Part shown: positions 1 to 64,000 of the stretch, in pieces
How positions within the stretch are numbered: the stretch's first letter is position 1
How the letters are laid out: every line of letters starts with the position of its first letter
NCBI GenBank assembly: GCA_016713725.1
Contig: JADJOO010000020.1
Location: 4,192 to 68,191 of the forward strand
Direction of reading: 5' to 3'
DNA length: 64,000 nucleotides
Origin: Pseudomonadota bacterium
GTDB lineage: Bacteria > Pseudomonadota > Gammaproteobacteria > Steroidobacterales > Steroidobacteraceae
Translations under genes and position numbers: made by a program
Notes under the pieces: model-generated
Told to the model about the DNA's origin: nothing
Seen by the model: the letters and a program-made list of their open reading frames with translations, nothing else
Database searches by the model: none

Positions 1-123
1 AAGAACGGACAGGCCATTCCCGATTTTCTTCCTCACACCTAAGCGGGACGCCTGAAAGGATTTGCGTGCTGGAAATCGATCCTCGGCAGAGGGTCCCTGA
101 CCTGACTACAAGGGTGTGGCGTC

Positions 124-1008
124 GTGGCAAGAAAAAGCGTGACTAAGGGCAAGAAGACGCCGAGTCGTCGGCGTCAGACTATTACCGGTCCGCGCTCCCT
201 CACCCGGCTCCTCCGGCTATTCGAGGTGCTCGCAAAGAGTTCGAAGGGCCAGAGCCTTGCCGAGCTCAATTTGCTGCTCAAGTCGCCGAAGAGCAGCCTG
301 CTTAATCTCCTGCGCCCGCTCGTCATCGAGGGCTACCTGACTTACGAGGACGGGCGCTACTGGTTAGGCACGTCCATATTCCGGCTTTCAGCGAGCATCA
401 TGTCCGTCTGGAATTTCTCGAAAACGCTTCGTCCCTTTCTCGAGGAGTTGGCGGAACGATCGCACGAGTCTGCCTATGTTGGCGTACTTGACCCCGTACT
501 GAAGACGGTCACCTACGTGGATTCTATCGACAGCCCGAATCCGGTGAGATTCTCGGTTCCCATTGGCAACTCTGCTCGCTTTACTGCACGGCGGCGGGTC
601 GTGTGCTGCTCGCATATTCGAGCAACAAGTTCCGAGCAGATTACATGCGCACGGTCAAGTTTGGAGGTGCGAACGACGCGGACGATCACCACGCAAGACG
701 CACTGCGTGCGTCGATCGAAAAGGTTCGCGAATCTGGCATTGCCATGAGTGTGGGCGAATCGTTTCCGGGCGCCGCCGCGATTGCAGCGCCGATCTTCGG
801 GGCCGACGGCAAGGGTAATGGCTGCATTGTGGTCGGTGGCCCGGCGGAACGTTTGCCGCCGACGTTTCCCGCGTTGGAGCGACTCATCAAGGAAATCGCC
901 GGGCGGGCGTCCGGCTTCAACGCGCGGGCGCAGTTGGCCGCGGCGGCCCCTGTGAAGAAGCTGGACCGGGGATCCCGGGAGGGAAGCGAGAACGCCGGAC
1001 CGGTATGA
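124..1008 (+). CDS. IclR-family transcriptional regulator (ORF intact, but about 85 nt in the middle are read out of the family-consistent frame)
   Basis: N-terminal wHTH (LRLFEVLAKSSKGQSLAELNLLLKSPKSSLLNLLRPLVIEGYL) and C-terminal IclR effector domain (GIAMSVGESFPGAAAIAAPIFGADGKG). The expected LYCTAAGRVLLAYSS motif is encoded in another frame at about 578-665. Confidence 0.75.
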   Translation: MARKSVTKGKKTPSRRRQTITGPRSLTRLLRLFEVLAKSSKGQSLAELNLLLKSPKSSLLNLLRPLVIEGYLTYEDGRYWLGTSIFRLSASIMSVWNFSKTLRPFLEELAERSHESAYVGVLDPVLKTVTYVDSIDSPNPVRFSVPIGNSARFTARRRVVCCSHIRATSSEQITCARSSLEVRTTRTITTQDALRASIEKVRESGIAMSVGESFPGAAAIAAPIFGADGKGNGCIVVGGPAERLPPTFPALERLIKEIAGRASGFNARAQLAAAAPVKKLDRGSREGSENAGPV

Positions 1009-1565
1009 TCTGTCGGTGGTCAGGCATGCGCGGCTGCGAGAATAGATGAGGCGCTCCCTGAGCCCATGGTACGAGTCGTACGCAGTCGCTCAGTCGACGC
1101 CAGTCTCATCGAATCAAGTGTCGCTTATCGCGGCGCATATCGATCCTGAATTCCACATGGCGTACTCAGCGCCGGCAGTTACTCGCTGCCACGATCGCTC
1201 GACGCATCAACCTCGACCCTCCGGCTTGTAATGGGCGCAGGATCATGTCACACGCGCTGGCGCAGGCTTGATCTGCGCTGCTTTGGGCGGTGCCGGCGAA
1301 CTCATTGACAAGGCCTTTGCCTCCGTGCACGATATTCGCGAATCTGAACGGTGTTCAGCATTGGACGAGGTCTCGACGAAAGTCCCTGGCGCAGCAGTAC
1401 TGGCCACGGACTCCAGCGTTGAAGCTCACGCGGCAATGCAGCATCGTGCGTGCCCCGGCAGGCGATTGATCGCGTGCCAGGCAGTGCGTAGTCCCAGCAG
1501 GGCTGCCGCTGCATAGGGGCCGCCCGTGATGATGTCTAGTGACAAGAACCGGAGGGTGGTTGCAA

Positions 1566-3973
1566 TGTCTAGTGATTCAGCAGAACGGAATGGTCACTGG
1601 CTGCTGTCAGTTGGCGGCCCATCCTCGGCGCTCGTCGCGATTGCGCTCTGTGCGCCGACCGCGGGCTCGGCGCAGGGCCTGGCGCGAGTGTCGCCGAAAA
1701 AATGCCACGGTCCTGGAGGAGGTCATCGTCACCGCACGCCGGCGCAACGAAGACCTTGCACGCGTTCCGGGGACCATCGCTGTCTTCAACGATGCTCCGG
1801 CTCATCGAACGAGCGATCCGCAGCGATTCCGATCTGCAGTTCGCAATCCTGGCTGACCATTCGTCAGACCAGGGCAACAACTCGCTCACCTACTCGATCC
1901 GTGGGCAGAGCGCGGACACATTCAGTGGTTCTCCGTCCGCGGTCATCGCCTATATGAACGAGGTACCGCTGACCATCGGCAGTGCATCCTCATTCTACGA
2001 CCTCGAATCTATTCAGGTTCTTAAAGGTCCAAGGGCACCCTGTTTGGCAGGAATACGACAGGCGGAGCCGTGCTCTACACCTCGGCAAAGCCGACGAACG
2101 AGAATGAAGCACTCATGCGGGCACGCATGGGGAACCTGGACATGCGTGAAATCGAAGGCATGGTCAATGTCCCCATCGTGGACGACACCGTTCTGCTGCG
2201 GGCCGCTTTCAATTTCATCGAACGCGATGGTTACATTCATAACCGCGCCAACGGCCAGGATCTGGGCGAGATCGATCGCACCAGCGGCCGTCTCTCGCTC
2301 ACGATCAATGCTACCGACAACTTGACCAACGAAACGATGTTCCAGTACGCGGACATTGGTGGCACCAACACGGGCGCGTCCTACACCTACAGCGTCTATC
2401 CCTGCGGTGCGACCAACAATGGCTTTGCACTCACCTGCTCCAGTGGGCTGCTATTCAGCCCGGCACTCGACGCCGTATTCCAGACCCCGGGGGCCTGGGC
2501 TTCCTATCTAGCTGCCAACCCGGGCGCCTACCCTGCGGGCCTCGGGGCCTATGTGGATGAGCAGAAGCGCCTTGGCCCCTATGAAAGTTACTATCCGCTC
2601 GATGCACGGCAGGAAGGCACCGACTGGCTGCTGTCGAACACGACCACCTTCGATTTGAGCGACAAGCTCCAGATCAGGAATATTTTTGGCGCGTCGAAGT
2701 CAGAAACGGATTCTGACAGGCCGCAGATCGGCGCGCCGTTCGTCACCCATCCTCACGGCAAATGTTGCCACCGGCGAGGTAGGCAACGAGAGCGTCGTGG
2801 AGTCGATTTCCGAGGAATTGCAGCTGCAGGGCAAGACGAAAGCGGCAACCTCGACTATATCGTCGGTCTCTATCTCCAGCGCGAGGAGAGCGATACGATC
2901 TGGCCGCAGACCTATTTCGACCTGACCCCGGTTCTGCCGCCGGCTTCCGTCACGAATGCCTTCCACATCGAGAACGAGACCATTGCCCTTTACGCGCAAG
3001 GCATCTGGGATATCTCGTCATGGGTAGAGAACCTGCGCTTCACAGCAGGCCTGCGCTACACGTGGGAGAGCGTGAGCATCGAGCAGCTGCCCCGCGCGAC
3101 GTACACCTATGGTGCGCCAGACCAGGACAACTCGTTCAGCGATCCGAGCTGGGACGTTGGCCTGAATATCAGGCCACGCCTGATCTATTCACGTATATCA
3201 AGACGCGTGGCAGCTTCCGCAGCGGCGGTTTTAACGGTTCTGCGCCGCCAGTCGATGCGAGTGCCGAGGCAGGCGGCAATATCTTTGAGTCCGAGCACAC
3301 GCAGGACATTGAGGCGGGCTTAAAGTCCCGTGGCGACGCCTTCGGGCGCCCTGCCAGTGTCAATCTCGCCGCCTACTACCAGTGGATCCAGGATGTGCAG
3401 CGAGTCGAGTTCCCGGACCCGGACGGGCCCGGCGGCTTGGCTTCGATCGCAGTGACAGCCAATGTTCCGTCGGCTGAGGTCTACGGGCTCGAGCTCGACG
3501 CCACGATCCTGGCGGCTGATTGGCTGCAGCTCGGCGTCACAGGCGCATACACGCACTCCAGCTTCAGCGATGGGCACGTCGAACTGTTCGGGACGTCGTA
3601 TGAATTCGGGCCGGTGGCTAACACACCGGAGTTCGCGGGCACGTTCTTCGCGCTGGTCACCTTCCCGACCAACGGGAATACCGGTGACGTCAGCCTGAGG
3701 GGCGAAGTCTACACGCAGAGCAGCTTCTACTTCTCCAACGCCGCGGATGCCGTGGCGCCGGACACCGAATTGCCCAGCTATTCGTTGGTCAATGGACGTC
3801 TCCAATGGGCGGGCATCATGGGAAGCCATTTGACGGCGGCCCTGTTCGGCAGGAACTTGCTTGACGAGGAGCATTTCGTGGGCGGTATGGCCCTGGCATC
3901 GGCGCTTGGCCACAATGCCGCCGCGGTCGGCGAACCCCGAACCTATGGTTTAGAGCTGTCGTACGAGTTCTGA
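1566..3973 (+). pseudogene. TonB-dependent receptor, at least 6 frameshifts as sequenced
   Basis: The signal peptide, plug (VLEEVIVTARR, IQVLKGP) and barrel ending in the terminal ...YGLELSYEF are spread over ORFs 1526, 1539, 1702, 2070, 2686 and 3020. Frame changes lie near 1690, 1797, 2030, 2750, 2840 and 3170. Confidence 0.8.
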
Positions 3974-4025
3974 TCGGGGGAACGCCTTCGGACCAGGGCC
4001 AGGGGGTCGGCGGAATTTGGCTGGT

Positions 4026-4050
4026 GGTGCCGCTCGGGCAGAGCGGCACC
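4026..4050 (+). terminator. Stem-loop downstream of the TBDR gene (GGTGCCGCTC-GGGCA-GAGCGGCACC), no U tract
   Basis: Perfect 10-bp GC-rich stem with a 5-nt loop, 53 nt after the stop codon. Confidence 0.35.
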
Positions 4051-4099
4051 AGCGCGCGTGACGATCGAGGCGCGCTTGCATAGGAATCGGGAGGCCCAC

Positions 4100-5091
4100 G
4101 TGGTCGATACGATGCTGATGTTCGATATGCGCGCGCCGTCTTTCGGAGCGTCGCCGCGCGATCTCTATGCGGCAGCACCCGAGATGGCGGCCTATGCCGA
4201 CGAACACGGCATCGCCAGAATTTCCGCTTGCGAACATCACGGTGCAGACGACGGCTACATGCCCTGCAACCTGCTTTTTCTCGCCGCCCTTGCGACACGG
4301 ACAAAACGTGCCCGGCTCATGACGAATGCATTGATTCTGCCACTGCACGATCCGGTCAAGATGGCGGAGCAAATCGCGGTCACCGATCTACTAAGCGGTG
4401 GCCGCCTCGATGTCATTGTGGGCGGTGGGTACGTGCCATCGGAATTCGCCATGTTCGGCGTGTCCCTGGCAGATCGCGGCAGGTTGCTCGACGAAGGCCT
4501 GGAGGTGATGATCCGGGCACTTTCCGGCGAACGATTCGTGATGAACGGGCGGCCGATTTTCGTTCGTCCGCAGCCGTTACAGAAGCCGCATCCGCCGCTG
4601 CTTGTCGGGGGCGGCGTCAAGGCCAGCGCAATCCGCGCGGCACGCTTCGGCGCGGGCTTCTGCCCCTGAACGTAGATCTCTTTGAGGTCTACGATGCAGA
4701 GTGCAGGAAGTTGGGACGAGAACCTGGGCCGAAAATCGTTCTCGGTCAGGCGTGGTGCATTCATGTCGCGGAGGATCCGGACAAGGGCTGGGCCGAACTC
4801 ATGCCATACGCTGCCCACGTCGTGTCGTCTTATGCGCGTATGGCTGCAGAGGCGTCAAACTCTTCGTCGCCGTTTGACGAACTTGTGGGCGACGACGCCG
4901 TACGGAAATCAGGCTTGTTCCACGTTTTTACTCCCGATCAGTGTGTTGCCTATGCGCAGAAGTGCGGAGCGAGGGGGTACACAATGTCGGTTCAGCCGTT
5001 GATAGGTGGCCTTCCGCCTGAGATTGGCTGGCGGAGTCTGGAGCTCTTCTGCACGAAGGTTCTGCCCCGCGTCAACGTCCGCGCTGCGTGA
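4100..5091 (+). pseudogene. LLM-class (luciferase-like) flavin/F420-dependent oxidoreductase, one frameshift near 4660
   Basis: The N-terminal part (ORF 4058-4669) and C-terminal part (frame of ORF 4228-5091) join as ...AARFGAGF/PLNVDLFEVYDAE.... GTG at 4100 follows GGGAGG at 4089-4094. Confidence 0.7.
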
Positions 5092-5190
5092 AGTGACATA
5101 CCGGGGCTGCAGGCCCTGGGGGCATCGACCCGTCTGCGGTGACGCAAGGCTGCAGCGGTCGTTGCGTAGCAGGCATCGGAGGATGCAAAC

Positions 5191-6080
5191 ATGAACTGGA
5201 CCGGCTGGACCGCCGTCATCGGGGACGGGCTGGATAATTTCGCGCACATCGCCTACGAGAAGAAACACCATCTCAAGCTCGGCGGCGGTGTCGCGCGCAT
5301 CTCCTTCAACAGGCCGAAGAAGATGAATGCGCTGTCGCCGGCAGTCATCGAGGAGATGTTTCGCGCATTCTACGACGCCAACCATGACGCAAAGATTGGC
5401 GTGATCGTGGTCGGTGCGCGTGGCAAACACTTCGGCGCCGGCGGCGACGTGGAATGGGAGCAGTGGGGACTCCGCAGCGTTTTTTATAACCGCTATCCGC
5501 ACAATCGGCTCGTGCGCATCTCGCGCAAACCGGTTATCGCGCAGGTGCAGGGCTACTGCATCGGCGGACACAATCACATGGTCTACTGCTGCGACTTCAC
5601 CATCGCGGCGGACAACGCGATCTTCGGCCAGGCGGGTCCGCGCGTCTCCTCGCCGGCGGACGGGTATTTCGTGCCCTACCTGAGCCGGGTCGTAGGTGCG
5701 AAGCGGGCTCGCGAGATGTGGATGCTTTGCCGCAAGTACAAGGCGGAACAAGCCCTGCAGATGGGCCTCGTTAACTCCGTCGTGCCGCTGGAGGGCCTCG
5801 AGGCGGAGGTCGATCAGTGGTGTGAGGAACTGCTGGCTGTCAGCCCGGGATGTCTCGAGGTACTGAAGGCCGCGTTCGACCAGAGATGGATGGCTACAAG
5901 GAGTTCGGCACCATTTCAGCACAGCTGTATCCCGACTGGTTCGAGATGCCTGAGGGTCGGGAAGGTGGAGCGGCCTTCCTCGCGAAGCGCAAGCCGGAGT
6001 TCTGGACTCTCCGGGAGCGCGAAGCCGAGTTACGCCAGCAGTTGTTGCAGGAATACGAGTCGCGGCACGACAAGAAGTGA
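5191..6080 (+). pseudogene. Enoyl-CoA hydratase/isomerase (crotonase) family protein, one frameshift near 5883
   Basis: Crotonase N-terminus (ISFNRPKKMNAL...GAGGDV). The C-terminus continues in ORF 5850-6080 (EMDGYKEFG...EGGAAFLAKRKPEFW). Confidence 0.75.
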
Positions 6081-6123
6081 GTGCGCTCGTGTTGACGATT
6101 CGCGGGAGTCGACGGGAGGTCAG

Positions 6124-7266
6124 GTGATCAAGGACAAGGCTGCAATCGTCGGCGTTGCAGAAACTGACTTCGCCAAGCGTCTCGAGGGCAGCGAATGCGA
6201 ACTGGCGTCGATGGCGATACTCGCAGCGCTCGATGAAGCAGGAATCGCTCCGTCCGAAGTCGACGCGATGTCGTCGTACACCATGGAGACGACGGACGAG
6301 AACGAAATCGCCAGCAACCTCGGCTTTCGTGATATTCGCTTCTTCTCGCAGGTGGAGTACGGCGGCGGGGCCGGATGCGCTACGGTCCTGCATCTTGCCA
6401 TGGCGGTGGCGACCGGCCAGGCCAACGTGGCCGTGGCCTGGCGTTCCCGCAAGCGAGGCTCGGGGCCGCGGGTGTGGGCAACCACGACGGAGCGGCTGGA
6501 CGACGGATACAAATTTACCCGGCCCTATGGCCTGGTGCGCCCGGTCGATGAGCTGGCGGTGCTCACGCGCCGTTACATGCATGACTACGGTGCGACGCGT
6601 GATCACCTCGCCAACATTGCACTGGCGTGCCGGCGCATGGCTAACAACAACCCGCGGGCGGTGATGTACTCAAAGCCACTTACGCGCGAGCAATACATGA
6701 CCTCGCGGTGGATTGCCGAACCCCTGTGCCTGTACGACAACTGTCTTGAGACCGATGGGGCGCTGGCCTGCGTCATTGTCTCGGCTGAGCGTGCCCGGGA
6801 TTGCCGGCAACGTCCGGTCTACATCCACGCCGGGGCGCAGGGCATGTCTGCACCCCATCCGAGAATGATGAACAACTTTTGTGGGACGCCATTCAGAAGC
6901 CCATCCTACGCGGCAGCGAAGGCGCTCTGGCAGAACAGCGACTTCAAGCAGAGCGACATCAAGGTGGCCCAGATCTACGACGCCTTCACGACCATGGTGC
7001 TGTTGTCATTCGAGGCCTATGGCTTCTGCGGGCAAGGCGAAGGCGCCGCATTCACCGAGAACGGCTCCCTCGAGCTGGGCGGACGACTCGCGCTCAACAC
7101 CAGCGGCGGCAGCCTGTCGGAAGCCTATGTGCATGGGTTCAATCTGATCAACGAGGGTGTCAGGCAGATGCGCGGTACTTCGGTCAATCAGGTGTCCGGA
7201 GCCAACGCGTGCCTGGTGACCAGCGCCGACGACGTGCCGACCGGAGCGCTCATTCTCAGTAACTGA
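6124..7266 (+). CDS. SCP2/SCP-x-type thiolase-like protein (lipid-transfer/thiolase family)
   Basis: GTG at 6124 lies in frame within the artificial 691-aa ORF. Thiolase-like sequence: KDKAAIVGVAETDF..., NTSGGSLSEAYVHG. Confidence 0.8.
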   Translation: MIKDKAAIVGVAETDFAKRLEGSECELASMAILAALDEAGIAPSEVDAMSSYTMETTDENEIASNLGFRDIRFFSQVEYGGGAGCATVLHLAMAVATGQANVAVAWRSRKRGSGPRVWATTTERLDDGYKFTRPYGLVRPVDELAVLTRRYMHDYGATRDHLANIALACRRMANNNPRAVMYSKPLTREQYMTSRWIAEPLCLYDNCLETDGALACVIVSAERARDCRQRPVYIHAGAQGMSAPHPRMMNNFCGTPFRSPSYAAAKALWQNSDFKQSDIKVAQIYDAFTTMVLLSFEAYGFCGQGEGAAFTENGSLELGGRLALNTSGGSLSEAYVHGFNLINEGVRQMRGTSVNQVSGANACLVTSADDVPTGALILSN

Positions 7267-7293
7267 TGCAGCAATCATGGCGGGCGACGAAAA

Positions 7294-7731
7294 ATGATCG
7301 AGTCGTGGCCACTGCCCACGACGGATGGCCACGATGCACCGTTCTGGCAGGGGGCCGGGCGCGGTGCGCTCGTGATGGAAGCGTGCAGCAATTGCGGTGA
7401 GTTGCGCTTTCCGCCGCGCCCCATGTGTCCGTGCTGCCATTCGCGGCAGCGGGAGTGGCGCGAGCTTTCCGGCCGCGGCCGGATTTGGTCGTTCATCGTT
7501 TCGCACCCCCCGCTGTTCCCAGTATTTAATCCCCTGGCGCCTTATAACGTCATCATCGTCGAACTCGACGAAGAACCCACCATCCGGCTTGCAGGGAATC
7601 TCGTCAGCGACCCACAGGGTCCGATAAACAGCGTGAGCGCTGACACGATCCGGATCGGTGAGCCGGTGCAAGCGGTTTACGCGCCCATGACCGAGGACGT
7701 GACGCTGATCCGCTGGGTGCGGCGGGGCTGA
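7294..7731 (+). CDS. DUF35 OB-fold/zinc-ribbon protein (thiolase partner, BbsA/ChsH2-C-terminal type)
   Basis: Four-Cys ribbon CSNCGELRFPPRPMCPCC followed by an OB-fold region. It lies immediately downstream of the SCP2-type thiolase. Confidence 0.8.
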   Translation: MIESWPLPTTDGHDAPFWQGAGRGALVMEACSNCGELRFPPRPMCPCCHSRQREWRELSGRGRIWSFIVSHPPLFPVFNPLAPYNVIIVELDEEPTIRLAGNLVSDPQGPINSVSADTIRIGEPVQAVYAPMTEDVTLIRWVRRG

Positions 7732-7853
7732 GATCGCTAAGGCTGATGTCCAGCATTCCTGATCCGGGTCGAGCCCGTGACGGGCTGCAGTGGCACGCTG
7801 GTGGTCGGATACTCGATCCGGCTGGATTTGCTATCACGAGTGGAGGTCTGACC

Positions 7854-8648
7854 GTGCAACTGTCCGATTACAACTCGATCACCTTTCGACGCGACGGGCG
7901 CGTTCTGAACGCCACCTTCAATCGGCCCGAGACGCTGAATTCCATGGATGCTGAGATGCAGCACGAGGTCGCCCGACTGTTTCCGGAGGTGGCCACGGAC
8001 CCGGAGACGAACGTGCTCGTGATCACCGGTGCAGGTCGTGCATTCAGCGCCGGCGGCGACGTCGAGCTCATGCAGGGCATGATCGATCGTCCGGCGCTCT
8101 TCGTCGAGGCGACGGCTCACGGCAAGCAACTTCTCCATTCGATCCTCGATTGTCCCAAGCCAGTCATCGCCAAGATCAATGGCCCGGCGATCGGGCTTGG
8201 CGCCACAATCGCCCTGTTCTGCGACCTGATTGTCGCGGCGAATCACGCCAAGATCGCCGACCCGCACGTCAGGGTCGGGCTGGTAGCCGGTGACGGCGGG
8301 GCGGCGATCTGGCCGCAACTCGTCGGCTATGCCCGCGCCAAGGAGTACCTGCTCCTGGGCGATACACTGACGGGCGAGCAGGCCGCCAGCATCGGGCTGA
8401 TCAACCGCGCCGTTCCCGCCGAGGACCTCGACCGGGTTGTGGATGAGATCGCGCAGCGGCTGGCGAGCGGTGCGTCGCGCGCCATTCAGTGGACTAAGCT
8501 CGCAGTGAACATCCGGCTCAAGCAAGTTGTGAATGCGGTGATCGAAGACTCGTTCGCGTACGAAGCGCTTTCGAGTCAGACGAAGGACCACCAGGAAGCC
8601 GTGAATGCATTTCGTGACAAGCGCCAGCCTCATTTCTCCGGTGAGTAG
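7854..8648 (+). CDS. Enoyl-CoA hydratase/isomerase family protein
   Basis: ITFRRDGRVLNATFNRPETLNSMD...ITGAGRAFSAGGD. GTG at 7854 is preceded by GGAGG at 7842-7846. Confidence 0.85.
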   Translation: MQLSDYNSITFRRDGRVLNATFNRPETLNSMDAEMQHEVARLFPEVATDPETNVLVITGAGRAFSAGGDVELMQGMIDRPALFVEATAHGKQLLHSILDCPKPVIAKINGPAIGLGATIALFCDLIVAANHAKIADPHVRVGLVAGDGGAAIWPQLVGYARAKEYLLLGDTLTGEQAASIGLINRAVPAEDLDRVVDEIAQRLASGASRAIQWTKLAVNIRLKQVVNAVIEDSFAYEALSSQTKDHQEAVNAFRDKRQPHFSGE

Positions 8649-8732
8649 CCGGGACTGGGCGGTCGCCCTGAGCGCAGGGCGTCGGCAGGCCGGGGGTCGT
8701 GGATGATGTTGCAGAATGTCCAGCGAACGTCC

Positions 8733-8761
8733 TTGGCAGTACTGTTACTATTTTGTATATT
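8733..8761 (+). promoter_or_regulatory. Sigma70-like promoter TTGGCA-N17-TATATT in an AT-rich island upstream of the acyl-CoA synthetase gene
   Basis: Near-consensus hexamers with 17-nt spacing, inside the only AT-rich stretch (8738-8792) of the 250-bp intergenic region. Confidence 0.45.
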
Positions 8762-8899
8762 AAAAAACTGAACGGTGATCTGATAATTGAACCAGGCCGG
8801 TCGAAGTGGAAGCCTGTTGGGTGTGATGTGGAGATGGGCAGCAAAATGGCCGGCGCAGGAATCCCGACCATGACGAACTGACAGTCCGGGGAGGGCACA

Positions 8900-10570
8900 A
8901 TGGCCAAGCACAGTTTCCCTAGCTTTTCCGATGCCTACCGCAAGCGTTGGCGTGACGCCGGACTGTGGCTGGACGTGACGCTGCACCACGGATTCGACCA
9001 GACTGTCGCGGCGCAGCCAGACAAGGTGGCGCTGATCACCGCGGATCAAAGCTACACGCTCGCGCAATACAAGGCCGAATCCGATGCACTGGCCGCAGGT
9101 CTCCTGGGGGTCGGCATCGGGCCGGGCGACATCGTGGCTGTGCAGTTGCCGAACTGGGCCGAGTTCTGCTTTCTGCAGATCGCGCTATCGCGCATCGGCG
9201 CGGTCATTCAACCCATCCATACCGTCTTCCGCGAGCGCGAGACAGCCAATCTCCTCAGTCTCTGCGAGAGCGACGCGATCGTTGTCCCCGATACCTACAA
9301 GGACTTCGGCTTTGCGGACATGGTGCGCTCGCTGCGGCCCCAGCTCCCCGCGTTGCGCAAGGTGATAGTCGCTCGGGGTGAGGCGCACGCCGCGGCGGGC
9401 GAGTCGAACCTGAGCGATCTGATGGAAGAAGGCCGCCGCAATCTGCAGCGCCTGGCCGACGTCAAGACTACGGCAGACGACATCTACTACCTGAACTTCA
9501 CCTCGGGTACGGAGGGAAACCCCAAAGGCTTTCTGCACGTGCACAACGCCGTGATCTCGATGACCAAGCGGCTCATTCCGCTCATGCCGCCGGAAACCGT
9601 CATGCTGGCGTGCTCACCCATGACGCATACGTTTGGCCATTTCGAGATGTATTACACGGACCTCGCCGGTTTTCCCATGGTGGTGGTCGACCGTTACAGT
9701 CCCGGTGAAATCCTGACCCTGATCGAACGTGAGCGCGTGACCAAGCTCTCAGGAACGCCGGCGCATTTCTTCGGCCTGCTGCACCACCGCGATTTCGCCA
9801 AGTTCGACACGTCGTCAGTCAAGTCGGTCGCGGTCGGTGGGGCCCGCAGCTCGCCGGACCTGATCGCAGATCTGGGCCGCGTGTGGGGAGTGAAGTCTGC
9901 AAACACCTACGGCATGGGCGAGACCATCATCCATACCAGGACCGTGCCGGACGATCCCGAGGAAAGGATACGCAGCACCGTGGGCCGTCCGATATTCGGC
10001 GTCGAACTCAAGATCGTCGACCAGAAAGACCGCACGGTCGTGCAGCCGGCCGGCACCATCGGCGAGATCTGTTTCCGCGGCCCGACGCTATTCGTCGGTT
10101 ATCACAACCTGCCCGGGAAGACTGCCGATACGCGCGATGCGAACGGCTGGTTCTACACCGGCGACCTCGGCTACGTGGACGAAGCTGGCTATCTGTATTT
10201 CGTCGGGCGGGCCAAGGAAGTCATTAACCGCGGCGGCACCAAAATACATCCGAAGGAGATCGAGGATCTGCTGTGCCAGCATCCGGCCATACTCCAGGCC
10301 GCCGTGGTCGGTATGCCGGATGAGCGGCTCGGTGAGCGCGTTTGTGCCTATGTAGTCACGCGCGACGGCCACGAAATCAGCCTCGAGGAAGTTGGCCAGT
10401 TCTGCTGCGAGCGCAAGGCGACGAAATACCTGCATCCCGAGGTGCTCGTGCGCATCGAGGAGATGCCGATGACTCCGACGGGAAAAATCCAGAAGGTTGC
10501 GTTGCAGAAGGACGCAGTCAGTCGAGCGACCCTTTCCCGGGCAACAGCCGACCCAGCGCCCGCCGGCTGA
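8900..10570 (+). CDS. AMP-dependent acyl-CoA synthetase/ligase (class I adenylate-forming enzyme)
   Basis: Motifs YLNFTSGTEGNPKG, YGMGET, TGDLGYVDEAGYLYFVGRAKEVINRGGTKI. Confidence 0.9.
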   Translation: MAKHSFPSFSDAYRKRWRDAGLWLDVTLHHGFDQTVAAQPDKVALITADQSYTLAQYKAESDALAAGLLGVGIGPGDIVAVQLPNWAEFCFLQIALSRIGAVIQPIHTVFRERETANLLSLCESDAIVVPDTYKDFGFADMVRSLRPQLPALRKVIVARGEAHAAAGESNLSDLMEEGRRNLQRLADVKTTADDIYYLNFTSGTEGNPKGFLHVHNAVISMTKRLIPLMPPETVMLACSPMTHTFGHFEMYYTDLAGFPMVVVDRYSPGEILTLIERERVTKLSGTPAHFFGLLHHRDFAKFDTSSVKSVAVGGARSSPDLIADLGRVWGVKSANTYGMGETIIHTRTVPDDPEERIRSTVGRPIFGVELKIVDQKDRTVVQPAGTIGEICFRGPTLFVGYHNLPGKTADTRDANGWFYTGDLGYVDEAGYLYFVGRAKEVINRGGTKIHPKEIEDLLCQHPAILQAAVVGMPDERLGERVCAYVVTRDGHEISLEEVGQFCCERKATKYLHPEVLVRIEEMPMTPTGKIQKVALQKDAVSRATLSRATADPAPAG

Positions 10571-10597
10571 CGGCCACCGCCAACACGCAATCAGAGG

Positions 10598-11038
10598 ATG
10601 AGCATGGACGAAACACCGGAAGAGCGATTCGCGCGTGGGATGGAGACCCTGCAGAAGGTCTTCCCGCTCGGCTCGGGCGCCATGCCGCAGTTCCGCTATC
10701 CAGCAGAGATTGAGAGCGACTGGGGCCAATTCTCCGTGTCGACCGTGCTCGGCGACGTCTGGTCACGACCGGGGCTGGAGTTGAAGCATCGAGCCATGAT
10801 CGCCATTGCGGCGCTGGCGGCGCTGAACAAGCCGGGATCGTTGAAGGCCTACATCATCGCGGGCCTGAAGCAGGGACTGTCGCGAAACGAAGTGTGCGAA
10901 ATCATCTTCCAGATGGCGATCTACGCGGGTTTCCCTGCTGCGATCGAGGCCTTCGGTCATGCGCGTGAGGCGTTCGAACAGTTCGACCTGGCATCCGGCC
11001 CCGGCGCGAAGTCCGGCGCAACGGATCCGGGGGCGTAG
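10598..11038 (+). CDS. Carboxymuconolactone decarboxylase (AhpD-like) family protein
   Basis: CMD-family sequence (VWSRPGLELKHRAMIAIAALAALN...EVCEIIFQMAIYAGFPAA). Confidence 0.75.
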   Translation: MSMDETPEERFARGMETLQKVFPLGSGAMPQFRYPAEIESDWGQFSVSTVLGDVWSRPGLELKHRAMIAIAALAALNKPGSLKAYIIAGLKQGLSRNEVCEIIFQMAIYAGFPAAIEAFGHAREAFEQFDLASGPGAKSGATDPGA

Positions 11039-11385
11039 CAAATGGTGCCCGTAAGCGGCTTCGTCCGCCGCATCGTGAACGACGATCCGAATCGTTACAT
11101 CGACTGTGCCGCTGTCCCAGCACGCTCGGGTATTGCAGCTCGCATTTCGACGATTCGCTGCCTCGCCTTCGGCTGACCGATTCGGAGGGCCCGGATGTCC
11201 TCGCATGCGGGACCGCATTGGCGTGTTTGACCCCGCGGACCTGGTCAGTGTAACTTGAACGCTGTTCTGATATAGAAATGCAGACGCGGGCGTGACGGCG
11301 TCTCGTCCCGGAGGTGGATTGCGTCGCTGGACCAGGGCGCGGGCCGTCAGGCGGGCCTCAGGGCCGGAGCAACGCGGAGGCATCG

Positions 11386-12177
11386 ATGGATCTTTTCTCA
11401 CTCAGCGGCAGGGTTGCGCTCGTGACCGGCGCGTCGCGGGGACTTGGCAAGTCCATGGCGCAGGCTCTGGCACGTGCTGGAGCGACGGTAGTGCTGACGG
11501 CCCGTGATGTGGCGCGCCTCGAGGAGGTCGCCAGTGAGATCCGCCGTGAGGGGCACCAGGCTCACGTGGACGCATTTGATCTGCTAAACGAGGAAGCGGT
11601 GGTGGCTGCGGTCCCCAGAGTCGTCGAGCGCTTCGGACGCCTGGACATCCTCCTCAATAACGCAGGAATTTACGTCACGAGCAAGTTGCTGGATTCGACG
11701 CTGGAACTCTGGCACCGCACGATGGATACCAACCTCACGGCTGCGTACCTGCTGGCGCGTGAGGCGGCGCGGTCGATGATCCCCCAGAAGTCCGGTCGCA
11801 TCATCAACGTTGGCTCATATTGCTCGGTGCTGGGCAGGGAGCGCATGCAGGCCTATGCCGCGAGCAAGCACGGTCTTGCGGGACTCACCAAGTCGCTGGC
11901 CGGCGAGCTTGGGCGCTACGGCATTAACTGCAACGCCATAGCGCCCGGTTACTTCATGACCGACATGATCGAGCGGGTGGCCGATGACGCGGACCTGATG
12001 CAGGCTTTTACTGGCGCGATTGCCCTCAATCGTTTCGGCCGTCCGGACGAGGTTTGCGGTGCAGCGGTCTTTCTGGCCTCGGATGCCGCGTCCTACGTCA
12101 ACGGCCACATTTTGCATGTCGACGGCGGCGTGGCGAACGTCGTCTGCATCCGGCCGGTCAGAAGTCCCAAGCCGTGA
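11386..12177 (+). CDS. SDR-family oxidoreductase
   Basis: VALVTGASRGLG Rossmann motif and YAASKHGLAGLTKSLA catalytic motif. ATG at 11386 lies within ORF 11314-12177. Confidence 0.9.
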   Translation: MDLFSLSGRVALVTGASRGLGKSMAQALARAGATVVLTARDVARLEEVASEIRREGHQAHVDAFDLLNEEAVVAAVPRVVERFGRLDILLNNAGIYVTSKLLDSTLELWHRTMDTNLTAAYLLAREAARSMIPQKSGRIINVGSYCSVLGRERMQAYAASKHGLAGLTKSLAGELGRYGINCNAIAPGYFMTDMIERVADDADLMQAFTGAIALNRFGRPDEVCGAAVFLASDAASYVNGHILHVDGGVANVVCIRPVRSPKP

Positions 12178-12479
12178 TCCACTGCGGACCGAGGCAGGTG
12201 ATGCAGTACCGGGGTATGACGACGGCGTCGTGCGCGGCATCGATGAATTCGAGTGCCGATCCGTTGTTCGTACGGGCGGCGACTACTGCATCGAATTCGA
12301 CAGGCGCGACTGGGACCAGTTCAACGCGGCCCAGTACCCGGACGCGCGTTGGAATACCGGGCTGCCATTTGATACGTTCAACTGCGACGAACGAACCGGG
12401 AAAGCGGCTAATGACGTGCTATACGCTGTGTGGCGTGACTCTCATCACCTGGCGACGAATCCAAGGCTGACGTTCAAGT

Positions 12480-13094
12480 ATGAGCTGCTGGGCGCTAGTA
12501 CCGATCAAGGCTCGTCCCGAGTGCAAGGGTCGGTTGTCCGGCTGGCTTGCGCCTTCGGAACGAATCGACATCGTGCGGGAGATGGTCGGACGCGTGCTGG
12601 CAGCCCTGCGGGATGCACCCTCGATCGACAGCATCGCCGTCGTGACACCCGAGCGTGACTGGTTGCGCCCCGAGGTGCTGGTACTCGACGACCCGGGCCG
12701 TGGTCTCAATGCGGCTCTCGATTCAGCTCGTCGCGAACTCATTGTGCGGGGCATCGACGAACTCGTCGTGCTGCATGCCGACCTGCCGTTCGTCACTGCG
12801 ACCGACATTGAGTTGCTGGTGTCCAGGGGTCGGCGCACCGGATTCGCGCTGGCGTCAGACTCCGCTTGCTCGGGCACCAACGCGCTGTATCTCGCGCCGC
12901 CGGCGGCCTTTCGTTTTTGCTTCGGCGTGGACAGTTGTCGTCAGCACCTGCAGGAGGGTGCCCGCCTCGGCCTGACGGCCGAACTCGTTCACACGCGTGG
13001 CCTCGAATTCGACCTGGATCGAGGCGAAGACCTTTTGCAACTTTGCGAACAGGGCGATGCGCGGTTCACGTCCTTGAAACTTCTGCCGGCTTGA
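12480..13094 (+). CDS. cofC: 2-phospho-L-lactate (or PEP/3-PG) guanylyltransferase CofC/FbiD
   Basis: ALVPIKARPECKGRLS, GRGLNAAL, HADLPFVT and SGTNALYLAPP motifs. The stop overlaps the fbiC ATG (TGATG). Confidence 0.8.
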   Translation: MSCWALVPIKARPECKGRLSGWLAPSERIDIVREMVGRVLAALRDAPSIDSIAVVTPERDWLRPEVLVLDDPGRGLNAALDSARRELIVRGIDELVVLHADLPFVTATDIELLVSRGRRTGFALASDSACSGTNALYLAPPAAFRFCFGVDSCRQHLQEGARLGLTAELVHTRGLEFDLDRGEDLLQLCEQGDARFTSLKLLPA

Positions 13095-15506
13095 TGGATA
13101 TGGCTGCAACCGACTCATTACGGCTGATCGACGCTGCCGCCGCGGGCCAACGGCTCGACAGTACGGCGGCGGCGCTGCTGGTGCATGCGCCGCTCGCATC
13201 GCTCATGCACACCGCCGAGGAGCTGACCCTGGCCGGCTTCGGTTCGACGGTCAGCTACTCGCGCAAGGTCTTTATCCCGCTCACACAGTTGTGCAGGGAT
13301 GTCTGTCACTACTGCACGTTCGCGAAGGCGCCGCGCCGCCTCGCGCAGCCCTACCTGTCGCCGGATGAAGTATTGGCGATCGCGCGGGCGGGCCAGGCCC
13401 ATGGTTGCAAGGAAGCACTGTTCACGCTGGGCGACAAGCCGGAATTGCGCTATGCCGTGGCTCGCCGCGCGCTCGCTCAGCACGACGCCGTAACGACACT
13501 CGAATACCTCGAGCGGATGGCAGTGTTGGTGTTCCGCGAGAGCGGCTTGCTGCCGCACCTCAATCCGGGTGTCATGAATCGCGAGGAACTCGCACGCCTG
13601 CGGCCGGTCGCAGCCTCGATGGGGCTGATGCTGGAGTCGGGCGCCGAGCGGCTGGCGATGCGCGGTGGCCCGCATTTCGGCTCGCCGGACAAGCAGCCGA
13701 CGCAGCGTCTAGCGACGCTGCGCGCGGCAGGTGAACTCAGTATACCCGTGACGACTGGCCTGCTGATCGGCATCGGCGAAACCCGCCGCGAGCGGCTGGA
13801 GTCGCTACTTGGGCTGCGGGCGCTGCACGAGGAGTTCGGCCACCTCGGAAATCATCATCCAGAATTTCCGCGCCAAGCCGGGGACTCGCATGGCCTCCGG
13901 CGCCGGAGCCGACGCTCGAGGAGCAGCTCTGGACTATCGCGGTCACACGATTGCTGTTTGGTCCTCGGATGTCGATCCAGGCACCGCCGAATCTTCAGCC
14001 CAATGCGCTGGTACCGTTGCGGTCCGCCGGAATCAACGACTGGGGCGGCGGGTCACCCGTGACGCCGGATCACGTGAACCCGGAGGCGCCGTGGCCGCAT
14101 CTTGCGGCACTGGAGCGCCAGACGGAGGAAGCAGGGCGGGAACTCGTCGAGCGTCTTGCAATTACGCCCGCGTACGTGCGCGATGCGGGTCGCTGGGCAG
14201 ACGAGGGCATGGCGCGGCACATCCGCCGCATGAGCGATGCGCGGGGTTACGCGCGAACGAATGCATGGTTTGCCGGATCGGCTTCAGCGATCCCGGATGA
14301 GGCGGCGAACTGGATGTCGGGCGGTCCGCGCACTGTGGCCGGTCGGGGACGCCTGACTTCGATCCTCGCGGCAGCGCAGGCCGGACGGGATCTAGCCGAA
14401 CAGGAGATTGTTGAACTCTTTACGGTCGCGGATCACGACCTTCCGGCGGTGCTTACGGCAGCCGATGAACTGCGCAGAGTCGCCGTCGGCGAGACGGTGA
14501 CATACGTCGTCAACCGCAACATCAACTACACGAACGTCTGCAACTACCGTTGCGGGTTCTGTGCCTTTCGAAGGGGCGGAGTGCAAGGGGCCTGCGTGGC
14601 CCTGCGTACGATTTGTCCCCTGACCGAGATCGCGGAACGGACGCGCGAGGCCGCTGCGGTGGGTGCTACGGAGGTCTGCCTGCAGGGCGGCATCCACCCG
14701 AGTTACACGGGCGAGACCTATCTTCGTATCGTACGCGCAGTCAAGGAAGCGGTACCGTCGATGCACGTGCACGCATTCTCGCCGCTCGAGATCCGACACG
14801 GCGCCGCGACGCTGGGACTTGAGCTGCGGGAGTATCTGTCGCGGCTCGCCGCTGACGGACTCTCGAGCCTGCCAGGGACCGCGGCAGAGATTCTGGATGA
14901 CGAGGTGCGTAGAGTCATCTGCCCGGACAAGCTGACGACGTCAGAGTGGCTGGAGACGGTAGCTGATGCGCATGCCGTGGGGCTCAGGTCGACCGCAACG
15001 ATCATGTACGGCCATGTGGACGCGCCGGTGCACTGGGCACGTCACCTGCTGCGAGTCCGCGCGCTGCAGGCAGCGACTGGCGGGATCACCGAGTTCGTGC
15101 CGTTGCCGTACGTCCACATGGAGGCCCCCCTCTGGCGCCGCGGTCTCACGCGTTCGGGGCCGACCTTCCGCGAGGCGGTGCTGATGCACGCGGTCGCGCG
15201 ACTCGTGCTGCATCCGCTGGTGACAAACATCCAGGTCTCGTGGGTCAAGATGGGGCCCGAAGGCGCGGCGCTGTGTCTGCGAGCCGGAGCCAACGACCTC
15301 GGCGGAACTTTGATGAATGAATCGATCAGCGCGCGGCCGGTGGCGTGCACGGTCAACTGCTGACCCGCGAGCAGCTCGCGGCCATTGCTGCTAGCCTCGG
15401 ACGGCCGATCCGACAGCGCACAACGTTCTACCAGAGCACTGAGCAGAAAGTGGCGTGTGGTGGTTCGCGTCGCGTCGCTGCTGCAGCCGCCGATTCGTTC
15501 GCCTGA
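13094..15506 (+). pseudogene. fbiC: Bifunctional FO synthase FbiC (CofG+CofH radical-SAM domains), at least 5 frameshifts as sequenced
   Basis: CofG half (CRDVCHYCTFA...) and CofH half (NYTNVCNYRCGFCAF..., GGTLMNESIS). Frame changes lie near 13850, 13900, 14570, 14620 and 15340. The C-terminus (...GRPIRQRTTFYQS...) ends at TGA 15504-15506. Confidence 0.8.
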
Positions 15507-15614
15507 ATTTCGACGTGACCTGCTTGAAATACGGCTACAACGCGTCGGCCGGTCCATGGTCTCGACACGGTCGGAGCATCAAGGCGCGATCTAATCTTTC
15601 GGAGCACCATCGGT

Positions 15615-16298
15615 ATGAATGAGGCGACCTTCCCTGTAGTTGCTGTCATCGGCGGCACAGGCAACCTTGGTCACGCCCTTGCCAGGCGCTGGGCGCAGGC
15701 CGGCTACACGCTGGTGCTTGGGTCGCGTGACTCCGTCCGCGCCGACGCCGCGGCGACGGCAATGCGAGATGCGGTTCCCAATGCCAGGGTGCGAGGCCTT
15801 ACGAATCGAGATGCAGCGCTTGCGGCCGATATCGTTGTTCTGGCCGTGCCGTACGCTTCGCAGGAGGCAACCCTCGATGAGATTCGGGACGCCGTACAAG
15901 GCAAGTTAGTGGTCGACACAACCGTGCCACTTGTGCCGCCGAAGGTCATGCGCGTGCAACTTCCTCCGGAGGGTTCGGCGGCAGTTCGAGCACAGGGACT
16001 CCTGGGGCCGGCTGTGACGGTCGCCTCTGCGTTTCACAGCACAGCCGCACATCGATTGGAGACCGATGACACGATTGATTGTGACGTATTGGTCTTTGGT
16101 GACTCAGGGAAGCGCGTGATCGCGTCATGGGAGCTCGTCTCGGCAGCGAGGCTTCGCGGCCTTCATGGCGGCGCATTGGCGAACTCGGCTGCCGCCGAGG
16201 CATTGACGTCGGTCCTCATCTTCATCAATAAGCACTATACAGCCGACGGGGCTGGCATCCGCATCACAGGAAAGCTGATCCCACCCGCACCAGGTTGA
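15615..16298 (+). CDS. npdG: NADPH-dependent F420 reductase (Fno/NpdG)
   Basis: VAVIGGTGNLGHALARRWAQAGYTLVLGSRD plus a family-like C-terminus, inside the F420 cluster. Confidence 0.8.
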   Translation: MNEATFPVVAVIGGTGNLGHALARRWAQAGYTLVLGSRDSVRADAAATAMRDAVPNARVRGLTNRDAALAADIVVLAVPYASQEATLDEIRDAVQGKLVVDTTVPLVPPKVMRVQLPPEGSAAVRAQGLLGPAVTVASAFHSTAAHRLETDDTIDCDVLVFGDSGKRVIASWELVSAARLRGLHGGALANSAAAEALTSVLIFINKHYTADGAGIRITGKLIPPAPG

Positions 16299-17074
16299 GT
16301 GTGATGGCCAGCGCGTCGCTGATTTTCCATGCGCTGCCCAGCATTCCGGAGATTGCGCCGGGAACCGACCTTGCGTCGATCGCGGAGCACGCACTGCTGG
16401 CCGCCCGGATCGAGGTGCGCGCTGGCGATGTACTGGTTTTCGCGCAGAAAGTCGTCTCCAAGGCTGAAGGCCGCTTGGTGCGGCTCCGTGACGTCCAGCC
16501 TTCGAGCCGGGCGCTGGAACTCGCAGCGCGCTGCCTGAAAGACCCGCGACTGGTGGAACTGGTCCTGGCCGAATCGAGCGAGGTGGTCCGGGTCGCGCCC
16601 AATGTCCTGGTGACCCGACACCGTTGTGGATACGTCATGGCCAATGCGGGCATCGATCATTCGAACACCGGTACGGCACCGGATGCCGGTGTGGTGCTGC
16701 TCCTGCCGATCGACGCTGATGCATCCGCGCGCGCGCTGTGCAGCGCGCTCCGAGCCCGGCTCGGCATCGCTCCGGGCGTGATCGTCAGCGACAGTTTTGG
16801 CCGGCCGTGTCGCATGGGAACGGTCAATGTCGCGCTGGGTGTGGACGGGTTGCCGTCAATCGTGGACATGCGTGGTGGGTGCGATCGCGACGGGCGCAGG
16901 CTGCAGGTCACTCAGGTAGCGATCGCAGACGCCATTGCTGCCGGTGCAGGCCTGGCCATGGGCGAGGCCGCCGAGGGAGCGCCGATCGTGCACGTGCGGG
17001 GCTTTGCGTCGACCGAGCCATGCAGTGACGGCCAAGCACTGATCCGCCCGGCGAAGGAGGACCTGTTTCGGTGA
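16295..17074 (+). CDS. cofE: Coenzyme F420-0:L-glutamate ligase CofE (single domain, no FbiB-type C-terminal nitroreductase domain)
   Basis: VFAQKVVSKAEGR, VMANAGIDHSN, VIVSDSFGRP.R.G..NVALG motifs. Overlaps the npdG stop and the cofD start. Confidence 0.85.
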   Translation: MSVMASASLIFHALPSIPEIAPGTDLASIAEHALLAARIEVRAGDVLVFAQKVVSKAEGRLVRLRDVQPSSRALELAARCLKDPRLVELVLAESSEVVRVAPNVLVTRHRCGYVMANAGIDHSNTGTAPDAGVVLLLPIDADASARALCSALRARLGIAPGVIVSDSFGRPCRMGTVNVALGVDGLPSIVDMRGGCDRDGRRLQVTQVAIADAIAAGAGLAMGEAAEGAPIVHVRGFASTEPCSDGQALIRPAKEDLFR

Positions 17075-18045
17075 CCAAGACTGCGAAAGTGCTCGCCATC
17101 TCGGGTGGCATCGGTGGCGCCAAGCTGGCGCTTGGTTTGCAGCGCGTGCTGCCGCCGGGCGACCTTGCCGTGCTCGTGAATACCGGCGACGATTTCCGGC
17201 ATCTCGGGCTCGCGATCTCGCCCGACCTTGATACGGTGCTCTACACATTTGCCGGCGTTGCCAATGCCGGGGCCGGTTGGGGTCGCGAAGGCGAAACCTG
17301 GAATTTTCTCGAGGAACTGCGTCGGATCGACGGCCCAGCCTGGTTCCAGCTGGGCGACCGCGACCTCGTGGTCCACGTCGAGCGGACGAGCCGGCTGGCC
17401 CTCGGTGAGTCACTCACTTCGATCATGGCCGCCCTCGGCCGCCGATTCGGCGTGCCGAGTGCGATCCTTCCGATGACCGACGACGCGGTGGCCACCCTGC
17501 TCGACACGGACGCCGGAGTGCTGGAGTTCCAGGAGTACTTCGTGCGCCGGCGTTGTGAACCGAGGATTCGTGCCGTGCGGTACGCAGGGGCCGCAACCGC
17601 TACCGCAAACCCGGCGTTGACCGGGCTGCTGGCGTCGCCGGAGCTGGAATGCGTGGTGATTTGCCCGTCGAATCCGTACCTGAGCATCGGACCGGTCCTC
17701 GCGATCGCTGGGTTGCGCGACGCCCTGGCCCGCTGCCCCGTCCCCGTCGTGGTGATCTCGCCGATCATCGGCGGGCGCGCGGTCAAAGGGCCGACGGTCA
17801 AGCTGATGCGTGAACTCGGTGTCGATGTTTCACCACGATCCATCACGGAGCACTATGCAGGCCTCATCGACGGCCTCGTGGTCGATTCCGAGGACATGGC
17901 GTTTGCATCGGCCACTGGGGTGCCTACGCTAGTGACGCCAACGCTCATGCAGACCCTTGTCGACCGCGAGGCACTGGCGCGGGCCGCGCTCGGTTTCGCG
18001 GCATCGCTGGCGGCCGCGCCGCGGTTGCCGAGAACTGTACCGTAA
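17071..18045 (+). CDS. cofD: 2-phospho-L-lactate transferase CofD/FbiA
   Basis: VLAISGGIGGAKLALGL...VNTGDDF.HLGL.ISPDLDTVLYT. GTGA overlap with cofE. Confidence 0.9.
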   Translation: MTKTAKVLAISGGIGGAKLALGLQRVLPPGDLAVLVNTGDDFRHLGLAISPDLDTVLYTFAGVANAGAGWGREGETWNFLEELRRIDGPAWFQLGDRDLVVHVERTSRLALGESLTSIMAALGRRFGVPSAILPMTDDAVATLLDTDAGVLEFQEYFVRRRCEPRIRAVRYAGAATATANPALTGLLASPELECVVICPSNPYLSIGPVLAIAGLRDALARCPVPVVVISPIIGGRAVKGPTVKLMRELGVDVSPRSITEHYAGLIDGLVVDSEDMAFASATGVPTLVTPTLMQTLVDREALARAALGFAASLAAAPRLPRTVP

Positions 18046-18197
18046 GCGGCTACGCCGCTACTTCCGCGTCTCCGTATCAGCCCGGCCAACCTGTGCAGCC
18101 TGGCTGCGCGCTTCACTATCCGCCGGCGACACTTTGACGATGCTTTCGTCGTCGCTGTTCCGCGCGCCGGTAGGACTCAGCCCGAGGAGTAGCCCCT

Positions 18198-18326
18198 GGC
18201 GATCGATCCAGTCGTTCTTCCCGAGCTTGGAAAGGCAGACACGCGCCCGGGAAGAACGACTGGATCGATCGCCTGCGGCACGGCGCCTGGGCTCGTCCTC
18301 GGCGCGCCGAAAACTGCGCACGGCGC
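18198..18326 (-). repeat. Two-hairpin repeat element, copy A (3' of the minus-strand TBDR gene)
   Basis: Perfect 26-bp stem (18198-18223 / 18248-18273) around a loop containing GCGCGTGTCTGCCTTTCCAAGCT (sense orientation), plus a 5' module at 18284-18326. The same loop and 5' module recur at 24171-24292. Confidence 0.7.
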
Positions 18327-18372
18327 ACGGTGCGTCGAGATGTGGCAACCCCAGCGTATGAGTCCGGTGGGC

Positions 18373-20463
18373 CTAAAACCTTACGGTCGCGGCAACCCGC
18401 AGCGTGCGCGGCTCCGCAGGATGGAAGTGAATGTCGGCGACGGGCTGCGATTCGCTGGGCAGCTGCGACTCGTAGAAGTAGCTGATGTCGCTGGCTTCCG
18501 CATCGAACAGGTTGAAGACCGACGCCATCACGCTCAGGCGTGGCGAGAAGCGGTAGCCGGCCTGCGCATTCACGGTCGAGGTCGAGTGCGAGCGTACGCT
18601 GTTGTCCTCGATCAGCGGGGCCGGGCCGAAGTAACGCCAGCGGGCGCCACCGAACCAGCCCAAGTCGCGCTGGATGCTGAGGCCGACCGACACGACGGTC
18701 TCCACGGCACCGGGAATGTAGTTGCCCGCGGGGTCGTACTCGGTGAACCGGGCATGCGACCACGAGTAGTCCGCGTCCAGGATCACCGTTTCGAACGGGG
18801 TCCAGTACGCGCCGAGTTCGACGCCATAGCGCCGGGTTGCGCGGCTTGGCTCGGTGATGCCGCCGTCACCGACGAACAGCAGTTCCGAGTCGATGTCCAG
18901 GTTCCACAAGGCGGCCGTCAACTGCAGGCCGGGCACAGCCGCGGTGCGGACGCCGATTTCCGTGCCGGTGGCCGGCACGATTGGATCGACGGGATCGGCC
19001 TGGGTAACTCCGTCCGTGGGATCGACGCGGATCGTCGTGCCGCGGGCGTCGTTGGTGTGAAAGCCGCGACCCGCGTTCAGGAAGACCTCCGTCTCCGCCC
19101 ACGGCCCCAGCACGACCGTCAGTTTCGGGCTCGCGATCGAATCGGTCTCGTCGCCGGAGTTGGCCGGGAGATCGCTGTCGACCGAGAAATCCAGGTAGTC
19201 GAAGCGGAGTCCCGCCTCCGTGCGCAGCCAGTCCGTCCAGCGCTGGTCATGGATGACGTAGGCCGAGTACTGCGCCTGGCGGACGTCGTCCTTGCGGATC
19301 GTCTCGAACCGCTCGCGGGCGAAGGTCCGGTACAAGGCGACCGGTGTGATGTCGTCCATGCGCAGTTCGGCGCCGGCGCGCAGTGAGCCGTCGAGCCCGT
19401 TCAACGAAGCCGGCAAGTCGTACTCGAAGTGACCGCCGTACACGCGGCGACTGTCGTACTGCTCGAACTGGTCGCCGTCGACCGGGTCGAGCGCGTAGGT
19501 GAAGTTCGAGAACAGGTCGAGGTGGTAGTCGATGGCGTAGGCCAGCGCCGACCAGCCGCGCCCGTCGTGCCGGGACCACGCGTCGAGCGACAGGCTGTAG
19601 CGATGCGACTCGCCGCCCGTGGTGTCGTCCACGTGACCGAAGCGCGGGATCAACCCGGCATCCACGGCCCGCTGCGGAACCTGGTCGGTGCTGTCCCAGC
19701 TGCCGTCGTAGCCCATGCCCGTGACGGCGAACCCGGCCTCGGCAGTGCCGCGGCTGTACTTGATGACCCCGCTGGTCTTCTGGAAATCCTCGGGCAGTGT
19801 CCAGGGCCCGTCGGTCTGCGACCAGTCGAGGCCCAGCAGCAGCGTCCCGCCCGCCACCTGCGGCGAGGCGCTGGCGAACAGCCGATAGTAGTTGTCCTCG
19901 CCGACCGTCAGGCCCAGCGTTGGCGCGCCGCTGTCGCGGATGTAGGAGATGCGCGCCGCGCCGGCCGCCGAGAAGTTTCCTTCTTCAGCAAAGTAGGGAC
20001 CCTTGCGGTATTGCACGGTATCCACCAGCTCGTGGACCAGGAAGTTGATGTCGGCGTACCCCTGGCCATGGGCGTGGGTCGGCATGTTCACCGGCACGCC
20101 GTCCACGTAGCTCGCAAAGTCGGTGCCATGGTCGAGGTTGAAGCCGCGCAGGAAATACTGGTTCGCCTTGCCGTCGCCACTGTGCTGCGTGACAACCAGC
20201 CCGGGTACGACCTCGAGCACTTCGCCGGGTCGCAGGACCGGCCGGCCCTGCAGCTGCGCACTCGTGACGATGCCTTCGCTCGCGGCCCGCGACTCGCCGA
20301 TCAGCCCGATGCGCTGGGCAGTGACCACGATCTCCTCGAGCGGGGTGCCGGTGGGAATGCCGGAGGCCAGGGCGCTGCCCGGCAATGCCAGGATGACGAG
20401 CGCTGCGGCGGTTGCCAGCGACGGTTGGCGCTGATTGCGTGGCATGGGCAGGCTGTCCATCAT
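18373..20463 (-). CDS. TonB-dependent receptor, probably nickel-regulated
   Basis: Signal peptide, plug (EEIVVTAQR, NQYFLRGFNLDHGTD) and terminal ...ATVRF. A NikR-type operator lies in its promoter. Confidence 0.9.
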   Translation of the reverse strand: MMDSLPMPRNQRQPSLATAAALVILALPGSALASGIPTGTPLEEIVVTAQRIGLIGESRAASEGIVTSAQLQGRPVLRPGEVLEVVPGLVVTQHSGDGKANQYFLRGFNLDHGTDFASYVDGVPVNMPTHAHGQGYADINFLVHELVDTVQYRKGPYFAEEGNFSAAGAARISYIRDSGAPTLGLTVGEDNYYRLFASASPQVAGGTLLLGLDWSQTDGPWTLPEDFQKTSGVIKYSRGTAEAGFAVTGMGYDGSWDSTDQVPQRAVDAGLIPRFGHVDDTTGGESHRYSLSLDAWSRHDGRGWSALAYAIDYHLDLFSNFTYALDPVDGDQFEQYDSRRVYGGHFEYDLPASLNGLDGSLRAGAELRMDDITPVALYRTFARERFETIRKDDVRQAQYSAYVIHDQRWTDWLRTEAGLRFDYLDFSVDSDLPANSGDETDSIASPKLTVVLGPWAETEVFLNAGRGFHTNDARGTTIRVDPTDGVTQADPVDPIVPATGTEIGVRTAAVPGLQLTAALWNLDIDSELLFVGDGGITEPSRATRRYGVELGAYWTPFETVILDADYSWSHARFTEYDPAGNYIPGAVETVVSVGLSIQRDLGWFGGARWRYFGPAPLIEDNSVRSHSTSTVNAQAGYRFSPRLSVMASVFNLFDAEASDISYFYESQLPSESQPVADIHFHPAEPRTLRVAATVRF

Positions 20464-20504
20464 GAACTCCCGGCTTCAACCGACGGGCGGTGCTCCGGGT
20501 CCGG

Positions 20505-20533
20505 AGACTATCCGGCGGTATGATGTTTATCAA
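20505..20533 (-). promoter_or_regulatory. Candidate sigma70 promoter of the TBDR gene (TTGATA-N17-TAGTCT on the minus strand)
   Basis: The -35 hexamer (20528-20533) lies inside the NikR-type palindrome. The -10 hexamer is at 20505-20510. Confidence 0.4.
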
Positions 20534-20545
20534 ATAAGTGCATAC
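20518..20545. promoter_or_regulatory. NikR operator-like palindrome GTATGA-N16-GCATAC
   Basis: One mismatch to the E. coli NikR operator GTATGA-N16-TCATAC. The arms extend as GGTATG...CATACC. It sits in the divergent TBDR/nikR intergenic region. Confidence 0.65.
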
Positions 20546-20571
20546 CCTAACCCGGCCGTGGAGGCCTCCAG

Positions 20572-21145
20572 ATGCAACGCACGACGATCACGCTCGACGA
20601 CGACTTGATGGAGCGGCTGGATGAGTTCATGGCGGATCGCCGCTACGCCAACCGCAGCGAGGCCATTCGCGACCTGGTGCGCGCCGGCCTCGAGCAGTCG
20701 ACCCTCGATGGCGCAGCCGACGCGCAGTGCCTCGGGGCGGCCATCTACGTCTTCGATCACAACGCCAGGGAGCTCGCGAGCCGGCTCACCCACGCAGCGC
20801 ACGATCATCACGACCTGTCGGTCGCGACGCTGCACGCACCTCGATCACGACAGCTGCATGGAAGTCAACGTCCTGCGCGGGCAAGTCGGCGATGTTCGTC
20901 ACTACGCCGATCACGTCATTGCGGAGCGTGGTGTCCGGCATGGGCGCCTCGTGCTGGTGCCTGCTGAATTTTCGACGGAAACCCATGCGCATGGCGGTGC
21001 GAAGCTTTCGCGACACTCGCATTTGCACGTCAAGCGATCCCTAGGCGGGGCTTCGCCTCATTGCTTGAATGGCCAGAGATCTCGTCGCAACGATCAAACG
21101 GGCGGACTGCGGATAACCGCAGGTCGCGGACCGCGCCCGCCCTGA
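20572..21145 (+). pseudogene. nikR: Nickel-responsive regulator NikR, one frameshift near 20835; 3' end uncertain
   Basis: RHH N-terminus MQRTTITLDDDLMERLDEF...NRSEAIRDLVR. The C-domain HDLSVATLH / HLDHDSCMEVNVLRGQVGDVRHYADHVIAERGVRHGRL continues in the frame of ORF 20621. Confidence 0.8.
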
Positions 21146-21216
21146 CCTAGACTTTCTTCACGAACGCCCGCTGGACACAAAGTCGCAGGACCCACCTCTG
21201 GGTCACGCTGCTGCTG

Positions 21217-21567
21217 TTGCCCGCCCTGGCGTGTCGCATGCTGGTGCCGCCTGGTTTCATGCCGGGCACCGGTGCAGATCATTCGCCCACGATGCAGATG
21301 TGCCACGGCGCCGGGCCGCTGCCGCAGGGCGCGCAATCGCCCGCAAAGGATGATGGACAGCGGCCTGGGAGTCCTGCGCATCACGAATCGCCTTGCGTCT
21401 TTGCGGCCGCCGGCACGGCTGCGCCACCACCGATCACGTTGGCGGTTCTGGATGGTCCCGCAACGCCAGACGCCATTCCGTCGCCACCGGACCTCGCCGT
21501 TGTCTTCCGGACACCGCATCGCGCCAACCCGCCCAGGGCGCCTCCCACCATCGTCAGCCCCGCCTAG
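21217..21567 (+). CDS. DUF2946-family protein (copper-uptake associated)
   Basis: LLLLPALACRMLVPPGFMP...MQMCH...HHESPCVF pattern, directly upstream of an OprC-like TBDR. The start codon is unclear (TTG 21217). Confidence 0.55.
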   Translation: MPALACRMLVPPGFMPGTGADHSPTMQMCHGAGPLPQGAQSPAKDDGQRPGSPAHHESPCVFAAAGTAAPPPITLAVLDGPATPDAIPSPPDLAVVFRTPHRANPPRAPPTIVSPA

Positions 21568-21815
21568 GGCTCGACTGCCCGTTTGAGGCTGGGCGCCTGC
21601 ATTGGCGCCCCGGCCTCGGCCCGCCGGGCATCCGCTGTCCTGCCCGTAGTTCCATCTCGACCGCTGCACACATGAGCGGCGGTCGTGGGCTGCGCATGGC
21701 ATCGCGATGAATCGGTGACAGCCAACCGCAACGACACCGGGCGGTGCTTGAAGGCGACCCAGCGGGGCCTCGGCAAAGCTCCCACTCCTTGATTTTGATT
21801 TTGGAGTCTGAAGAC

Positions 21816-24157
21816 ATGCGACCTCGTCCGATTGCAGTTACCGTGTTCCCTTGGCCCTCTACGCCGCCCAGGGTGTGGCGGCGGATAGTGCCCCCAACCT
21901 CGAAGAAATCATGGTCACGGCCCGGCGGATTCTCACGCCCGGCCTCGGCGCCATCGGCCTCGATGGCGCCGAGATTGCCCGCAAACGCGCCCGCACCAGC
22001 GACACCGCCAGTCTGCTCGCGGGCCTTCCAGGGGTCAGCGTCTATGGCGCCGGAGGAGTTTCCAGTCTGCCGGTCATCCGCGGCCTCGCGGACGACCGCC
22101 TGCGCACGCAGGTGGACGGCATGGACCTCGTGGCCGCCTGTCCCAACCACATGAACTCACCACTCTCCTATATCGACCCCACGGCCGTGGCCAGCGCCGA
22201 CGTTTACGCTGGCGTCACGCCGGTGAGCGTCGGCGGCGACAGCATCGGCGGCAGCATCGTGGTGCGTTCTGCGGACCCCGCGTTCGCGCAGCCTGGCTCT
22301 CATCTTGTGCAGGGTGAAGCCGGCACGTTCTATCGCGGCAACGGTGATGGATGGGGCGGAAATCTCTCCGGCACGTTCGCTACGGAAACCTTCAGCCTCA
22401 ACTACACCGGCGCCTTCGCCCAGGCCGACAACTACCAGGCTGGCGACAGCTTCAAGCACTACACGTTCACCGGTCGGGCGGGCCACACGCTACCCACCGC
22501 CGAAGTCGGATCCACGGCCTACGACTCCCGCAACCAGACAGTCCGGCTTGCATGGCGCAGTGGCAGTCACCTGCTGGATTTCAGTTACGGCTTCCAGGAC
22601 ATCCCGTACGAGCTCTATGCCAACCAGCGCATGGACATGGCGGAGAACCAGAGCGACCGGTTCAACCTTGCCTACACCGGCGGTCTCGACTGGGGAACCC
22701 TGCAGGCGCGGGTGTACTACCAGCACACCGAGCACGAGATGGACTTCGGCGACGACAAGCGCTTCTGGTACGGACCGGGACAGCCGCCAAGCGGGTCAGG
22801 CGGGGATACAGCCCTGAACGGCTCACCCTGCTCGCCGATCTCCGGCTCGATGATGGTGAGCGGCCAGATTGTCGGTTGCGCTGCCGGCATGCCGATGATG
22901 ACTGACGGCAGGAATACGGGAGTCTCCGTCAGCGCGGCGATCCCGCTGGCCGAGCAGAGTCTGCTGCGCGTCGGTGGCGAGTATCAGGAGAATCGGCTGG
23001 ACGACTGGTGGCCGCCCTCCGGTGCGGGCATGTGGCCGTACGATTTCCTGAACCTGAACGACGGACAGCGTGACCGCTACGCCGCTTATGGTGAATGGGA
23101 GATTGGCAACGAACGCTGGACGCATATCCTGGGCGCCCGCTTTGAAACCGTGAACATGAGTGCAGTCCCGGTTCACGGCTACAACCTCGACTCGTATCCG
23201 ACCAGCGGCGTTGGCGGCATGGGCAACCAGACGCGAGACGCGGCGCTGTTCAACGCCAGCTCACGCGGCAAGACGGACGACAACTGGGACCTCTCATGGA
23301 TCGGCCGCTTCGTACCGGGCGCGACTCAGGCTTACGAGATCGGCCTGGCGCAGAAGACCCGCTCGCCCAACCTGTATGAGCGCTACACCTGGTCCACGTG
23401 GCAGATGGCGGCGTTCATGAACAACTTCGTCGGCGACGGCAACGGCTACGTGGGGGACGTGAACCTGAAGCCGGAGGTGGCTCGCACAGTGAGCCTCACG
23501 GCCAACTGGCACGATGCCGATTCCGAGCAATGGAGTGCCAAACTGACACCGTACTACACGGACGTGCAGGACTACATCGACGCGGTGCAATGGGATGCCG
23601 TGACGAACACGCGCCGCGCCGTGCCCGTGGTCGGCAACTTTACCGTGCTCCGGTACGCCAACCAGTCCGCCCAACTCTACGGCGCAGACCTTGCGGCTGA
23701 CTACCGGCTGACAGACACGACCGATTACGGGAAGTTCTCAGCCCAGCTCGTGGCGAGCTACACCAGGGGCAGGAACGAGGATACGGATGGCAACCTCTAC
23801 AACATCATGCCGCTGAACGCCAAGCTGGCTTTCACGCAAGAACTCGGCTCGTGGCGCAATGCCCTGGAGGGCGAATTCGTGGCGGCGAAGGATGACGTCT
23901 CCGCGGTGCGCAACGAAATGCAGACCGCGGGCTACGGTCTTGCGCACCTGCGCAGCCGCTACGAGCGAGCCACCTGGAGCGTGGAGGTCGGCATCGAGAA
24001 CCTGTTCGACCGTTACTACGAGCTGCCGCTGGGCGGCGCTTACGTCGGTCAGGGCACGACGATGACGGTCCCGCCCGTGCCCAACCAGCCGCAATGGGGC
24101 ACTCCGGTGCCCGGTGCGGGCCGTTCAATATATGCGAGCGTCAACATGAAGTTCTAA
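21816..24157 (+). CDS. OprC/NosA-like TonB-dependent copper receptor (frame break in the signal-peptide region near 21845; ORF intact from 21851)
   Basis: ATG at 21816 with GGAG upstream encodes MRPRPIAVTV... and joins LALYAAQGVAADS. Plug EEIMVTARR; CPNHM (CxxxM) and HEM (HxM) motifs; terminal ...SVNMKF. Confidence 0.8.
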
Positions 24158-24170
24158 AGCCAGCCTGCGA

Positions 24171-24292
24171 GCGCCGTGCAATTTTCCGGCGTGCCGGGAA
24201 ATTGCTCAGGCGCTGAATCGCGAGCGTTCGGTCCGGGGCCTTTCCCGGAGCGCGTGTCTGCCTTTCCAAGCTCCGGGAAAGGCTCCGGATCG
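24171..24292 (+). repeat. Two-hairpin repeat element, copy B (3' of the plus-strand OprC-like TBDR gene)
   Basis: 12-bp hairpin 24178-24189/24194-24205 (loop CGTG). Then a 22-bp stem 24229-24250/24271-24292 around the same loop sequence as copy A. Confidence 0.7.
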
Positions 24293-24393
24293 GACGCCCG
24301 CTATCACTCCTTGAGCACTCGTCCCGCATACCCAAAGCAGCAACACGCCCAGCAGCGACGAACAACCGCTACTGGACGCGTCAGGTGCGCCGG

Positions 24394-25842
24394 TCAGGCC
24401 TGCTGCCGGATCCGCGAATGCTTGTAGCCGTACAGGAAGTAGATGAGGAAGCCGAGTCCAGTCCAAAGCGCCAGCCGGATCCACGTGTCGTGCGGCAGGA
24501 AGAGCGTCATGGCGAGGCAGATTGCCACGCCGGCCACGCCGGTGAAGGTGGCGAACGGCACGCGGAACGGACGCGGCGTATCTGGCTGCGTGCGGCGCAG
24601 CACGACAACGCCGGCGCACACCGCGCTGAATGCCAGCAGGATACCGATCGAGATCAATTCGCCAAGCACGTCGAGTGGAAAGATGCCGGCAAAGAACGCA
24701 GCGACCAAGCCGGTGATGATCGTAGCAACGTGCGGCGTGCGGTACTTCGGATGCACCTTCTGCATCGACGGCGGCAGCAGGCCATCGCGCGACATTGCCA
24801 TGAAAATGCGCGGCTGGCCGAGCAGCGACATCAGGATCACGGAGGTGAGGCCGACGATCGCACCGATCTTGACCGGCAGGCCGAGCCACTTCAGCTCCGG
24901 ATGGGCGTCGAGCGCGACCGCGACCGGTGCGGCGACGTTGAGTTCCGTGTACGACACCATGCCGGTCATCACGGCAGACATAAGGACATAGAGCACCGTC
25001 GAGATGAGCAGTGCCGCGATGATGCCCCACGGTACGTCGCGCTGCGGATTGCGGGCTTCCTGCGCCGTCGTCGCGGCCTGGTCGAAGCCGATGTAGGCAA
25101 AGAAGATGATTGCGGCGCCCTGCATGATGCCACTGAAGCCGAATTGTCCGGAGGTGCCTGTATTGGCGGGAAGGTAGGGCTGCCAGAGGTCGGGTGTCAC
25201 GTATTTGATGCCGACCGCGATGAACAGGACGATGATCAGGATCTTGATGATCACCATCACGTTATTGACGCGGGTCGACTGCTTCACGCCGACGTAACAC
25301 ACCCAGGTGAGCAGCGCGACGATCAGCACGGCCGGCACGTTGACCAGGGCGCCCGTCCTCACCAGGTGATTTTCCGCGCCTTTGCCAAGCGGCGCATTGG
25401 TGAGCGCGTCGGGCAGGTGGAGGCCGAATTCGGCGAGCAGGTTGACGACGTAGCCCGACCATCCGACCGCGACGGCAGCGCCCGACATCACGTATTCCAG
25501 CGCGAGGTTCCAGCCGACGAACCAGGCGACACCCTCGCCGAGCGTCGCGTACGTATAGCTGTAGGCGCTGCCCGAGATCGGGATCATCGAGGCCAGCTCG
25601 GCATAGCAGAGCGCGGCCAGACCGCAGCCGATGGCGGCCACGAGGAAGGCGAGGGTGACGGCGGGGCCAGTGTGCTGGGCGGCCACGGTGCCCGTCAGGA
25701 CGAAAATGCCGCTGCCGATCATCGAGCCCAGGCCGACGGAGGTCAGCGCTCGGCGGTCCAGTACGCGATTCAGCTTGGGCCCGGATTCGATTTCGCGAGT
25801 CATCGCAGCCACCGATTTGCGGGCTGCCAGCTGTTTCAGCAC
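24394..25842 (-). CDS. APC-family amino acid permease
   Basis: 12-TM profile with SVGLGSMIGSGIFVLTG and AELASMIPISGSAYSY motifs. Confidence 0.9.
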   Translation of the reverse strand: MLKQLAARKSVAAMTREIESGPKLNRVLDRRALTSVGLGSMIGSGIFVLTGTVAAQHTGPAVTLAFLVAAIGCGLAALCYAELASMIPISGSAYSYTYATLGEGVAWFVGWNLALEYVMSGAAVAVGWSGYVVNLLAEFGLHLPDALTNAPLGKGAENHLVRTGALVNVPAVLIVALLTWVCYVGVKQSTRVNNVMVIIKILIIVLFIAVGIKYVTPDLWQPYLPANTGTSGQFGFSGIMQGAAIIFFAYIGFDQAATTAQEARNPQRDVPWGIIAALLISTVLYVLMSAVMTGMVSYTELNVAAPVAVALDAHPELKWLGLPVKIGAIVGLTSVILMSLLGQPRIFMAMSRDGLLPPSMQKVHPKYRTPHVATIITGLVAAFFAGIFPLDVLGELISIGILLAFSAVCAGVVVLRRTQPDTPRPFRVPFATFTGVAGVAICLAMTLFLPHDTWIRLALWTGLGFLIYFLYGYKHSRIRQQA

Positions 25843-25916
25843 GAAGCTCTCCCCCTTTGCGAATTTGGCCCAAGTCTCTCACAGCCGCCCGGGCAGCCGC
25901 ATCCCGTTGCCTTATC

Positions 25917-27422
25917 ATGGAGGCAATGACGCCGAAGACGCCAGAAGCCAGCGCCTCGCCCGACTGGACCAGGCCACGTCCCATCGACACCACGTATTGG
26001 GTCGTGCCGGGCCGGTTCCTGGTGGGAGAACATCCGGGCTCGCGGTCACGCGCCCGGTCGATGGATCGGTTGCGCCGGTTCCTCGAGGCCGGCATCACCT
26101 GCTTCATCGACCTGACCGAGCCGGACGAAAGTTCCGCCTATGACCGGCATTTGCCGTTCGAAACATCGTCGGGACGGCGCATCGACTATCGGCGCCAGCC
26201 GATTCCGGATCACGGCGTACCGGCCGACCGCGCCACCATGGACCGTATCCTGGCGATGCTGGACGACGCCCTCTCAACCGGCCACGGCGTGTACCTGCAC
26301 TGCCGGGCCGGCATCGGCCGCAGCGCGACAGTCGCCGGCTGCTGGCTTGCCGAACGCAATCCGGGCGGGGGTGAGGCAGCGCTCACCGAGCTGGGCGACT
26401 ACTGGCGACAGTGCCGGCAATCGAGGTCATGGCCGCAGGTGCCGGAAACCAGCGAGCAGGAGGAATTCGTACGCAACTGGCAACCGTTGCGGCCAGGGGT
26501 GAAAGGCGTCGCAAAATCGTCGGGGCCGGCCAGGGGTCTTGCGCTGGAGCAGCGCGTGCGCGGGGGTTGGTTCGGGCTCGCGCTGGGCGATGCGCTCGGC
26601 GCAACGAGCGCAGCCGCGGCAACGAGGAACCTGCCGCTGGCATGGACACAGCACACGTCGCTCGCGCTCTGCCTCGCCGAAAGCCTGAACGCCCTCGGGC
26701 GCAGCGATGCGCGTGACCAGATCGAGCGCTACTGGCGTTGGTTCAAGGATGGACACCTGACGGCTACGGGTCAGCCCGGCGAAACCGGCGCGTCGCCCGA
26801 TGTCGCGAAAGCGCTGGCGACCTTCCGCTGGCGCGGCTTGCCGGTGGCCGGTTCGCACGATCCGAAGGACGCCGCCGCGACGAGCTTGCCGCGCGTCCTC
26901 GCTGCCGCGCTGTTTGCGGGTAACAATCCCGCAGGTGCCATCGCACTTGCTGCCGAGTGTTCGCGCACCACCCATCAGTCGCCCCTGGTCCTCGACACCT
27001 GTCGCGCCTACTCGGCGATGTTGCTTTGCGCACTGCGCGGGCAGCCGGCGCACGACTGGTTGCGGGCCGTTCCCGAACCCCTGCCCGGGTGCTGGACAGC
27101 CAAGCCGTTGCGCAAAGACGTTCAGGCTGCGGTTGCCACCGCGCCGCCTGCCGAAGGCGCCACGGCGACCGGTGGCACGATCGACGTGGTGCAGGCGCTC
27201 GCACTCGCGCGTCGTATCGCCGGCGACGCAAAAGATTTCGATGCCGCCATCGTTGCGACAAGACGCAACGCGGGCGACGAGGCAGCCCTGGTCGCAGGGC
27301 TCGTCGGCACGATGTTCGGCCTGCAGCACGGTATGGACGTGCTGCCCCCGGATGCAAGCTCGGCCGGCTCGCGGGCCGCACGCACCTCGAAGTTACGGTC
27401 GATCATTGCGTTGCGCGCCTGA
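25917..27422 (+). CDS. Fusion protein: dual-specificity/Cys-phosphatase domain plus ADP-ribosylglycohydrolase (ARH)-like domain
   Basis: HCRAGIGRS P-loop (CX5R) with upstream PIPDHG. The C-terminal ARH fold is marked by GLALGDALGA, SRTTHQSP and LVAGLVGTMFG. Confidence 0.75.
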   Translation: MEAMTPKTPEASASPDWTRPRPIDTTYWVVPGRFLVGEHPGSRSRARSMDRLRRFLEAGITCFIDLTEPDESSAYDRHLPFETSSGRRIDYRRQPIPDHGVPADRATMDRILAMLDDALSTGHGVYLHCRAGIGRSATVAGCWLAERNPGGGEAALTELGDYWRQCRQSRSWPQVPETSEQEEFVRNWQPLRPGVKGVAKSSGPARGLALEQRVRGGWFGLALGDALGATSAAAATRNLPLAWTQHTSLALCLAESLNALGRSDARDQIERYWRWFKDGHLTATGQPGETGASPDVAKALATFRWRGLPVAGSHDPKDAAATSLPRVLAAALFAGNNPAGAIALAAECSRTTHQSPLVLDTCRAYSAMLLCALRGQPAHDWLRAVPEPLPGCWTAKPLRKDVQAAVATAPPAEGATATGGTIDVVQALALARRIAGDAKDFDAAIVATRRNAGDEAALVAGLVGTMFGLQHGMDVLPPDASSAGSRAARTSKLRSIIALRA

Positions 27423-27444
27423 CGGCGACGGGCGGAGTGGCGAA

Positions 27445-28482
27445 GTGAAACCTCGTCGGCGCCGGTTGCGCGAACCTGCGTGGACGCGGCTCGACGATGA
27501 GGCGCTGCTCGACATGCGCCTCTGCGACCTGCGCCTGTCGCTTGCACGGTCGGGCCTCGACCAGCCGGTGCAACGCCTCTACGAGGAATTGCGGCTCAAG
27601 GGCATCCTCTTCCGTCCGCATGTCTGGCTGTCCGAAGAATGGTTCTCGCCGGACGGCGTTCCCGGGATCGCCGTGCCGTTCTTCCTGGCGCATCCGCGGC
27701 TGCAGCGCCTCGAACGGCGCTTCATGCGCGAGGTCGAGGGTGGCAACGACAAGTGGCTGATGCGCATCCTGCGCCACGAAACCGGGCATGCGATCGACAC
27801 TGCGTTCGGGCTGCGGCGGCGCAAGACCTGGCGCGACACGTTCGGCAAGGCCTCGCGCCGATATCCGTCGCGGTATTCCCCGCGGCCAGCCAGCCGCCGG
27901 TTCGTGCTGCACCTCGGCCACTGGTACGCGCAGAGTCATCCCACCGAAGATTTCGCCGAAACGTTCGCCGTCTGGCTGCCGCGCAGATCGCGCTGGCGCA
28001 GCCAGTACGCCGGCTGGCCCGCGCTGCGCAAGCTCGAATACGTCGACGCGACGATGCGCAACCTGCATGGCAAGCGCGCGGTGTGCCTGAACCGCGATGT
28101 CGTCGAGCCGCTGGCCGAGAATACCCGCACGCTGCGCGAACACTATCGGCGCAAACAGCGGCGTTACGAACTCAACACCGCGCGCACTTACGATCGTCGC
28201 CTGCTGCGCGTGTTCGGCACCGCAGAGGATCACCCGTCCGGGCCGCAGGCCAGCAGGTTCCTGCGCAAGGTGCAGCCGCAGGTCGAGCGGTTGATGATTC
28301 GTCGCGCGAGAATGCACCCGTACCTGGTCCAGCACGTCCTGAAAATAGCGACCCAGCGCGCACGCCGCATGAACCTGCGGCTCAGTCACAACCAGCGCGA
28401 CACCAAGCGTGCGGTGCTGGTGATGCTCGAGCGCATCATGCTTGAGATGTTGCTGCGGGACCGCGAGAACTACGCCCTATGA
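27445..28482 (+). CDS. Putative zinc metallopeptidase (HExxH), conserved partner of the downstream ATP-grasp gene
   Basis: LRHETGHAID motif and HPTEDFAETFAVW. GTG at 27445 lies 22 nt after the upstream stop. The stop overlaps the next start (ATGA). Confidence 0.7.
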   Translation: MKPRRRRLREPAWTRLDDEALLDMRLCDLRLSLARSGLDQPVQRLYEELRLKGILFRPHVWLSEEWFSPDGVPGIAVPFFLAHPRLQRLERRFMREVEGGNDKWLMRILRHETGHAIDTAFGLRRRKTWRDTFGKASRRYPSRYSPRPASRRFVLHLGHWYAQSHPTEDFAETFAVWLPRRSRWRSQYAGWPALRKLEYVDATMRNLHGKRAVCLNRDVVEPLAENTRTLREHYRRKQRRYELNTARTYDRRLLRVFGTAEDHPSGPQASRFLRKVQPQVERLMIRRARMHPYLVQHVLKIATQRARRMNLRLSHNQRDTKRAVLVMLERIMLEMLLRDRENYAL

Positions 28483-29510
28483 CCAAGAAACCCCTGCGCG
28501 TGCTCGTGCTCGTGCACGAAACGCTGGTGCCTCCCGAGTCCACCGACGGCTACTCTCCACAGGAGGTCGACGAGTGGCGCACCGAGTACGACGTGACCTC
28601 GTCGCTGAAGGCGATGGGGCACGAGGTGAGGGCGCTTGGCATGGGCGACAACCTGGCCGAACTGCGCTCCACGATCATGGAGTGGAAGCCCGACATCGCC
28701 TTCAACCTGCTCGAGGAATTCCAGGGCATCGTCACGTACGACCAGTACGTGGTGGCCTTTCTGGAGCTGATGCGGCTGCCGTACACCGGCTGCAACCCGC
28801 GCGGCATGATGATCTCGCGCGACAAGGTGCTGTCGAAGCAGATTCTCGCCTACCACCGCATTCCCACCGCGCGGTACGCGCTGCTGCCGCGCAAGCGCCG
28901 CTATGTCGAGCCGCGCAAACTCAAATTCCCGCTGTTCGTCAAGTCGGCCACCGAGGATGCCTCGCTCGGCATCTCGCAGGCCTCGATCGTCTACGACGGC
29001 CAGAAGCTGCGGGAGCGAGTCGAGTTCATCCACGAGCAGACGAATTCGGATGCTCTGGTCGAGGAGTACATCGAAGGCCGCGAACTCTACATCGGCGTGA
29101 TGGGCAACGAGAGGCTGACGACCCTGCCGGTGTGGGAACTCAATTTCGGCACGCTGCCCGACGTGATGTCGATCGCGACGCGCAAGGTGAAGTGGGACCG
29201 CAAGTACCAGGTGCGGCACGGCATCGGCACGGGTCCCGCCCTTGATTTGCCGCCCGGCCTGTCGCCGCGGCTCGCCACACTCGTGCGGCGCATCTATCGC
29301 GCGCTGTCACTCAGCGGGTATGCGCGAATCGACTTGCGCTTGAAGCCGGACGGCGGGGTGTACGTGCTCGAGGCAAATGCGAATCCCAACCTCGCCCAGA
29401 TCGAGGATTTCGCGACCTCGGCGCTCGCTTGCGGCATGGAATACGACGCCGTGCTGGAGCGGATCCTGCAGTACGGGCAGAACTACGACGCGGCATGGCG
29501 GCAGTCCTGA
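28479..29510 (+). CDS. ATP-grasp protein, D-alanine--D-alanine ligase family
   Basis: LRVLVLVHE...KPDIAFNLLEEF..., FPLFVKSATEDASLGI, EEYIEGRELYIGV, ARIDLRL...YVLEANANPNL. Confidence 0.85.
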   Translation: MTKKPLRVLVLVHETLVPPESTDGYSPQEVDEWRTEYDVTSSLKAMGHEVRALGMGDNLAELRSTIMEWKPDIAFNLLEEFQGIVTYDQYVVAFLELMRLPYTGCNPRGMMISRDKVLSKQILAYHRIPTARYALLPRKRRYVEPRKLKFPLFVKSATEDASLGISQASIVYDGQKLRERVEFIHEQTNSDALVEEYIEGRELYIGVMGNERLTTLPVWELNFGTLPDVMSIATRKVKWDRKYQVRHGIGTGPALDLPPGLSPRLATLVRRIYRALSLSGYARIDLRLKPDGGVYVLEANANPNLAQIEDFATSALACGMEYDAVLERILQYGQNYDAAWRQS

Positions 29511-29623
29511 CTACGCGCCGATGATCTGAGGCGTGCGAGTGGCGGCGGCGCCTTGTCGCGAGCGCGAGTGTGCCTCTTGGCCCAAGCTCAGGGACAGGCG
29601 CCTGATCGCACGCCTGGATCGGT

Positions 29624-30022
29624 CTAGAGCGTGCGGCCCGTCTTCTGGAAGTGCGTGCGCTCGAAGATCGTCTGGCAGTCGATGCAGCGCAACGCCTGTG
29701 GCGTGAGGTTCAGCCGCTTCACATCGATCGGCTTGTCGCACGCTTCGCAGACGCCGTAGCTGCCATCCGCCACTCGCAGCAGCGCTGCGTCGATCGCGCG
29801 CAGTTCGTCGAGGTCGCGATCGATTTCGGCGAGGCCGACGTCCACGATCAGGTCGGCGAACGATTCGTCCTCCAGTTCCCGCACCGAGTCGGCGATCTGC
29901 AGATAGTGTTCCGAATCGCTCCGGATCAGCGCCTGGCGGATTTCTTCGCGCAACTGGATTTGCCGCGCGCGCATGGCCGTTTGCAGCGACTCGAGCTGCT
30001 TGTTCTGGAGGTTGCGAGTCAT
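29624..30022 (-). CDS. DksA/TraR-family C4 zinc-finger protein
   Basis: CEACDKPI...CIDC zinc finger after a coiled-coil region. ATG at 30022 is 7 nt from AAGGAAG. Confidence 0.75.
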   Translation of the reverse strand: MTRNLQNKQLESLQTAMRARQIQLREEIRQALIRSDSEHYLQIADSVRELEDESFADLIVDVGLAEIDRDLDELRAIDAALLRVADGSYGVCEACDKPIDVKRLNLTPQALRCIDCQTIFERTHFQKTGRTL

Positions 30023-30133
30023 CGCCATCTTCCTTGGGACACTGCCCAAGGATCGGACGCGATCCGCGCCACAGATATAGGGAAGATGCGAAATTCATTG
30101 CGCCAAATGCGGCTGGTCCTGCGGATGGCCGTG

Positions 30134-30670
30134 TCAGTCGGGCGGCAGGGCGCTCCGGTCCGGGAACAGTTCGTCTTCGAAGCCGAACGAGCGCATGTCG
30201 GCGACCCGCATCGGATAGAGGATGCCGTCGAGGTGATCCACCTCGTGCTGGACGACGCGCGCATGGAAGCCCTTCACGGTGCGATCGATCGGCTGCCCGT
30301 CCAGGTCGAAGCCGCGGTAGCGCAGGTTCGTGTGGCGAGCAACCACGCCACGTAATCCCGGCACAGACAGGCACCCCTCCCAGGCTTCGTCGCGCTCATC
30401 GCCAAGCAGGTCCAGCAGCGGGTTGAGCAGTACCGTATACGGTACCGGCTCGGCCTGCGGGTACCGTGGGTTGTGCGTGACCTCGAAGATCACGGCTCGC
30501 AACGACACGCCGATCTGCGGCGCGGCGATCCCGGCGCCATTCAGCGCGCGCATGGTGTCGTCCATGTCGGTCACGAGCTGGCGCAATTCGGCGGTACCGA
30601 AGCGCTCGACGGGGGCGGCGACCCGCTGCAGCAGCGGGTGACCCATGCGGAGAACGGTGCGGACGGCCAT
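30134..30670 (-). CDS. def: Peptide deformylase
   Basis: GIAAPQIG, EGCLSVPG and HEVDHL motifs. ATG at 30670 lies inside the over-long ORF 30134-31141. Confidence 0.9.
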   Translation of the reverse strand: MAVRTVLRMGHPLLQRVAAPVERFGTAELRQLVTDMDDTMRALNGAGIAAPQIGVSLRAVIFEVTHNPRYPQAEPVPYTVLLNPLLDLLGDERDEAWEGCLSVPGLRGVVARHTNLRYRGFDLDGQPIDRTVKGFHARVVQHEVDHLDGILYPMRVADMRSFGFEDELFPDRSALPPD

Positions 30671-30778
30671 GCGGGATTCCAGGGAGCGGGAACGCAAGCG
30701 TAATCGAGTGCGGCCGATTGACAAGGCCGGGAGGTGAGCGTAGCTAAGGCGCGATCCGAACACCCCTGAGAACGACCG

Positions 30779-31081
30779 ATGGACAATGGCTTGCGCTGCT
30801 GGAAATGCGGAGTGTCGCTCGCCGACTATTCGCTGCCGCTGCGGCGACTGGAGGAGTGCCGGGCATGCCATGCGGAACTGCACACCTGCCGCATGTGCGA
30901 GTTCTACGACACGGGCAAGGCCAAGCACTGCCGCGAGACCATCGCCGAAGAAGTGAAGGACAAGCAGGTGGCGAATTTCTGTGACTACTTCCGGCCGACT
31001 CCGTCGGCTTACCGACCCGAGGCCCTGAGCGCGGCCGACAAGGCCAAGGCCGAACTCAATGCGCTGTTCGGCCACAAGTAA
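30779..31081 (+). CDS. Small Cys-rich (zinc-ribbon-like) hypothetical protein
   Basis: CWKC...CRAC...CRMC...C..C pattern. It sits 17 nt upstream of the next gene. Confidence 0.55.
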   Translation: MDNGLRCWKCGVSLADYSLPLRRLEECRACHAELHTCRMCEFYDTGKAKHCRETIAEEVKDKQVANFCDYFRPTPSAYRPEALSAADKAKAELNALFGHK

Positions 31082-31097
31082 AGACCAGGAGACGACT

Positions 31098-32756
31098 GTG
31101 ACGGTGATCCGACGAGCGGTACTGACAGGAATCGCGGCCATAACGCTGCTGGCGGGCGCGGCAGCGGCTGGAGAATCGGCCGCCCGGAAGGCAGCGGAGG
31201 CAGCGCCTGCGATGACGGCAGTGCGACCAGAGATCTACGCGCCGGTGACGCTGGCCGTGGACCTGTCGTCCCTGAGCGCCAGTGAACGGCAGATGCTGGG
31301 TCTTTTCATCGAGGCCGGCGAAATCATGGACGAACTGTACTGGCGGCAGACGTACGGCGACCGCGATGCGCTGCTGAAAGGCATCGTCGATCCGCGCACC
31401 CGCGAATTCGTCGCGCTGAACTATGGCCCCTGGGACCGGTTGGCCGACAATGCACCGTTCGTGCCCGGTGTCGGTGCCAAGCCGGAAGGCGCGGAGTTCT
31501 ATCCGCACGACATGACCCGCGAGGAATTCGAGAAGGCGAACCTGCCGCTGTCGCGCAGCGAATACACGCTCCTGCGACGCGACGCCAAGGGCGCATTGCA
31601 GGTCGTGCCATACCACGTCGAGTACCGCGAGGCGCTCGAAAAGGCAGCGCTCAAGCTTGAGCAGGCGGCCGCGCTGGCAGAGGACCCCGGTCTGAAGCAG
31701 TACCTGTCGCTGCGTGCGCAGGCGCTGCGTACCGACGACTACCGCGCGAGCGATCGCGCGTGGCTCGACATGAAGTCGAACCGCATCGACCTGGTGATCG
31801 GCCCGATCGAAACCTACGAGGACGCGCTGTTCGGCTACAAGGCCGCCTACGAGGCCTACGCGCTGATCAAGGACATGGAGTGGAGCAAGCGCCTCGAACG
31901 CTATGCCGCCATGTTGCCGGCACTGCAGCGCGGCCTGCCGGTCCCGGACGCCTACAAGGCCGAGCAGCCAGGCACGGATTCCGACCTCAATGCGTACGAC
32001 GTCGTCTATTACGCGGGCCACAACAACGCCGCTTCGAAGACCATCGCCATCAACCTGCCGAACGACGAGCAGGTGCAGCTCGAGAAGGGCACGCGCCGGC
32101 TGCAGCTCAAGAACGCGATGCGCGCCAAGTTCGACAGGATCATGCTGCCGATCGCCGACGAGCTGATCGTGCCGGAGCAGCGCAAGCACGTGACGTTCGA
32201 AGCGTTCTTCGCCAATACCATGTTCCACGAGGTGGCGCACGGCTTAGGCGTAAAGAACACGCTCGACGGCAAGGGCACGGTTCGTGAAGCGCTGACGGAA
32301 CAGGCGAGCTGGCTCGAGGAAGGCAAGGCCGATATCCTCGGGCTGTACATGGTCACCAGACTGCACGAGAAGGGCGAACTCGGCGGGTCGCTCGAGGACT
32401 ACTATGTGACGTTCCTGACCGGCATCTTCCGTTCGGTGCGGTGGGGCGCCGCCGAAGCCCACGGCCAGGCGAACATGGTGCGCTTCAACTACTTCGCCGA
32501 TCGCGGCGCGTTCAGCCGCGATGCCAACGGCCACTACCGCGTCGACATGGCGAAGATGCGCAAGGCGATGGATGAACTGTCGGCCGACATTCTCAAGCTG
32601 CAGGGCGACGGCAACTACGCGGGCGTCAAGGAGCTGCTCGCCCGGATCGGCGTGCTGAAGCCCCAGTTGTCTGCCGACCTCGCGCGCCTCGGCGCCCGCA
32701 ACATTCCGGTCGACGTCCGCTTCGAGCAGGGCAAGGCCGTGCTGGGCCTGAAGTAG
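31098..32756 (+). CDS. Secreted DPP III (M49)-like zinc hydrolase
   Basis: GTG at 31098 after AGGAG; signal peptide; FHEVAHGLG (HExxH) and EEGKADILG second motif. Confidence 0.7.
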   Translation: MTVIRRAVLTGIAAITLLAGAAAAGESAARKAAEAAPAMTAVRPEIYAPVTLAVDLSSLSASERQMLGLFIEAGEIMDELYWRQTYGDRDALLKGIVDPRTREFVALNYGPWDRLADNAPFVPGVGAKPEGAEFYPHDMTREEFEKANLPLSRSEYTLLRRDAKGALQVVPYHVEYREALEKAALKLEQAAALAEDPGLKQYLSLRAQALRTDDYRASDRAWLDMKSNRIDLVIGPIETYEDALFGYKAAYEAYALIKDMEWSKRLERYAAMLPALQRGLPVPDAYKAEQPGTDSDLNAYDVVYYAGHNNAASKTIAINLPNDEQVQLEKGTRRLQLKNAMRAKFDRIMLPIADELIVPEQRKHVTFEAFFANTMFHEVAHGLGVKNTLDGKGTVREALTEQASWLEEGKADILGLYMVTRLHEKGELGGSLEDYYVTFLTGIFRSVRWGAAEAHGQANMVRFNYFADRGAFSRDANGHYRVDMAKMRKAMDELSADILKLQGDGNYAGVKELLARIGVLKPQLSADLARLGARNIPVDVRFEQGKAVLGLK

Positions 32757-32764
32757 GCGCGGCC

Positions 32765-33646
32765 GTGTCGAGTCCGGTCGAACGCGTCATCGAACCGCGG
32801 CCGCGCGATCTCGGTGATTTCGCCGTGCGTCGCGTGCTGCCCGCGGTGGGTCTGCAGACTGTTGGTCCTTTCATCTTCTTCGATCACATGGGACCGGCGG
32901 ACTTCGGGCCGGGGCAGGGCGTCAACGTGCGGCCGCACCCACACATCGGCCTCGCCACCGTGACGTACCTGTTTGAAGGCGCTTTCATGCACCGTGACAG
33001 CCTCGGCACGGCGCAGTTGATCCGTCCGGGCGACGTCAACTGGATGGTGGCCGGGCGGGGCATCGTGCATTCGGAGCGCACGCCACCGGAGGTGCGCGAC
33101 GCGGCAGGCCGCACGCGTGCGCACGGCATCCAGACATGGATAGCACTGCCGCGTGCGGAGGAAGAGCGGGAGCCGTCCTTTGCGCATCACGGCGCTGCCA
33201 GCTTGCCGCGCATCGAGCGGCCTGGCGTAATCCTCACCGTGATCGCCGGCACGGCGTACGGCGAGCGGTCACCGGTCGACATGTTCTCGCCGACGCTGTA
33301 CGTGGATGCACAGCTGGCCGACGGGGCTGCGATCGAGGTGCCGGACGAGCACCTGCAGCGGGCGGTCTACGTCGCGCAGGGCCGGATCGAAATTGCAGGC
33401 CAGGTCTACCAGGAAGGCCAGTTCATCATGCTCGCGTCCGCTGCGGGTCCGGTGTCGATCCGCGCGCTCCAGGCCTCGCGCGTGATGCTGGCTGGAGGCG
33501 CTGCGCTCGATGGGCCGCGGCACCTCTACTGGAACTTCGTTTCGAGCACGCGCGAGCGCATCGATGCGGCCAGGCGCGACTGGCGCGAGCACCGGTTTGC
33601 GCCGGTGCCCGGCGATGCGGAAAGGATTCCCCTGCCCGACGAGTGA
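32765..33646 (+). CDS. Pirin-family protein
   Basis: RPHPHIGLATVTYLFEG...HRDS.G cupin motifs. Confidence 0.9.
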   Translation: MSSPVERVIEPRPRDLGDFAVRRVLPAVGLQTVGPFIFFDHMGPADFGPGQGVNVRPHPHIGLATVTYLFEGAFMHRDSLGTAQLIRPGDVNWMVAGRGIVHSERTPPEVRDAAGRTRAHGIQTWIALPRAEEEREPSFAHHGAASLPRIERPGVILTVIAGTAYGERSPVDMFSPTLYVDAQLADGAAIEVPDEHLQRAVYVAQGRIEIAGQVYQEGQFIMLASAAGPVSIRALQASRVMLAGGAALDGPRHLYWNFVSSTRERIDAARRDWREHRFAPVPGDAERIPLPDE

Positions 33647-33647
33647 C

Positions 33648-33667
33648 GCCGCGTCCCTGGACGCGGC
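33648..33667. terminator. Short GC hairpin between the convergent pirin and lipoprotein genes
   Basis: GCCGCGTC-CCTG-GACGCGGC, 8-bp stem, no clear U tract. Confidence 0.3.
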
Positions 33668-33677
33668 ACGATTCGCG

Positions 33678-34448
33678 TCAACGTGCGTTCAGGCGAGTGC
33701 CGCAACCGCGCAAGGTCTGCCCACCCGATTCCAGGGTCACGACGTGGTCGAATTCCACCTCACCATCGTCCACGCAGCGCTCGGCCCGGATCGTGGCCTG
33801 GATCTTGATCGCATCGTTCTGCGCCGTGTAGACGATCGCACCGTCAGGCGCGGTGGCTGCCTGAGCCTGCTCGAAGTCGAAGCGGTCCTGGCCGAAATTG
33901 GTGGTCCAGTTCAGCCTGTTCGCGGGACCGACTTCGAGGACCCAGCCCGGTTCGTTGCCGAGCGCGCGGTAAACCACGCCACGCACCCTGGCGTCCTCGC
34001 GCAGGGAGGCGGCTCGCCGTTCTTCGCATTGCACGGTCGGCGTGCCCTGTCGCTCGAGCGTTGCCGTGCCGCCCTTGGTCCAGAACACCACCACGCTGTC
34101 CGCGTAGCGCACGCCAGAGGCGCTGACCGTCTGGTCGAGCCGCCGCGTGCCGTCGTGGAAGTCGATGGCAATCGCCTTTTCGCGGAACAGGTTGCGCATT
34201 ACCAGCGTCTGGCCATCCGTGCACTGCCACACGTAGGCGCGGAGCACGCCTGCGGGAACGTCGTCCGTGGCGGGCGTCGGTGCCGGTGCGGTTGCAGGGA
34301 CGGATGCCGCCGGCTCCGCGTCCGCAGCGGTTTCGCCCGCGGGCGATTCCTTGCGCTGGCAGCCTGAGGCTGCAATCAGCGCGATGCCCGTGCAACAGAC
34401 GATCAACAGGCGGGATGACAGCGTGGGCGAAGTCGTCAAGCGGGTCAC
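33678..34448 (-). CDS. Lipoprotein with MliC-like N-terminal domain and COG3650-like C-terminal domain
   Basis: Lipobox LIAASGC; YVWQCTDGQTLVMRN...GVRYAD pattern; C-terminal ...ESGGQTLRGCG. Confidence 0.55.
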   Translation of the reverse strand: MTRLTTSPTLSSRLLIVCCTGIALIAASGCQRKESPAGETAADAEPAASVPATAPAPTPATDDVPAGVLRAYVWQCTDGQTLVMRNLFREKAIAIDFHDGTRRLDQTVSASGVRYADSVVVFWTKGGTATLERQGTPTVQCEERRAASLREDARVRGVVYRALGNEPGWVLEVGPANRLNWTTNFGQDRFDFEQAQAATAPDGAIVYTAQNDAIKIQATIRAERCVDDGEVEFDHVVTLESGGQTLRGCGTRLNAR

Positions 34449-34486
34449 CTGGCAGGCGGGGTGTGCCTGATTTTACACAGGACGCC

Positions 34487-35014
34487 TCAACAGTTCGCTT
34501 CGCGCAGGCGAACCTTCGCTTCGCGCCAGCGTTCCCACAGCCTGCCGGCCTCGCGCGCCGAGTAGCCTGTACGCATCCGCGAATCGAGGCTGTCGAGCGT
34601 CGCCTGCAGTTTCTGGCAGGTCGCCGCGTGTTCGGTCTCGCCCTCGTCGGGGTCGGCATCCTCACGCCCGGTTGAAATTCCGCGGCTCGGCGCCGCTCGC
34701 TCCCTGGTTTTGGCGAGTTCCGGTGACGCTCCAGCCGCAGTGGGCGCGGGCGCGCTCACCTTCAATTCGCGCACTTCCGGCAGGGGGCCGCACGGACGGT
34801 CGGAAAACGTGACCAGGTCTGGCGCAACGCAACTGTAGACGAGCCGGCGTGTCGACTGCGCGCGCGGCTTGACCGGCTCGAGCACGACGGAGCCGCCACC
34901 CCCCGCCGGGCTATCGACGGTCGGCAGCAACAGCGCGTTGGCGGCGTGCGGTGAGGTGGACAGGAAGAGCATCGCCTGCGCGGCGAGGTGCAGGCGGACG
35001 GCAGGACGTGTCAC
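34487..35014 (-). CDS. DUF4124 domain protein
   Basis: Signal peptide plus the YSC...VTFSDRPC motif. Confidence 0.6.
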   Translation of the reverse strand: MTRPAVRLHLAAQAMLFLSTSPHAANALLLPTVDSPAGGGGSVVLEPVKPRAQSTRRLVYSCVAPDLVTFSDRPCGPLPEVRELKVSAPAPTAAGASPELAKTRERAAPSRGISTGREDADPDEGETEHAATCQKLQATLDSLDSRMRTGYSAREAGRLWERWREAKVRLREANC

Positions 35015-35149
35015 GGCGAACCCTCCATGGACTGAAGGGCCATGCTCGGGTCAGCGCTATGGATTGTCTTGCGCGATTCGTGGTGCGTGCGCGCAATTAG
35101 GCGCCGGCCTTCGTATTGGTCTCGGACCTGTCACGCGCGCGATCGGGCT

Positions 35150-35464
35150 TCAGGCGCGTCCAACGTTCGAGTCGGTGGGCGCGTGGAAGTATTGGCTCTC
35201 TGCCGAGAATTGTTCGACCAGCCGGCGCAATTCGGCCATGCGGGCCTCGGCAGTGCCGATCGCCAGGCAGTCCTCGCAGCGGGGGTCGCCGCAGGGCTGT
35301 CGCGTGTACAGCCAATACTGCACGGCTCCCGCGAGCAGGCCATCCGCGATGTCCCACAAGTCGGCCTTGTCGTCGCCGTCCGCGATCTGGTTGCCGAGGT
35401 CGACGGCACGACTGAAGGCCTGGTCGAACGGTTCGGAGTCTTCGATTTGCGTAGTGGCGGTCAC
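35150..35464 (-). CDS. Small hypothetical protein (DUF3144-like)
   Basis: A 104-aa ORF with coding-like composition. The family assignment is from memory only. Confidence 0.45.
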   Translation of the reverse strand: MTATTQIEDSEPFDQAFSRAVDLGNQIADGDDKADLWDIADGLLAGAVQYWLYTRQPCGDPRCEDCLAIGTAEARMAELRRLVEQFSAESQYFHAPTDSNVGRA

Positions 35465-35570
35465 GTTGGGAAAAGCAGTCAGGGGACCAGCCGCAATGAT
35501 ACCAGAAACGCCCGCCGTAACGATGTCGAAATGTACAAAAACTGCTTATAAATCAGTCGATTCTGGCGCT

Positions 35571-35837
35571 TCAGATGCCGGCCTTGGCGAGCGCGTCGAC
35601 GAATGCGCGGACGGCGCCGGCGAGGCCCGGGTGTTCGGTTTCGAGGCGCACCGCGGCGTTCTCCAGCGCGTCGGCCGGTGCGAGGTCCTGGGCGGAGCCG
35701 GCCTGGCCCTGCGGTGCCAGTGCCCGCTGGATGTCCGCCAGGGCCCCCTCCAGCAGCGCACGTTGTTGCGGGTCGAGTTGCGGGACGTCGGCCAACTCGC
35801 GGTGCAGGTCGCGCAGCGTCTGTTGCAGGTCGTTCAT
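35571..35837 (-). CDS. Small hypothetical protein (DUF4404-like)
   Basis: ATG at 35837 (MNDLQQTLRDLHRELADV...) lies within the over-long ORF 35571-36056. Confidence 0.5.
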   Translation of the reverse strand: MNDLQQTLRDLHRELADVPQLDPQQRALLEGALADIQRALAPQGQAGSAQDLAPADALENAAVRLETEHPGLAGAVRAFVDALAKAGI

Positions 35838-35965
35838 TGCATTTCTCCGCCGAAGGCGTTGGCGAAGAGTGTAGCAGCGACCGGTGTCGCCCCGGCTGTG
35901 GAAAGACCGGACGCCACTACGTCGCGGCCCACTAAAATGGTGCCCTCGAAAACCGGGAGTGCCGC

Positions 35966-36620
35966 ATGAATTCGTCCACCAGGTCGTCTTGGGTACCACT
36001 GCTCGCAATGGCCGCGATGCTCGTCGCGCCGCTGGTGGCGCAGGCCGACTCGCCACGCTTTGAATTCACTCCGTTCGTCGGCGGTCGAATGGGTGGCGGT
36101 TTCGACGTCACGGCCGCGGACGGCACCAGCAGTTCGGTCGACCTCGACGCCGGCATGAGTTTCGGGATCGATCTCGGGCTGTATCGTGATGACCGGTCGT
36201 TCTACGAACTGCTCTATTCGACGCAGACGACGAGCTTCGACTCGACGGACCCGTCGCTTGACCGGGTCGATCTGCGCGTCGACTACCTGCAGTTCGGTGG
36301 CACCGCCTTCTTTCCGCAGGACAGCGATCACTTCATGCCTTACTTGTCGCTCACGATCGGCGCGACGCTGATGGAGCCGGACAGCGGTGGCCTACGACTC
36401 CGAGACCAGGTTTTCAGGCAGCATCGGCGGCGGCTTCCGCATTCCGTTCAACGACAACGTCTCGCTCAACCTGGGTGTGCGTGGTTACCTGACGCTACTC
36501 GATTCCGATTCGAGCCTGTTCTGCGTCAGCGATTCCGGGGAGGCCGGCTGCCTCCTGCGATCGTCGGGCAGCACGTTCTTCCAGGCCGAAGGCCTGCTTG
36601 GGCTCAGCGTCCGGTTCTGA
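35966..36620 (+). pseudogene. Outer-membrane beta-barrel protein, one frameshift near 36385
   Basis: Signal peptide (LLAMAAMLVAPLVAQA) and alternating beta strands. It continues in ORF 36387-36620 and ends ...GLSVRF. Confidence 0.65.
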
Positions 36621-36689
36621 AGGTGACCTCAGCCAGCCGGCGTCGAAATTTCGGCGCCTGCCAGCAACGCACGGCGCCGTCTGTCCAGG

Positions 36690-39600
36690 TCAGACGAGGA
36701 CCCGTTCGATGCCGCCCGCGTTGGCCCGTTGCACGTAGGATTCGAGCCAGGCGGGGCCCAGCAGGTGCCGCGCCATCTCGACCACGATGTAGTCGGCGCC
36801 GGTGCCTGCGTCGTCATCGTACCGCGACAAGCCCTGCAGGCACGACGGGCAGGAGGTCAGCACCTTCACCTCCCCGCTGAAGCCATCGCCCCGGAGCTTG
36901 CCGGCGCCCAGTTCCATCTCGCGCTGCTTGCGGAACCGCACCTGCGTGGCGATGTCCGGCCGTGCGACCGCGAACGTGCCCGCTTCACCGCAACAGCGGT
37001 CGTTCTTCTCGATCCTGCCGGTCGTCCCGGCGGCCAGCAGCGTGTTGACGACCTTGAGCGAGTCGTGCGTCTTCATCGGTGAGTGGCACGGTTCGTGATA
37101 CATGTAGCGCACGCCCGTCGCGTTCTCGAGCCGGATGCCCTTCTCGAGCAGGAACTCGTGGATGTCGAGGATGCGCGAGCCCGGAAAGATCTGGTCAAAC
37201 TCGTAGCCCTGCAGCTGGTCATGGCAGGTGCCGCAGCTCACCACGACGGTCTTGATGTCGAGGTAGTTGAGCGTGTTCGCCACGCGATGGAACAGGACGC
37301 GATTGTCCGTGATGATTTTTTCAGCCTGGTCGAACTGCCCGGCGCCGCGCTGCGGATAGCCGCAGCAGAGGTAGCCCGGAGGCAGCACAGTCTGCACGCC
37401 GGCGTGCCAGAGCATGGCCTGCGTCGCGAGTCCCACTTGCGAGAAGAGGCGTTCCGAGCCGCAACCCGGGAAATAGAACACTGCCTCCGAATCACTGGTC
37501 GTGCCGACCGGATCGCGGATGATCGGCACGTAGTTGCGATCCTCGACGTCGAGCAGCGCGCGCGCCGTCTTCTTCGGCAGCCCGCCAGGCATCTTCTTGT
37601 TGATGAAGTGGATTACCTGCTCGCGCACGGGCGCCCGCCCGCCGGTCGTCGCCGGCGGACGCTTCGTCTGCGCCGCGCCGAGCTTGCCCAGCGTCCGGTG
37701 GCCGAGACGCTGCGCCTTGTAGCCCCAGTCGATCATGAGCTTGCGCGTCAGCCTGATCGTGCCCGGGTCGTTGGTGTTCAGGAAGAACATGGCAGCCGAC
37801 TTCGCAGGATTGGCGCCCTGGTTGCCCAGTCGTCGCAGCACATCGCGCATCGCCATCGAGACATCGCCAAAGTCGATGTCGACGGGGCAGGGCGTTTCGC
37901 ATTTGTGACAGACCGTGCAGTGATCAGCGACGTCACCGAACTCGTCCCAGTGCTGGATCGAGATGCCGCGGCGCGTCTGTTCCTCGTACAGGAACGCCTC
38001 GATCAGCATCGAGGTGGCGAGGATCTTGTTGCGCGGCGAATAAAGCAGGTTCGCGCCCGGCACGTGGGTGCTGCAGACCGGCTTGCACTTGCCGCAGCGC
38101 AGGCAGTCCTTGATCGCGTCGCTGATCCCCGCGATGTCCGACTGCTGCATGATCAGCGATTCGTGGCCGAGCAGATTGAAGCTCGGCGTATACGCGTTGC
38201 GCAGGTCCGCGCCGGGCAGCAGCTTGCCGGCGTTGAAACGGCCTTCCGGATCGACGCGCCGCTTGTAGTCCCGGAAGCCGAGCGTCTCGTCGTCCGTCAG
38301 GTATTCGAACTTGGTGATGCCGATGCCGTGCTCGCCGGAGATCACGCCACCGAGTTCGCGGGCAACCCGCATGATGCGGCCGACGGCGCGGTTGGCCGCC
38401 TGCAGCATCTCGTAGTCGTCAGAGTTGACCGGGATGTTGGTATGGACGTTGCCGTCGCCCGCGTGCATGTGCAGCGCGACGAACACTCGACCGTGCAACA
38501 CGTTCCGGTGAATGTCCCCAAGCTCGGCCAGCAACGGTACGAACGGGCCGCCGGCAAAGATACGCGTGAACTGGCTGCGCAATTCGTGCTTCCAGGATAC
38601 GCGGATCGTCCTGTCCTGCAGCAGATCGAATACCGTCAGGCCGGGTTCGCCGGCACTGCGTCGGGTGGCCGCAGCCGCAATCTCTTCAAGTCCGAGTCGG
38701 CGCAGGTCCACGAGCGCGTCAGCGAGCGGTCGGCCCATGCTCTTCGAGTACCACGACCAGCGTTCGCGAACCTGCGTGATGGCATCGACGGCCTGGCCAA
38801 GCCGGGCGCCAAGCACTTCGTCGCGCGGCATGCGGTCGATGTCGGCGTCGCCAGTCTTGCCGAGCTTCGGTTCGCCAAGCAGGTACGCCTCGAGCGCGTC
38901 GAGCAGCCGCAGCTTGTTGGCGAGCGAGAACTCGATGTTGATGCGCTCGATCGCGTCGGTGTATTCGCCGAGGCGCTCGAGCGGGATCACGACGTCTTCG
39001 TTGATCTTGAAGGCGTTGGTGTGGCGGGCGATTGCGGCGGTCTTCGCGCGGTCGCGCCAGAAGGCCTTGCGTGCCTCCGTGCCAGCGGCGATGAAGCCCT
39101 CGCCGTGCCGCGCATTGGCAATGCGTACCACGTCCGAGGCGCAGCGTGACACGGCGGCTTCGTCGTCGCCGACGATGTCGCCGATCAGCACCATCTTGGG
39201 CAGCGCGCCGCGCTTCGATTTCGTCGTGTAACCGACCGCCTTCAGGTAACGCTCGTCGAGGTGCTCGAGGCCCGCCAGCTGTACGCCGCCCACGCGTCCC
39301 TGCCGCGCGAGTTCGTCGCGAATCTCGACGATCGCTGGAATCGCGTCGCGTGCCTGGCCGAAGAACTCGAGGCACACCGTGCGGATGTGCGCCGGCATCC
39401 GGTGCACGACCCAGCGCGCGGAGGTGATGATGCCGTCGCATCCCTCTTTCTGGATGCCGGGCAGGCCGCCGAGGAACTTGTCGGTGACGTCCTTGCCGAG
39501 GCCGGCCTTGCGAAACGTCGATCCGGGAATCTCGAGCCGTTCCGTGCGGAGCACCTTCGCGACGCCGGGTGAATGACGCCCGTCTTTCCAGGTCAGCGCG

Positions 39601-40670
39601 AAAGTCGCGACCGGCGCGTCGTGGATCTTGCCGCGGTTGTGGCCGATCCGCGTCACCTCGAGCCAGTTGCCCTCGGGGTCGACCATGCGCCACCACGCGA
39701 GGTTGTCGAGCGCGGTGCCCCACAGCACGGCCTTCTTGCCGCCGGCATTCATCGCGATGTTGCCGCCGACGACAGACGCATCGGCGGAGGTGGGGTCGAC
39801 GGCGAACACGAAGCCCGCATGGTGCGCCGCTTCCTCGACGCGACGCGTCACGACGCCTGCTTCGGTGAAGACAGTCGGCACGTGGCCCTCGACTCCCGGC
39901 AGCAACTGCGGTTCGATGTTACCGATGCGCTCGAGTTTTTCCGTGTTGATGACGGCCGCGAACGGCGTTAGCGGAACGGCGCTGCCGGTGTAGCCAGTGC
40001 CGCCACCGCGCGGAATGACGGTCAGGCCGGACTCGATGCAGGCCCGCACGAGTCCCGGGATCTCGTCCTCGGTGTCGGGTGCAAGCACGACGAACGGTGT
40101 CTCGACCCGCCAGTCGGTCGCATCTGTCGCGTGTGCAACGCGGGCATAGGCGTCGAAGCAGACGTTGTCTGCACGGGTGTGCGAAGCGAACGCCTTGCGC
40201 GCCCGGCGCCGCAGTGTGTCGGTCCTGGCGAACGAACCCGCGAAATCGAGGACGGCGGCGCGCGCAAATTCGAGCAGCCTGCCGACCTTGTCGTCGCGCA
40301 CCGCGTCGCTGGTGTCGCGGCGCTTTTCGATATCGGCGAGCCGGTGATGCAGCGCCTCGACCAGCAGTTCACGCCGCCGCGGGTTGTCGAGCAGGTCCTG
40401 TTCCAGGTACGGGTTGCGCCTGACAACCCAGATGTCGCCGAGCACTTCGTACAACATGCGTGCCGAGCGTCCGGTGCGACGCTCGGCGCGGAGATCGTCG
40501 AGCAGTGCCCAGCCCGTGGCGCCGAGCAGGCGGATCACGATCTCGCGGTCCGAGAAGGACGTGTAGTTGTACGGAATTTCGCGCAGCCGCGGCGGCGGAT
40601 CGAGGTCTGCTGCGTGCGGTGCGGTCGCGGAGTCGGTCTGGAAGTGAGGGTCGGTGGTGGGTGAGTTCAC
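36690..40670 (-). CDS. DUF3683-containing FAD-linked oxidase / 4Fe-4S / CCG-domain oxidoreductase (YdiJ / GlcD-GlcF-fusion-like)
   Basis: 1326 aa, intact. FAD-binding PCMH domain ([16 protein letters not shown]), two CxxCxxCxxxCP clusters, and CCG-type Cys motifs at the C-terminus. Confidence 0.85.
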
Positions 40671-43411
40671 TTAGCTGAGTCGAACTTGGCAGTGGCCGGA
40701 ACGGCACCGCCAATGTTACGCGGCCGCGTCTCGACGGGTAGCGTGGATGTTCCGGTTGCGACGGGTTCCAGCTCGGGCGCAAGAGCCGCGGCGGTTTCGT
40801 CGAATACGGGATCGCACGCTTCGCCGATCCAGTCGCCACGCAGCTGCAGGCTGCTGACCAACGAAACCATGACGGCGGCCGCGTAAGGAATGGATTGCAC
40901 CAGCAGCACTGTGACCCAGACCGTCAGGTCGGGGCTGCCGACGAGTCCCGGCAGGTCGCCGTCCATCTGCGGAATGCTGCTCACGGCGAACGCGGCCATC
41001 CACAATCCGCACATCAAGACCGCTTCCTCGCGCGCTGCCGCGAGCGATTGCAGCCATGCGTGGCGCGTCGTCCGCTTCGGGGTCCGGAAGAACGGGCGGT
41101 CCTTGTTGACGAAGCCACTCAACATCGCAGAACCGACCGTGTGCGACAGACCGAGCCCGGCGATGGCCGCGGCGATGGTCTGGGTGAACGTCGCGCCCAC
41201 CCGTGCTCGGTAGAGGTGCAGCAGCTTGACGAGCTTGAACAGGAACAGCGACAGCGGCAGCACCGAGAACAGCAACAGCGGCGGCTCGATGTGGCGCGGG
41301 AACAGCACCATCACCAGGGACCAGACGAGGGCGGCCAGGTTGACCAGCAGGTTGAAGCCGTCCGCAAGCCAGGGCAGCCAGCCTGCCACGAAGTGGTACC
41401 GCTGGCCCGAGGTCAGGCCCGTGTCGCGCCCGTGGATCAGCGCATCGAAGTGACGGCGCAGGATCTGCATGGCACCGAAAGCCCAGCGCGAACGCTGCTT
41501 CTTGAAATCGAGGAACGTGTCCGGCATCAGCCCGCGACCGTAGCTGCGGGCGATGTACGTCGTCGCGTAACCCTCGTCCAGGATGCGCAGGCCGAGTTCG
41601 GCGTCCTCCGTGATGCACCACTCCGACCAGCCGATGCGCTCCAGCAGGTCGCGGCGCACCATCGTCATCGTGCCGTGCTGGATGATGGCGTTGCGCTGAT
41701 TGCGCGTGACCATGCCGATGTGGAAAAAGCCGCGGTACTCCGCGTGGCACATCGCCTTGAATGCGCTCTCGGCAGCGTCGCGGTAATCCTGCGGTGCCTG
41801 GACCACGCCCGTGCGCGGATTGGCGAAAGCGGGCGCGAGGTCACGCAGCCACTCGGGCCGCACCACGTAGTCGGCATCGATCACGGCGACCACGGTCGCA
41901 TCCGGCGCGGTGTGGCGCAGTGCGAAATTGAGCGCGCCTGCCTTGAAGCCGTCGAGCGGCGCCACGTGGAAGAAGCGGAACCTTGCCCCGAGCTTCGCGC
42001 AGTGTGCCTCGACGGGTCGCCACACGGACTCGTCCCGCGTGTTGTTGTCGATGACCAGGACCTCGAAATCCGGGTAATCGAGGGCAGCGAGGGAGTCCAG
42101 GGTCTCGATCAGCATGTCCGGCGGCTCGTTGTAGGCCGGCACGTGGATGGAGACTCGTGGCAATTCGGCGTTCGAGACCCTGGCCGGTCGCAGCAGACGA
42201 TCATGCGTCGTTACCCAGCGCGCTTCGGCCCACTCGTGCGCCTCGGCGAACAGCACGGCGACGACTCCCAGCATGCCGACCATCAGCACGGCGCCGACCA
42301 GCACGCTGCTTACCGTCAGGTACTGCTGCGAGAAGTCGTAGATCGTCCACACGAGCAGCGTCGCCGTGGAGTACACGATGACAGCGAGGAAGCTGCGGCC
42401 CCGGTTGCGTAGTGTGTGGCTGTGGAAATAGAACAGCCACAGCATGAACGCCGCCGCAAGAACCGACGCAGCAGCGAGCACATGCCAGTGCGGCACTCGC
42501 ACGATCGGCGCGCGGAATTCGAACTTCTGCTGGCGGTCCGCGTCGTATACGCCCCAGTACGCGCCCACCTTGCCTTCGGCCGCCGTTTTCCACGGCTGAT
42601 CGAACGCTTCCATCACGAAGTACTCGAGCCGCTTTTGTTCGGCGTAGGCAAGAAAACGACGCAGGAACAGCGCTTCGTTCGCGGTGGTCGCGACGGCGGA
42701 CTCGCGCGTGCGGCCTTCGCTCGGCCAGCCTACTTCACCGATCACGATCGGCTTGCCGGGAAACGCGTTGCGGACTTCGCCGAGCTTTGCGACGACGTAC
42801 CCGACGGCAGCTTCGACTTCGACGCCTTCCCAGTACGGCAGCATGTGTACCGTGATGAAGTCGACGTGCGCCACGAGCTCCGGATGCTTGATCCAGACGT
42901 GCCAGGGCTCGGCGGTGCTCACCGGCTGCTTCGTGGCGGCGCGCACGCGGTCGAGGTGCGCGATGAGATCCTCGATCGGCAAGTCGCCACGCAGGACAAC
43001 TTCGTTGCCGATGAGGATGCGCGTGACGTTGCGATTGGTATTGGCGAGCCGGATCGCCGCTTCCACTTCGCGGGCGTTCCGCTCCCGGTCCGAGTCGATC
43101 CAGCTGCCGAGCATCACGTTCAGCCCGTGCCTGCGCGCAAGCGCCGGTATCTGCCCGAGGGTGCCGATCGAGCTATAGGTGCGGACGGCGCGGGTCGTAC
43201 CGGCAAGCAGCTTCAGGTCCGCGTCGATCTGTGCGGCGGTCGGGTCCTCGCCTGCGATCGCGTCCTGGTCCTTCTGATACGGCTGGAATGCGAACCCATG
43301 GATGACGCGCGGCAGCGCCGGTTCGGATGTCGGCCGATTGGCATAGCCCCACGCGCCCACCGTCAACATGGCGAACAGGACGACGATCAGGAAACCCGAC
43401 AGCTTTTTCAT
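40667..43411 (-). CDS. Bifunctional GH17 glucanase/transglycosylase plus GT2 glycosyltransferase, NdvB-like (beta-1,3-glucan synthesis)
   Basis: N-terminal GH17 (GFAFQPY...[12 protein letters not shown]...[10 protein letters not shown]), TM block, then GT2 ([11 protein letters not shown]...VLVIDNN...QAPQDY). The stop overlaps the downstream GTG (GTGA). Confidence 0.8.
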
Positions 43412-43582
43412 GCACCACCCGCGCGACGAGCCGCGATTCTAGGTGCCGTGCAATATGGCGTGCGGGCCGCCGGGTGTCGGGTATTGGCGACAATCGGACG
43501 ATTGCGCCCGTTGCCGCACCACCATGACGCATTTCTTCCCGGAATCAATACGTTGAGCCGCGGTCGGGACGCGGGCTGTACG

Positions 43583-44113
43583 TCAGACGAGGTTCAGTTG
43601 CAGTGTGTCGGCACGACGGCACGACGGCGCGCTGGTCGCGTTCTCGGTGTCCATCCAACGCATCCGATAGGCGCCGTCGGCGGCCAACGAATTGCTGAAG
43701 TTGTAACCCATGCCGATGCCGACCTCGTAGGCGAGACCGTCGACCGTCCGCGTGTCCTGCCAGGACGTGCAGATGTAGCCCCACCACGGGTGCCACCAGC
43801 AACCGACCTCGGGTGGCGCGGAGGCGATGTTGGTGTCGACCCAGGCCCAGCCCACGCCACCAACGACGTAGGGTGTCAACGGGCCAGTGAGGAAGGTATA
43901 GGCAGCATCGAACATCACCGACATCGTGTCGAGGCTGCCTTCGATCGCATGAGACTCGCCTGGGGAGTCGCCCACAACGTCGGCGAATTGGAGGTGATTG
44001 CGCCGACGTTGACCCGGTTGCGTCACCGGGTGGACAAGACTGGCTGAAGGCCAGCTTGCCTGTTCGGTCAAGGGGTTAAGACTGAGCGGGCGCCTCAGTT
44101 CCAGAACTTCCAC
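43583..44113 (-). pseudogene. Outer-membrane beta-barrel domain fragment without a signal peptide (probable remnant)
   Basis: C-terminal beta-barrel-like sequence (VVGGVGWAWVD...AYEVGIGMGYNF...AYRMRW). The N-terminal 60 aa lack any export signal and overlap the bamD 3' end. Confidence 0.35.
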
Positions 44114-44928
44114 CAGTGATCGTCCTTGGGCTGATCCTGGTCGAGCTGGATGGCGACATCCGGTGACACGTTAGCCTTGCGGACGTTGTCGGCGACCTGC
44201 GCCAGGTCATCGAGCTCCAGCCTGCGGTACGCAGCCGCAAGGATCTTGAGTGCGTCGTCCACGGCCGGCGCACCGTCGTAGCCTGTGATGACGCCCTTGG
44301 CGCGATTGGCCGCACCCACGTAGGCGCCACGCTTCAGGTAGAAGCGCGCCACCGCGATCTCGTAATCAGCCAGCCGGTTGCGCAGGAAAATCATGCGCTG
44401 GCGGGCATCGGCCGAGTACGGGCTCTTCGGGTACTGCTGCACCAGCACCTGGAAGGACTGGAACGATTTGCTTGCTTCGTGCGGCGGGCGCTTGGCGATG
44501 TCGGCCTTGAACTTGCGTTCGAGCCAGTTGGCCCCCGACTCGAAATACACCAGGCCGCGGACGTAATAGGCGTAGTCGACTCGCGGATGTGTCGGGTTTT
44601 CGCGGATGAACTGGTCCGCCTGGTCGATCGCCGCGTCGGCTGACCGGTTCTTGTAGTACGCGTAGATCAGGTCCAGCTGGCCCTGCTTGGCCTGCTCGCT
44701 GAACGGGTAGCGGGCCTCGAGCATTTCGTAGCGCTGGATTGCGCTCGGGTAATTGTTGCTCTTGATGTCGTGGATGGCGTCCCGGTAGAGCTGCTCCGGC
44801 GAGCCCTCGATGACCTTGTCCCCCTTGTCCTTGTCCCAGAACTTGAGGCTGCTGCAGCCGCTGGTGCCCAGCAGCGCCATCGCGAGCAGGGCCGAAGCGA
44901 GAAATCGTCGGGAAAAGGCAGCAGCCAT
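44095..44928 (-). CDS. bamD: Outer membrane protein assembly factor BamD
   Basis: Lipobox LLGTSGC and TPR-like YfiO sequence. Divergent from rluD, as in other proteobacteria. Confidence 0.9.
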   Translation of the reverse strand: MAAAFSRRFLASALLAMALLGTSGCSSLKFWDKDKGDKVIEGSPEQLYRDAIHDIKSNNYPSAIQRYEMLEARYPFSEQAKQGQLDLIYAYYKNRSADAAIDQADQFIRENPTHPRVDYAYYVRGLVYFESGANWLERKFKADIAKRPPHEASKSFQSFQVLVQQYPKSPYSADARQRMIFLRNRLADYEIAVARFYLKRGAYVGAANRAKGVITGYDGAPAVDDALKILAAAYRRLELDDLAQVADNVRKANVSPDVAIQLDQDQPKDDHWWKFWN

Positions 44929-44984
44929 GGAGGATCCTGGGTCGAGCCCTGCGGAAGGGCGTGAAGTATATAGAATTCGACCCC

Positions 44985-45950
44985 ATGCCGACCTCAACCG
45001 TTCAACTCAGCCTGCAGATTCCCGACACCGAAGCGGGCCAACGTCTCGACCAGGCGCTTGCCCGCCTGCTGCCCGACTATTCCCGCAGCCGCCTCAAGAC
45101 GTGGATCGAGGCCGGCGAAGTGCTGGTCGATGGGTCCGTTCGCCGCCCAAGGGACAAGGTCAACGGCGGTGAAATGGTCACCGTCGCCGGCACCGTGACC
45201 GAAGAATCGACAGCGCAGGCTCAGGCCATTCCGCTCGTGATGGCGTACGAGGACAAGCACGTCTTCATCGTCGACAAACCTGCCGGGCTGGTCGTGCATC
45301 CAGGCGCCGGCAACCCCGACCAGACGCTGCAGAACGCGCTGCTGTCGCGCGACCCCGACCTCGGCAATCTGCCTCGCGCCGGCATCGTGCACCGGCTCGA
45401 CAAGGACACGAGCGGGTTACTGATCGTGGCCCGCACGCTCAAGGCGCACACCGCGCTGGTGCGGATGCTCGAGGCGCGCGATATACACCGCGAATACGAA
45501 ACCATCTGCCGGGGCGTGATGACGGCGGGCGGCACGATCGACGCGCCGATCGACCGGCACCCGACCGACCGCGTGCGCATGGCGATCCGCGACGGCGGTC
45601 GCGATGCCGTTACGCATTACCGCGTGATCCGGCGTTTCCGTGCGCACACCCACGTCCGTGTGCAACTCGAAACCGGGCGCACTCACCAGATCCGCGTGCA
45701 CCTTGCACACGTCAACTACCCGATCGTCGGTGACCGCGTTTACGGCGGCCGGCTCGCGCTGCCGAAAGGCGCGACCGAAGAGTTACGGACCGCGTTGCGT
45801 GAATGCCCGCGTCAGGCACTGCACGCTGCGAGGCTGCAACTGGAACACCCCGTGACGGGCAAGCCGCTCGAAGCGCAGGCACCGCTGCCCGGGGACATGC
45901 TGGGACTCCTGGCTGTGCTCGCTGCGGACCTCGCCACCGCCAAGGCATGA
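44985..45950 (+). CDS. rluD: 23S rRNA pseudouridine synthase RluD
   Basis: S4 domain followed by HRLDKDTSGLLIVA and the RluA-family core. Confidence 0.9.
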   Translation: MPTSTVQLSLQIPDTEAGQRLDQALARLLPDYSRSRLKTWIEAGEVLVDGSVRRPRDKVNGGEMVTVAGTVTEESTAQAQAIPLVMAYEDKHVFIVDKPAGLVVHPGAGNPDQTLQNALLSRDPDLGNLPRAGIVHRLDKDTSGLLIVARTLKAHTALVRMLEARDIHREYETICRGVMTAGGTIDAPIDRHPTDRVRMAIRDGGRDAVTHYRVIRRFRAHTHVRVQLETGRTHQIRVHLAHVNYPIVGDRVYGGRLALPKGATEELRTALRECPRQALHAARLQLEHPVTGKPLEAQAPLPGDMLGLLAVLAADLATAKA

Positions 45951-46759
45951 CGCAAGGCGTGTCCTCGCCGCAGGGGTCGTGGCTGACGCCCGACTGGGAC
46001 GTCGCGCCGAACGTGCACGCGCTCTCGACGCTGCGCGGCGGCGGCCTGAGCGCGCAGGCCTACGCGAGTTTCAACCTCGCGCAGCACGTCGGCGACGATC
46101 CAGAGCACGTGCGTGCAAATCGCGCGCTGCTGCGAGCCGCAGTGAGGTTGCCGTCGGAACCGTTCTGGCTCGAGCAGGTGCACGGCATCAACGTCGTCGA
46201 GCATCCGGGGCCCGCCGCCACGCGTGCCGTGCAACCGCTTGCGGATGCGGCCGTGGCCTTCGCGCCAGGACGCGTCTGCGTGGTGATGACGGCCGATTGC
46301 CTGCCGGTCGTGTTCGCGGATCGCGCCGGCACATGCGTCGGGGTGGCGCATGTGGGCTGGCGCGGACTCGTGGGCGGCGTGCTCGAAGCCACCGTGGCGG
46401 CGCTGCAAGCGGAGCCCGATCAGCTCGTCGCCTGGCTCGGACCGGCGATCGGACCGGACGCGTTCGAAGTCGGATCCGAGGTGCGTGCGGCGTTCATCGC
46501 ACGTGACGCCGCCAACGACGACGCGTTCTTGCGCAACCAGGCTGGTCGCTACCAGGCCGACTTGTACCGCCTGGCGCGCCGCGCGCTGGCCCGTGTCGGC
46601 GTCCATCACGTCAGTGGCGGTGGGCGCTGCACGCAGCGCGAGGCCGCGGAATTCTTTTCATTCCGACGCGATGGCGGCCGGACCGGCCGCATGGCGACGC
46701 TGGCGTGGCTTACGCCCCGCACCCCCGCCGATTCCCACGCAAGGCGCGTGTTAACCTGA
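45947..46759 (+). CDS. pgeF: Peptidoglycan editing factor PgeF (YfiH, laccase-domain protein)
   Basis: ADAAV...VVMTADCLPV...GVAHVGWRG motifs. ATGA overlap with rluD. Confidence 0.85.
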   Translation: MTQGVSSPQGSWLTPDWDVAPNVHALSTLRGGGLSAQAYASFNLAQHVGDDPEHVRANRALLRAAVRLPSEPFWLEQVHGINVVEHPGPAATRAVQPLADAAVAFAPGRVCVVMTADCLPVVFADRAGTCVGVAHVGWRGLVGGVLEATVAALQAEPDQLVAWLGPAIGPDAFEVGSEVRAAFIARDAANDDAFLRNQAGRYQADLYRLARRALARVGVHHVSGGGRCTQREAAEFFSFRRDGGRTGRMATLAWLTPRTPADSHARRVLT

Positions 46760-46795
46760 CCGACATCCCCAGACTCGCACGCAGCAGTACGACCC

Positions 46796-47575
46796 TTGAG
46801 TAGCCTGGCCCTGATCGTCGTGTTCACGGCGCTGAGCGGTGTGTTGAGCGCCCTCGCGGCCGGCGTGTTCCTGGCACTCGATGCGCGTTGGCGAACGGCC
46901 ATGCTGCCTCACCTCGTCAGCTTCGCGACCGGGACGCTGCTCGGCGCGGCTTTCCTGGGGCTGATTCCGCACGCGCTCGACGTGGCTGGTCCGGGGTCGC
47001 CGCATCGGGTGGGTCTCGCCCTGCTGTTCGGCATCCTGCTGTTCTTCCTGCTGGAAAAATTCGTGCTCTGGCGACATTGCCACGACGATCCCTGCGAAAT
47101 GCACTCGCCGGGCCACGACGCGCGCGACCGTGCGTCGGCCAACCTGATTCTCGCAGGCGACACGTTTCACAACCTGCTCGATGGCGTGCTGGTGGCGGCG
47201 GCGTTCATGACCAACCCGCAACTCGGCATCGTCACGGCGCTTGCCGTGTTCGCCCACGAAATCCCGCAGGAAGTGGGCGACCTCGCGATCCTGCTGCAGG
47301 GTGGTTTCAGCCGCGCCCGGGCGATGACCCTGAACCTGGTCTCGAGCCTCACGTCGGTGGTGGGTGGCGTCATCGCGTACTACGCGCTCAGTACAGCGTT
47401 GGATCTCCTGCCCTATGCGCTGGCCCTGGCGGCCTCGAGTTTCATCTACGTGGCCGTGGCCGATCTCATCCCCGGACTGCACCGCCGCGTGGATCTGCGC
47501 GCGAGCCTCGGCCAGGTGCTGTTCATCGCCATGGGGGTGGGGCTGGTGTACCTGACGCACCAGGGCATGCACTAG
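46796..47575 (+). CDS. zupT: ZIP-family divalent metal transporter (ZupT-like)
   Basis: FAHEIPQEVGDLAILL signature and a His-rich loop (HCHDDPCEMHSPGHD). TTG start. Confidence 0.8.
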   Translation: MSSLALIVVFTALSGVLSALAAGVFLALDARWRTAMLPHLVSFATGTLLGAAFLGLIPHALDVAGPGSPHRVGLALLFGILLFFLLEKFVLWRHCHDDPCEMHSPGHDARDRASANLILAGDTFHNLLDGVLVAAAFMTNPQLGIVTALAVFAHEIPQEVGDLAILLQGGFSRARAMTLNLVSSLTSVVGGVIAYYALSTALDLLPYALALAASSFIYVAVADLIPGLHRRVDLRASLGQVLFIAMGVGLVYLTHQGMH

Positions 47576-47577
47576 GA

Positions 47578-47728
47578 GGGGATAGGGGTTAGGGGTAGGG
47601 GATAGTCGGAGGGGCGGCCAAGGCCGGTCAGAATTGGCGTAATTGGCTGACAGGTATGGATTTTGATCGCTGCTGTGCGCGGTCCGACGTGCGTTCCGAC
47701 TATCCCTAACCCCCTATCCCCTGACCCC
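47578..47728. repeat. Inverted pair of G-rich heptamer arrays (G-quadruplex motifs on both strands) with an 86-nt spacer
   Basis: GGGGATAGGGGTTAGGGGTAGGGGATAGTCGG (47578-47609) versus CCGACTATCCCTAACCCCCTATCCCCTGACCCC (47696-47728). Confidence 0.75.
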
Positions 47729-47788
47729 TTTTATCTCGCGGCATCGGCCCCACTTCTGGGCGCATACCGTCCCACGGACAGAGCCCCC

Positions 47789-50378
<2,590 letters not shown>

Positions 50379-50430
50379 TCCGCAGCCGTTTCGTCTACCC
50401 TAGGCCACGTTGCACCGCGCCGGACCGACC

Positions 50431-50874
50431 ATGCCGATTTACGAATACCAGTGCCAGAAGTGCCACCATCACCTGGAGGCGCTGCAGAAGATCTCCGACA
50501 AGCCGTTGCGGGAGTGCCCCGAATGCGGCAAGCACACGCTGCAGCGCCTGATGTCGGCGCCGATGTTCCGCCTCGCGGGCAGCGGCTGGTACGAGACCGA
50601 TTTCAAGTCGGACAAAGAGAGCAAGCGCAACCTGGCCGGCAAGGACGAAGCTCCTCCGGCCGAGAGTTCTGCCGCGGTCAAGTCCGAGACGAGCGAAAAG
50701 GCTGCCAACAAGGTCGAGACGAAGGCAGAACCTGCCTCGACCAAGAAGAGCGTCGCAGCCAAGAAGCCCGCGGCGAAGCCGGTCGCCAGATCCAAGCCGG
50801 CCGCGAAGAAATCCGCGGCAAGAAAGCCGTCCGCAAACGCTGAATCGCGCGGGCAGGGGCCCGCGCAGGAGTGA
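50431..50874 (+). CDS. FmdB-family zinc-ribbon protein with Lys/Ala/Pro-rich tail
   Basis: [11 protein letters not shown]...CPECG, then [25 protein letters not shown]. Confidence 0.8.
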
Positions 50875-51608
50875 ACCGAGTGGCTGATCCGACATCGACC
50901 GACCACCACGACGGCGATGACGCGGGTGCGGGCGACGACAAAGGTAGTCGCCGCAGCTTCGCGCGCCGATTGCGCAATCACCTGATCGCGGGTCTCCTGA
51001 TCTGGGTTCCCGTCATGGTGACCGTGTGGGTCATCCGCTTCCTGTCGCGCATCCTCGACCAGTCGCTCGTGCTGTTGCCGCCGCCGTGGCGACCCGAGGC
51101 ACTCTTCGGCACCTACATCCCCGGCGTCGGCATCGTCCTGTCGTTCCTACTGCTGGTCACTACAGGCGTCGTGGTCCGCAACCTGTTCGGCGGCCAGATC
51201 GTCGAAGGGTTCGAGAACCTGGTGCGGCGTATCCCAGTGATTGGCGCCGTTTACGGTGGCGCCAAGACTTTCAGCGAGACCGTGCTCACCGACAAGGGGA
51301 AGTCGTTCAAGCAGGTGGTCCTGTTGGAGTTCCCGCGCAAGGGCCTGTTCAGCGTGGGTTTCATCACGTCCGAGGAAATGGACGAGGTCCAGGCCAGGAC
51401 CGAGCAGGACGTGGTCTGCGTCTTCGTCCCGACCACGCCGAACCCGACCACGGGATTCCTGGTGGCCGTCGACCGCAACGAGATTGTCCGGCTGGACATG
51501 ACCGTGGACGAAGCCTTCAAGATGCTGCTGACCCTGGGCGTCGTCGTGCCCAGGTGGCAAAAGCCCCCCGTTGCGGCTGATCTTGCGCCGCAGCAACCCC
51601 CTCCGTAA
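50871..51608 (+). CDS. DUF502 membrane protein
   Basis: [13 protein letters not shown]...IPGVGIV...IPVIGAVYG pattern. Confidence 0.8.
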
Positions 51609-51679
51609 CATCCTCCGGCTCCGCGTGGCGCGCGGGCCCAAGGGCCGTTCGCCGCGCACCTTTTGACGGGATTTCCCCC

Positions 51680-53460
51680 ATGCCCATGCGCACTCACTAT
51701 TGCGGCGACGTCAACGAACGCCTCGTCGGCTCCACTGTCGACGTGGCCGGCTGGGTCCACCGTCGCCGCGACCACGGCGGCGTCATTTTCGTCGACCTGC
51801 GCGACCGCGACGGCCTGCTGCAGGTCGTCTTCGATCCAGACGCGGCCGAGGTCTTCGCCGAAGCCGAGCGTCTCCGTGGCGAGTGGGTGATCAAAGTGAC
51901 CGGCACGGTGCGGCCGCGGCCCGCGGGCACGGCCAATGCGAACCTGGCCTCGGGCCAGGTCGAGCTGCTCGCGCGCGGCATCGAAGTGCTGAACCGCTCG
52001 GAGCCGATCCCGTTCCAGCTCGACGAGGAAGTAAAGGAAGAGACGCGGCTCAAGTACCGCTACATCGACCTGCGCCGCGACGTGATGCAGAAGCGCCTGC
52101 GTCAGCGTCACGCGATCACGCGCTCGATGCGCGAGTACCTCGACGGCAACGGCTTCATCGACGTCGAGACGCCGATGCTGACCAAGGCCACGCCGGAAGG
52201 CGCGCGCGACTACCTGGTGCCAAGCCGGACGCAGCCGGGCAAGTTCTTCGCGTTGCCGCAGTCGCCGCAGATCTTCAAGCAGCTGCTGATGATGTCGGGC
52301 TTCGACCGCTACTACCAGATCGTGCGCTGCTTCCGCGACGAGGACCTGCGCGCCGACCGCCAGCCCGAGTTCACGCAGCTCGACATCGAGACGTCGTTCC
52401 TGACGCGCGACGAGATCATGGGACTCATGGAGAGCCTGGTGCGCAAGCTCTTCCAGGACGTGCTCGGCCAGTCGCTGCCCGAGCCGTTCCCGCGCATGAC
52501 GTACGCCGAGGCGATGCGCCGCTACGCGTCGGACAAGCCGGACCTGCGCATCCCGCTCGAGCTGGTCGACGTCGCCGACCTGGTCAAGGACTGTGAATTT
52601 AAGGTGTTTTCCGGCCCGTCAGCGGATCCGGAAGGTCGTGTCGCCGCGTTGCGCGTCCCGCAAGGCGGGGAGAAGCTGTCGCGCAAGCAGATCGACGACT
52701 ACGCCGCATTTGTCGCGCGCTACGGCGCGAAGGGCTTGGCATACGTCAAGGTCAACGATGTGACGAAGGGCCGCGACGGCCTGCAGTCGCCGATCCTGAA
52801 GTTCCTGTCGGACGCGGCGGTCGCGGGCCTCCTGCAGCGCACCGGCGCGCAGACCGGCGACCTCGTTTTCTTCGGCGCCGACAAGGCCAAGGTGGTCAAC
52901 GACGCGATCGGCGCGTTGCGCATCAAGGTTGGCCAGGACCTGGGACTGGTCGCCGCGGGCTGGGCGCCGCTCTGGGTCATCGACTTCCCGATGTTCGAAT
53001 GGGATGCGGATTCGAAGCGCTGGGCCGCGATGCACCACCCCTTCACGTCGCCGGTCAACGACGACGCGGCGGCGCTCAAGGCCAGCCCAGGCGAGGCGCT
53101 GGCGCGCGCCTACGACATGGTGCTGAACGGCTCCCGAGATCGGCGGCGGCTCGGTGCGTATCCATCGCAACGAGATGCAGTCGACCGTGTTCGAGATGCT
53201 CGGCATCGGCGCCGAGGAGGCCGAGAAGAAGTTCGGCTTCCTGCTCGAGGCGCTCAAGTACGGCGCGCCGCCGCACGGCGGCATGGCGTTCGGGCTCGAC
53301 CGCCTGGCCATGCTGATGGCGGGCGCCGGGCTCGATCCGCGACGTCATCGCCTTCCCGAAGACGCAGACCGCCACCTGCCCGCTGACCGACGCCCCGACC
53401 GAGGTGTCCGAGCAGCAGCTGCGCGACCTGCACATCCGCGTCAAGCTGCCTGAGAAATAG
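51680..53460 (+). pseudogene. aspS: Aspartate--tRNA ligase, two frameshifts near 53135 and 53335
   Basis: MRTHYCG..., [18 protein letters not shown]. The C-terminus is spread over three frames ([18 protein letters not shown]...[18 protein letters not shown]...KLPEK, stop 53458-53460). Confidence 0.9.
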
Positions 53461-53552
53461 GGGACATTCACCTATTTCCACTCATTTCCAAACGCAGTGC
53501 TGGTGGTGCATGGACGGTTGCCGGAAATAGGTGAATGTCCCCTATTTCTCAG
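53450..53552. repeat. Perfect 30-bp inverted repeat with a 43-nt spacer
   Basis: CCTGAGAAATAGGGGACATTCACCTATTTCC (53450-53479) pairs exactly with 53523-53552. The left arm contains the aspS stop codon and the right arm the ATG of the next gene. Confidence 0.85.
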
Positions 53553-54228
53553 CGCGATCCGGTCATCCTGGTTCACGGCCTGTGGATGACAGGGCTGGAA
53601 TTCGGGGTGTTGCGCCAGCGCCTGCAGACGCGGCACGGTTTCGACGTGCACGTGTTTTCCTATTCTTCGTTGCATGGCAGCGCCGTCGAGATTGCGGGCG
53701 AGCTCGCGGAGTTCGTCGGTGTGCAGGCGCAGGCGAGCGGGCGCGTGCACCTGGTCGGTCACAGCCTCGGTGGTGCGATCGTCTACAAGGCGCTGGCAGA
53801 ACACGGCCTGCGCGACCGCCCGGGCAACGCGGTGCTGTTGGGGTCGCCGCTCAACGGCAGTCGCGCCGCGCAGGGCGCTGCGCGCCTTGCCGTGCTGCGA
53901 CCGCTGCTCGGCCCCCACATCCTGCACGGCCTGGCCGAACCCTGCGGCCGCTGCTGGTCGTGCGGCTCGCCCACGGCGTTGGGCGCGATCGCGGGGACGC
54001 GACGCATGGGCGCGGGCCAGTTCTTTGCGCACTTCGACGAGGAGAACGACGGCACCGTCGCCCTGAGCGAGACCATGATTCCCGGCCTCCGATGACCACC
54101 TGGTTCTGCCGCACAGCCATATCGGCCTGCTGTTCGCGAACGACGTGGCGGGCCAGGTCGCACATTTCCTGAGGCATGGACGTTTCGAGAAGGCGTCGGC
54201 AGGACGAACCAAGCTTGACGGCAGGTAG
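53535..54228 (+). pseudogene. Alpha/beta hydrolase (lipase/esterase-like), one frameshift near 54090
   Basis: PVILVHGLW, nucleophile elbow GHSLGG. The C-terminus continues as DHLVLPHSHIGLLF... to TAG 54226-54228. Confidence 0.7.
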
Positions 54229-54370
54229 ATGCCACCGATCGCTCACTCGAGACCCTCCGGCATTCCCCTCACGTCGGCCGCGTAGACGGTTGACGCACTG
54301 CTCGGCAACGGCGCAGCCTTGCGACCGATGCAGTGCGCGCCGCTACTGCGGGATCGCGGGGAGGAAGGCA

Positions 54371-54895
54371 ATGTCGCGTGCACACCTTGTCGTTCTGGCA
54401 TTGAGCGCGGCACTGGCACCGTCGGCGGCGAACGCCTGCAAGTCGGCCGGCCCGGCGACGGCGATCGACGCCGTGCGAGTTCAGCGCGCCGCTTTCAACG
54501 CAGCGATCGCGACCAAGGACATCGAGGCCGTGGCTGCGACCATGCATGACAACATCATCCTGGTGACAGGCACGGCGAGCGAGGTTTTCACCGGCCGAGC
54601 GGCGCAGCTGTCGCTGTGGCAGAAAGATTTTGCGACCACGGGGCGGGCCGTCTATGTTCGAACGACGGACTGCGTTCGCGTATCAGAGGTCTTTCCGGTC
54701 GCGCTCGAGACCGGTCACTGGCGTGGCGTGCGCGAGGGCCAGGCAGACGGTTCTGGAGCCAGGAGTTTCGCGGCTGGCGTCTACGCCGCGAAATGGCGCC
54801 GCGTCGACGGTACGTGGTTGCTCGAATCGGAGGTCTTCGCGACCGAGGTCTGCGGCGGCGATTTCTGCCCGGTGGACGACGGAGACACGCCTTAG
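54371..54895 (+). CDS. Secreted SnoaL-like/DUF4440 (NTF2-fold) protein
   Basis: Signal peptide MSRAHLVVLALSAALAPSAANA. NTF2-like pattern ending ...KWRRVDGTWLLESEVF. Confidence 0.6.
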   Translation: MSRAHLVVLALSAALAPSAANACKSAGPATAIDAVRVQRAAFNAAIATKDIEAVAATMHDNIILVTGTASEVFTGRAAQLSLWQKDFATTGRAVYVRTTDCVRVSEVFPVALETGHWRGVREGQADGSGARSFAAGVYAAKWRRVDGTWLLESEVFATEVCGGDFCPVDDGDTP

Positions 54896-54904
54896 AAACC
54901 CGAT

Positions 54905-54939
54905 TTGGCTGTAGACCGTTAATGGACTATATTCAGTCC
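54905..54939 (+). promoter_or_regulatory. Candidate promoter (TTGGCT-N17-TATATT) with overlapping inverted repeat GGACT-N6-AGTCC upstream of the TA pair
   Basis: Hexamers at 54905-54910 and 54928-54933. The palindrome at 54924-54939 spans the -10, as is typical of antitoxin autoregulation. Confidence 0.4.
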
Positions 54940-54964
54940 TCCCACGGTATGCCGGGCCTGCACA

Positions 54965-55242
54965 ATGCGCTACTCGACGCAGATCAAACCCATCAGCTAC
55001 CTCAAGGCGAATGCGGCCGAGGTGCTGAATGAACTGACGGAGCAGCGCAGGCCTCTCGTCATCACACAGAACGGCGAGGCTCGTGCCGTCATCCAGGACG
55101 TCGCCTCCTTCGAGGAGACGCAGGAGATGCTCGCGCTGCTCAAGATCCTGGCGCTGGGGAATCAGCAGGTCACCGAAGGCAGGGTCAAACCAGTCGCCGA
55201 CGTCGTCAAGCGACTTCGCGAGCGCTCGGCGACCGGGAGTGA
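54965..55242 (+). pseudogene. Phd/YefM-family antitoxin, frame break near its 3' end
   Basis: ISYLKANAAEVLNELTEQRRPLVITQNGEARAVIQDVASFEE. The expected stop (TGA 55240-55242, overlapping the toxin ATG) is in a different frame from the N-terminus. Confidence 0.7.
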
Positions 55243-55569
55243 TGCGCCGGGAGGTCCTGCTGACCGCCGACGCAGAGCGGGATATCGAGGATCTGGTACA
55301 ACTACATCGTCGACTTCGACTCGCGGGTCAGTGCCGACCACGTGCTGGATCGTCTGCTTGCAACCGCGGAAAGCCTGTCGGCGCTTCCTGACCGCGGGTC
55401 GCAGCCGAAGGAGTTGCGCGCGCTCGGAATCACGGAGTTCCGGCAGGTTTTCTTCAAGCCCTACCGGATGATCTATCGGGTCGTCGACAGACGGGTAGTC
55501 ATCTACCTCATCGCGGACGGCCGCCGTGACCTGCAGGAGTTGCTTTCGCGCCGTCTATTGCGAGGCTGA
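55242..55569 (+). pseudogene. RelE/ParE-family toxin, one frameshift near 55290
   Basis: MRREVLLTADAERDIEDL (frame of ORF 55083) joins ...YIVDFDSRVSADHVLDRLL...FRQVFFKPYRMIYRVVDRRVVIYLIADGRRD (ORF 55342). Confidence 0.7.
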
Positions 55570-55645
55570 GCGCCACGTGAGGCTCGATCGTATGGAGTTC
55601 GGACTCCCTCTCCCGGCGTCTCCTCCCTGACCCTCGGCGGCACCC

Positions 55646-57472
55646 TCAATCACAGCGGAAGTCGTCCGGTCCGACCGGCTGGCATTGCTCGGGGAAGCCC
55701 GCCTTGCGCCAGTAGTCGTACACACCGCTTTCGCGGATGTAACGCTTGAACTGCGGTGACTGCCGGTAGCGCCGGTTGTCTTCACCCCAGAGCAACGGCA
55801 TGTTGGGCAAAAGATCGTACGCACCCAGCGGCATCAGGAGCAGCGGCACAAACACGCCGTCCGTGGCGATGCGCTCTTTCTTTGCAAACTCCAGGATCTC
55901 GCGGACGAGTTCATCGTGGTCGGCCATCGGGTTACGAAACGCTTCATACAGCGCCTCGTGCCGGTGCCAGCGTGGCAGCCACTTGGACTGATTGCTGGCG
56001 AACAAGAACGCTGCCTTCTGTTCGTAGCGCGCCAGCAGCCGGAAGTTGGCGTACTGGTCGGTGATCGCGCCGCGGTCGAGCGCAGCAAGGTAGCGCTGCC
56101 AGGCTTCGTCGTAGCGGCCCAGGGTGTACAGGACGTCGTACTCGTTCTCGCTGCAAGCGGAGGCCAGTGGGTCGACCTGCAGGCAGCGCAGGAACGCGTC
56201 CAGGCCCTTGCCAGGTTGCCCGACGTTTGCATAGGCCAGGCCGAGCCAGTTCAAGGCATTGACGTTGCTCGGATCCAGCTTCACCGACCGCTCCAGATCG
56301 ACAATCACCGCAGCGACATCGTGTCGCCCGCGCAGTTGCTCTGCCGCGAGTCGACGCAGGTTGGCCTTGACTGCCAGCGCCAGCGCGCTGTCCGGGGCCA
56401 GCGACAAGGCACGGTCGGCATACCCGGTGCCGCGCCGCTCGAGCTCCTCCACCGTCAGCGGCGTGTCGGTGTACTCGCCGAGCAGCGGCTGCAGGGCGGC
56501 GCGCAGCTCCCAGGCAGGCGCATATTTCGCATCCTGCTGCAGCGATTTTTCCAGCAGCTGGTCGGCAAGCATCAGCTCCCGGCGCGAACGCACCAGCGCG
56601 CGCGCCTGCAGGTAGGTGTCGTAGGCGCCGAGGTCGGTCGTGGTCGCCGCCCGGCCAACCGCGCCGACCTCGGTAGCCGGCAGCGCGGCGACCAGCGCGG
56701 CGACGATGGCCTTGGCGATCTCGTCCTGGATCGCGAACACGTTCTCGGCAGTGAGCGGCCGGTCGAAGGTCTCGGACCACAGGGGGCGATCGACATCGGC
56801 ATCGATCAGCTGCGCGGTGATGCGGATCGTGCCGCCCGCGCGACGCACGCTGCCTTCGAGCACGTGACGCACGCCGAGCTGCCGGGCAATCGCCGGGATG
56901 CCAAGATCCTCCTGGTCCTTGAACGCGAACGACGAGGTGCGCGACGCCACGTGCAATCCCTTGACCTTGGCCAGCACGTTGAGGATCTCTTCGGCCATGC
57001 CGTCGGAGAAATAGCCCTGGTCGCCGGCCTGCGACAGGTCCGCGAAGGGCAACACGGCAATGCTGGCGGCCTCGATCTTCGCGTCACCCGCATGGTCGGT
57101 CGTCTGGTCGGTGGCAACCGGCGCCAAGGCGGGCGACGGCGCGTCACTCGCCTTGTCGTAACGCCAGAAGATCCCTCCGCCAAGCAGGAACAGCAGCGTG
57201 AGGATCGCGAGTTCGGCGCGGCTCACGCGCTGCTGGCCGCGGTCGCCGTGATACCAGGCAAGCACCAGCACGACGGGCAAGCCGATCAGCAGTGCGAGGA
57301 TCGCGATCTGCCGCAGCTGACCCGGCCAGTCGAAGGATTCACTTACATACTCGAGGCCCTGCAGGAAGCCCCAGGCGCCCGCCGCATAGACGAGGCCCCA
57401 CTGCGCCACCTTGCGGCGGCGTAGCTTGTCCCAAGTGCGTTCGACCGCAGGCTCCGTGGATACGTCGTTCAT
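55646..57472 (-). CDS. Membrane-anchored TPR-repeat protein with TolB-N/FlgO-like domain
   Basis: ATG at 57472 (MNDVSTEP...), two TM helices, IAVLPFADLS...GYFSDGMAEEI module, then TPR repeats. Confidence 0.7.
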   Translation of the reverse strand: MNDVSTEPAVERTWDKLRRRKVAQWGLVYAAGAWGFLQGLEYVSESFDWPGQLRQIAILALLIGLPVVLVLAWYHGDRGQQRVSRAELAILTLLFLLGGGIFWRYDKASDAPSPALAPVATDQTTDHAGDAKIEAASIAVLPFADLSQAGDQGYFSDGMAEEILNVLAKVKGLHVASRTSSFAFKDQEDLGIPAIARQLGVRHVLEGSVRRAGGTIRITAQLIDADVDRPLWSETFDRPLTAENVFAIQDEIAKAIVAALVAALPATEVGAVGRAATTTDLGAYDTYLQARALVRSRRELMLADQLLEKSLQQDAKYAPAWELRAALQPLLGEYTDTPLTVEELERRGTGYADRALSLAPDSALALAVKANLRRLAAEQLRGRHDVAAVIVDLERSVKLDPSNVNALNWLGLAYANVGQPGKGLDAFLRCLQVDPLASACSENEYDVLYTLGRYDEAWQRYLAALDRGAITDQYANFRLLARYEQKAAFLFASNQSKWLPRWHRHEALYEAFRNPMADHDELVREILEFAKKERIATDGVFVPLLLMPLGAYDLLPNMPLLWGEDNRRYRQSPQFKRYIRESGVYDYWRKAGFPEQCQPVGPDDFRCD

Positions 57473-57716
57473 TTTTTTTGAGCTCCCCTCACCGTCAGAG
57501 TCTAGCGGGTTCCGCGTCACTGGCGACACGGGCCGGGCTGAAGGTCGTAGGCTTGCTATGTCCCCGCAGGGCGAGGGCAGGGGAGCGTTCCAATGCGACG
57601 TACTTCCGCGGGTCCAAGGTGAACGCAATGGCACCGCGGAGCAGTCGGTTTGACACGGGCCACAACCGTGTCGATCGGGTGATGTGCGAAACCGACGTAG
57701 CCTGGAGCCCCGGCCC

Positions 57717-58451
57717 ATGATCCTGCGCCGCGTCATCGTTCATTTCCGCAAGCAGGATTGGACCGCGATCGCGATTGATTTCCTGATCGTGGTCGTTGGA
57801 GTCTTTGTCGGCCTGCAGGTGAATAACTGGAACGAGGCGCGACAGGACAGGAAGGATGAGCGCTTCTATCTCGCGCGGTTGCAAGAAGTCCTGGTGAACG
57901 CTGGGAAGTTCAGCAGCCGCCTGCGGCAACAGCGGATCGACAAGCTCGACGCGTTGAAGTCGGCAACCCAGGCGCTCTTCGGAGAATTCCGTCGTGAAAC
58001 TCTTAGTGAAGAGGAATGCCACGCGTTGGGGACGTCGCACATCGTCAGCTTTGCGCTGCCGGAATTGCCGGCACTGACGGAGCTGCAGAGTTCAGGTCGC
58101 CTGTCGATCATTCAGGACGAAGAAATAAGGGCGGCCTTCATCGCTCTGCAACGGGCTCAGTACGTGCTCGGCAGATCGATGGTCGAAAGCGATCAGGGCG
58201 CGGTGCCGCTCGGCGATCAATTTCCAGGTCCTCTGGCCATCGACGCCTACGTGGTTGATGAGACAGGGGAACTGCGGCTCAAGTCTGTCTGCAATGTCGT
58301 TGCGATGCAGGGTGATCGCGCCTTTCTGAACATTCTGGCCGACAATGCCGATCGATATGACGCATATGTTCGATTCAACCTTGTGCCCTGGGCTGCGCAG
58401 TTTGAGGCAGTGCGCAAGTTGGTCGACGGCGCAATCGGGAGCGAGCATTGA
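57717..58451 (+). CDS. Membrane-anchored hypothetical protein (DUF6090-like)
   Basis: HFRKQDWTAIAIDFLIVVVGVFVGLQVNNWN N-terminal anchor. The family assignment is from memory only. Confidence 0.5.
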   Translation: MILRRVIVHFRKQDWTAIAIDFLIVVVGVFVGLQVNNWNEARQDRKDERFYLARLQEVLVNAGKFSSRLRQQRIDKLDALKSATQALFGEFRRETLSEEECHALGTSHIVSFALPELPALTELQSSGRLSIIQDEEIRAAFIALQRAQYVLGRSMVESDQGAVPLGDQFPGPLAIDAYVVDETGELRLKSVCNVVAMQGDRAFLNILADNADRYDAYVRFNLVPWAAQFEAVRKLVDGAIGSEH

Positions 58452-58582
58452 AGGCAGGACCGTCTTCCTGAGTCGGCGTGTCGGTTCGGCATTGAACCTG
58501 AACGTGCACATCCACCCTGACGCAGTCGATCACCCGCTACCGCTCCTGCTATCCGCGGGCTCCTGGATTCCGCTGATAACAC

Positions 58583-58729
58583 CTTAATGAAGCGCGCGCC
58601 CGAACCCGCGCCGCCGGCCAACGCGCGGTAAAGGTCGACGTAACCGACCACGCGCGCGACTTGCGACTGCGCGAGCTCGATTCCCGATGCGAGGTTGATC
58701 AGCATCGGCGAGCGTGGCCAGCTTTGCGT
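58583..58729 (-). pseudogene. C-terminal remnant of an outer-membrane efflux factor (TolC/NodT family)
   Basis: ...SPMLINLASGIELAQSQVARVVGYVDLYRALAGG matches the family's terminal helix and LY.ALGGG signature. No upstream body or proper start is present. Confidence 0.4.
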
Positions 58730-58866
58730 CGTCAACGGGATGTCCAGGGATTTCCGGGACTTCGACATCGAGACAACCGAGCGGTTGCTTGAGTGCATGC
58801 AGGCCATGACGCGGGTGCTCGACGCGCCGGCGGCTGGAAAGTGACGCAACGATCGACGCCGCGACC

Positions 58867-61454
58867 TCACGCCGGATCGTTGCGTTCGTCCAGCAGCTCC
58901 TTCAGCCGGTATAGCACGTCGAGGGCCGCGCGCGGACTGAGCGACTCGGGGTCGACGCCCTCGAGCATCCTGCGCAGCACGGATTCGGTTTCGTTCTCCG
59001 GCATCGACAATGCCAGCTCCTGCTGCGGCGTCGGCGGCCTGGTCGCGTGCTCGCGCTCTTCCAGGTCGTGCAGGTACCGACGGGCTTCCCCAATGACGGG
59101 CTTCGGCACGCCTGCCAGGCGTGCGACCTGCAGTCCGTAGCTCTGGTTGGCCGGGCCCTCCTTGACGGCGTGCAGGAAGACGAGCTGGTCCCCGTGCTCC
59201 GTGGCGTCCAGATGGACGTTGGCGCAAGCGGGCAGTTCGTCCCCGAGCGCGGTCAGCTCGAAGTAGTGCGTCGCGAACAGTGTGAACGCACCGATTTCGC
59301 GTCCCAGGTGCCGGGCGCACGCCCACGCCAGCGACAGGCCATCGAACGTGCTGGTGCCGCGACCAATCTCGTCCATCAGGACCAGGCTGTGGCGCGTGGC
59401 GTTGTTCAGGATGTTCGCGGCCTCGGTCATCTCGACCATGAACGTCGAACGGCCGCCAGCGAGATCATCTGCTGCGCCGATACGCGTGAAGACGCGATCG
59501 ACCGGTCCGATGCGTGCGGACTCCGCCGGCACGAAGCTGCCGATGCCGGCGAGGATGACGATCAGCGCCGCCTGCCGCATGTAGGTTGATTTGCCGCCCA
59601 TGTTCGGGCCCGTCACGATCAGCATGCGACGTCCATCGCGCAGGTCCAGGTCGTTCGGCACGAACGGACCGTCGATGTGCTGCTCGACCACCAGGTGCCG
59701 CCCGCCTCGGATGTCGATGCGTGATTCCTCGCAGAGTTCGGGCCGCGCCAGTCGCAGCGAGATGGCACGCTCGGCGAGATTGCCGATCACGTCGAGCGCG
59801 GCGAGCGCTGCGGCCATCGCCTGCAATGCCGGCAACGTCTCGGTGAGTGTGTCGAGCAACCCCTCGTAGAGTTCGCGTTCGCGGGCCATGGCGCGATCGC
59901 GTGCCCCCAGCACCTTGTCCTCGAACGACTTCAGTTCGCTCGTGATGTAGCGTTCGGCGTTCTTGACCGTCTGTCGCCGCACCCAGTCGGCCGGTACACG
60001 GTCGGCCTGGCTGCGGCTCACCTCGATGAAGTAGCCCTGCACGCGGTTGTAGCCGAAGCGCAGGTTCTGGAAGCCGGTGCGTTCGCGTTCGCGCGCTTCC
60101 AGGTCGAGCAGCGCTTCGTCGCTGTGCTCGCTGATGCGGCGAAGTTCGTCGAGGCAGGCGTCGAATCCGGTGGCAAAGACACCACCTTCGCGCAGCAGCG
60201 TGGGTGGCGTTTCGATCAGCGCCTGCAGCAGATGCTGGTAAATCGCGGGATGCGTGCCGACGCCCGCGGCCAGGCGCTGCAGCAGCGGGGCGTCCAGTGT
60301 CGCGAGTTGCGTCTGCAGTTCAGGCAGGCAACCCAGGGCTGCGCGCAGCTGCGACAGGTCGCGGGGCCGTGCAGACCGCAGCGCCACGCGCGCGAGGATA
60401 CGTTCGACGTCTCCAACCTTGCGCAGCAGGGCGTGCAACGACGAATGCGAACCTGCATCGAGCAGTGTCTCGATCGCCTGCAGCCGCAGCATGCGCGGCT
60501 CGACGCCACGCAGTGGACGCTGGATCCAGCGCCGCAGTTCGCGTCCGCCCATCGCCGTGGCCGTGCGATCGAGCACGCCGATCAACGTGCTGTCGCTGCG
60601 GCCCGACAGGCTGCTGTCGAGTTCCAGGTTACGACGCGTCGCCGCATCGAGCAGCAGGCTGTCTTCGCGCAACTCGGTGCGAATTCCGCGCAGGTGGGGG
60701 AGGGCAGACTTCTGGGTTTCGCGGACATAATTGAGCAGGCAGCCCGCCGCACCAATCGCGAGTGATTGGCCGGCGAGGCCGAAACCCGCGAGATCGCGCG
60801 TACCGAACTGGTCGCACAATTGCCGCTCGGCGCTGCCCGCTTCGAAGTGCCACGGCGGGCGCTGTCGCACGCAGATGTCGCCGCGACCCTGCAGCCGTTG
60901 CAGCGCGTTCTCGGGAACGAGCAGTTCCGCCGGGCGGAGTCGTTCCAGCTCTGCGGCGAGCGCTTCCTCGCCCGCGGCCTGCAAGGCGTGAAAGCGCCCG
61001 CTCGGAGCTCCAGCCAGGCGAGGCCAAAGCCGTCTGCGCCGGGGGAGATGGCTGCCAGCAGCGTGTCGCGACGTTCCTCGAGCAATGAGTCGTCGGTGAC
61101 TGTGCCGGGCGTGACGACACGCACCACCTGACGTTCGACCGGGCCCTTTGCTTTGGCTGGGTCGCCGACTTGTTCGCAGATCGCGACTGACTCGCCCTTG
61201 CGCACGGCACGCGCGAGGTAGTTGTCGAGCGTCTGCACCGGCACGCCCGCCATCGGAATTGGCTCACCACCGGACGTGCCGCGGGCCGTCAGCGTGATAT
61301 CGAGCAGTCGCGAGGCCTTGCGGGCGTCGTCGAAGAACAGCTCGTAGAAGTCGCCCATGCGGTAGAACAGGAGCACGTCCGGGTACTGCGCCTTGATGCG
61401 CAGGTACTGGGTCATGACGGGGGTGTTGGGCGGAGATTTGAGCTGTTCGGTCAC
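58867..61454 (-). pseudogene. mutS: DNA mismatch repair protein MutS, one frameshift near 61000
   Basis: N-terminus [30 protein letters not shown] (frame of ORF 60582-62093, GTG 61454). The C-terminal 705 aa carry the Walker A motif GPNMGGKST. Confidence 0.9.
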
Positions 61455-61583
61455 GCTGCGGGATTCTAGCCTTTTGCCCGGTCGGTCAGCGAACGAGCGC
61501 GTGCACGGCGGGCACGCTGCATCGGTTCGCCCCGAATGGGTCAAACTAGGACGCCCGGCCGTACTGGCCCGCGAGGATTCCGC

Positions 61584-63420
61584 ATGCGCAAGACGATCGA
61601 CTTCCTGCTCAACGACTGGCTCGACGTGGCGTCGCTGGTCGAGCGGTCGCGGTACAGCGAACACAGCCGCGAAACCTTCGAGTCGGTGCTCGATACCTGC
61701 CAGCGCATTGCGGAAGAGAAGTTCGCGCCGTTCAACCGGCTCGTCGACGTGCAGGAACCGCGCCTCGAAAACGGGGTTGTCATCCTGCCGCAGTGTGCCT
61801 ATGACGCGGCACGGGCCTACGTCGACTCTGGAATGCTTGCGGCAACGCAGGACTACGACGTCGGCGGCATGCAGCTGCCCTATGTGGTCGAACTGGCCGC
61901 CAATGCTTTTTTCGCCAAGGCAGGGGTCGGCCTCGGCGGCGGCGGCATGCTCACGGTCGGCAACGCCAACCTGCTGCTGGCGCACGGGACTCCGCGGCAG
62001 AAGGCCGTATTTGCGCAGCAGGAAATCGACGGCAAGTGGTTCGGCACCATGTGCCTGTCGGAGCCGCAGGGCAGGCTCGAGCCTGTCCGACATCCTGACG
62101 CGCGCGACTCCCGACGGCGACGATTTTGCCCAGGACGAACTCGGACCGCGTTACCGGCTCACCGGCAACAAGATGTGGATCAGCAACGGCGAGCACGACC
62201 TGTCCGAAAACATCGTGCACCTCGTGCTGGCCAAGATTCCCGCCGCGGATGGCAAGCTGGTGCCGGGCGCCAAGGGCATTTCGCTGTTCATCGTGCCGAG
62301 GTTGCTGGCCAATGCTGCCGGTGAACTCACTGGCGAACGCAATGATGTCGCACTCGCGGGCCTCAATCACAAGATGGGTTGGCGCGGACTGCCGAACACG
62401 CTGCTCAATTTCGGCGAGGGCACGTTCCCGGTGGGCGGTCGTCCCGGCGCTGTCGGCTACCTTGTGGGCCGACCCGGTGACGGCCTCAAATGCATGTTCC
62501 ACATGATGAACGAGGCCCGCATCGGTGTCGGGCTCGGTGCCGTGGGTATCGGCTACGCGGGCTACGAGGCGAGCCTCGATTACGCCCGCAATCGCAAGCA
62601 GGGGCGTCCGTCGACACCGGCTGGCAAAGATCCCGCATCGCCACCCGTGAGAATCATCGAGCACGCCGACGTGAAACGGATGCTGCTCGCGCAGAAGTCA
62701 TACGTGGAAGGCGGGCTGGCGCTCGAACTCTATTGCGGCCGGTTGGTCGACGAGGCGAGGACGGGACCCACCGGGAGCGTCGCTGCGATCAAGGCACTGC
62801 TCGAGATCCTGACGCCGATCGCGAAGAGCTGGCCAAGCGAATGGTGCCTGGAGGCGAACAACCTCGCGATCCAGGTGCACGGTGGCTACGGCTATACGCG
62901 CGATTTCCCGGTGGAGCAGTACTGGCGCGACAATCGCCTCAACATGATTCACGAGGGGACGCACGGCATCCAGGGGCTGGATCTGCTGGGACGCAAGGTG
63001 CTGATGGACGACGGCAGGGCGCTCGGCCTGCTGGCACATCGCATCGGCCAGACCGTGCAGCAAGCTGGGGAGCACGCCGAGCTGAAGAGCGAATCCGCCG
63101 CGGTTGCGCGCGGACTGCAGACATTGCTGGATGCGACCCGTGCGGCGTGGAGCACGCATCAGCCCGATGAGGCACTGGCGAACGCGACCCCGTACCTGCA
63201 GGCGTTCGGCCACGTCGTCGTGGCGTGGCTCTGGCTCGACGTTGCTTGCGCAGCGGTCGTGGCCGCTGCCGGCAGGGACGACGGCTTCCTGCGTGGCAAG
63301 CTGCAGGCGGCGCGCTATTTCTTCGACTTCGAACTGCCCAGGATCGACGCGTGGCTGGCCGTGGTTGCAGCGCGAAATCCGACATGCCGTGAAATGCAGG
63401 ATGCCTGGTTCGAGACCTGA
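61584..63420 (+). pseudogene. Large (about 610 aa) acyl-CoA dehydrogenase, one frameshift near 62075
   Basis: [12 protein letters not shown]... (ORF 61536 frame) joins ...[12 protein letters not shown]...GNKMWISNGEHD...YWRDNRLNMIHEGTHGIQ (ORF 61393 frame). Confidence 0.85.
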
Positions 63421-63558
63421 GCGTTGCCTGTCGCAAAAGGCGCGCCACGGCACTCTGGTGTGGCTAAAATCACCGGCTGAAAGTCCGGCGGCGCCCGGGC
63501 GCCGCGCGGGGATGGGCCGTGCGTTTTCCATCAAGCGACTAACTGGAGCAGTTCAACA

Positions 63559-64000
63559 ATGAAACTCGTCAAGCTGTCGATCGCGACCATTCTCCTGGCA
63601 TGCGCTGCGGGTGGCGCGACTGCGGCATTCGCGGCAGACCCGGCGGCGGCTCCGAAAGGCGAAACGCTGGTCGCAACCGTCGAAGCGACCGCCGTCGTTA
63701 CAGCGATCGATCAGTCGACGCGTGAAGTAACGCTGAAGCGGGAAGACGGCACCGAGGCCACTTTCGTTGCTTCCGAGGACGTCAAGAATCTCGCGCAGGT
63801 GAAGCCGGGTGACGTGCTGCACGTGGTGTACGGCGAAGCGCTGGCGTACGAAGTGAAGAAGGGCGGCACGACGGTGGGGCAGGTAACCGAAGTTGGCGGC
63901 GGTTCGGCCGAACTCGGCCAGATGCCGGCTGGTGCGCTGGTGCGCCAGACCACCGCGACCGTCGTGATTACGGCGATCGATGCCAAAGCGCCTTCGGTGA
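63559..64000 (+). CDS. Secreted hypothetical protein, 3'-truncated by the window edge
   Basis: ATG at 63559 after CTGGAG; signal peptide MKLVKLSIATILLACAAGGATAAFA. Internal repeat (ATAVVTAIDQSTREV / ATVVITAIDAKAPSV). Open to 64000. Confidence 0.55.
   Translation, partial: MKLVKLSIATILLACAAGGATAAFAADPAAAPKGETLVATVEATAVVTAIDQSTREVTLKREDGTEATFVASEDVKNLAQVKPGDVLHVVYGEALAYEVKKGGTTVGQVTEVGGGSAELGQMPAGALVRQTTATVVITAIDAKAPSV

Follow-up and report, generated by a model that had tools for sequence, protein, structure and literature searches.

A predicted coenzyme F420 biosynthesis operon at the end of a catabolic island in a Steroidobacteraceae gammaproteobacterium

The five genes cofC-fbiC-fno-cofE-cofD, which occupy 12480-18045 on the + strand of the window (the whole 64,000-nt stretch of DNA analysed here), very probably constitute a functional coenzyme F420 biosynthesis operon of a soil gammaproteobacterium of the family Steroidobacteraceae. 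The operon lies at one end of an island that is low in GC, was recently exchanged, and carries a beta-oxidation-like CoA-thioester pathway. The same overall reading takes the frame breaks in the assembled fbiC gene and in several other genes to be errors of the assembly.

Layout and gene identity

A first-pass annotation had proposed a complete co-directional F420 operon with fno inside it, beside a CoA-thioester catabolic cluster, and all five operon genes were found where they had been placed. The cluster is also adjacent to the operon, with a crotonase, an SCP-x thiolase, a DUF35 protein, an enoyl-CoA hydratase, and an acyl-CoA ligase. The features are as follows.

1..55, + strand: 3' end of the gene for FDOR-A, a Ddn-like deazaflavin-dependent reductase (C20:3650-4246, mostly left of the window)
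124..1008, + strand: IclR-family regulator (Pfam IclR_C and HTH_IclR; PcaR/BhcR-like by NCBIfam)
1268..3973, + strand: TonB-dependent receptor, fragmented by indels, one at 3164
4100..5091, + strand: LLM/LLHT luciferase-like oxidoreductase (Pfam Bac_luciferase), candidate F420-dependent enzyme
5191..6080, + strand: MenB/BadI-like crotonase (296 aa in L104), joined in silico to the next gene by a 1-nt deletion at 5884
6124..7266, + strand: SCP-x-type thiolase ('lipid-transfer protein'; NF005892, 531 bits, cut-off 469)
7277..7731, + strand: DUF35/ChsH2-like OB-fold partner of the thiolase (Pfam OB_ChsH2_C and zf-ChsH2)
7746..8648, + strand: enoyl-CoA hydratase (Pfam ECH_1)
8900..10570, + strand: acyl-CoA ligase, medium-chain/cyclohexanecarboxylate-CoA-ligase-like
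10598..11038, + strand: CMD (PcaC-like) family protein
11314..12177, + strand: SDR oxidoreductase
12230..12479, + strand: small conserved ORF directly upstream of cofC
12480..13094, + strand: cofC/fbiD, 204 aa, guanylyltransferase activating the C3-acid side chain
13094..15506, + strand: fbiC, fused CofG-CofH FO synthase, 803 aa if read through five indels
15615..16298, + strand: fno, NADPH:F420 oxidoreductase, 227 aa
16295..17074, + strand: cofE, single-domain F420-0:gamma-glutamyl ligase, 256-259 aa depending on the start codon
17071..18045, + strand: cofD/fbiA, 324 aa, transferase joining the activated side chain to FO

Four of the five operon genes pass their NCBIfam cut-offs, namely, cofC (TIGR03552, 138.5 bits, cut-off 105), fno (TIGR01915, 174.3 bits, cut-off 149.8), cofE (TIGR01916, 247.5 bits, cut-off 180.65), and cofD (TIGR01819, 280.5 bits, cut-off 257.45); the exception is fbiC as assembled. 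The overlapping stop and start codons described earlier are present as TGATG at cofC/fbiC and GTGA at cofE/cofD, and fno/cofE are joined by TTGA. The description of CofE as a short single-domain enzyme (259 aa) was also borne out: F420_ligase is its sole Pfam domain, with no nitroreductase domain, and its match to the two-domain FbiB profile NF009810 covers only positions 8-243 of 449. The CofC protein is 99% identical (pN/pS 0.04) to its orthologue in L104, a contig from another metagenome. The product of the small upstream ORF, which gave no family match in Pfam or NCBIfam, is also 99% identical in L104 and has homologues with 41-44% identity beside LLM/F420 genes at two other loci (L048 and L017).

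The operon is not the rarity that had been implied. Alpha-, Beta-, and Gammaproteobacteria commonly carry it (8000 FbiC homologues and 353 CofD relatives confirmed by tblastn), and the gammaproteobacterial F420 producer predicted here would be one more lineage of a known kind.

Frame breaks in fbiC

The assembled fbiC gene contains five frame breaks, at about 13847 (-2 nt), 13897 (+1), 14566 (-1), 14617 (+1), and 15329 (-1), in place of the two or three implied earlier. Because of these indels, it matches NF006687 in pieces only (345.7 + 629.6 bits, cut-off 1018), where the family would call for an unbroken protein of ~800-850 aa with two CxxxCxxC motifs; both radical-SAM motifs, CRDVCHYC and CNYRCGFC, are kept. 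Two of the indels are changes in homopolymer length (TTTT to TTT and CCC to CCCC).

These five breaks are most likely errors in the consensus sequence of a noisy long-read MAG rather than mutations, and the earlier worry that fbiC is inactivated is most likely unfounded, because FbiC is intact in L104, nearly all coding indels lie on the window side, the pN/pS of the gene is low, and frameshifts occur across the genome. L104 is colinear with window positions 3097-18152 in the same gene order, with 98.15% nucleotide identity and 13 gap openings, and its FbiC (P0001) is an intact 804-aa protein that shares 96% identity with the read-through protein of the window and scores 1137.6 bits against NF006687, above the cut-off. 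Of the 12 coding indels between the two sequences, 11 leave the window copy disrupted or garbled and one disrupts that of L104 (one-sided binomial P = 0.003); L104 likewise resembles a long-read contig, and its SDR gene carries a single frameshift. A CCAGG context was noted for three of the 13 indels. The pN/pS of fbiC was 0.18 (18 synonymous and 9 non-synonymous changes; none of the 803 codons is an in-frame stop), and the 9 non-synonymous changes compare with approximately 27 expected under neutrality since the split (P = 5e-5), a result that is still compatible with a loss of function dating from about the latter half of the branch. The corresponding values for the LLM (0.06) and the TonB receptor (0.11) were similar to those of intact neighbours.

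Of the 621 loci sampled genome-wide, 131 (21%) carried frameshifts, at 0.245 shifts per kb and with almost every contig affected. The gaps within 145 kb of duplicated contig ends comprised 1458 of 1 nt, 311 of 2 nt, and 63 of 3 nt, a 1-nt to 3-nt ratio of 23:1. The same kind of 1-nt indel was found in fno, the crotonase, DUF35, nikR, and the RND pump genes, 3/8 of which are broken. In fno, a compensating pair at 16105/16129 garbles eight codons and is hidden from view, giving FGDSGKRVIASWELVS in the window where L104 and relatives have FGDSRETRDRVMELVS or similar. The breaks in the LLM, TonB receptor, crotonase, nikR, and fno would likewise be consensus errors, as part of the overall reading that we regard as very probable. 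The TonB receptor, which is split into two ORFs spanning profile positions 23-224 and 225-436, is intact in L104 (803 aa), and an ORF annotated as a 691-aa enoyl-CoA hydratase-thiolase (5191-7266) is really two genes merged by the 1-nt deletion at 5884.

A genuine fbiC pseudogene appears improbable; the strain would then make no FO of its own and either scavenge that of its neighbours, finishing F420 with the intact cofC, cofD, and cofE, or be losing the pathway together with the LLM and the TonB receptor, which are broken too. The five breaks are concentrated in a single gene of 2.4 kb, with cofC, cofE, and cofD uninterrupted, and fbiC, the only FO synthase locus of the genome, holds 5/11 coding indels on 16% of the aligned length, a mildly significant clustering (P = 0.02) beyond that of uniform error. 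A frameshifted fbiC is also present in G007 of the same genus; however, G007 is itself a fragmentary MAG. The intact gene at 98% nucleotide identity, the low pN/pS with no in-frame stop, and 1-nt indels of the same kind in more than one-fifth of sampled genes all stand against decay. In neutral bacterial DNA, indel-to-substitution ratios are usually far below 5 per ~27, and the 5 indels in fbiC against ~27 substitutions far exceed this usual ratio. The main lesson of reading the breaks as consensus errors is one of caution: the apparent decay of a cofactor gene here most likely reflects noise in a long-read MAG, and pseudogene calls anywhere in this genome require read-level support.

Catabolic island and candidate F420-dependent enzymes

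At 0.628, the GC content of the island is below that of the genome (0.657), and the island is less diverged from L104 (pS 0.02-0.08) than the right flank (pS 0.13-0.22). F420 genes are present in 5/25 genomes of the genus.

Two putative F420-dependent enzymes lie in the island. FDOR-A covers the full PF04075 profile (122.9 bits), passes TIGR00026 (99.5 bits, cut-off 46.35), and is the genome's only PF04075 match (C20:3848-4231). The LLM gene changes frame at 4661, where a 1-nt deletion splits it, and its orthologue in L104 is intact (330 aa). The earlier suggestion that this enzyme may use F420 stands in part: the best family of the L104 orthologue is the F420-dependent TIGR03619 (Rv2161c family), which outscores the FMN-type LLM families and is matched over profile positions 37-197 of 247, but the score of 128.1 bits is below the cut-off of 166.9. 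The window LLM is also the genome's top TIGR03619 match. Homologues of the LLM or FDOR-A flank the operon at four other loci (L017, L061, L075, and L099). Since the island holds the only FDOR-A and the only TIGR03619-like LLM, F420H2 would, judging from the neighbourhood, most likely be spent on one or two reductive steps of the CoA-thioester pathway.

A broader proposal, which we consider speculative and rather unlikely in its entirety, is that the ~22-kb island is an 'F420 plus users' module, complete in itself and able to move horizontally with its own cofactor supply, in which FDOR-A and the LLM perform F420H2-dependent reductions in a pathway for alicyclic or steroid-like acids fed by the TonB receptor (BadI/MenB-like crotonase, SCP-x thiolase plus DUF35, and further CoA-thioester enzymes), and FDOR-A, the LLM, or the product of ORF 12230-12479 replaces the missing dehydro-F420 reductase. 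If true, F420 would for the first time have a defined physiological role in Gammaproteobacteria. Essentially nothing is known of what F420 does in Proteobacteria (PMC8498797), and an operon inside a catabolic island with the only FDOR-A and an F420-type LLM offers a concrete place to test for one.

CofC substrate and side-chain route

Family membership suggests a pathway in which FbiC would combine tyrosine and 5-amino-6-ribitylaminouracil into the deazaflavin FO, CofC would activate a C3 phospho-acid (2-phospholactate or PEP by its residues) with GTP, CofD would attach this acid in its activated form to FO, CofE, a single-domain enzyme, would add the glutamate tail, and Fno would charge the cofactor from NADPH.

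From its residues, CofC is predicted to be of the 2-phospholactate/PEP type and not the 3-phosphoglycerate (3-PG) type. The 3-PG diagnostic residues are S162 (Ser/Thr at this site), M91, C95, and H145, as defined in PMC8764529. CofC has Gly at the S162/G163 position in alignments with both 7P97 and 6BWG, and Leu, Leu, and Ser at the M91, C95, and H145 sites of 7P97. The Mg-binding Asp residues and the Ser that contacts the substrate are conserved: the Asp of HADLP, the D-x-D pair, and the Ser of FGVDS align with D116, D188/D190, and S166 of 6BWG, respectively. The precursor had been left open among three acids; the choice between PEP and 2-phospholactate stands, whereas 3-phosphoglycerate is unlikely by the CofC residues. 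An FbiB-C-domain reductase gave no TIGR03553 match genome-wide at E <= 0.01, which is weak evidence because the genome is 93.5% complete and noisy. With CofE being single-domain as well, a start from PEP and one from 2-phospholactate are both plausible, as for other Gram-negative producers.

Between these two, the PEP route as in mycobacteria is a tentative but credible candidate, with dehydro-F420-0 reduced by an enzyme other than FbiB-C, possibly the island FDOR-A, the LLM, or the product of ORF 12230-12479. It is consistent with the CofC residues, with the lack of a TIGR03553 match, and with the recurrence of the conserved upstream ORF at two other F420 loci; 2-phospholactate is without a known bacterial source, and Gram-negative CofC/CofD pairs, such as that of Ca. 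Entotheonella, prefer PEP with the cognate CofD (PMC8764529). However, the Paracoccus and Oligotropha CofC enzymes favoured 2-phospholactate in vitro (PMC8764529), the missing reductase fits that route equally in an incomplete, noisy genome, and the island reductase is a candidate only. A 3PG-F420 variant as in Mycetohabitans rhizoxinica, which would need no reductase and would account for the single-domain CofE, is highly improbable because CofC differs at all four diagnostic positions, even though its best PDB sequence match is the 3-PG enzyme 7P97 (E = 1e-13); the S162G substitution abolished 3-PG preference (PMC8764529). The operon thus touches the general question of how the side chain is saturated in Gram-negatives with a single-domain CofE and without FbiB-C/FbiE.

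Comparison with known F420 systems

Thermomicrobium roseum has FbiE, a nitroreductase-like protein that stands alone (Braga et al. 2020, cited in PMC8498797), and CofE and the reductase function are unfused, as here; in contrast, no FbiE/FbiB-C homologue was found in the present genome. The 3PG-F420 system of Mycetohabitans rhizoxinica (10.1101/670455; PMC8764529; PDB 7P97) resembles the present one in its Gram-negative host, single-domain CofE, lack of a reductase, and Fno as the only F420 reductase, and differs in the four 3-PG residues of CofC. With the mycobacterial FbiD/FbiA/FbiB/FbiC system (PMC6450877, PMC7253369), the present operon shares a fused FbiC and, in CofC, the Leu92, Gly163, Ser166, and Asp ligands of Mtb-FbiD. 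However, the FMN-dependent C-terminal domain with which mycobacteria reduce dehydro-F420-0 is missing from CofE, the genes are gathered in one operon, and Fno takes the place of Fgd.

A further likeness is to the proteobacterial clusters of Paracoccus denitrificans and Oligotropha carboxidovorans, which, as far as they are outlined in PMC8498797 after Ney et al. 2017, also combine a fused FbiC, stand-alone CofC, CofD, and a single-domain CofE without the FbiB C-domain, have Fno alongside, and show a patchy, HGT-like distribution. The gene order differs from the fno-cofE-cofD-cofC-fbiC arrangement of most of the 80 proteobacterial loci compared, and the host belongs to the Gammaproteobacteria, a class that the 2021 review does not discuss. 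Unlike those clusters, the present operon is physically tied to a catabolic island that also encodes an FDOR-A and an LLM.

Gene Content of the F420 Operon

The genome in question (G000; 4.14 Mb, 41 contigs, 93.5% complete), of which the window represents positions 4192-68191 of contig C20, carries a co-directional block of five genes for F420 biosynthesis. ORF listing and family scans bore out the block as the first-pass annotation had described it, including its overlapping gene junctions (TGATG, TTGA, and GTGA are present) and its short, single-domain CofE.

Genes of the F420 operon (window coordinates, strand, family match)
12480-13094, +, cofC; TIGR03552, 138.5 bits (cut-off 105)
13094-15506, +, fbiC; co-directional with the rest of the block, five frame breaks as assembled
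15615-16298, +, fno; TIGR01915, 174.3 bits (cut-off 149.8)
16295-17074, +, cofE; TIGR01916, 247.5 bits (cut-off 180.65), 259 aa with F420_ligase as the only domain
17071-18045, +, cofD; TIGR01819, 280.5 bits (cut-off 257.45)

The closest relatives of the CofD protein were found in Steroidobacteraceae MAGs. A search for a second FO synthase locus in this genome found none, leaving fbiC as the only one.

Frame Breaks in fbiC

Translation in three frames, together with alignment to intact relatives, revealed that the reading frame of fbiC shifts five times as assembled.

Frame breaks in fbiC (approximate window position, change of frame, place in the protein)
13847, frame 2 to 0, after ...EEFGHL
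13897, frame 0 to 1, after ...GTRMA
14566, frame 1 to 0, after CGFCAF
14617, frame 0 to 1, before LTEIAER
15329, frame 1 to 0, after NESIS

The read-through protein of 803 aa contains both radical-SAM Cys motifs and no in-frame stops, and aligns end to end with the intact FbiC of relatives at 57-64% identity. The breaks are very probably assembly errors rather than decay because the genome is noisy everywhere, an intact twin of the locus exists in another metagenome, and the substitutions in the gene show purifying selection.

Regarding noise, 1868 long intact ORFs were used as tblastn queries against their own genome, and at least one frame switch was present in 131 of the 621 paralogous target loci (21%), with 191 switches in 779 kb (0.245 per kb) distributed over almost all contigs. 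Three of the eight RND pump genes were fragmented. Contig ends often duplicate other contigs at 86-99% identity (e.g., C38/C39/C10, C36/C24, C37/C1/C23, and C17/C5), and gaps in 145 kb of these duplicated ends were mostly of 1 nt (n = 1458), followed by 2 nt (n = 311) and 3 nt (n = 63). Such an excess of 1-nt over 3-nt gaps is typical of indel errors in the consensus and is not the pattern that divergence between coding sequences produces. Mapping of reading frames by a codon-usage model, without a reference, served as a guide only, since it gave too much noise in the low-GC island that holds the operon and the catabolic genes, the codon usage of which departs from that of the genome.

The intact twin was found in a search with the read-through protein, which retrieved an uninterrupted FbiC of 804 aa (P0001) with 96% identity that matched NF006687 at 1137.6 bits (cut-off 1018). 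Its 44-kb contig (L104; ENA ERZ25039461) aligns colinearly with window positions 3097-18152 (nucleotide identity 98.15%, 13 gap openings), and the TonB receptor, the luciferase-like oxidoreductase (LLM; 330 aa), crotonase (296 aa), thiolase (380 aa), DUF35, FbiC, and Fno are all uninterrupted in it. The window alone carries eleven of the coding indels: one each at 3164, 4661, 5884, and 7294, five within fbiC, and, at 16105 and 16129, two in fno that compensate each other. For this fno pair, the family consensus agrees with the reading of L104 and not with that of the window. The single indel peculiar to L104 lies in the SDR gene. The five fbiC indels are somewhat clustered (P = 0.02), and two of them are changes in homopolymer length.

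Between the window and L104, fbiC differs by 18 synonymous and 9 non-synonymous substitutions (pN/pS 0.18), as compared with a pN/pS of 0.06 for the LLM, 0.11 for the TonB receptor, 0.13 for the crotonase, and 0.04 to 0.46 for intact neighbors. Approximately 27 non-synonymous differences were expected had the gene been neutral since the split (P = 5e-5), a test that is blind to inactivation late in the branch; these substitutions argue for purifying selection.

Programmed frameshifting was rejected because the five sites are unlike one another, an orthologue with 98% identity is intact, and the same indels occur in unrelated genes. A methylation motif as the cause of the indels is suggestive at best: CCAGG sites hold 3 of the 13 window-L104 indels, the genome-wide enrichment of CCWGG at indel sites is just 1.9-fold, and GATC is not enriched. 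Our conclusions do not depend on it.

The 691-aa ORF at 5191-7266, which resembles a new enoyl-CoA hydratase-thiolase fusion, was rejected as an artefact of the 1-nt deletion at 5884, which joins the frame of a MenB/BadI-like crotonase to an SCP-x thiolase gene; these are two genes of 296 and 380 aa in L104. The nikR gene (20572-21145) is divided over two frames, which match NikR_C profile positions 2-36 and 34-77, and this split is probably another consensus indel. In a MAG of the same genus (locus L017, G007:C8:18885-21120), the order is LLM-cofC-fbiC-fno, and cofE and cofD lie 4 kb away on the other strand. The fbiC of this MAG, itself a fragmentary assembly, contains a frame switch as well. 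Calls of pseudogenes, gene fusions, or split genes in G000 are not trustworthy unless supported by reads.

CofC Type and the Side Chain

In an alignment with solved CofC/FbiD structures, the window CofC has Gly at the diagnostic Ser162 of the 3-phosphoglycerate (3-PG) enzyme and Leu, Leu, and Ser at the positions of M91, C95, and H145, and retains the Asp ligands as well as the Ser that binds the carboxylate. Since Ser or Thr at the 162 site marks 3-PG acceptance, which S162G abolishes (PMC8764529), the enzyme is predicted to be of the 2-phospholactate/PEP type. Of the three precursors among which the first-pass annotation had left the choice undecided, 3-PG may thus be set aside, while 2-phospholactate and PEP are not separated by these residues; an in vitro assay cannot distinguish them unless the cognate CofD is present (PMC8764529). 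CofE is without the FbiB C-domain, and TIGR03553, which represents the dehydro-F420 reductase, had no match in the genome at E <= 0.01.

Catabolic Neighborhood and Candidate F420 Users

The genes to the left of the operon share one direction and encode an IclR regulator, a TonB receptor, the LLM, a MenB/BadI-like crotonase, an SCP-x thiolase (NF005892, 531 bits; cut-off 469), and DUF35, and further an enoyl-CoA hydratase, an acyl-CoA ligase, a CMD protein, and an SDR. The region left of the window (C20:1-4246) extends this catabolic island to the contig end with a fragmented acyl-CoA dehydrogenase, a fragmented OYE/2,4-dienoyl-CoA-reductase-like gene, and a Ddn-like FDOR-A, the 3' end of which is at window base 55 (PF04075, 122.9 bits; TIGR00026, 99.5 bits, cut-off 46.35).

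This FDOR-A is the sole PF04075 match in the genome. Among only three LLM loci, that of the window is the top TIGR03619 match; its score of 128 bits is below the cut-off of 166.9, yet higher than its scores for the FMN-type LLM families. Because both are located here and no FDOR-B exceeded the cut-off in the genome, every recognizable F420 user predicted for this organism adjoins the biosynthesis genes. Homologous LLM or FDOR-A genes also flank the operon in the closest cofC/fbiC relatives (L017 of G007, L061, L075, and L099). The F420-dependent catabolic step at which the first-pass annotation had hinted has gene neighborhood as its one line of support.

A small, protein-like ORF directly 5' of cofC (12230-12479), open up to cofC, shows 99% conservation in L104 and matched no Pfam or NCBIfam family. 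Two further genomes, L048 and L017, have homologues of it (41-44% identity) beside LLM/F420 genes.

Probable Exchange of the Island

The island has a GC content of 0.628 against 0.657 for the genome, and its codon usage scores poorly under a genome-trained model. It is 98.1% identical to L104 (3097-18152; pS 0.02-0.08), whereas the adjoining chromosome (24171-29519) is 92.6% identical (pS 0.13-0.22). The 3-5-fold lower synonymous divergence of the island is indicative of recent exchange between lineages. Of 25 genomes in the genus, 5 have F420 genes, as do 5 of the 16 other families of the order.

A 6-kb segment (18153-24170; TonB receptor, nikR, DUF2946, and an OprC-like TonB receptor) is missing from L104, where an amino-acid permease gene directly follows cofD. 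Its two ends coincide with copies of a hairpin repeat (18198-18326 and 24171-24292), a placement suggesting that recombination between the copies added or removed the segment. A second copy occupies the end of another contig (G000:C30:1-5214) at 89-93% identity with 2% gaps, after which C30 continues into other genes.

Comparison with Known F420 Clusters

Gammaproteobacteria are absent from the text of a 2021 review (PMC8498797), and databases hold thousands of FbiC homologues, some of which are annotated from Steroidobacteraceae MAGs. In Proteobacteria, F420 genes accompanied by Fno, with FbiC fused and CofE of a single domain, are already well documented (Ney et al., 2017; Braga et al., 2019; reviewed in PMC8498797). 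The commonest proteobacterial order is fno-cofE-cofD-cofC-fbiC, from which the cofC-fbiC-fno-cofE-cofD order of the window differs. The operon is real but ordinary, and the broken fbiC, its sole alarming feature, is very probably an artefact.

Follow-up and report, generated by a model that had tools for sequence, protein, structure and literature searches.

Two TonB-dependent receptor (TBDR) genes in the window, by which we mean the whole stretch of 64,000 nucleotides analysed here, are each followed by a long hairpin, and the two hairpins have the same loop. The locus raises the question of whether these hairpins belong to the receptor genes, for example as 3′UTR RNAs or protein-binding structures as a first-pass annotation of the DNA had suggested, or are copies of something with a wider distribution. 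The features that bear on this question are as follows, in window positions.

17071-18045, plus strand: cofD-like gene (Pfam CofD 9.8e-40), its 3′ end facing the copy A tail
18150-18197, minus strand: copy A tail, pyrimidine-rich (AGGGGCUACUCCUCGGGCUGAG...), facing the 3′ end of cofD; its 3′ limit is not sharp
18198-18273, minus strand: copy A long hairpin (5′ arm 18245-18273, loop 18227-18244, 3′ arm 18198-18226)
18283-18333, minus strand: copy A 5′ module, read from the sequence as box GCACCGUGCGCCGUGCG, small variable hairpin UUUUCGGC/GCCGAGGA and box CCCAGGCGC
18373-20463, minus strand: TBDR1, TonB-dependent receptor gene 1 (Pfam TonB_dep_Rec_b-barrel 3e-29, Plug 2.6e-13)
21851-24157, plus strand: TBDR2, TonB-dependent receptor gene 2 (Pfam TonB_dep_Rec_b-barrel 2.1e-23, Plug 2.1e-13), on the head side of copy B
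24165-24213, plus strand: copy B 5′ module, CCUGCGAGCGCCGUGC, perfect small hairpin AAUUUUCCGG/CCGGGAAAUU and GCUCAGGCGC
24224-24297, plus strand: copy B long hairpin (5′ arm 24224-24251, loop 24252-24269, 3′ arm 24270-24297)
24298-24311, plus strand: copy B tail (CCGCUAUCACUCCU...), facing the 3′ end of the amino-acid permease gene
24394-25842, minus strand: amino-acid permease gene (Pfam AA_permease_2 1.1e-60), its 3′ end facing the copy B tail; this neighbour is kept syntenic in relatives
29519-29627, plus strand: copy C, decayed, in the convergent spacer of genes 28479-29510 (plus) and 29624-30049 (minus)

The head of copy A faces TBDR1, and the two have the same sense. The string at which the element was first taken to start (GCGCCGTGCGCAG..., 18326) comes 46 nt after the TBDR1 stop codon (TAG, 18375-18373), and the corresponding start at 24171 comes 13 nt after that of TBDR2 (TAA, 24155-24157). 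These coordinates, strings and distances, like the shared loop and 3′ flank, proved correct throughout. The element itself begins slightly earlier: the string at 18326 is as described, but the 5′ edge of the family lies a few bases upstream, at 18333 in copy A and at about 24165 in copy B, where synteny with three related loci (L033, L099 and L050) begins (24165-24167). The tail motif ACUCCUYGRGC is common to copies A and B and to loci L033 and L099.

The stem reported for copy A (18198-18223 paired with 18248-18273, 26 bp) is perfect, and RNAfold lengthens it to 29 bp around the 18-nt loop GCGUGUCUGCCUUUCCAA; the 203-nt region has a minimum free energy (MFE) of -115.7 kcal/mol (z = -6.3 against dinucleotide shuffles). 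Copy B has a 28-bp stem with two G·U wobbles in its outer part, a loop identical to that of copy A, and a z of -6.9 against dinucleotide shuffles (RNAfold). A 23-mer common to both copies is found at exactly two sites in the window, even with three mismatches, and matched in none of 100 shuffles. The two long stems had been described as sharing essentially no sequence, which holds for the middle of the stem but not for its outer parts: these are homologous (GCGaTCGaTCC in copy A versus GCGtTCGgTCC in copy B), and the middle alone differs.

A covariance model (125 distinct units; R1) finds three copies of the element in the window. The long hairpins of copies A and B score 96.9 bits (E 2.6e-20) and 101.1 bits (E 2.8e-21), respectively, and copy C scores 25.7 bits (E 7.5e-4). 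Copy C has accumulated substitutions and two insertions in its loop and stem, and its neighbours are not TBDR genes. Its orthologue in locus L031 (around 1446-1545) is an intact unit; the alignment is about 90% identical overall, with nearly all differences inside the unit and the flanks almost unchanged. We note that the model also matches, by virtue of its helix only, an unrelated long inverted repeat at 53448-53556 (GC 0.51; arms of about 30 bp, CTGAGAAATAGGGGACATTCACCTATTTCC..., 43 nt apart) in the spacer that precedes the 53535-54095 gene.

A strong GC-rich hairpin just past a stop codon is what an ordinary Rho-independent terminator would look like, and copies A and B might be such a terminator duplicated by chance. 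Neither copy has a U tract, however, and scans of both found no terminator-like sites (nor sigma-70-like promoters), in agreement with the initial judgement that a plain intrinsic terminator does not explain the element. Stems of 28-38 bp with an 18-nt loop are far beyond terminator dimensions. Terminators that arose independently would also not share a conserved loop and 5′ module or number hundreds of homologues. We consider this explanation very improbable.

Two observations concern the surrounding genes. A set of F420 biosynthesis genes on the plus strand (13951-18045; CofH-like radical SAM, F420-dependent NADP oxidoreductase, F420-0:gamma-glutamyl ligase and CofD) converges on TBDR1. An ORF with a NikR C-terminal domain (20621-21145) lies between TBDR1 and TBDR2, which hints at nickel-related uptake.

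Distribution and anatomy of the repeat family

We scanned one genome per species and the JGI metagenomes for the loop 20-mer. It was present at at least 116 genome loci and on at least 120 metagenome contigs, more than 236 loci in both scans together. Carriers among the 80 genome matches listed were Steroidobacteraceae, Gammaproteobacteria or Proteobacteria MAGs. Two to four copies are found at many of the loci, on either contig strand, and few copies lie inside called genes (8 of 182 genome copies, 10 of 224 metagenome copies); the element thus has many copies confined to extragenic space, as REP sequences do.

This distribution bears directly on the proposed link to TBDR or metal-uptake genes. 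In favour of a 3′UTR regulatory RNA or protein-binding hairpin specific to such genes are the sense orientation of copies A and B, their short distances from the two receptor stops, and the NikR-like gene between the receptors. Yet none of the 224 genes adjoining units outside the window is a TBDR gene (jackhmmer seeded with the two receptors of the window, E 1e-5). The 125 non-redundant neighbours whose 3′ end faces a unit are spread over 220 Pfam families with at most three members each, and TBDR is not among the recurrent families. Orthologues of copy B (L033, L099 and L050) sit beside the same permease gene, with a different upstream gene that is not a receptor. On the permease side the window aligns with these relatives at 78-87% identity, and this synteny breaks off where the unit begins (24165-24167), which suggests a rearrangement breakpoint at the repeat; the adjacency of copy B to TBDR2 is lineage-specific. 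With copy C away from any TBDR gene and hundreds of copies at unrelated sites, a receptor-specific role is extremely improbable. The case also carries a caution for annotation, as hairpins seen in a single window can be misread as gene-specific regulators.

We looked for the element among known families. The window has no match in Rfam 15 at gathering score, and with an E-value threshold there were only chance-level matches (E at least 0.3), for two loci with copy B orthologues. A tRNA/tmRNA scan returned none, and full-text literature searches on the loop sequence and on Steroidobacter with REP found no matching paper. Copies A, B and C belong to a previously undescribed family of intergenic repeats, modular and hairpin-forming, that is dispersed in the genomes of Steroidobacteraceae-like Gammaproteobacteria. 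The family adds a well-defined structured intergenic repeat to a little-studied lineage of soil, sludge and sediment.

The anatomy of the family was derived from an alignment of 57 full-length copies and a loop-anchored consensus. A full unit measures about 140-200 nt, and its hairpin repeat unit about 85-100 nt with a stem of 28-38 bp and a loop of 18 nt. The 5′ edge is sharp, at GC(U/A)(G/C)CGUGCGCCGUGC, with unrelated DNA upstream. The parts then follow in the order: (i) a conserved 5′ box, GCUGCGUGCGCCGUGCGA, and a small hairpin whose stem differs between copies; (ii) the box GCUCAGGCGC, which pairs back to GCGCC, and a linker of 8-10 nt; (iii) the long hairpin, of 28 to about 38 bp, and the linker GCAAC; and (iv) often, one or more extra modules of loop plus 3′ arm, with a tandem period of 57-58 nt. 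The 5′ module is present in 57 of 169 copies, about a third, and the others consist of the hairpin only.

Within the long stem the base (GCGnnCGAUCCGG) and top (CCCGAGC) are conserved, and about 10 bp in mid-stem and two near the base vary freely and are compensated; there are 206 different inner 17-mers among 342 units. In a scan of all loci for long hairpins that was itself free of loop bias (n = 137), 121 hairpins had the canonical loop and 12 a variant of it (133 of 137 with the loop core), a constancy that is partly built in because the loci had been collected by exact loop match. A near-constant apical loop over a hypervariable, fully compensated stem is one of three strikingly clean traits of the family.

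The variant loops are mostly the 12-nt UGUCUGCCUUUC. They form a subfamily (UGUCUGCCUUUC or UAUCUGCCUUUC; L003:3098, L042:1465, L074:2319, L094:5839, L102:2798 and 4987, L114:4674) in which the loop is shorter because extra pairs close it, and these variants therefore define a narrower invariant loop core. At one locus (L090:826-960, plus) the 5′ module is normal, and the loop of the long hairpin after it runs in reverse-complement orientation, as if recombination between the arms had inverted it. A search for the 5′ module by loose regular expression returned mostly coding DNA and a few variant-loop units. The loci also contain 21 copies of another hairpin repeat, CCTCTCCCGC-N-GCGGGAGAGG, which is distinct from the main one, often comes after CCCTCACCCG..CTGCG and has no copy in the window; its sites include L026:831, L028:4740, L059:7254 and 7774, and L062:5734, and it frequently comes directly after the tail of the main element.

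Stem pairing and the folded strand

We assessed covariation over 125 distinct units and a 32-pair structure, using two controls: shuffled 3′ partners and slid partners. Standard pairs occupy 90.2% of stem cells, compared with 74.0 ± 0.4% after the 3′ partners are shuffled, and 651 cells are changed on both sides, compared with 170 in the shuffles. Double changes occur in 30 of the 32 pairs, and sliding the partner by 1-3 columns lowers pairing to 28-44%. Orthologous copies behave in the same way. Copy B and its orthologue in L099 are separated by compensated changes at two pairs and by two changes of wobble type, none of which breaks a pair, and the copy B orthologues in L099 and L033 show compensated changes with G·U intermediates. 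Stem pairing is, on this comparative evidence, under selection, and the early suggestion of selection on structure, made from two copies, is borne out by very strong covariation across the family. The first-pass annotation had reserved a REP/MITE-type reading for the case of many scattered copies without stem covariation; the scattered copies are indeed many, but they covary.

The mismatches that are tolerated indicate which strand folds. In long stems of in-register units, G·T outnumbers A·C on the loop-bearing strand by 99:19 at genome loci and by 91:20 at metagenome loci, and an excess of G·U over A·C of about 5:1 is seen in both data sets and in both hairpins. The small 5′ hairpin, which also covaries across copies, has 31 G·U pairs when read in the sense direction and 8 in the reverse complement, and its summed MFE is -1247 kcal/mol in sense and -1151 kcal/mol in the reverse complement. 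Because such an asymmetry is not expected from a duplex or cruciform role or from symmetric mutation, it shows that the strand carrying GCGUGUCUGCCUUUCCAA folds as a single strand. This is the strand on which the element was originally read, the TBDR sense strand in the window. The G·U asymmetry is also what would suggest that the folded strand acts as RNA, although a strand-specific single-stranded DNA (ssDNA) intermediate would give the same signal. The family thus combines compensatory covariation above controls with strand-specific tolerance of G·U, the two marks of a structured single-strand element, and the 5:1 bias identifies the folded strand without expression data.

Placement, polarity and candidate roles

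Spacer types were called with a codon log-odds gene caller that missed some genes, so the following context counts are approximate.

Convergent spacers: 89 units at genome loci and 89 on metagenome contigs; 108 baseline spacers at genome loci
Tandem spacers: 46 units at genome loci and 45 on metagenome contigs; 369 baseline spacers at genome loci
Divergent spacers: 6 units at genome loci and 5 on metagenome contigs; 102 baseline spacers at genome loci

Adjacent units on opposite strands are always arranged head-to-head (69:0 in genomes and 54:0 in metagenomes, 123:0 in total) and never tail-to-tail, another of the clean traits, with no exception. Hence each unit points its tail toward the stop codon of the adjacent gene. 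The two units lie 100 to about 460 nt apart, the sequences between them are unrelated from pair to pair, and a fixed distance of 107 nt occurs only within a 353-bp element described below. Lone units in wide convergent spacers have the tail near the stop codon in 16 cases and the reverse in 4 (read from distance lists); lone units in tandem spacers are antisense in 25 cases and sense in 12. In the window the tails of copies A and B face cofD and the permease gene, and their heads face the two receptor genes, so that read-through from the receptors would yield the folding strand.

The strong enrichment between convergent genes, where positive supercoils build up, and the palindromic architecture would both fit a role as double-stranded DNA, either as a site at the ends of convergent genes that binds protein or affects topology, or as an extruded cruciform. 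E. coli REP/BIME sequences, which bind gyrase and IHF, would be the precedent. Such a role is strand-symmetric, however, and would leave unexplained the 5:1 ratio of G·T to A·C that one strand shows in both hairpins. A sequence-specific duplex binder would also be expected to keep the arms, and the middle of the stem is hypervariable. We regard a duplex role as improbable.

Our preferred reading, to which we give a probability of about 0.55, is that the units act as read-through RNA 3′-end hairpins with a factor-binding loop and spread by some further route. Transcription of the gene that the head of a unit faces (in the window, the two TBDR genes) would read through into the unit, which would then fold into a very stable structure at the RNA 3′ end. 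This structure may block 3′ exonucleases, stop polymerases before they enter the convergent gene in antisense, or both. The constant loop and conserved stem top would be the binding site of a putative host factor, and a loop-binding protein is the candidate partner to which the family points. New copies would come from a transposition or gene-conversion process, and in some genomes a unit pair rides in the 353-bp element. Among the features that speak against this RNA 3′-end model, copies A and B have neither a U tract nor a promoter-like site, and a read-through transcript entering a head-to-head pair would have to pass through the antisense unit of the pair before it came to the sense one.

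A more tentative proposal, which we think rather unlikely, makes the unit a polar, factor-dependent element. A host protein would read the loop and stem top on unit-sense RNA, with the unit serving as an "anti-antisense" insulator placed tail-first at stop codons, or else the unit would transpose by a loop-specific nick on the single-stranded hairpin instead of by a RAYT enzyme. An insulator of this kind, which would stop or process transcripts before the convergent gene, would explain the 123:0 head-to-head count.

Relation to known repeats and mode of spread

The family resembles the REP/BIME/REPIN sequences of E. coli and Pseudomonas, which are mobilised by RAYT, in several respects. Both are high-copy, extragenic and hairpin-forming; both favour gene 3′ ends and convergent spacers, as inverted pairs or small clusters; and both persist in orthologous spacers, where their copy number varies. 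In size, too, a unit (about 85-95 nt) comes close to a REPIN. The differences lie in what is conserved and how the parts are arranged. In the present family conservation falls on the 18-nt apical loop and on the top and base of the stem, whereas in a REPIN two REP ends are conserved around a less conserved spacer. A REP is a short imperfect palindrome (about 20-40 nt) after a GTAG/GTGG-type tetranucleotide, and the unit described here has neither. Unlike REP/REPIN, it has an extra conserved 5′ module with its own covarying hairpin, and its pairs have variable spacing and unrelated spacers, where the replicative unit of a REPIN is an inverted doublet at fixed spacing.

REP/REPIN systems have a cognate RAYT gene flanked by repeats. 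A phmmer search with E. coli RayT found no match at E up to 10 among six-frame ORFs of at least 70 aa from the window and the 116 genome loci (about 1 Mb), a search whose reach is limited by its single-sequence query and partial sampling. No IS200-like ORF was seen in the same translation, and no transposase lies beside the units examined. We file the element as a structured intergenic repeat of a REP/BIME-like kind, and not as a member of the REP-RAYT family.

Modular intergenic repeats offer a second comparison. BOX elements of Streptococcus pneumoniae have a boxA-(boxB)n-boxC build, and Correia elements have 26-bp terminal inverted repeats (TIRs) with a TA duplication; where effects of BOX, ERIC and Correia elements are known, they concern the stability or termination of adjoining transcripts. 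Like BOX, ERIC and Correia/NEMIS elements, the present family is modular with a variable number of internal modules (here loop, 3′ arm and linker, with the 57-58 nt period), and like BOX, ERIC and Correia elements it is intergenic with a stable predicted secondary structure. It is set apart from all of these by the lack of sequence similarity, and its basic unit has neither the TIRs nor the duplication of Correia elements. We know of no description of hypervariable compensated stems under a constant loop for BOX, ERIC or Correia elements.

A third resemblance is to hairpin substrates of HUH/Y1 enzymes and to integron attC sites, in which a strand-specific single-strand fold is kept more strictly than stem sequence. 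The analogy is mechanistic only: no HUH, Y1 or integrase gene is associated with the family, and inspection revealed no attC core sites. Retron msd, CRISPR, attC and DNA-uptake sequences were also considered and dropped, since genes for a reverse transcriptase, Cas proteins or an integrase were missing from the neighbours scanned, and conservation falls on the loop and not on the arms.

How the units spread can be read in part from their copies. Unit number varies between orthologous spacers, yet we found no empty orthologous site, as every orthologous spacer recovered had at least one unit; L067 differs from L006/L047 by about 430-480 nt, which may be an insertion or a deletion. Stem types are shared by non-orthologous loci: that of copy A recurs, with one mismatch, in L037 and three metagenome contigs. 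Such sharing points to dispersal or gene conversion. Non-orthologous copies are at most about 90% alike outside the 353-bp element, which argues against a recent burst. The basic unit has no visible target-site duplication, with a sharp 5′ edge and a ragged 3′ end, and thus does not have the terminal inverted repeats and target-site duplication at its ends that mark a MITE.

The 353-bp element, in contrast, is a true MITE, and is a carrier of units and not the unit itself. It is found in several related MAGs and carries a head-to-head unit pair 107 nt apart. It has long TIRs beginning GGAAGCUCUGCACAGG / GGAAGCTCTGCACAGGTCCGCAAGTG (GGAAGC...), a CTAG/CTAA-like target duplication and unrelated flanks, and occurs at at least 14 unrelated sites with 90-98% identity, including L016:1175-1527, L021:5330-5683, L023:7041-7393, L056:3241-3593 and L059:3050-3403. 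The TIRs from GGAAGC... and the 4-bp CTAG/CTAA-like duplication resemble those of the IS5 family, whose duplication is YTAR. The window holds no copy of this MITE, and no matching transposase gene was seen.

These data bear on a further explanation, that the family is purely selfish DNA of REPIN/MITE type. The hairpin would be an ssDNA substrate of a transposase, for example a Y1/HUH enzyme that reads the loop and stem top, and the location at gene ends would simply be where insertions are tolerated. High copy number with unrelated flanks, stem subfamilies common to non-orthologous loci, variable unit number at orthologous sites, the decay of copy C and the near-identical copies of the MITE are all consistent with this explanation. 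DNA hairpins, too, tolerate G·T better than any other mismatch, and the strand asymmetry accordingly also fits a strand-specific ssDNA intermediate, and compensatory changes are reported in REPIN hairpins (PMC3116915). Against it stand the missing RAYT, IS200-like and transposase ORFs in the DNA searched, the limited likeness of non-orthologous copies outside the MITE, the lack of a detected target-site duplication of the basic unit, and the strict head-to-head rule with variable, unrelated spacers, which is unlike a fixed doublet replicon. One intercistronic copy, which separates a TAA stop codon from the GTG start of the following gene, shows no difference over about 95 nt among four genomes, compared with 88-94% identity in the coding DNA on either side, and thus evolves more slowly than its coding flanks. 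Other orthologues have decayed or been replaced quickly, as in copy C and in L040 versus L098, where 10 of 28 pairs and the tail lengths differ although the flanks are 96.5% identical; this fits selfish DNA as well as function. Overall, we consider a purely selfish origin the main rival of the RNA 3′-end reading, possible but less likely than it. The family offers a good test case for whether the host selects REP-like repeats as RNA structures or they persist as selfish DNA.

The DNA between widely spaced head-to-head units contains no transposase; its ORFs encode toxin-antitoxin (Gp49/HTH and RES/Xre), Host_attach, cytochrome and TPR proteins. Toxin-antitoxin cassettes lie between two units at L018:3966-5566 and L114:4689-6212 (Gp49/HTH_37; RES/Xre-MbcA). 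The L018 pair is head-to-head (3966, minus; 5566, plus), and the two units in L114 are on the same strand.

Follow-up and report, generated by a model that had tools for sequence, protein, structure and literature searches.

A probable NikR operator between a frameshifted nikR and a nickel-type TonB-dependent receptor gene in a Steroidobacteraceae-like gammaproteobacterium

The operator of nikABCDE that is bound by E. coli NikR has the form GTATGA-N16-TCATAC (PMC7055735). In H. pylori, FrpB4 and FecA3 are NikR-repressed receptors according to the passages on them in PMC11247825 (where Ernst 2006, Davis 2006 and Schauer 2007 are the sources) and in PMC5385501. Another set of receptors, namely pHCG3_081, Daro_3944, Bll6948 and RPA_4757, is listed as predicted nickel/cobalt receptors (PMC3400609); Daro_3944 and Bll6948 are marked 'Pr' in the part of PMC7142613 that deals with them, with Rodionov et al. 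2006 given as source, and these two are listed as predicted nickel/cobalt receptors in PMC11247825 as well. The arrangement of nikR, NikR box and receptor gene is already known as an in-silico prediction, made by comparative genomics in 2006. The literature searched yielded no experiments on any receptor of this family. It may be noted that a preliminary description of the locus analysed here had called its transporter family uncharacterised, which is right as far as experiments go but passes over the prediction of 2006, which is listed in the three sources PMC3400609, PMC7142613 and PMC11247825.

The locus lies in a window of 64,000 nt, by which we mean the whole stretch of DNA that was analysed; within the genome the window corresponds to C20:4192-68191. 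A TonB-dependent receptor gene and nikR are divergent in this window, and the gap of 108 bp between them (20464-20571) contains a palindrome which, judged by its sequence, position and conservation, is very probably a NikR operator. The features of the locus are as follows.

18373-20463, minus strand: TonB-dependent receptor gene, 696 aa, intact, with Pfam Plug and TonB_dep_Rec_b-barrel domains
20505-20510, minus strand: putative -10 hexamer of the receptor promoter, TAGTCT, separated by 17 nt from the putative -35
20518-20545, no strand assigned: probable NikR operator, with GTATGA at 20518-20523, a 16-nt AT-rich spacer and GCATAC at 20540-20545
20528-20533, minus strand: putative -35 hexamer TTGATA of the receptor promoter, inside the operator spacer
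20572-20836, plus strand: 5′ part of nikR, codons 1-88, which encodes the ribbon-helix-helix domain and enters the nickel-binding domain, followed by an orphan G
20837-21145, plus strand: 3′ part of nikR in the +1 frame, reading HLDHDSCMEV...HLHVKRS to about 21040 and then open to 21145
21217-21567, plus strand: DUF2946-like gene downstream of nikR (weak Pfam match, E 9.6e-4)
21851-24157, plus strand: second TonB-dependent receptor gene, copper (OprC/NosA)-like, with Pfam Plug and barrel domains

The letters GTATGA-N16-GCATAC at 20518-20545 were read as the preliminary description had given them, with TGTTTATCAAATAAGT as the 16-nt spacer, and its outward extension of the palindrome to GGTATG...CATACC is borne out by G20517 and C20546. 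The count of one mismatch from the E. coli box was correct too, 11 of the 12 bases being the same at exact spacing. Counted upstream from the start codons, the operator occupies 55-82 nt before the receptor ATG and 27-54 nt before that of nikR. Sites with at most one mismatch to the E. coli box are expected 0.03 times in the 64-kb window, where one is observed, and on extending the search to the genome (4.14 Mb) this same site was found alone, with no further box of at most one mismatch elsewhere. None of 2000 shuffles of the 108-bp intergenic region attained 11 of 12 matches. The operator 28-mer has an A+T content of 71% against a mean of 35% in its surroundings, and only 44 of the 63,973 28-mers in the window are as AT-rich, which agrees with the AT-rich patch noted earlier. 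When sites with two or three mismatches were considered, none in the genome adjoined the CbiM-like or HupE-like genes, and a single one, the 2-mismatch site at C6:187195, lay near a hydrogenase gene (about 4 kb from C6:181926-183494). A wider NikR regulon could not be defined from this box search of the genome, even with the sites of two to three mismatches included.

A search for the NikR family found NikR in 12 of 40 relatives. In five genomes (G004, MFD00032, G011, G022 and G014) nikR is divergent from the receptor orthologue and the box is present, and the intergenic regions of these five were aligned with that of the window, giving six box-bearing species of the genus, together with that of a seventh species, G019. 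All 12 half-site columns are 100% identical across the six box-bearing species, the operator spacer, which varies at its centre, shows 80% identity, and the intergenic flanks are 56% identical on the receptor side and 51% on the nikR side. Fixed arms with a variable spacer centre are the pattern expected for NikR, which favours a NikR site. The right arm is GCATAC in every box-bearing species of the genus as opposed to TCATAC in E. coli. In G019 the receptor is cut to a 26-aa remnant, nikR is intact and the box carries 4 mismatches.

The search of orthologous intergenic regions for the palindrome, which the preliminary description had suggested as a check, found the box kept upstream of receptor orthologues in the five other species of the genus and also outside the genus. 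Outside the genus the box is present directly upstream of the receptor without a nearby nikR at two loci (L019 and L020), between co-directional nikR and receptor genes at another (L030), and in the divergent nikR/receptor layout at L062; the divergent layout with the box is seen at L016 and L017 too. A perfect E. coli-type box lies ahead of NicO-receptor genes in Oryzomicrobium (L056/L134), and the E. coli-type box was absent from the Rhodocyclaceae loci examined. At the Dechloromonas/Azonexus loci (L102-L128 and L067) NikR begins with MERFTISLD, and many of them have an upstream palindrome GTTAGAATG-N10-CATCCTAGC instead of the E. coli-type box. At L053 a perfect GTAGGC-N16-GCCTAC is present between a type-2 nikR (MERITMSID) and the gene of a receptor that shares 91% identity with that of the window. 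Both palindromes may be variants of the NikR box, changing together with the recognition strand of the protein.

The receptor matches no named receptor family above cut-off in an NCBIfam search, and its similarity to solved structures is partial only, to YncD/PqqU and BtuB. Two scans for its family gave at least 584 and at least 598 confirmed relatives (from at least about 600 matching stretches each), and among the matches listed these belong to Steroidobacteraceae, Rhodocyclaceae, Burkholderiales and others. The receptor is 44% (44.1%) identical over 91% of its length (residues 61-696) to a receptor on pHCG3 of Afipia (Oligotropha) carboxidovorans. The receptor gene there, at 77.6-79.9 kb, and nikR are divergent and close the hox/hyp hydrogenase cluster, and the gap between them contains a 1-mismatch box, GTATGA-N16-TCATAT. 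This is the sole TonB-dependent receptor match on pHCG3 and it lies beside nikR; from its position and neighbour it is therefore very probably pHCG3_081. The identity is 49-52% to the nikR/NicO-linked Dechloromonas receptors, the gene order nikR, histidine kinase, NicO (PF03824), receptor being kept in Dechloromonas and Azonexus, and 50% to the receptor on Cupriavidus necator pHG1, whose gene (26.8-28.8 kb) lies about 4.4 kb downstream of that for the nickel/cobalt transporter HoxN. The pHG1 and pHCG3 receptors are the best plasmid matches.

Besides the window receptor, 151 family members were fetched, and in 79 of them a nikR or NicO-type permease gene was present within the 3-4 kb flank. As 72 of 152 members, about half of those fetched, have neither nearby, a link with nickel need not hold for every member. 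Across the 152 members seven histidines show no or almost no variation (at least 93% in the nikR-linked as well as the unlinked group); in the window receptor four of them are in the plug (H94, H112, H130 and H132) and three in the barrel (H469, H679 and H681). They would fit a metal or metal-chelate substrate and form a candidate metal-binding cluster. On these comparisons the receptor is a member of the predicted nickel receptor family.

With regard to the receptor promoter, the operator had been said to cover the -35 of TTGATA-N17-TAGTCT on the minus strand. Both hexamers are present as described and recur in the aligned regions. At the -35 place TTGnnn stands in the window and recurs in four of the five other box-bearing regions (TTGATA twice, TTGAAA, and TTGGGA/TTGGTA one base off) and MFD00032 has TTAAAT, while at the -10 place all six have TAnnnT (TAGTCT, TAGTCT, TAATCT, TACAGT, TAGGGT and TACAGT). 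G019, in which the box has decayed, lacks TAnnnT at this place and reads TCGAGT. This part of the claim is weakened by a sigma-70 consensus scan, which called no promoter at TTGATA-N17-TAGTCT because the -10 is poor, TAGTCT agreeing with TATAAT in just 3 of the 6 bases. The placement of the receptor promoter here is plausible, and on this placement bound NikR would lie over the -35 together with 10 of the 17 bases of the promoter spacer. For nikR no promoter was definable in the 108-bp region. The box ends about 26-27 nt before the nikR ATG, which makes autoregulation of nikR through this operator likely.

The preliminary description overlooked a break in nikR: the gene is frameshifted in the assembly, and positions 1-89 and 89-136 of the NikR model fall in different frames. 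The 5′ part matches positions 1-89 of 139 of NF002815 NikR (E 6.6e-35) and RHH_1 (E 7.6e-11), and its N-terminus, MQRTTITLDDDL, keeps Arg3, Thr5 and Thr7, the DNA-reading residues of E. coli. The 3′ part, HLDHDSCMEVNVLRG...GVRHGRLVLVP, covers positions 89-136 in the +1 frame. As a result, the nickel-binding C-terminal domain (His76, His87, His89 and Cys95) is not in one frame with the N-terminus, but all these residues are present once the frames are joined. Where the nearest relative, G004 (88% nucleotide identity), reads CTGCATGTTCACC, the window reads CTGCACG--CACC with 2 bp missing between 20836 and 20837, and the same 2-bp gap is seen against three relatives (L009 among them) and against a second copy of the block on contig C30. 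On alignment to E. coli NikR the deletion hits the codon for the valine that separates His87 from His89, both nickel ligands; it falls inside a palindrome, TGCACGTGCA. Further downstream, an extra C in a C run (TCCC vs TCC) removes the usual TAG stop of nikR. In a separate comparison of window 21044-21108 with L016:1820-2420, the nearest relative was seen to have about 540 more bases between nikR and the DUF2946 gene, and the breakpoint of this difference abuts the altered stop.

No other full NikR is present in the genome, which is 93% complete. In the nearest relative NikR is intact; it matches the E. coli protein (1Q5V) with E 1.6e-42, and Arg3, Thr5, Thr7 and the four high-affinity nickel ligands His76, His87, His89 and Cys95 are aligned; as the NikR of this clade keeps the E. 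coli-type recognition residues, recognition of GTATGA is expected. The out-of-frame part of nikR has a dN/dS of 0.05-0.11 against three comparators, showing that the frame was under selection until very recently, and an assembly error fits this value equally well. The window nikR is thus either a very recent pseudogene or mis-assembled. If the frameshift is an assembly error, the intact gene would read CTGCACGTGCACC and end with a TCC-TAG stop (window 20800-21060). Since there is no intact nikR in the genome, either this organism has lost the regulation or such an error conceals it.

The second copy, at C30:1-5214, is a receptor-nikR-DUF2946-OprC-like block with 89-93% identity to window 18233-23802. 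It lacks the 360 bp corresponding to window 20302-20661, so that 54 codons are missing from the start of the receptor gene and 30 from the start of nikR, along with all of the intergenic DNA between them, operator included. It was considered as a source of an intact nikR and rejected, the 5′ end and the operator being missing and the receptor copies shifting frame repeatedly. There are 88 gaps in 5.2 kb between C30 and the window, of which 72 are of 1 nt and 40 are of homopolymer type, and the remaining 11 kb of C30 has long intact ORFs. The gap pattern suggests a locally unpolished long-read consensus. The downstream flank of C30 is syntenic with L053, which belongs to another species of the genus. 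The block may be a second locus or decayed paralogue, or come from a co-binned strain or an unpolished contig end. A stretch of 78 bp after the receptor gene (window 18195-18272) is 94% identical to C6:177206-177283, and the homology to C30 stops inside it, at 18233.

Broken nikR alleles were seen elsewhere too. In an unrelated population a 92-aa NikR (...ATLHVRRR*), cut at the same codon, lies beside an intact 699-aa receptor in 7 contigs; the four places shown are from four different samples or assemblies (for example L179:4001-4279), and the allele was made by a deletion joining two CTGCACGTGC repeats. A third broken allele, P0002, ends after ...LSIAT. That these are three independent lesions at the His87/His89 codons, by which nikR has been recurrently inactivated in Steroidobacteraceae-like soil bacteria with the adjacent nickel-type receptor left intact, is a doubtful proposition that we put forward tentatively. 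If the lesions are real, they would point to a mutational hot spot or to selection, in soils poor in nickel, for receptor expression that is constitutive and blind to nickel.

Taking the locus as a whole, we think it probable that the palindrome is an operator of the E. coli type shared by the divergent nikR and nickel-type receptor gene, through which Ni-NikR represses the receptor. We infer the promoter positions, the repression and nickel as the substrate, the repression from the analogous cases of E. coli nik and of frpB4/fecA3 in H. pylori. The receptor gene would form a single-gene transcription unit. When cytoplasmic nickel is sufficient, the Ni(II)-loaded NikR tetramer would place its two ribbon-helix-helix dimers on GTATGA and GCATAC, so that in the receptor promoter the -35 hexamer and the greater part of the spacer would be covered, and transcription of the receptor, and probably that of nikR, would be shut off. 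At low nickel the operator would be free, the receptor would be made and nickel would be supplied to the [NiFe]-hydrogenases. The 2-bp deletion in nikR would mean that this switch has recently been lost, or that the assembly is wrong there; in the former case expression of the receptor would be constitutive. The first prediction, that nickel represses the receptor gene, is hence upheld in part, with the conserved half-sites, the box upstream of orthologous receptors and the E. coli-type NikR residues on one side, and the frameshifted nikR with no intact copy in the genome on the other.

With respect to nickel economy, the genome has three [NiFe]-hydrogenase large-subunit loci, which implies a demand for nickel. 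The large-subunit gene at C2:79277-80833 has one in-frame TAG (…GGVQ*RVKV…) and is otherwise complete (RICGVCTLVH ... DPCIACAVH). NicO and urease were not found in the genome, and the inner-membrane candidates in it are a weak HupE/UreJ match and a partial CbiM match. At the window locus there is no hydrogenase or nickel-permease gene beside the receptor. The synteny of the DUF2946 gene is kept in L016, L017 and C30, and the receptor encoded at 21851-24157 gives a partial match to the TIGR01778 copper receptor model (E 2.2e-31, below cut-off).

Other readings of the palindrome were weighed against a NikR operator that serves the receptor. TonB-dependent receptors are usually under Fur control, and together with the AT-rich spacer this would lend some colour to a chance match or to a site for another regulator such as Fur or Zur; yet the only such site in the genome, with 0.03 expected per window, adjoins nikR, and the arms are invariant across species where the spacer centre varies. 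The best match to a Fur box in the region is 11/19, attained by 7% of shuffles, and that to a Zur box is 10/23, no better than shuffles, and both were rejected as the identity of the operator. We consider a chance match or another regulator extremely improbable. It could be argued from the distances that the box is for autoregulation of nikR alone, the receptor promoter being nickel-independent and, for example, iron-controlled: the box is 27 nt from the nikR ATG vs 55 nt from that of the receptor, and in pHCG3 it is 15 nt from nikR vs 187 nt from the annotated receptor start. But this would not be expected where the box lies upstream of orthologous receptors with nikR absent from the locus or placed upstream on the same strand (L019, L020 and L030), or before the NicO-receptor operons of L056/L134, nor does it agree with the decayed box of G019, whose receptor is truncated and nikR intact, or with the poor Fur-box match given above. 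Control of nikR alone therefore seems unlikely to us, and an operator for both genes is retained as the preferred reading.

That reading must still be set against the broken nikR. The operator may be a relic, the box being present by descent, NikR being lost (the window copy frameshifted, the C30 copy beheaded) and the receptor expressed regardless of nickel. Such a loss is what the 2-bp deletion at 20836/20837, found against three relatives and the C30 copy and accompanied by a changed stop, would mean at face value, and there is no other NikR match in the 93%-complete genome. It has a precedent in the 92-aa NikR cut at the same codon beside an intact receptor in 7 contigs, and the hydrogenase large-subunit gene with an in-frame TAG is of a similar kind. 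A systematic sequencing error linked to the CACGTG motif was also considered as the cause of the deletion, but it is unsupported, as there are 1450 intact CACGTG sites (observed/expected 0.81) and the motif is not depleted genome-wide. On the other hand, the low dN/dS of the out-of-frame part argues against a relic, the extra C in nikR is a change of homopolymer length, and the 88 mostly 1-nt indels at the C30 contig end are a signature of long-read consensus noise. The closest named relatives among the matches listed, which are Microflora Danica MAGs, also count against it. On balance we regard a relic operator as a real possibility, somewhat short of an even chance, and keep nickel-dependent repression through a shared operator as the reading that we prefer.

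What is new here is a well-supported NikR site and a new clade, the Steroidobacteraceae-like soil bacteria, for a predicted nickel receptor family. The only unusual feature of the locus is the broken nikR. For annotation purposes the operator call is sound, and nikR is to be flagged as frameshifted or possibly mis-assembled. As the family has members in the tractable Cupriavidus necator H16 (pHG1) and Afipia carboxidovorans OM5 (pHCG3), TonB-dependent nickel uptake becomes testable outside Helicobacter.

On comparing the locus with known systems, E. coli NikR (structures 1Q5V and 2HZV) is close in that the half-sites agree in 11 of 12 bases with the same 16-bp spacing, and the NikR of the clade has the residues that read DNA and bind nickel in common with it; presumably the repression logic is shared as well. 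However, the target in E. coli nik is an ABC importer operon, whereas here it would be an outer-membrane TonB-dependent receptor together with nikR, the regulator gene being divergent from its target. The group of pHCG3_081, Daro_3944, Bll6948 and RPA_4757 has the same receptor family, and pHCG3 has the same divergent layout of nikR, box and receptor; the window member differs in coming from a Steroidobacteraceae-like gammaproteobacterium and in having, as assembled, a broken nikR frame. H. pylori NikR is a pleiotropic regulator, its operator has a different, AT-rich consensus, and FrpB4 and FecA3 are likened to the window receptor by their regulation alone. The shared logic would be nickel-dependent repression by NikR of a TonB-dependent outer-membrane nickel uptake protein, for which FrpB4 and FecA3 are the only experimentally shown case.

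Follow-up and report, generated by a model that had tools for sequence, protein, structure and literature searches.

Features of the locus

The window, by which we mean the whole 64-kb stretch of DNA that was analysed, contains three copies of one repeat family as detected with a covariance model: A, B and a decayed copy C. Copy B lies between the stop codon of a TonB-dependent receptor gene on its 5' side (21851-24157, plus strand, TAA at 24155-24157) and the stop codon of a convergent amino-acid permease gene (BcaP-like, 24394-25842, minus strand, identified by Pfam and synteny). This spacer contains both hairpins of copy B, hp1 and hp2, and the permease stop codon faces hp2. The receptor had originally been called OprC-like, an identity that was not upheld: the copper-receptor model gave 109 bits against a cut-off of 472, and haem-receptor models also remained far below their cut-offs.

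All parts of copy B are read on the plus strand. The element starts 6 nt past the receptor-gene TAA with a 5' box, CCTGCGAGCGCCGTGCAA (24163-24181), which was recognized from the sequence and the family consensus. The hairpin hp1 (24178-24205) has a 12-bp stem and is composed of GCAATTTTCCGG-CGTG-CCGGGAAATTGC; the single U.G pair reported earlier for this hairpin was read at T24185:G24198, in accordance with sequence and folding. An outer helix around hp1 is formed by GCGCC at 24171-24175 and GGCGC at 24209-24213. The linker GCTCAGGCGC (24204-24213) corresponds to conserved columns of the family. The stem of hp2 (24220-24301), delineated by sequence, folding and a covariance model score of 112.9 bits, is about 32 bp long and carries three U.G pairs and one A.C. 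Its 18-nt apical loop GCGTGTCTGCCTTTCCAA (24252-24269) was found to be invariant in the family by comparison of copies.

The arms of the 22-bp core stem of hp2 (24229-24250 and 24271-24292) are in register (i+j = 48521), and the only two non-Watson-Crick appositions within them are G24231:T24290 and G24237:T24284, exactly as the original prediction had it. Its statement that such pairs are G.U only on the gene-sense strand is correct for this core. It does not extend to the whole stem, where T24228:G24293 adds a U.G and A24223:C24298 an A.C. The complete hp2 thus has three wobbles (24228:24293, 24231:24290 and 24237:24284) against one mismatch on the plus strand, and the reverse on the minus strand, where A24223:C24298 is a G.U pair. 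Folding both strands of copies A and B, a check that had been proposed with the prediction, showed a higher stability for the strand that carries the loop motif (the motif strand). For copy B the energies were -95.5 vs -83.8 kcal/mol (z-scores -9.5 vs -7.2), and for copy A they were -94.9 vs -88.4 kcal/mol (z-scores -8.9 vs -6.8). The use of DNA parameters (-52.9 vs -47.5 and -56.5 vs -53.2) left the ranking unchanged for both copies.

Copy A is a full element on the minus strand (18178-18335), identified by folding, loop identity and a covariance model score of 107.1 bits. It comprises hp2 (18192-18279) with its loop (18227-18244), hp1 (18295-18314) and a 5' box at about 18315-18335. As described previously, its hp1 is an 8-bp hairpin with two U.G pairs, GUUUUCGG-CGCG-CCGAGGAC. 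Copies A and B are identical in the 18-nt loop and the closing pairs, their stems have changed in a compensatory manner, and the similarity runs in the 5' direction via the linker CTCAGGCGC and hp1 to the box GCGCCGTGC. Two occurrences each of the hp2 arm and of the 20-nt loop were counted in the 64-kb window, with none expected from 100 shuffles, so this recurrence is far beyond chance. The other TonB-dependent receptor gene (18373-20463, minus strand) has copy A on its 3' side, and this copy faces cofD (17071-18045, plus strand). Copy C (29512-29634, plus strand), with the loop GCGAGTGTGCCTCTTGGCCCAAGC, is decayed, as indicated by a covariance model score of 31.9 bits and a weak fold z-score of -2.7. 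It sits in a convergent spacer between genes at 28479-29510 (plus strand) and 29624-30028 (minus strand), and its orthologue in locus L037 retains the exact loop.

Some further features of the window were noted in passing. Copies A (minus strand) and B (plus strand) lie head-to-head across a 6-kb block of receptor, NikR-like and receptor genes (18178-24318). Dimers of the family face each other likewise, but over 0.1-0.4 kb instead of 6 kb; the receptor block may be an insertion into a head-to-head dimer that existed previously, or the product of a rearrangement there. A cofD homologue was not present in any of the fetched family loci. The ORF at 20621-21145, between the two divergent receptor genes, has a match to NikR that is confined to the nickel-binding C-terminus (residues ~70-119); the DNA-binding N-terminus is absent in frame and the gene may be frameshifted or mis-started. 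The region 12866-18045 holds a coenzyme F420 biosynthesis cluster in an apparent gammaproteobacterium, in which CofD was confirmed by Pfam and ORFs resembling FO synthase, NADPH-dependent F420 reductase and CofE were identified by eye only. ORF 25857-27422 encodes a fusion of a dual-specificity phosphatase-like domain and an ADP-ribosylglycohydrolase domain (Pfam). At 53450-53552, just 3' of ORF 51680-53386, 43 nt are enclosed by a perfect inverted repeat of 30 bp, CTGAGAAATAGGGGACATTCACCTATTTCC, and the region is AT-richer than its neighbourhood. By its look it is a small MITE-like insertion, unrelated to the hairpin family, and no copy of it occurred in the 116 fetched loci.

A lineage-restricted intergenic repeat family

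Family loci were collected by scanning one genome per species for the exact 18-nt loop. This gave at least 116 loci with at least 184 matches, on which all family counts rest. Among the matches listed, at least 180 are exact-loop copies of the family, distributed over at least 112 loci, and 175 of 180 are intergenic. Four loci in other phyla (L009, L023, L055 and L071) have no hairpin and were discarded as chance matches to the loop. The carriers among the matches listed are MAGs from soil and sludge, almost all of the Steroidobacteraceae type, with taxonomic labels of Gammaproteobacteria or Proteobacteria and in some cases of Steroidobacteraceae; the MAG of locus L110 is labelled Burkholderiaceae. 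About 20 MAG species, again among the matches listed, have the family dispersed over numerous intergenic spacers, and most genomes have many loci.

The full unit is built from a 5' box, hp1, a linker, hp2 with a stem of ~30-35 bp, the invariant loop of 18-20 nt and a short 3' tail. Its consensus is (GGTG)ACGYTGCNTGCGCCGTGCGA - hp1 - GCTCAGGCGC - N7 - CAAGCG - hp2 - TGCAAC, where ACGYTGCNTGCGCCGTGCGA is the family consensus of the 5' box. The variable hp1 often reads TTTTCGG-N4-CCGAAAA. A degenerate second unit consisting of loop plus right arm frequently trails the full unit, and short forms consist of hp2 alone, some of them beginning directly behind a stop codon.

A search of Rfam returned no family at the gathering threshold, and the matches at a relaxed E-value were all to generic long hairpins (miRNA precursors), with scores far under the threshold. 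There was no match in the plasmid collection searched, and a full-text literature search yielded no paper with the loop sequence and none on Steroidobacter together with REP. The best reading of these data is that the family is a mosaic intergenic repeat of the REP/REPIN/BIME kind, present in high copy number, restricted to one lineage and previously undescribed.

Conserved pairing around a fixed loop

The covariance model was built on an alignment of 130 distinct copies among the matches listed. Standard pairs occupy 96.6% of the stem cells in this alignment, compared to 75.7% after shuffling and 29-43% if the partner is slid. Changes on both sides of a pair were found at 26 of the 27 stem pairs, and the covariation score was 0.58 against 0.17. 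Covariation across the family was also found for hp1. Loop invariance in the 130-copy alignment follows by construction from the exact-loop scan, but among the matches listed 57 family-type hairpins were recovered via the linker, and of these 56 have an intact loop core and 39 the full 18-mer. Furthermore, almost all long hairpins in the fetched loci bear the loop. The stems covary freely around a constant loop, box and linker. With about 26 stem pairs covarying freely, it is the pairing that is conserved and not the sequence of the duplex.

This pattern bears on two possible modes of action. The combination of covarying stems and fixed unpaired segments is the usual signature of a structured RNA. 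A transcript in the sense of the motif would fold the two hairpins, of which the loop would be read by a putative RNA-binding protein or complementary RNA. The element could then act as a 3'-end or intercistronic barrier, or insulate the gene whose stop codon faces hp2 against read-through or antisense transcription. We hold this to be the main rival of the explanation favoured below, though rather unlikely. If the RNA were a plain stabilizer hairpin, an invariant 20-nt loop would not be needed. In addition, a consensus promoter and terminator scan detected no conserved promoter 5' of the box and no U-tract past hp2, and inspection of the 5' box by eye gave a fit to neither sigma-70 nor sigma-54 spacing.

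The second possibility is a site in double-stranded DNA, either palindromic and bound by a protein or extruded as a cruciform, with the loop as a recognition sequence in the duplex. An invariant centre of 18-20 nt between inverted repeats is reminiscent of the BIME-1/RIP elements, which have a conserved IHF site between inverted REPs. The free covariation of the stem pairs argues against a duplex site, as do the wobble counts given below, and we consider it very improbable.

Strand bias of the wobble pairs

The wobble bias of copy B persisted in the larger comparison that had been called for. Over the 130 copies, among the matches listed, the ratio of G.U to A.C appositions in hp2 is 130:29 on the loop-motif strand; in hp1, across the family, it is 12:1. 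Of the hp2 stem positions, 19 lean towards G.U, one leans towards A.C and two are tied. A census over 40-nt arms that includes the flanks gave 166:122, as compared to the 130:29 of the structure-based count. A bias of this kind is also seen in recent changes: across 22 groups of elements that are orthologous or were copied recently, changes by a single step to non-Watson-Crick pairs were distributed 20:8 between G.U and A.C in the stem and 7:11 beyond it. When the 130 copies were folded with DNA parameters, the motif strand came out as the stabler one in 119; with RNA parameters it did so in 81.

A double-stranded site should tolerate G.T and A.C equally. The asymmetry of the wobbles argues against a symmetric palindrome or cruciform and for a single strand of fixed polarity, and this part of the original prediction, that the element is not a DNA palindrome, is supported by the counts for both hairpins. 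Its other part, that the element acts as RNA transcribed with the receptor gene, was not borne out. Tolerance of G.U on one strand, also in the changes between orthologues, does agree with action as RNA, but G.T is the mildest mismatch in DNA too, so RNA is not singled out and the bias cannot separate RNA from single-stranded DNA.

The bias does not follow gene sense either. With gene contexts assigned by a codon-usage gene caller, the G.U:A.C ratio was 78:10 in convergent spacers, 9:4 in co-directional spacers with the element in sense, 20:7 in co-directional spacers with the element antisense, and 4:2 in divergent spacers. Since the same bias is found whatever the sense of the neighbouring genes, it belongs to the strand of the element itself and not, as had been proposed, to the gene. 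The equal bias in copies that are antisense to both neighbours, for which no obvious motif-sense transcript exists, also speaks against action as RNA. Transcription-linked deamination of the non-template strand would be expected to cause a bias of opposite sign for the typical orientation. The motif strand showed no bias with respect to local GC skew (15/27) and no correlation with the majority gene strand. The lack of a bias relative to GC skew counts against single-stranded DNA coupled to replication, which might have predicted one.

Placement and polarity

Among the matches listed, 86 of the classified copies lie in convergent spacers and 4 in divergent ones; co-directional spacers hold 53, of which 28 are antisense and 25 sense. 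The background spacers used for comparison numbered 97 convergent, 389 co-directional and 109 divergent. Polarity towards gene ends and depletion in divergent spacers tie the element to transcription, which favours a function as RNA. On the other hand, single copies in co-directional spacers are not sense more often than antisense (9 vs 12, four of the nine representing one orthologous locus), which does not.

Of the neighbouring copies at a distance of up to 1 kb, among the matches listed, 52 pairs are head-to-head and no pair is tail-to-tail. If the element were an RNA acting as a simple terminator, tail-to-tail dimers with each copy next to its own gene would be expected. Another 11 neighbour pairs are tandem loop-plus-arm units with a period of 57-59 nt. 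The distance from the loop to the opposite-strand stop codon on the hp2 side is 60-174 nt (10-90% range, n=133), and that on the 5' side is looser, ranging from 44 to 677 nt. Within dimers the spacing varies from 106 to 421 nt and the central sequences are unrelated. Each copy thus appears to be anchored hp2-first to its own gene end. The copies in the window obey this rule, with hp2 of copy B facing the permease gene and hp2 of copy A facing cofD. Two sets of head-to-head copies that are 1.3-1.6 kb apart (L021:3967-5567 and L049:600-1915) enclose small genes, which by eye encode a HigB/RelE-like toxin (L021) and a host-attachment-like protein (L049), neither of them transposase-like; they are further examples of cargo between facing copies.

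GC-rich hairpins that are enriched at gene ends and between convergent genes could also be a family of intrinsic (Rho-independent) terminators. However, neither hp1 nor hp2 is followed by a T-run on either strand, as judged from the consensus and the window copies, typical terminators have much shorter stems, and the hairpin nearest to a gene is usually antisense to it. A terminator family is for these reasons very doubtful.

A further possibility, close to what was originally proposed, is that the element is a receptor-specific 3'-UTR RNA of the OprC-like gene that acts on mRNA half-life or on the metal response. Copies A and B are indeed both in sense and 3' of TonB-dependent receptor genes, with the NikR-like ORF between these genes. 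However, the same element occurs beside unrelated genes at more than 100 loci, the receptor is only generically TonB-dependent, and both window copies follow the family rule in pointing hp2 towards the other neighbour, cofD or the permease gene. Furthermore, loci L039 and L109 from other species have the permease (95% amino-acid identity), the spacer and the entire copy B in common with the window. Synteny with the window stops inside the copy B 5' box, and neither a receptor nor a cofD homologue was found within these two loci. The copy B orthologues thus keep the permease without the receptor, which largely refutes a receptor-specific role and leaves it extremely improbable.

Conservation in place, replacement and spread

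The three orthologous copies in the window, L039 and L109 differ at ~9% of the columns in hp2 and at ~35% in the adjacent spacer. The upper stem is perfect in L109, and the window copy and the L039 copy each have a different C-to-T change in the right arm that produces a G.T apposition. At one stem position the window has G:C, L109 has A:T and L039 has A.G. A short-form copy that lies in sense in the 95-nt spacer of two co-directional genes has 3 variable positions in 72 nt over five species, and third codon positions vary in the genes around it. That a sense copy filling such a spacer is almost invariant in five species would suit an RNA element. Some copies are conserved in place far better than the neighbouring spacers, which suggests a host-level function at individual loci that a purely selfish model does not predict.

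In one case the stem was apparently exchanged as a whole. The regions L017:3150-3480 and L040:2250-2600 are 99% identical in the flanks, the 5' box and hp1, and differ by an unrelated block of ~100 nt, comprising the hp2 arms and the 3' tail, around an identical loop. From this alignment the difference looks like a cassette-style replacement. Other apparent stem replacements at orthologous sites were rejected, being different tandem units (gain or loss) or cases with non-orthologous flanks, and L017/L040 is the sole clean case.

Two head-to-head hp2 modules, separated by 107 nt, are enclosed in a composite element that is bounded by 22-bp terminal inverted repeats, GGGAAGCTCTGCACAGGTCCGC. Its copies in the MAGs CAWJXS01 and CAVVBC01 occupy at least 10 loci (L001, L018, L019, L025, L027, L057, L063, L064, L065 and L067), are nearly identical to one another and often abut a stop codon. 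This composite MITE has spread recently.

Proposed mode of action

The explanation that we favour, with about an even chance of being correct, is that the element is a single-stranded substrate of fixed polarity of which a putative partner reads shape and loop, most likely as single-stranded DNA during mobilization. The element would work as a folded single strand with the polarity of the motif, and the putative trans-acting partner would recognize the shape of the hairpin together with the loop sequence. Recognition would most likely take place in single-stranded DNA in the course of a REPIN-like, strand-specific mobilization. Such mobilization would explain the wobble bias, since copies with G.T appositions would propagate and copies with A.C would not. 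A search for a RAYT or other transposase in ~0.96 Mb around the copies, done by tblastn with an approximate E. coli YafM query and a regular expression for the catalytic motif, found none; as the expected yield was only ~1, this absence does not decide the matter.

Transcription entering a copy from the 5' side, which for copy B would mean read-through out of the receptor gene, would let these hairpins form in RNA as well, where they might act as a 3'-end barrier. This role would be a general property of the family and not that of a receptor-specific regulator. Mobilization as single-stranded DNA and punctuation at the RNA level are not mutually exclusive.

A bolder and unlikely view is that the repeats are a new class of element that is defined by shape and loop: an invariant 20-nt apical loop on drifting or swappable stems, read on one strand and placed with fixed polarity at gene 3' ends. 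Elements of this class might serve as a genome-wide RNA insulator or punctuation mark with a loop-binding factor, or as substrate of a loop-reading enzyme for single-stranded DNA that is unrelated to RAYTs and, for example, nicks in the loop. An enzyme of this sort would account, in addition, for the replacement of hp2 in the manner of a cassette and for the tandem units that run from loop to loop.

For REP-like repeats it is still debated whether they act as DNA or RNA and whether they are parasites or tools of the host. The family described here is an unusually clean handle on these questions, having one invariant loop in many copies, stems that record the strand, strict polarity, copies frozen over species-level times and at least one wholesale swap. 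Counting wobbles against A.C mismatches separately for each gene context is simple and could serve as a test of other repeat families as well. For the annotation of this window, the message is that the hairpin 3' of the receptor gene should not be taken as a metal-responsive regulator.

Comparison with known systems

Integron attC sites and the ends of IS200/IS605 elements are single-stranded DNA hairpins that are recognized in folded form with one polarity; in attC sites the structure is conserved and the sequence varies. The present family is similar in that a folded single strand of one polarity is presumably recognized. It differs from attC, where conserved boxes at the base of the stem are combined with a variable loop, which is the opposite of the arrangement found here. 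The 3' flank TGCAAC fits the RYYYAAC core poorly, and the reverse complement GTTGCAR departs from GTTRRRY at two positions by eye. A Pfam scan of six ORFs near copies A and B identified no integrase, no TnpA lies nearby and there is no cassette array. Integron attC sites are defined by R''/L''-L'/R' boxes with a GTTRRRY core, extrahelical bases and a cassette array with an integrase, and on these observations the family was rejected as attC.

Like MITEs, the elements are short, non-coding and dispersed, and the composite element resembles MITEs by its 22-bp terminal inverted repeats. The hp1-hp2 unit, in contrast, has unlike ends and no terminal inverted repeats were seen, and a non-systematic look revealed no target duplication; the unit was rejected as a MITE on account of its unlike ends.

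The BIME mosaics of E. coli and the BOX, ERIC and SMAG-type repeats are modular, exist in full and short forms, occur at gene ends and in convergent spacers, and can form RNA hairpins in either orientation. The family shares with them the modular build from few motifs, the full and short forms, the tandem sub-units and the placement. It is distinguished by the absence of any sequence relationship, the strict head-to-head arrangement (52:0), the strand-specific wobbles and the invariant loop of 18-20 nt.

The family behaves like the REP/REPIN-RAYT systems (PMC3116915, PMC3337134) in several respects. These repeats too are high-copy extragenic hairpins of ~90 nt and short imperfect palindromes, with inverted arms that carry compensatory changes, fixed inverted doublets, higher-order clusters and vertical persistence at orthologous sites. 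REPINs are long hairpins in which compensatory changes are common, and their folding was predicted to occur in single-stranded DNA or mRNA (PMC3116915). The distribution of conserved positions is different: in the family described here the loop is invariant, the foot of the stem is semi-conserved (CAAGCG..GATCCGG) and the stems are free, whereas classical REP sequences show the reverse. Furthermore, the family is without a GTAG-type tag and carries an extra 5' module composed of the box and hp1.

Follow-up and report, generated by a model that had tools for sequence, protein, structure and literature searches.

The fusion gene and its neighbours

Within the window, which is the whole stretch of 64,000 nucleotides analysed here, a gene encoding a fusion protein is followed on the same strand by two further genes, which we refer to below as PepMx and the ATP-grasp gene.

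25917 to 27422, + strand: fusion gene, a stop-free frame of 501 amino acids with an alternative ATG start at 25926
25974 to 26486, + strand: Cys-phosphatase domain (DSP/PTP, rhodanese-phosphatase superfamily), residues ~20-190, from Pfam and Foldseek
26487 to 26552, + strand: interdomain linker, residues 191-212, with pLDDT <50 for residues 195-205 and a pairwise identity of 20%
26553 to 27353, + strand: ARH-fold (ADP-ribosylglycohydrolase-like) domain, residues 213-479, catalytic residues lost, from PF03747, Foldseek and omega values
27445 to 28482, + strand: gene for an HExxH zincin-like peptidase (Peptidase_Mx, PepMx) of 345 amino acids, PF15887 at 28.7 bits
28479 to 29510, + strand: gene for a Ddl-like ATP-grasp ligase of 343 amino acids, PF07478 with E 1.6e-27

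Both domains of the fusion protein were found by Pfam. Since the in-frame GC3 stays at 0.75-0.82 along the whole ORF (compared to 0.54-0.74 for the other two positions), both domains are coding. All of the motif strings named in the initial annotation (PIPDHGVP, HCRAGIGRS, GLALGDALGA, TQHT, RTTHQSP and NAGDEAALV) were located in this ORF. The AF2 model of the fusion protein has a mean pLDDT of 86.8; its pTM is 0.64 and the linker is disordered, so the mutual orientation of the two domains is uncertain.

The PepMx gene starts with GTG 22 nt past the stop of the fusion gene, its HETGH motif lies at 27775-27789, and the HExxH and EDFAE motifs are invariant. The AF2 model of PepMx has a pLDDT of 83.4; a Foldseek search of this model against the PDB gave non-significant matches only (E ≥0.3), to generic zincin catalytic cores, and a sequence search of the PDB gave no match. 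The start of the ATP-grasp gene overlaps the PepMx stop (ATGA). The ligase scores well under the Ddl cut-offs, and a genuine ddl is present on another contig (C7) of the same genome. A promoter and terminator scan of 25700-29750 returned nothing above the shuffled expectation.

The N-terminal domain is apparently an active phosphatase

Three Pfam PTP families match residues 27-184 of the fusion protein: PF22785 (E 5.2e-12, score 46.7 with a cut-off of 27), PF22784 (E 2.1e-10, score 41.3 with a cut-off of 27) and DSPc (E 3.5e-8, score 33.8 with a cut-off of 33.5). The best PTP models carry the names PTP-SAK, PTP-NADK and Tc-R-P, the meaning of which is taken here from their one-line descriptions only. 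In Foldseek, the N-terminal domain matched VHZ/DUSP23 (4erc) with a TMt of 0.77. Two motifs of the catalytic site are present:

26199 to 26222, + strand: general-acid loop PIPDHGVP, with Asp98 at 26208-26210, aligned with IPDFCPP of VHZ
26298 to 26324, + strand: P-loop HCRAGIGRS, residues 128-136 (Cys129 and Arg135), with HC(X)5R(S/T) invariant

In the alignment, the general acid D98 corresponds to VHZ D65 and the nucleophile C129 to VHZ C95, and D98 lies ~30 residues before the Cys, where Cys-based PTP/DSP enzymes have their general-acid Asp. Conservation was assessed in a sample of 114 full-length homologues with at least 52% identity. Both D98 and H99 are found in 114/114 of these homologues, as is the P-loop with its invariant Cys and Arg; the P-loop is also common to all 79 orthogroup and outgroup loci and to the PTP-only relatives. 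Mean pairwise identity of the phosphatase domain within the clade is 72%.

VHZ/DUSP23 and archaeal small DSPs (4erc, 2img, 5z5b and 2i6i) are the best solved matches of this domain, with the P-loop and the general acid in register, although identity is only 27-28% and, unlike these proteins, the query has a C-terminal WPxVPETxEQxxFV extension that is typical of the PTP-SAK model. The match of D98 and C129 to the VHZ residues and their invariance agree with the proposal of the initial annotation that this is an apparently active dual-specificity/PTP domain, and the nucleophile is not absent from any of the 114 homologues. Judged from its motifs, the phosphatase domain thus looks active.

The ARH-fold domain keeps its scaffold without the catalytic set

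The C-terminal domain was described in the initial annotation as an ADP-ribosylglycohydrolase scaffold with altered metal-binding motifs. The scaffold is indeed retained: PF03747 (ADP_ribosyl_GH) matches residues 216-478 with an E of 6.5e-32 and 111.8 bits (cut-off 26.2), Foldseek gave a TMt of 0.75-0.77 overall (0.76 for 2cwc and 0.75 for DraG) and an E of 7e-12 for Tri1, and GLALGDALGA is found at 26574-26603. The former active-site segments read as follows:

26646 to 26657, + strand: TQHT (T244-Q245-H246-T247), replacing the metal motif T-D-D-T, from HMMER alignments to 2cwc and 6dre
26847 to 26897, + strand: AGSHDPKDAAATSLPRV, with the orthogroup signatures AGSHDP and SLPRV and with A320-A321-T322 in place of the GNG loop, from alignment to the canonical AGNGSLMRL
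26964 to 26984, + strand: RTTHQSP (canonical RTTHG), the most conserved segment of the ARH domain (conservation 0.99)
27267 to 27293, + strand: NAGDEAALV, a degenerate remnant of N-L-G-x-D-x-D-T, from alignment to 2cwc and 6dre

The segment WTQHTS aligns on WTDDTS of the Thermus ARH (2cwc) and of Tri1 (6dre), and therefore the DD pair has become Q-H. NAGDEAALV aligns on NLGGDADTV and NLGDDADSV, so that DxDT has become E455-A456-A457-L458, in which Glu conservatively replaces the first acid and neither the second Asp nor the Thr remains. These alignments bear out both residue replacements described in the initial annotation. Two losses go beyond its list: the Glu after GDALG (the ARH3 E41 position) is Ala232, and the GNG loop is gone.

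The ligands of the binuclear metal centre are absent throughout the query clade. Gln245 is present in 114/114 homologues; position 246 is His in 99/114 (87%) and Pro in 14, and in the wider set of loci some members have Pro or Ser there. The column of the second Asp of DxDT is Ala or Ser in 102/114 homologues, while an acidic residue is kept at 455 in 89/114 and E289 (the DraG D97 position) in 69/114; given the persistence of these two acids, a single metal site may remain. A shifted acidic pair replacing DD was considered and rejected, as there is no conserved acid near 245/246, and the alignment contains no acidic ligands conserved at shifted positions. D315 is not a substitute ligand, because canonical members also carry it (GSTDP). 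Taken together, the replaced residues suggest that the ARH domain of the query has probably lost ADP-ribosylhydrolase activity.

Distribution and stepwise decay of the ARH-fold domain

A homologue of the fusion protein was found in 110/121 Steroidobacteraceae genomes and in 40/40 genera, usually as a single copy. The orthogroup that is linked to the operon forms a monophyletic group (SH-aLRT 100), all of whose members have lost the catalytic Glu and the GNG loop. In the basal grade of the orthogroup (group (a)), the DD and DxD acidic ligands are kept and GNG is lost. A clade of 49 rows is without the acidic ligands (SH-aLRT 96 in the full-length tree); within the query clade (support 100) Gln245 is fixed, and the sister subclade (b) has different residues at the positions of the acids (A/S/P-D/S/L). 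Subclades (b) and (c) are joined in the full-length tree with a support of 96 but not in the phosphatase-domain tree, where support is weak; the metal ligands may have disappeared in a single event or in two.

In 7 genomes, a phosphatase-only gene of 176-264 amino acids lies directly upstream of the PepMx and ATP-grasp genes, and in 4 genomes the phosphatase and ARH parts are separate genes. The phosphatase-only genes nest within the orthogroup. The ARH domain is therefore dispensable in several genera, where it is deleted or split off and the phosphatase stays in the operon. Decay of the ARH part was stepwise: the Glu and the GNG loop went first and the acidic ligands later, followed by splitting or deletion.

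Outside this family, all ARH motifs are intact in the canonical fusions of Planctomycetota, Chloroflexota, Verrucomicrobiota and Desulfobacterota, and these fusions have ResIII/PLD helicase, PD-(D/E)XK nuclease, SF1 helicase and ArdC-like genes among their neighbours. Of the 150 top cluster representatives, 72 had the domain order PTP-ARH and 13 had ARH-PTP.

Constraint on the ARH-fold domain

In comparisons with close relatives, omega was 0.19-0.31 for the ARH domain and 0.12-0.31 for the phosphatase. Within the ARH domain, omega was 0.15-0.25 for residues 213-399 and reached 0.4-0.8 for residues 400-479. The ARH domain in the query clade is under purifying selection (omega ~0.2-0.3). Conservation in the AGSHDP, SLPRV, RTTHQSP and TQHT loops was 0.89-0.99 compared to an ARH-domain mean of 0.69; AGSHDP scored 0.96 and SLPRV 0.98, the former GNG positions scored 0.65, and NAGDEAALV was the least conserved segment of the cleft (0.49). 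Conservation reaches 97% or more at 44 positions across the 114 homologues, whose identity goes as low as 52%. T352, Q354 and P356 of the RTTHQSP segment and the arginines R306, R326, R363 and R432 are invariant, and Q245, H246, H314, D315, H353 and Q354 are polar residues that are strongly conserved in the remodelled cleft.

This pattern bears on whether the ARH-derived domain could be a functionless relic, retained for no other reason than that the phosphatase would be less stable without it, and heading for loss. Such a relic would fit a decay series that ends in full loss, the relaxed constraint on the C-terminal third (omega up to 0.8) and the copies with in-frame stops found in some genomes of the family. 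However, the omega of the domain is close to that of the phosphatase, the number of nearly invariant positions is high, and the conserved positions are concentrated in the cleft loops and not in the hydrophobic core alone, all of which makes a relic decidedly unlikely.

The same loops would also fit an ARH-fold domain that is still an enzyme, with altered chemistry at a metal-independent or mononuclear site in the remodelled cleft. Candidate residues for such a site would be Q245, H246, H314, D315, H353, Q354, E289 and E455, along with several invariant arginines, and it would cut another bond (e.g., a ribosyl, phosphoribosyl or ester bond) on a product of the ligase/peptidase pair, after which the phosphatase would remove the exposed phosphate. 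No part of the domain is more conserved than the former active-site loops, many invariant polar residues and arginines are present, the AGSHDP and TxQxP signatures predate the loss of the acids and are kept throughout the orthogroup, the omega of residues 213-399 is low, and most members retain an acid at 455. In contrast, the domain is deleted or split in at least 11 sampled genomes in which the phosphatase and the operon persist, H246 is replaced in some members, the residues of sister subclade (b) are quite different, and no precedent was found for metal-free catalysis in the ARH fold. Altered chemistry of this kind is thus unlikely though credible.

A related and more specific proposal is quite unlikely: that the remodelled cleft has newly evolved into a metal-free or single-metal active site, or a ligand site, for a phosphorylated molecule other than ADP-ribose that the ligase/peptidase pair makes or processes, using Gln245, His246, His314-Asp315, Thr352-His353-Gln354 and the four invariant arginines. 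If this were so, the three genes would form an undescribed pathway, concerned either with a small phospho-metabolite or with the peptide or amide tail of a protein, and core metabolism would have recruited an ARG-phosphatase fusion formerly used in defence. The initial annotation had offered a binding module or an altered hydrolase; the better reading is a domain without hydrolase activity that serves in binding or as an accessory, and the argument for altered chemistry consists of the strong conservation of some loops of the remodelled cleft.

Conservation of the operon

The order fusion gene, PepMx, ATP-grasp gene was found in ~27/30 loci of the family and in 45/80 PepMx-anchored loci. PepMx and the ATP-grasp gene are paired in 76/80 loci. 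In 3 loci the fusion gene stands directly before the ATP-grasp gene without PepMx, and in 34/80 loci the PepMx/ATP-grasp pair occurs without any phosphatase; a third conserved gene was looked for beside these phosphatase-less pairs, and none was found. In many loci, synteny extends to a divergent amino-acid permease upstream, and the conserved gene order may partly reflect vertical inheritance.

The neighbours in the window are TonB receptors, NikR, the amino-acid permease, PepMx, the ATP-grasp gene, DksA, Def, M49 and Pirin. The neighbourhood of the fusion gene contains no Nudix or WYL-HTH regulator, chaperone, REase/nuclease or helicase, and a PADLOC scan of the three operon proteins gave zero matches. 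In the same genome, a search for a Macro domain found none, and a separate canonical ARH is encoded.

These neighbours have to be weighed against the possibility that an ARG-centric anti-viral role is retained, in which the ARH-like domain would read ADP-ribosylated macromolecules or free ADP-ribose derivatives, dephosphorylation would follow, and the operon neighbours would be unrelated. Homology to the canonical fusions, the published prediction for such systems (PMC9503650) and the origin of the best PTP Pfam names in NAD/conflict contexts are in line with such a role. However, the losses of the GNG loop and the catalytic Glu extend to the whole orthogroup, no PADLOC model matched, the genes expected of such systems (Nudix, WYL regulator, nuclease, helicase) are missing from the neighbourhood, and the gene is a near-universal, single-copy core gene, not a patchy one, in a tight and conserved order with PepMx and the ATP-grasp gene, so that this role is highly improbable. 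For the narrower suggestion of the initial annotation, that the protein acts on ADP-ribose derivatives, the case is weak because no member of the orthogroup retains the GNG loop or the catalytic Glu. In addition, the phosphatase remains in place in several sister genera in which the ARH domain is deleted, the genes conserved beside it encode a zincin-like peptidase and a Ddl-like ligase and not ADP-ribose enzymes, and the genome has its own canonical ARH and no Macro domain.

Discussion

The reading that best explains the anatomy, conservation, phylogeny and synteny observed here is that the protein is probably an active Cys-phosphatase that carries a non-hydrolytic, ARH-derived accessory domain and is partnered with a peptidase/ligase pair. 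The protein would descend from an ARG-plus-phosphatase fusion of the ADP-ribose-processing conflict systems. This fusion would have become a core gene, present in one copy and leading an operon with PepMx and the ATP-grasp gene, in the Steroidobacteraceae ancestor. The phosphatase would be the working enzyme, and we infer that it is functionally coupled to these neighbours as a partner of the peptidase/ligase pair. Together, the peptidase and the ligase probably form and trim a peptide or amide bond on either a protein or a small molecule, and the phosphatase probably takes a phosphate off the substrate, product or regulator of the pair. The ARH-derived domain would have been kept as a non-hydrolytic module for docking, regulation or stability, and it may still make use of a portion of the former cleft, with newly acquired residues.

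The family provides a rare decay series, from the canonical fusion through loss of the loop and the Glu, loss of the metal ligands and splitting to deletion, during which the partner phosphatase and the operon stay fixed; the query copy, a core gene of the operon, represents a late stage of this decay. It is a natural experiment on which half of a two-enzyme fusion matters once the context changes. Public sources name such proteins "ADP-ribosylglycohydrolase" or "ADP-ribosyl-[dinitrogen reductase] hydrolase"; these hydrolase names are very probably wrong, which is a warning for automatic annotation. The phosphatase, the HExxH peptidase and the Ddl-like ligase form a conserved, uncharacterised operon that is core to the Steroidobacteraceae, which are abundant Gammaproteobacteria of soil and sediment.

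The ARG-phosphatase fusion type is already known: coupling of ARG and rhodanese-phosphatase domains has been reported for predicted anti-viral ADP-ribose systems (Iyer, Burroughs, Anantharaman, Aravind 2022, PMC9503650 section 3.8). These systems have the same two domains as the query, in one polypeptide or in adjacent genes, and the query is homologous to such fusions over its full length with 31-38% identity. The helicase- and nuclease-type neighbours of the canonical fusions match the ARG-centric systems of that work. Canonical fusions keep the Glu, TDDT, GNG and DxDT along with an HCWGGxGRT P-loop, whereas the query orthogroup is without the ARH catalytic set; and, unlike the patchy conflict systems with their variable modules, it is a core gene (110/121 genomes) tied to a peptidase/ATP-grasp pair.

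Compared to ARHs of the DraG, ARH3, Tri1 and Thermus TTHA type (PF03747), the query has the same all-helical fold and keeps the start of the GDALG helix and the TTH motif. The residues changed in the ARH3 E41A, D77A and D314A/E and DraG D97N structures, as given in the titles of these structures, correspond to Ala232, Gln245, Glu455 and Glu289 of the query. The query scores far under the NCBIfam equivalog cut-offs for Tri1 (57.7 vs. 490) and DraG (34 vs. 337). A vertebrate ARH pseudoenzyme, ADPRHL1 (ARH2), is without catalytic residues yet is conserved and functional (PMC7390403, PMC10601310). It is a precedent, by analogy only, for a non-catalytic ARH fold, and the query domain would be its bacterial counterpart. 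Unlike the query, ADPRHL1 is eukaryotic, stand-alone and cardiac, lost its residues independently and is not fused to a phosphatase.

In the RimABK-type triads of Pseudomonas, an ATP-grasp ligase, a protease and a signalling-nucleotide enzyme control the modification of a protein tail. The operon described here follows the same logic, in which a ligase and a peptidase are joined by one more enzyme with a role in regulation or processing, with no homology claimed; it has a Ddl-like ligase instead of RimK, a zincin instead of an aspartic-type protease, and a phosphatase instead of an EAL domain.

The fusion gene codes for a Cys-phosphatase joined to an ARH-fold domain

ORF 25917-27422 (+) gives a stop-free translation of 501 residues, and an alternative ATG at 25926 yields a 498-aa form that matches the public protein collection. 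The window has a G+C content of 65%, and third-position G+C in the fusion frame is 0.75-0.82 across 25950-27420, so this is clearly the coding frame along the whole length; an overlapping frame-0 ORF shows a coding signal only past ~27450. Pfam searches identified both domains:

residues 27-184: Cys-phosphatase models PF22785 (Tc-R-P), PF22784 (PTP-SAK) and DSPc, all over cut-off
residues 216-478: ADP_ribosyl_GH (PF03747), E 6.5e-32

The NCBIfam equivalogs Tri1 (57.7 versus 490) and DraG (34 versus 337) scored far under their cut-offs. In an AlphaFold2 model built with 65 homologues (mean pLDDT 86.8, pTM 0.64), residues 195-205 form a disordered linker. Foldseek matched the N-terminal part to VHZ (TMt 0.77) and the C-terminal part to Tri1, Thermus ARH and DraG (TMt 0.75-0.77). 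By every sequence and structure criterion the N-terminal domain belongs to the Cys-phosphatase superfamily, with D98 and C129 aligning on D65 and C95 of VHZ/DUSP23. A word-index search returned 1129 matches; each of the best 120 carries both domains, and the named proteins among them are Steroidobacteraceae MAG entries labelled 'ADP-ribosylglycohydrolase'. The P-loop HCRAGxGRS, Asp98 and His99 do not vary among 114 full-length homologues (52-100% identity), and the phosphatase thus appears active, as the initial annotation had proposed.

Metal ligands are replaced in the ARH-like domain

The residue map was derived from HMMER alignments to solved ARH structures (Thermus 2cwc, Tri1 6dre and DraG 2woc), and motif homology from HMMER and MAFFT alignments. 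Residue roles in ARH3 and DraG follow established knowledge and the titles of mutant structures.

Canonical ARH motifs and their counterparts in the query (HMMER alignments to 2cwc, 6dre and 2woc)
Glu of GDALGxxxE: Ala232
W-T-D-D-T: W-T244-Q245-H246-T247
Asp of CFDIG (DraG D97): Glu289
A-G-N-G-S-L-M-R: A-A320-A321-T322-S-L-P-R
TTHG: T352-H353-Q354
N-L-G-x-D-x-D-T: N-A-G-D-E455-A456-A457-L458

All motif strings quoted in the initial annotation were found where it had placed them, and the structure alignments bear out the replacement of the metal ligands (TQHT for TDDT, E455-A-A-L for DxDT). The observation is stronger than was originally claimed, since the losses extend to the Glu and the GNG loop, although one of the four acids persists, as Glu455. 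The protein belongs to PF03747 at the level of fold and lacks the features of an active enzyme, with four of the five defining sets missing.

In the 114 homologues Gln245 is invariant, residue 246 is His in 99 and Pro in 14, T352, H353, Q354, S355 and P356 are almost invariant, and the former DxDT segment varies. Pairwise identity averages 72% in the phosphatase, 58% in the ARH-like domain and 20% in the linker. Omega (Nei-Gojobori, query versus four relatives with dS < 0.8) is 0.12-0.31 for the phosphatase and 0.19-0.31 for the ARH-like domain, reaching 0.4-0.7 in residues 400-479, the site of the former second metal motif. Mean conservation of the ARH-like domain is 0.69 and unevenly distributed: GDALG (0.92), TQHT (0.89), AGSHDP (0.96), SLPRV (0.98) and RTTHQSP (0.99) lie well over the mean, and the Glu site (0.45), former GNG (0.65), CFDIG region (0.64) and former DxDT (0.49) lie under it. 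A portion of the old cleft is thus strongly constrained with new residues, and the metal and diphosphate portions are relaxed. Replacement of the metal ligands is a selected state that extends through the clade.

The phosphatase heads a peptidase/ATP-grasp pair

A homologue was found in 110 of 121 family genomes (90 of the 96 of high quality) and in 40 of 40 genera, nearly always as a single copy. In ~27 of 30 retrieved loci, the fusion gene is followed by same-strand homologues of both downstream window genes; in three loci, the ATP-grasp gene follows directly. The two genes are:

27445-28482 (+): HExxH protein, Peptidase_Mx (Pfam); GTG start with GGAG 8 nt upstream, 22 nt past the fusion stop
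28479-29510 (+): Ddl-like ATP-grasp ligase; start overlaps the peptidase stop (ATGA); far under Ddl cut-offs

A genuine ddl lies elsewhere in the same genome, on contig C7. At C7:99346-100240 the Ddl model aligns to this housekeeping gene as two successive segments (235.9 and 79.9 bits) that lie in different frames, pointing to a frameshift or a misassembly in the MAG. The Peptidase_Mx protein is very basic and has invariant EEWFSPDGxPG, HExxH and SHxxEDFAETFAVW motifs; it has no relative of solved structure, and Foldseek returned nothing significant.

The peptidase/ATP-grasp pair is a self-contained two-gene module, also widespread outside Steroidobacteraceae (566 loci in the genome scan). 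Among the best 80 of these peptidase-anchored loci, the ATP-grasp gene is directly downstream in 76 and the fusion gene directly upstream in 45; no other conserved neighbour was found for the 34 pairs without a phosphatase. Six family loci (L011, L019, L022, L196, L199 and L200) have no peptidase gene, the ATP-grasp gene directly following the phosphatase gene (fused or with a separate ARH-like gene), and the peptidase is therefore likewise dispensable in some lineages. On the other side, an amino-acid permease gene, 24394-25842 (-), diverges from the fusion gene across 74 nt; its synteny with the fusion gene holds in both the query clade and the Steroidobacter/Povalibacter subclade (61-99% identity), and it is absent from basal-grade loci.

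Decay series of the ARH-like domain

Trees were quick searches with SH-aLRT as the sole support measure; the alignment held 79 orthogroup and outgroup proteins, and trait columns were removed. The operon-linked group is monophyletic (support 100). The Glu and GNG loop are missing from all its members, which share the AGSHDP and R-x-T-x-Q-x-P signatures. The basal grade retains W-T/S-D-D/E/K-T and D-x-D, and the acids are absent in one 49-row clade (support 96), which comprises the Steroidobacter/Povalibacter subclade (variable A/S/P-D/S/L) and the query clade (fixed Gln245, support 100).

We fetched 12 loci from family genomes with N-terminal matches only. In seven, a phosphatase-only gene (176-264 aa) comes just before the peptidase and ligase genes. 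Another four encode the phosphatase and the ARH-like part in two neighbouring ORFs, and three of these four loci have no peptidase; the remaining locus holds a divergent fusion. The initial annotation had named absence of the phosphatase Cys from orthologues as a point that would count against it; besides the invariant P-loop of the 114 homologues, HC(X)5RT and the DH motif are intact in all seven phosphatase-only genes. The phosphatase-domain tree nests these proteins within the orthogroup (support 99 versus the canonical outgroup), scattered among fusion lineages, for example beside locus L020 (support 94). Such nesting argues for secondary loss of the ARH-like domain, probably more than once. 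In-frame stops occur in fusion homologues of four genomes, G078 (one TAG), G047 (one TGA and one TAG), G083 (one TAG) and G100 (two TGA), which may be pseudogenes or sequencing errors.

Reading of the protein

The constant element across the orthogroup is a Cys-phosphatase heading the peptidase/ligase pair, and across the family the ARH-derived domain is optional. In the most economical reading, the phosphatase is predicted to be active and the ARH-derived domain would be non-hydrolytic and accessory, still selected in the query clade, where it plausibly serves for docking, regulation or stabilisation through the half of the old cleft that is conserved. The fusion protein would be functionally linked to the peptidase/ATP-grasp module, which, judging only by family assignments, may make and trim a peptide or amide bond. 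Of the two alternatives offered earlier for the ARH-like part, the binding module is thus favoured, and a hydrolase of altered chemistry, in which the remodelled cleft would have gained a new catalytic function, is the residual possibility of greatest interest.

Action on ADP-ribose derivatives, also suggested earlier, is less likely because no member of the orthogroup retains the GNG loop or the Glu, because a separate ARH that is fully canonical is still encoded on contig C19 of the genome (TSE, SDDS, GNG and DDNDT motifs), because the genome yielded no Macro domain, and because the conserved partners have no known ADP-ribose link. The C19 paralogue (C19:6353-7228; locus L031, ORF 1402-2478, -) is a stand-alone protein of 358 aa with GDALGNTSE, SDDS, AGNGALMR, ITH and DDNDT, and adjoins an aldehyde-dehydrogenase-like gene.

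Comparison with known ARG-phosphatase fusions

An exhaustive search of 1.84 billion cluster representatives gave 5279 relatives; among the best 150, the domain order is PTP-ARH in 72 and ARH-PTP in 13. In the ARH-domain alignment the distant fusions are fully canonical (GDAxGTTxEF, WTDDTSMA, SRTTHG, NLGDDADTT). The genome scan placed canonical fusions in Planctomycetota, Chloroflexota, Verrucomicrobiota, Desulfobacterota, Gemmatimonadota, Acidobacteriota and others, some as two adjacent genes and not one polypeptide. Their neighbours (a ResIII helicase with PLD nuclease, PD-(D/E)XK nucleases, an SF1 helicase, DUF4062 with HATPase_c_4, and an ArdC-like protein) are typical of conflict islands. 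Loci L033-L039 hold canonical fusions or adjacent pairs in apparent defence islands, the ArdC neighbour being ArdC/M78-like, and locus L055 has two tandem phosphatase domains ahead of the ARG domain.

Iyer et al. (PMC9503650) assigned coupled ARG and phosphatase domains to predicted host systems that counter viral ADP-ribosylation and that also include Nudix or WYL regulators, chaperones and REase/helicase effectors. The canonical fusions and their neighbours match this description, and the fusion as such is therefore already known. The window neighbourhood contains neither a Nudix or WYL regulator nor a nuclease or helicase, and PADLOC gave no model match for any of the three operon proteins. 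The peptidase/ATP-grasp pair was not found near canonical fusions of other phyla, the two exceptions being gammaproteobacterial orthogroup loci. In the searchable literature, whose coverage of this phosphatase superfamily is incomplete, we came across no account of the degenerate clade, the operon or the decay series, and an earlier mention is possible. ADPRHL1 is an independent ARH pseudoenzyme analogous to the query domain. The ARG-phosphatase fusions are the closest known kind, but the query departs from that system type in neighbourhood, distribution and ARG catalytic residues.
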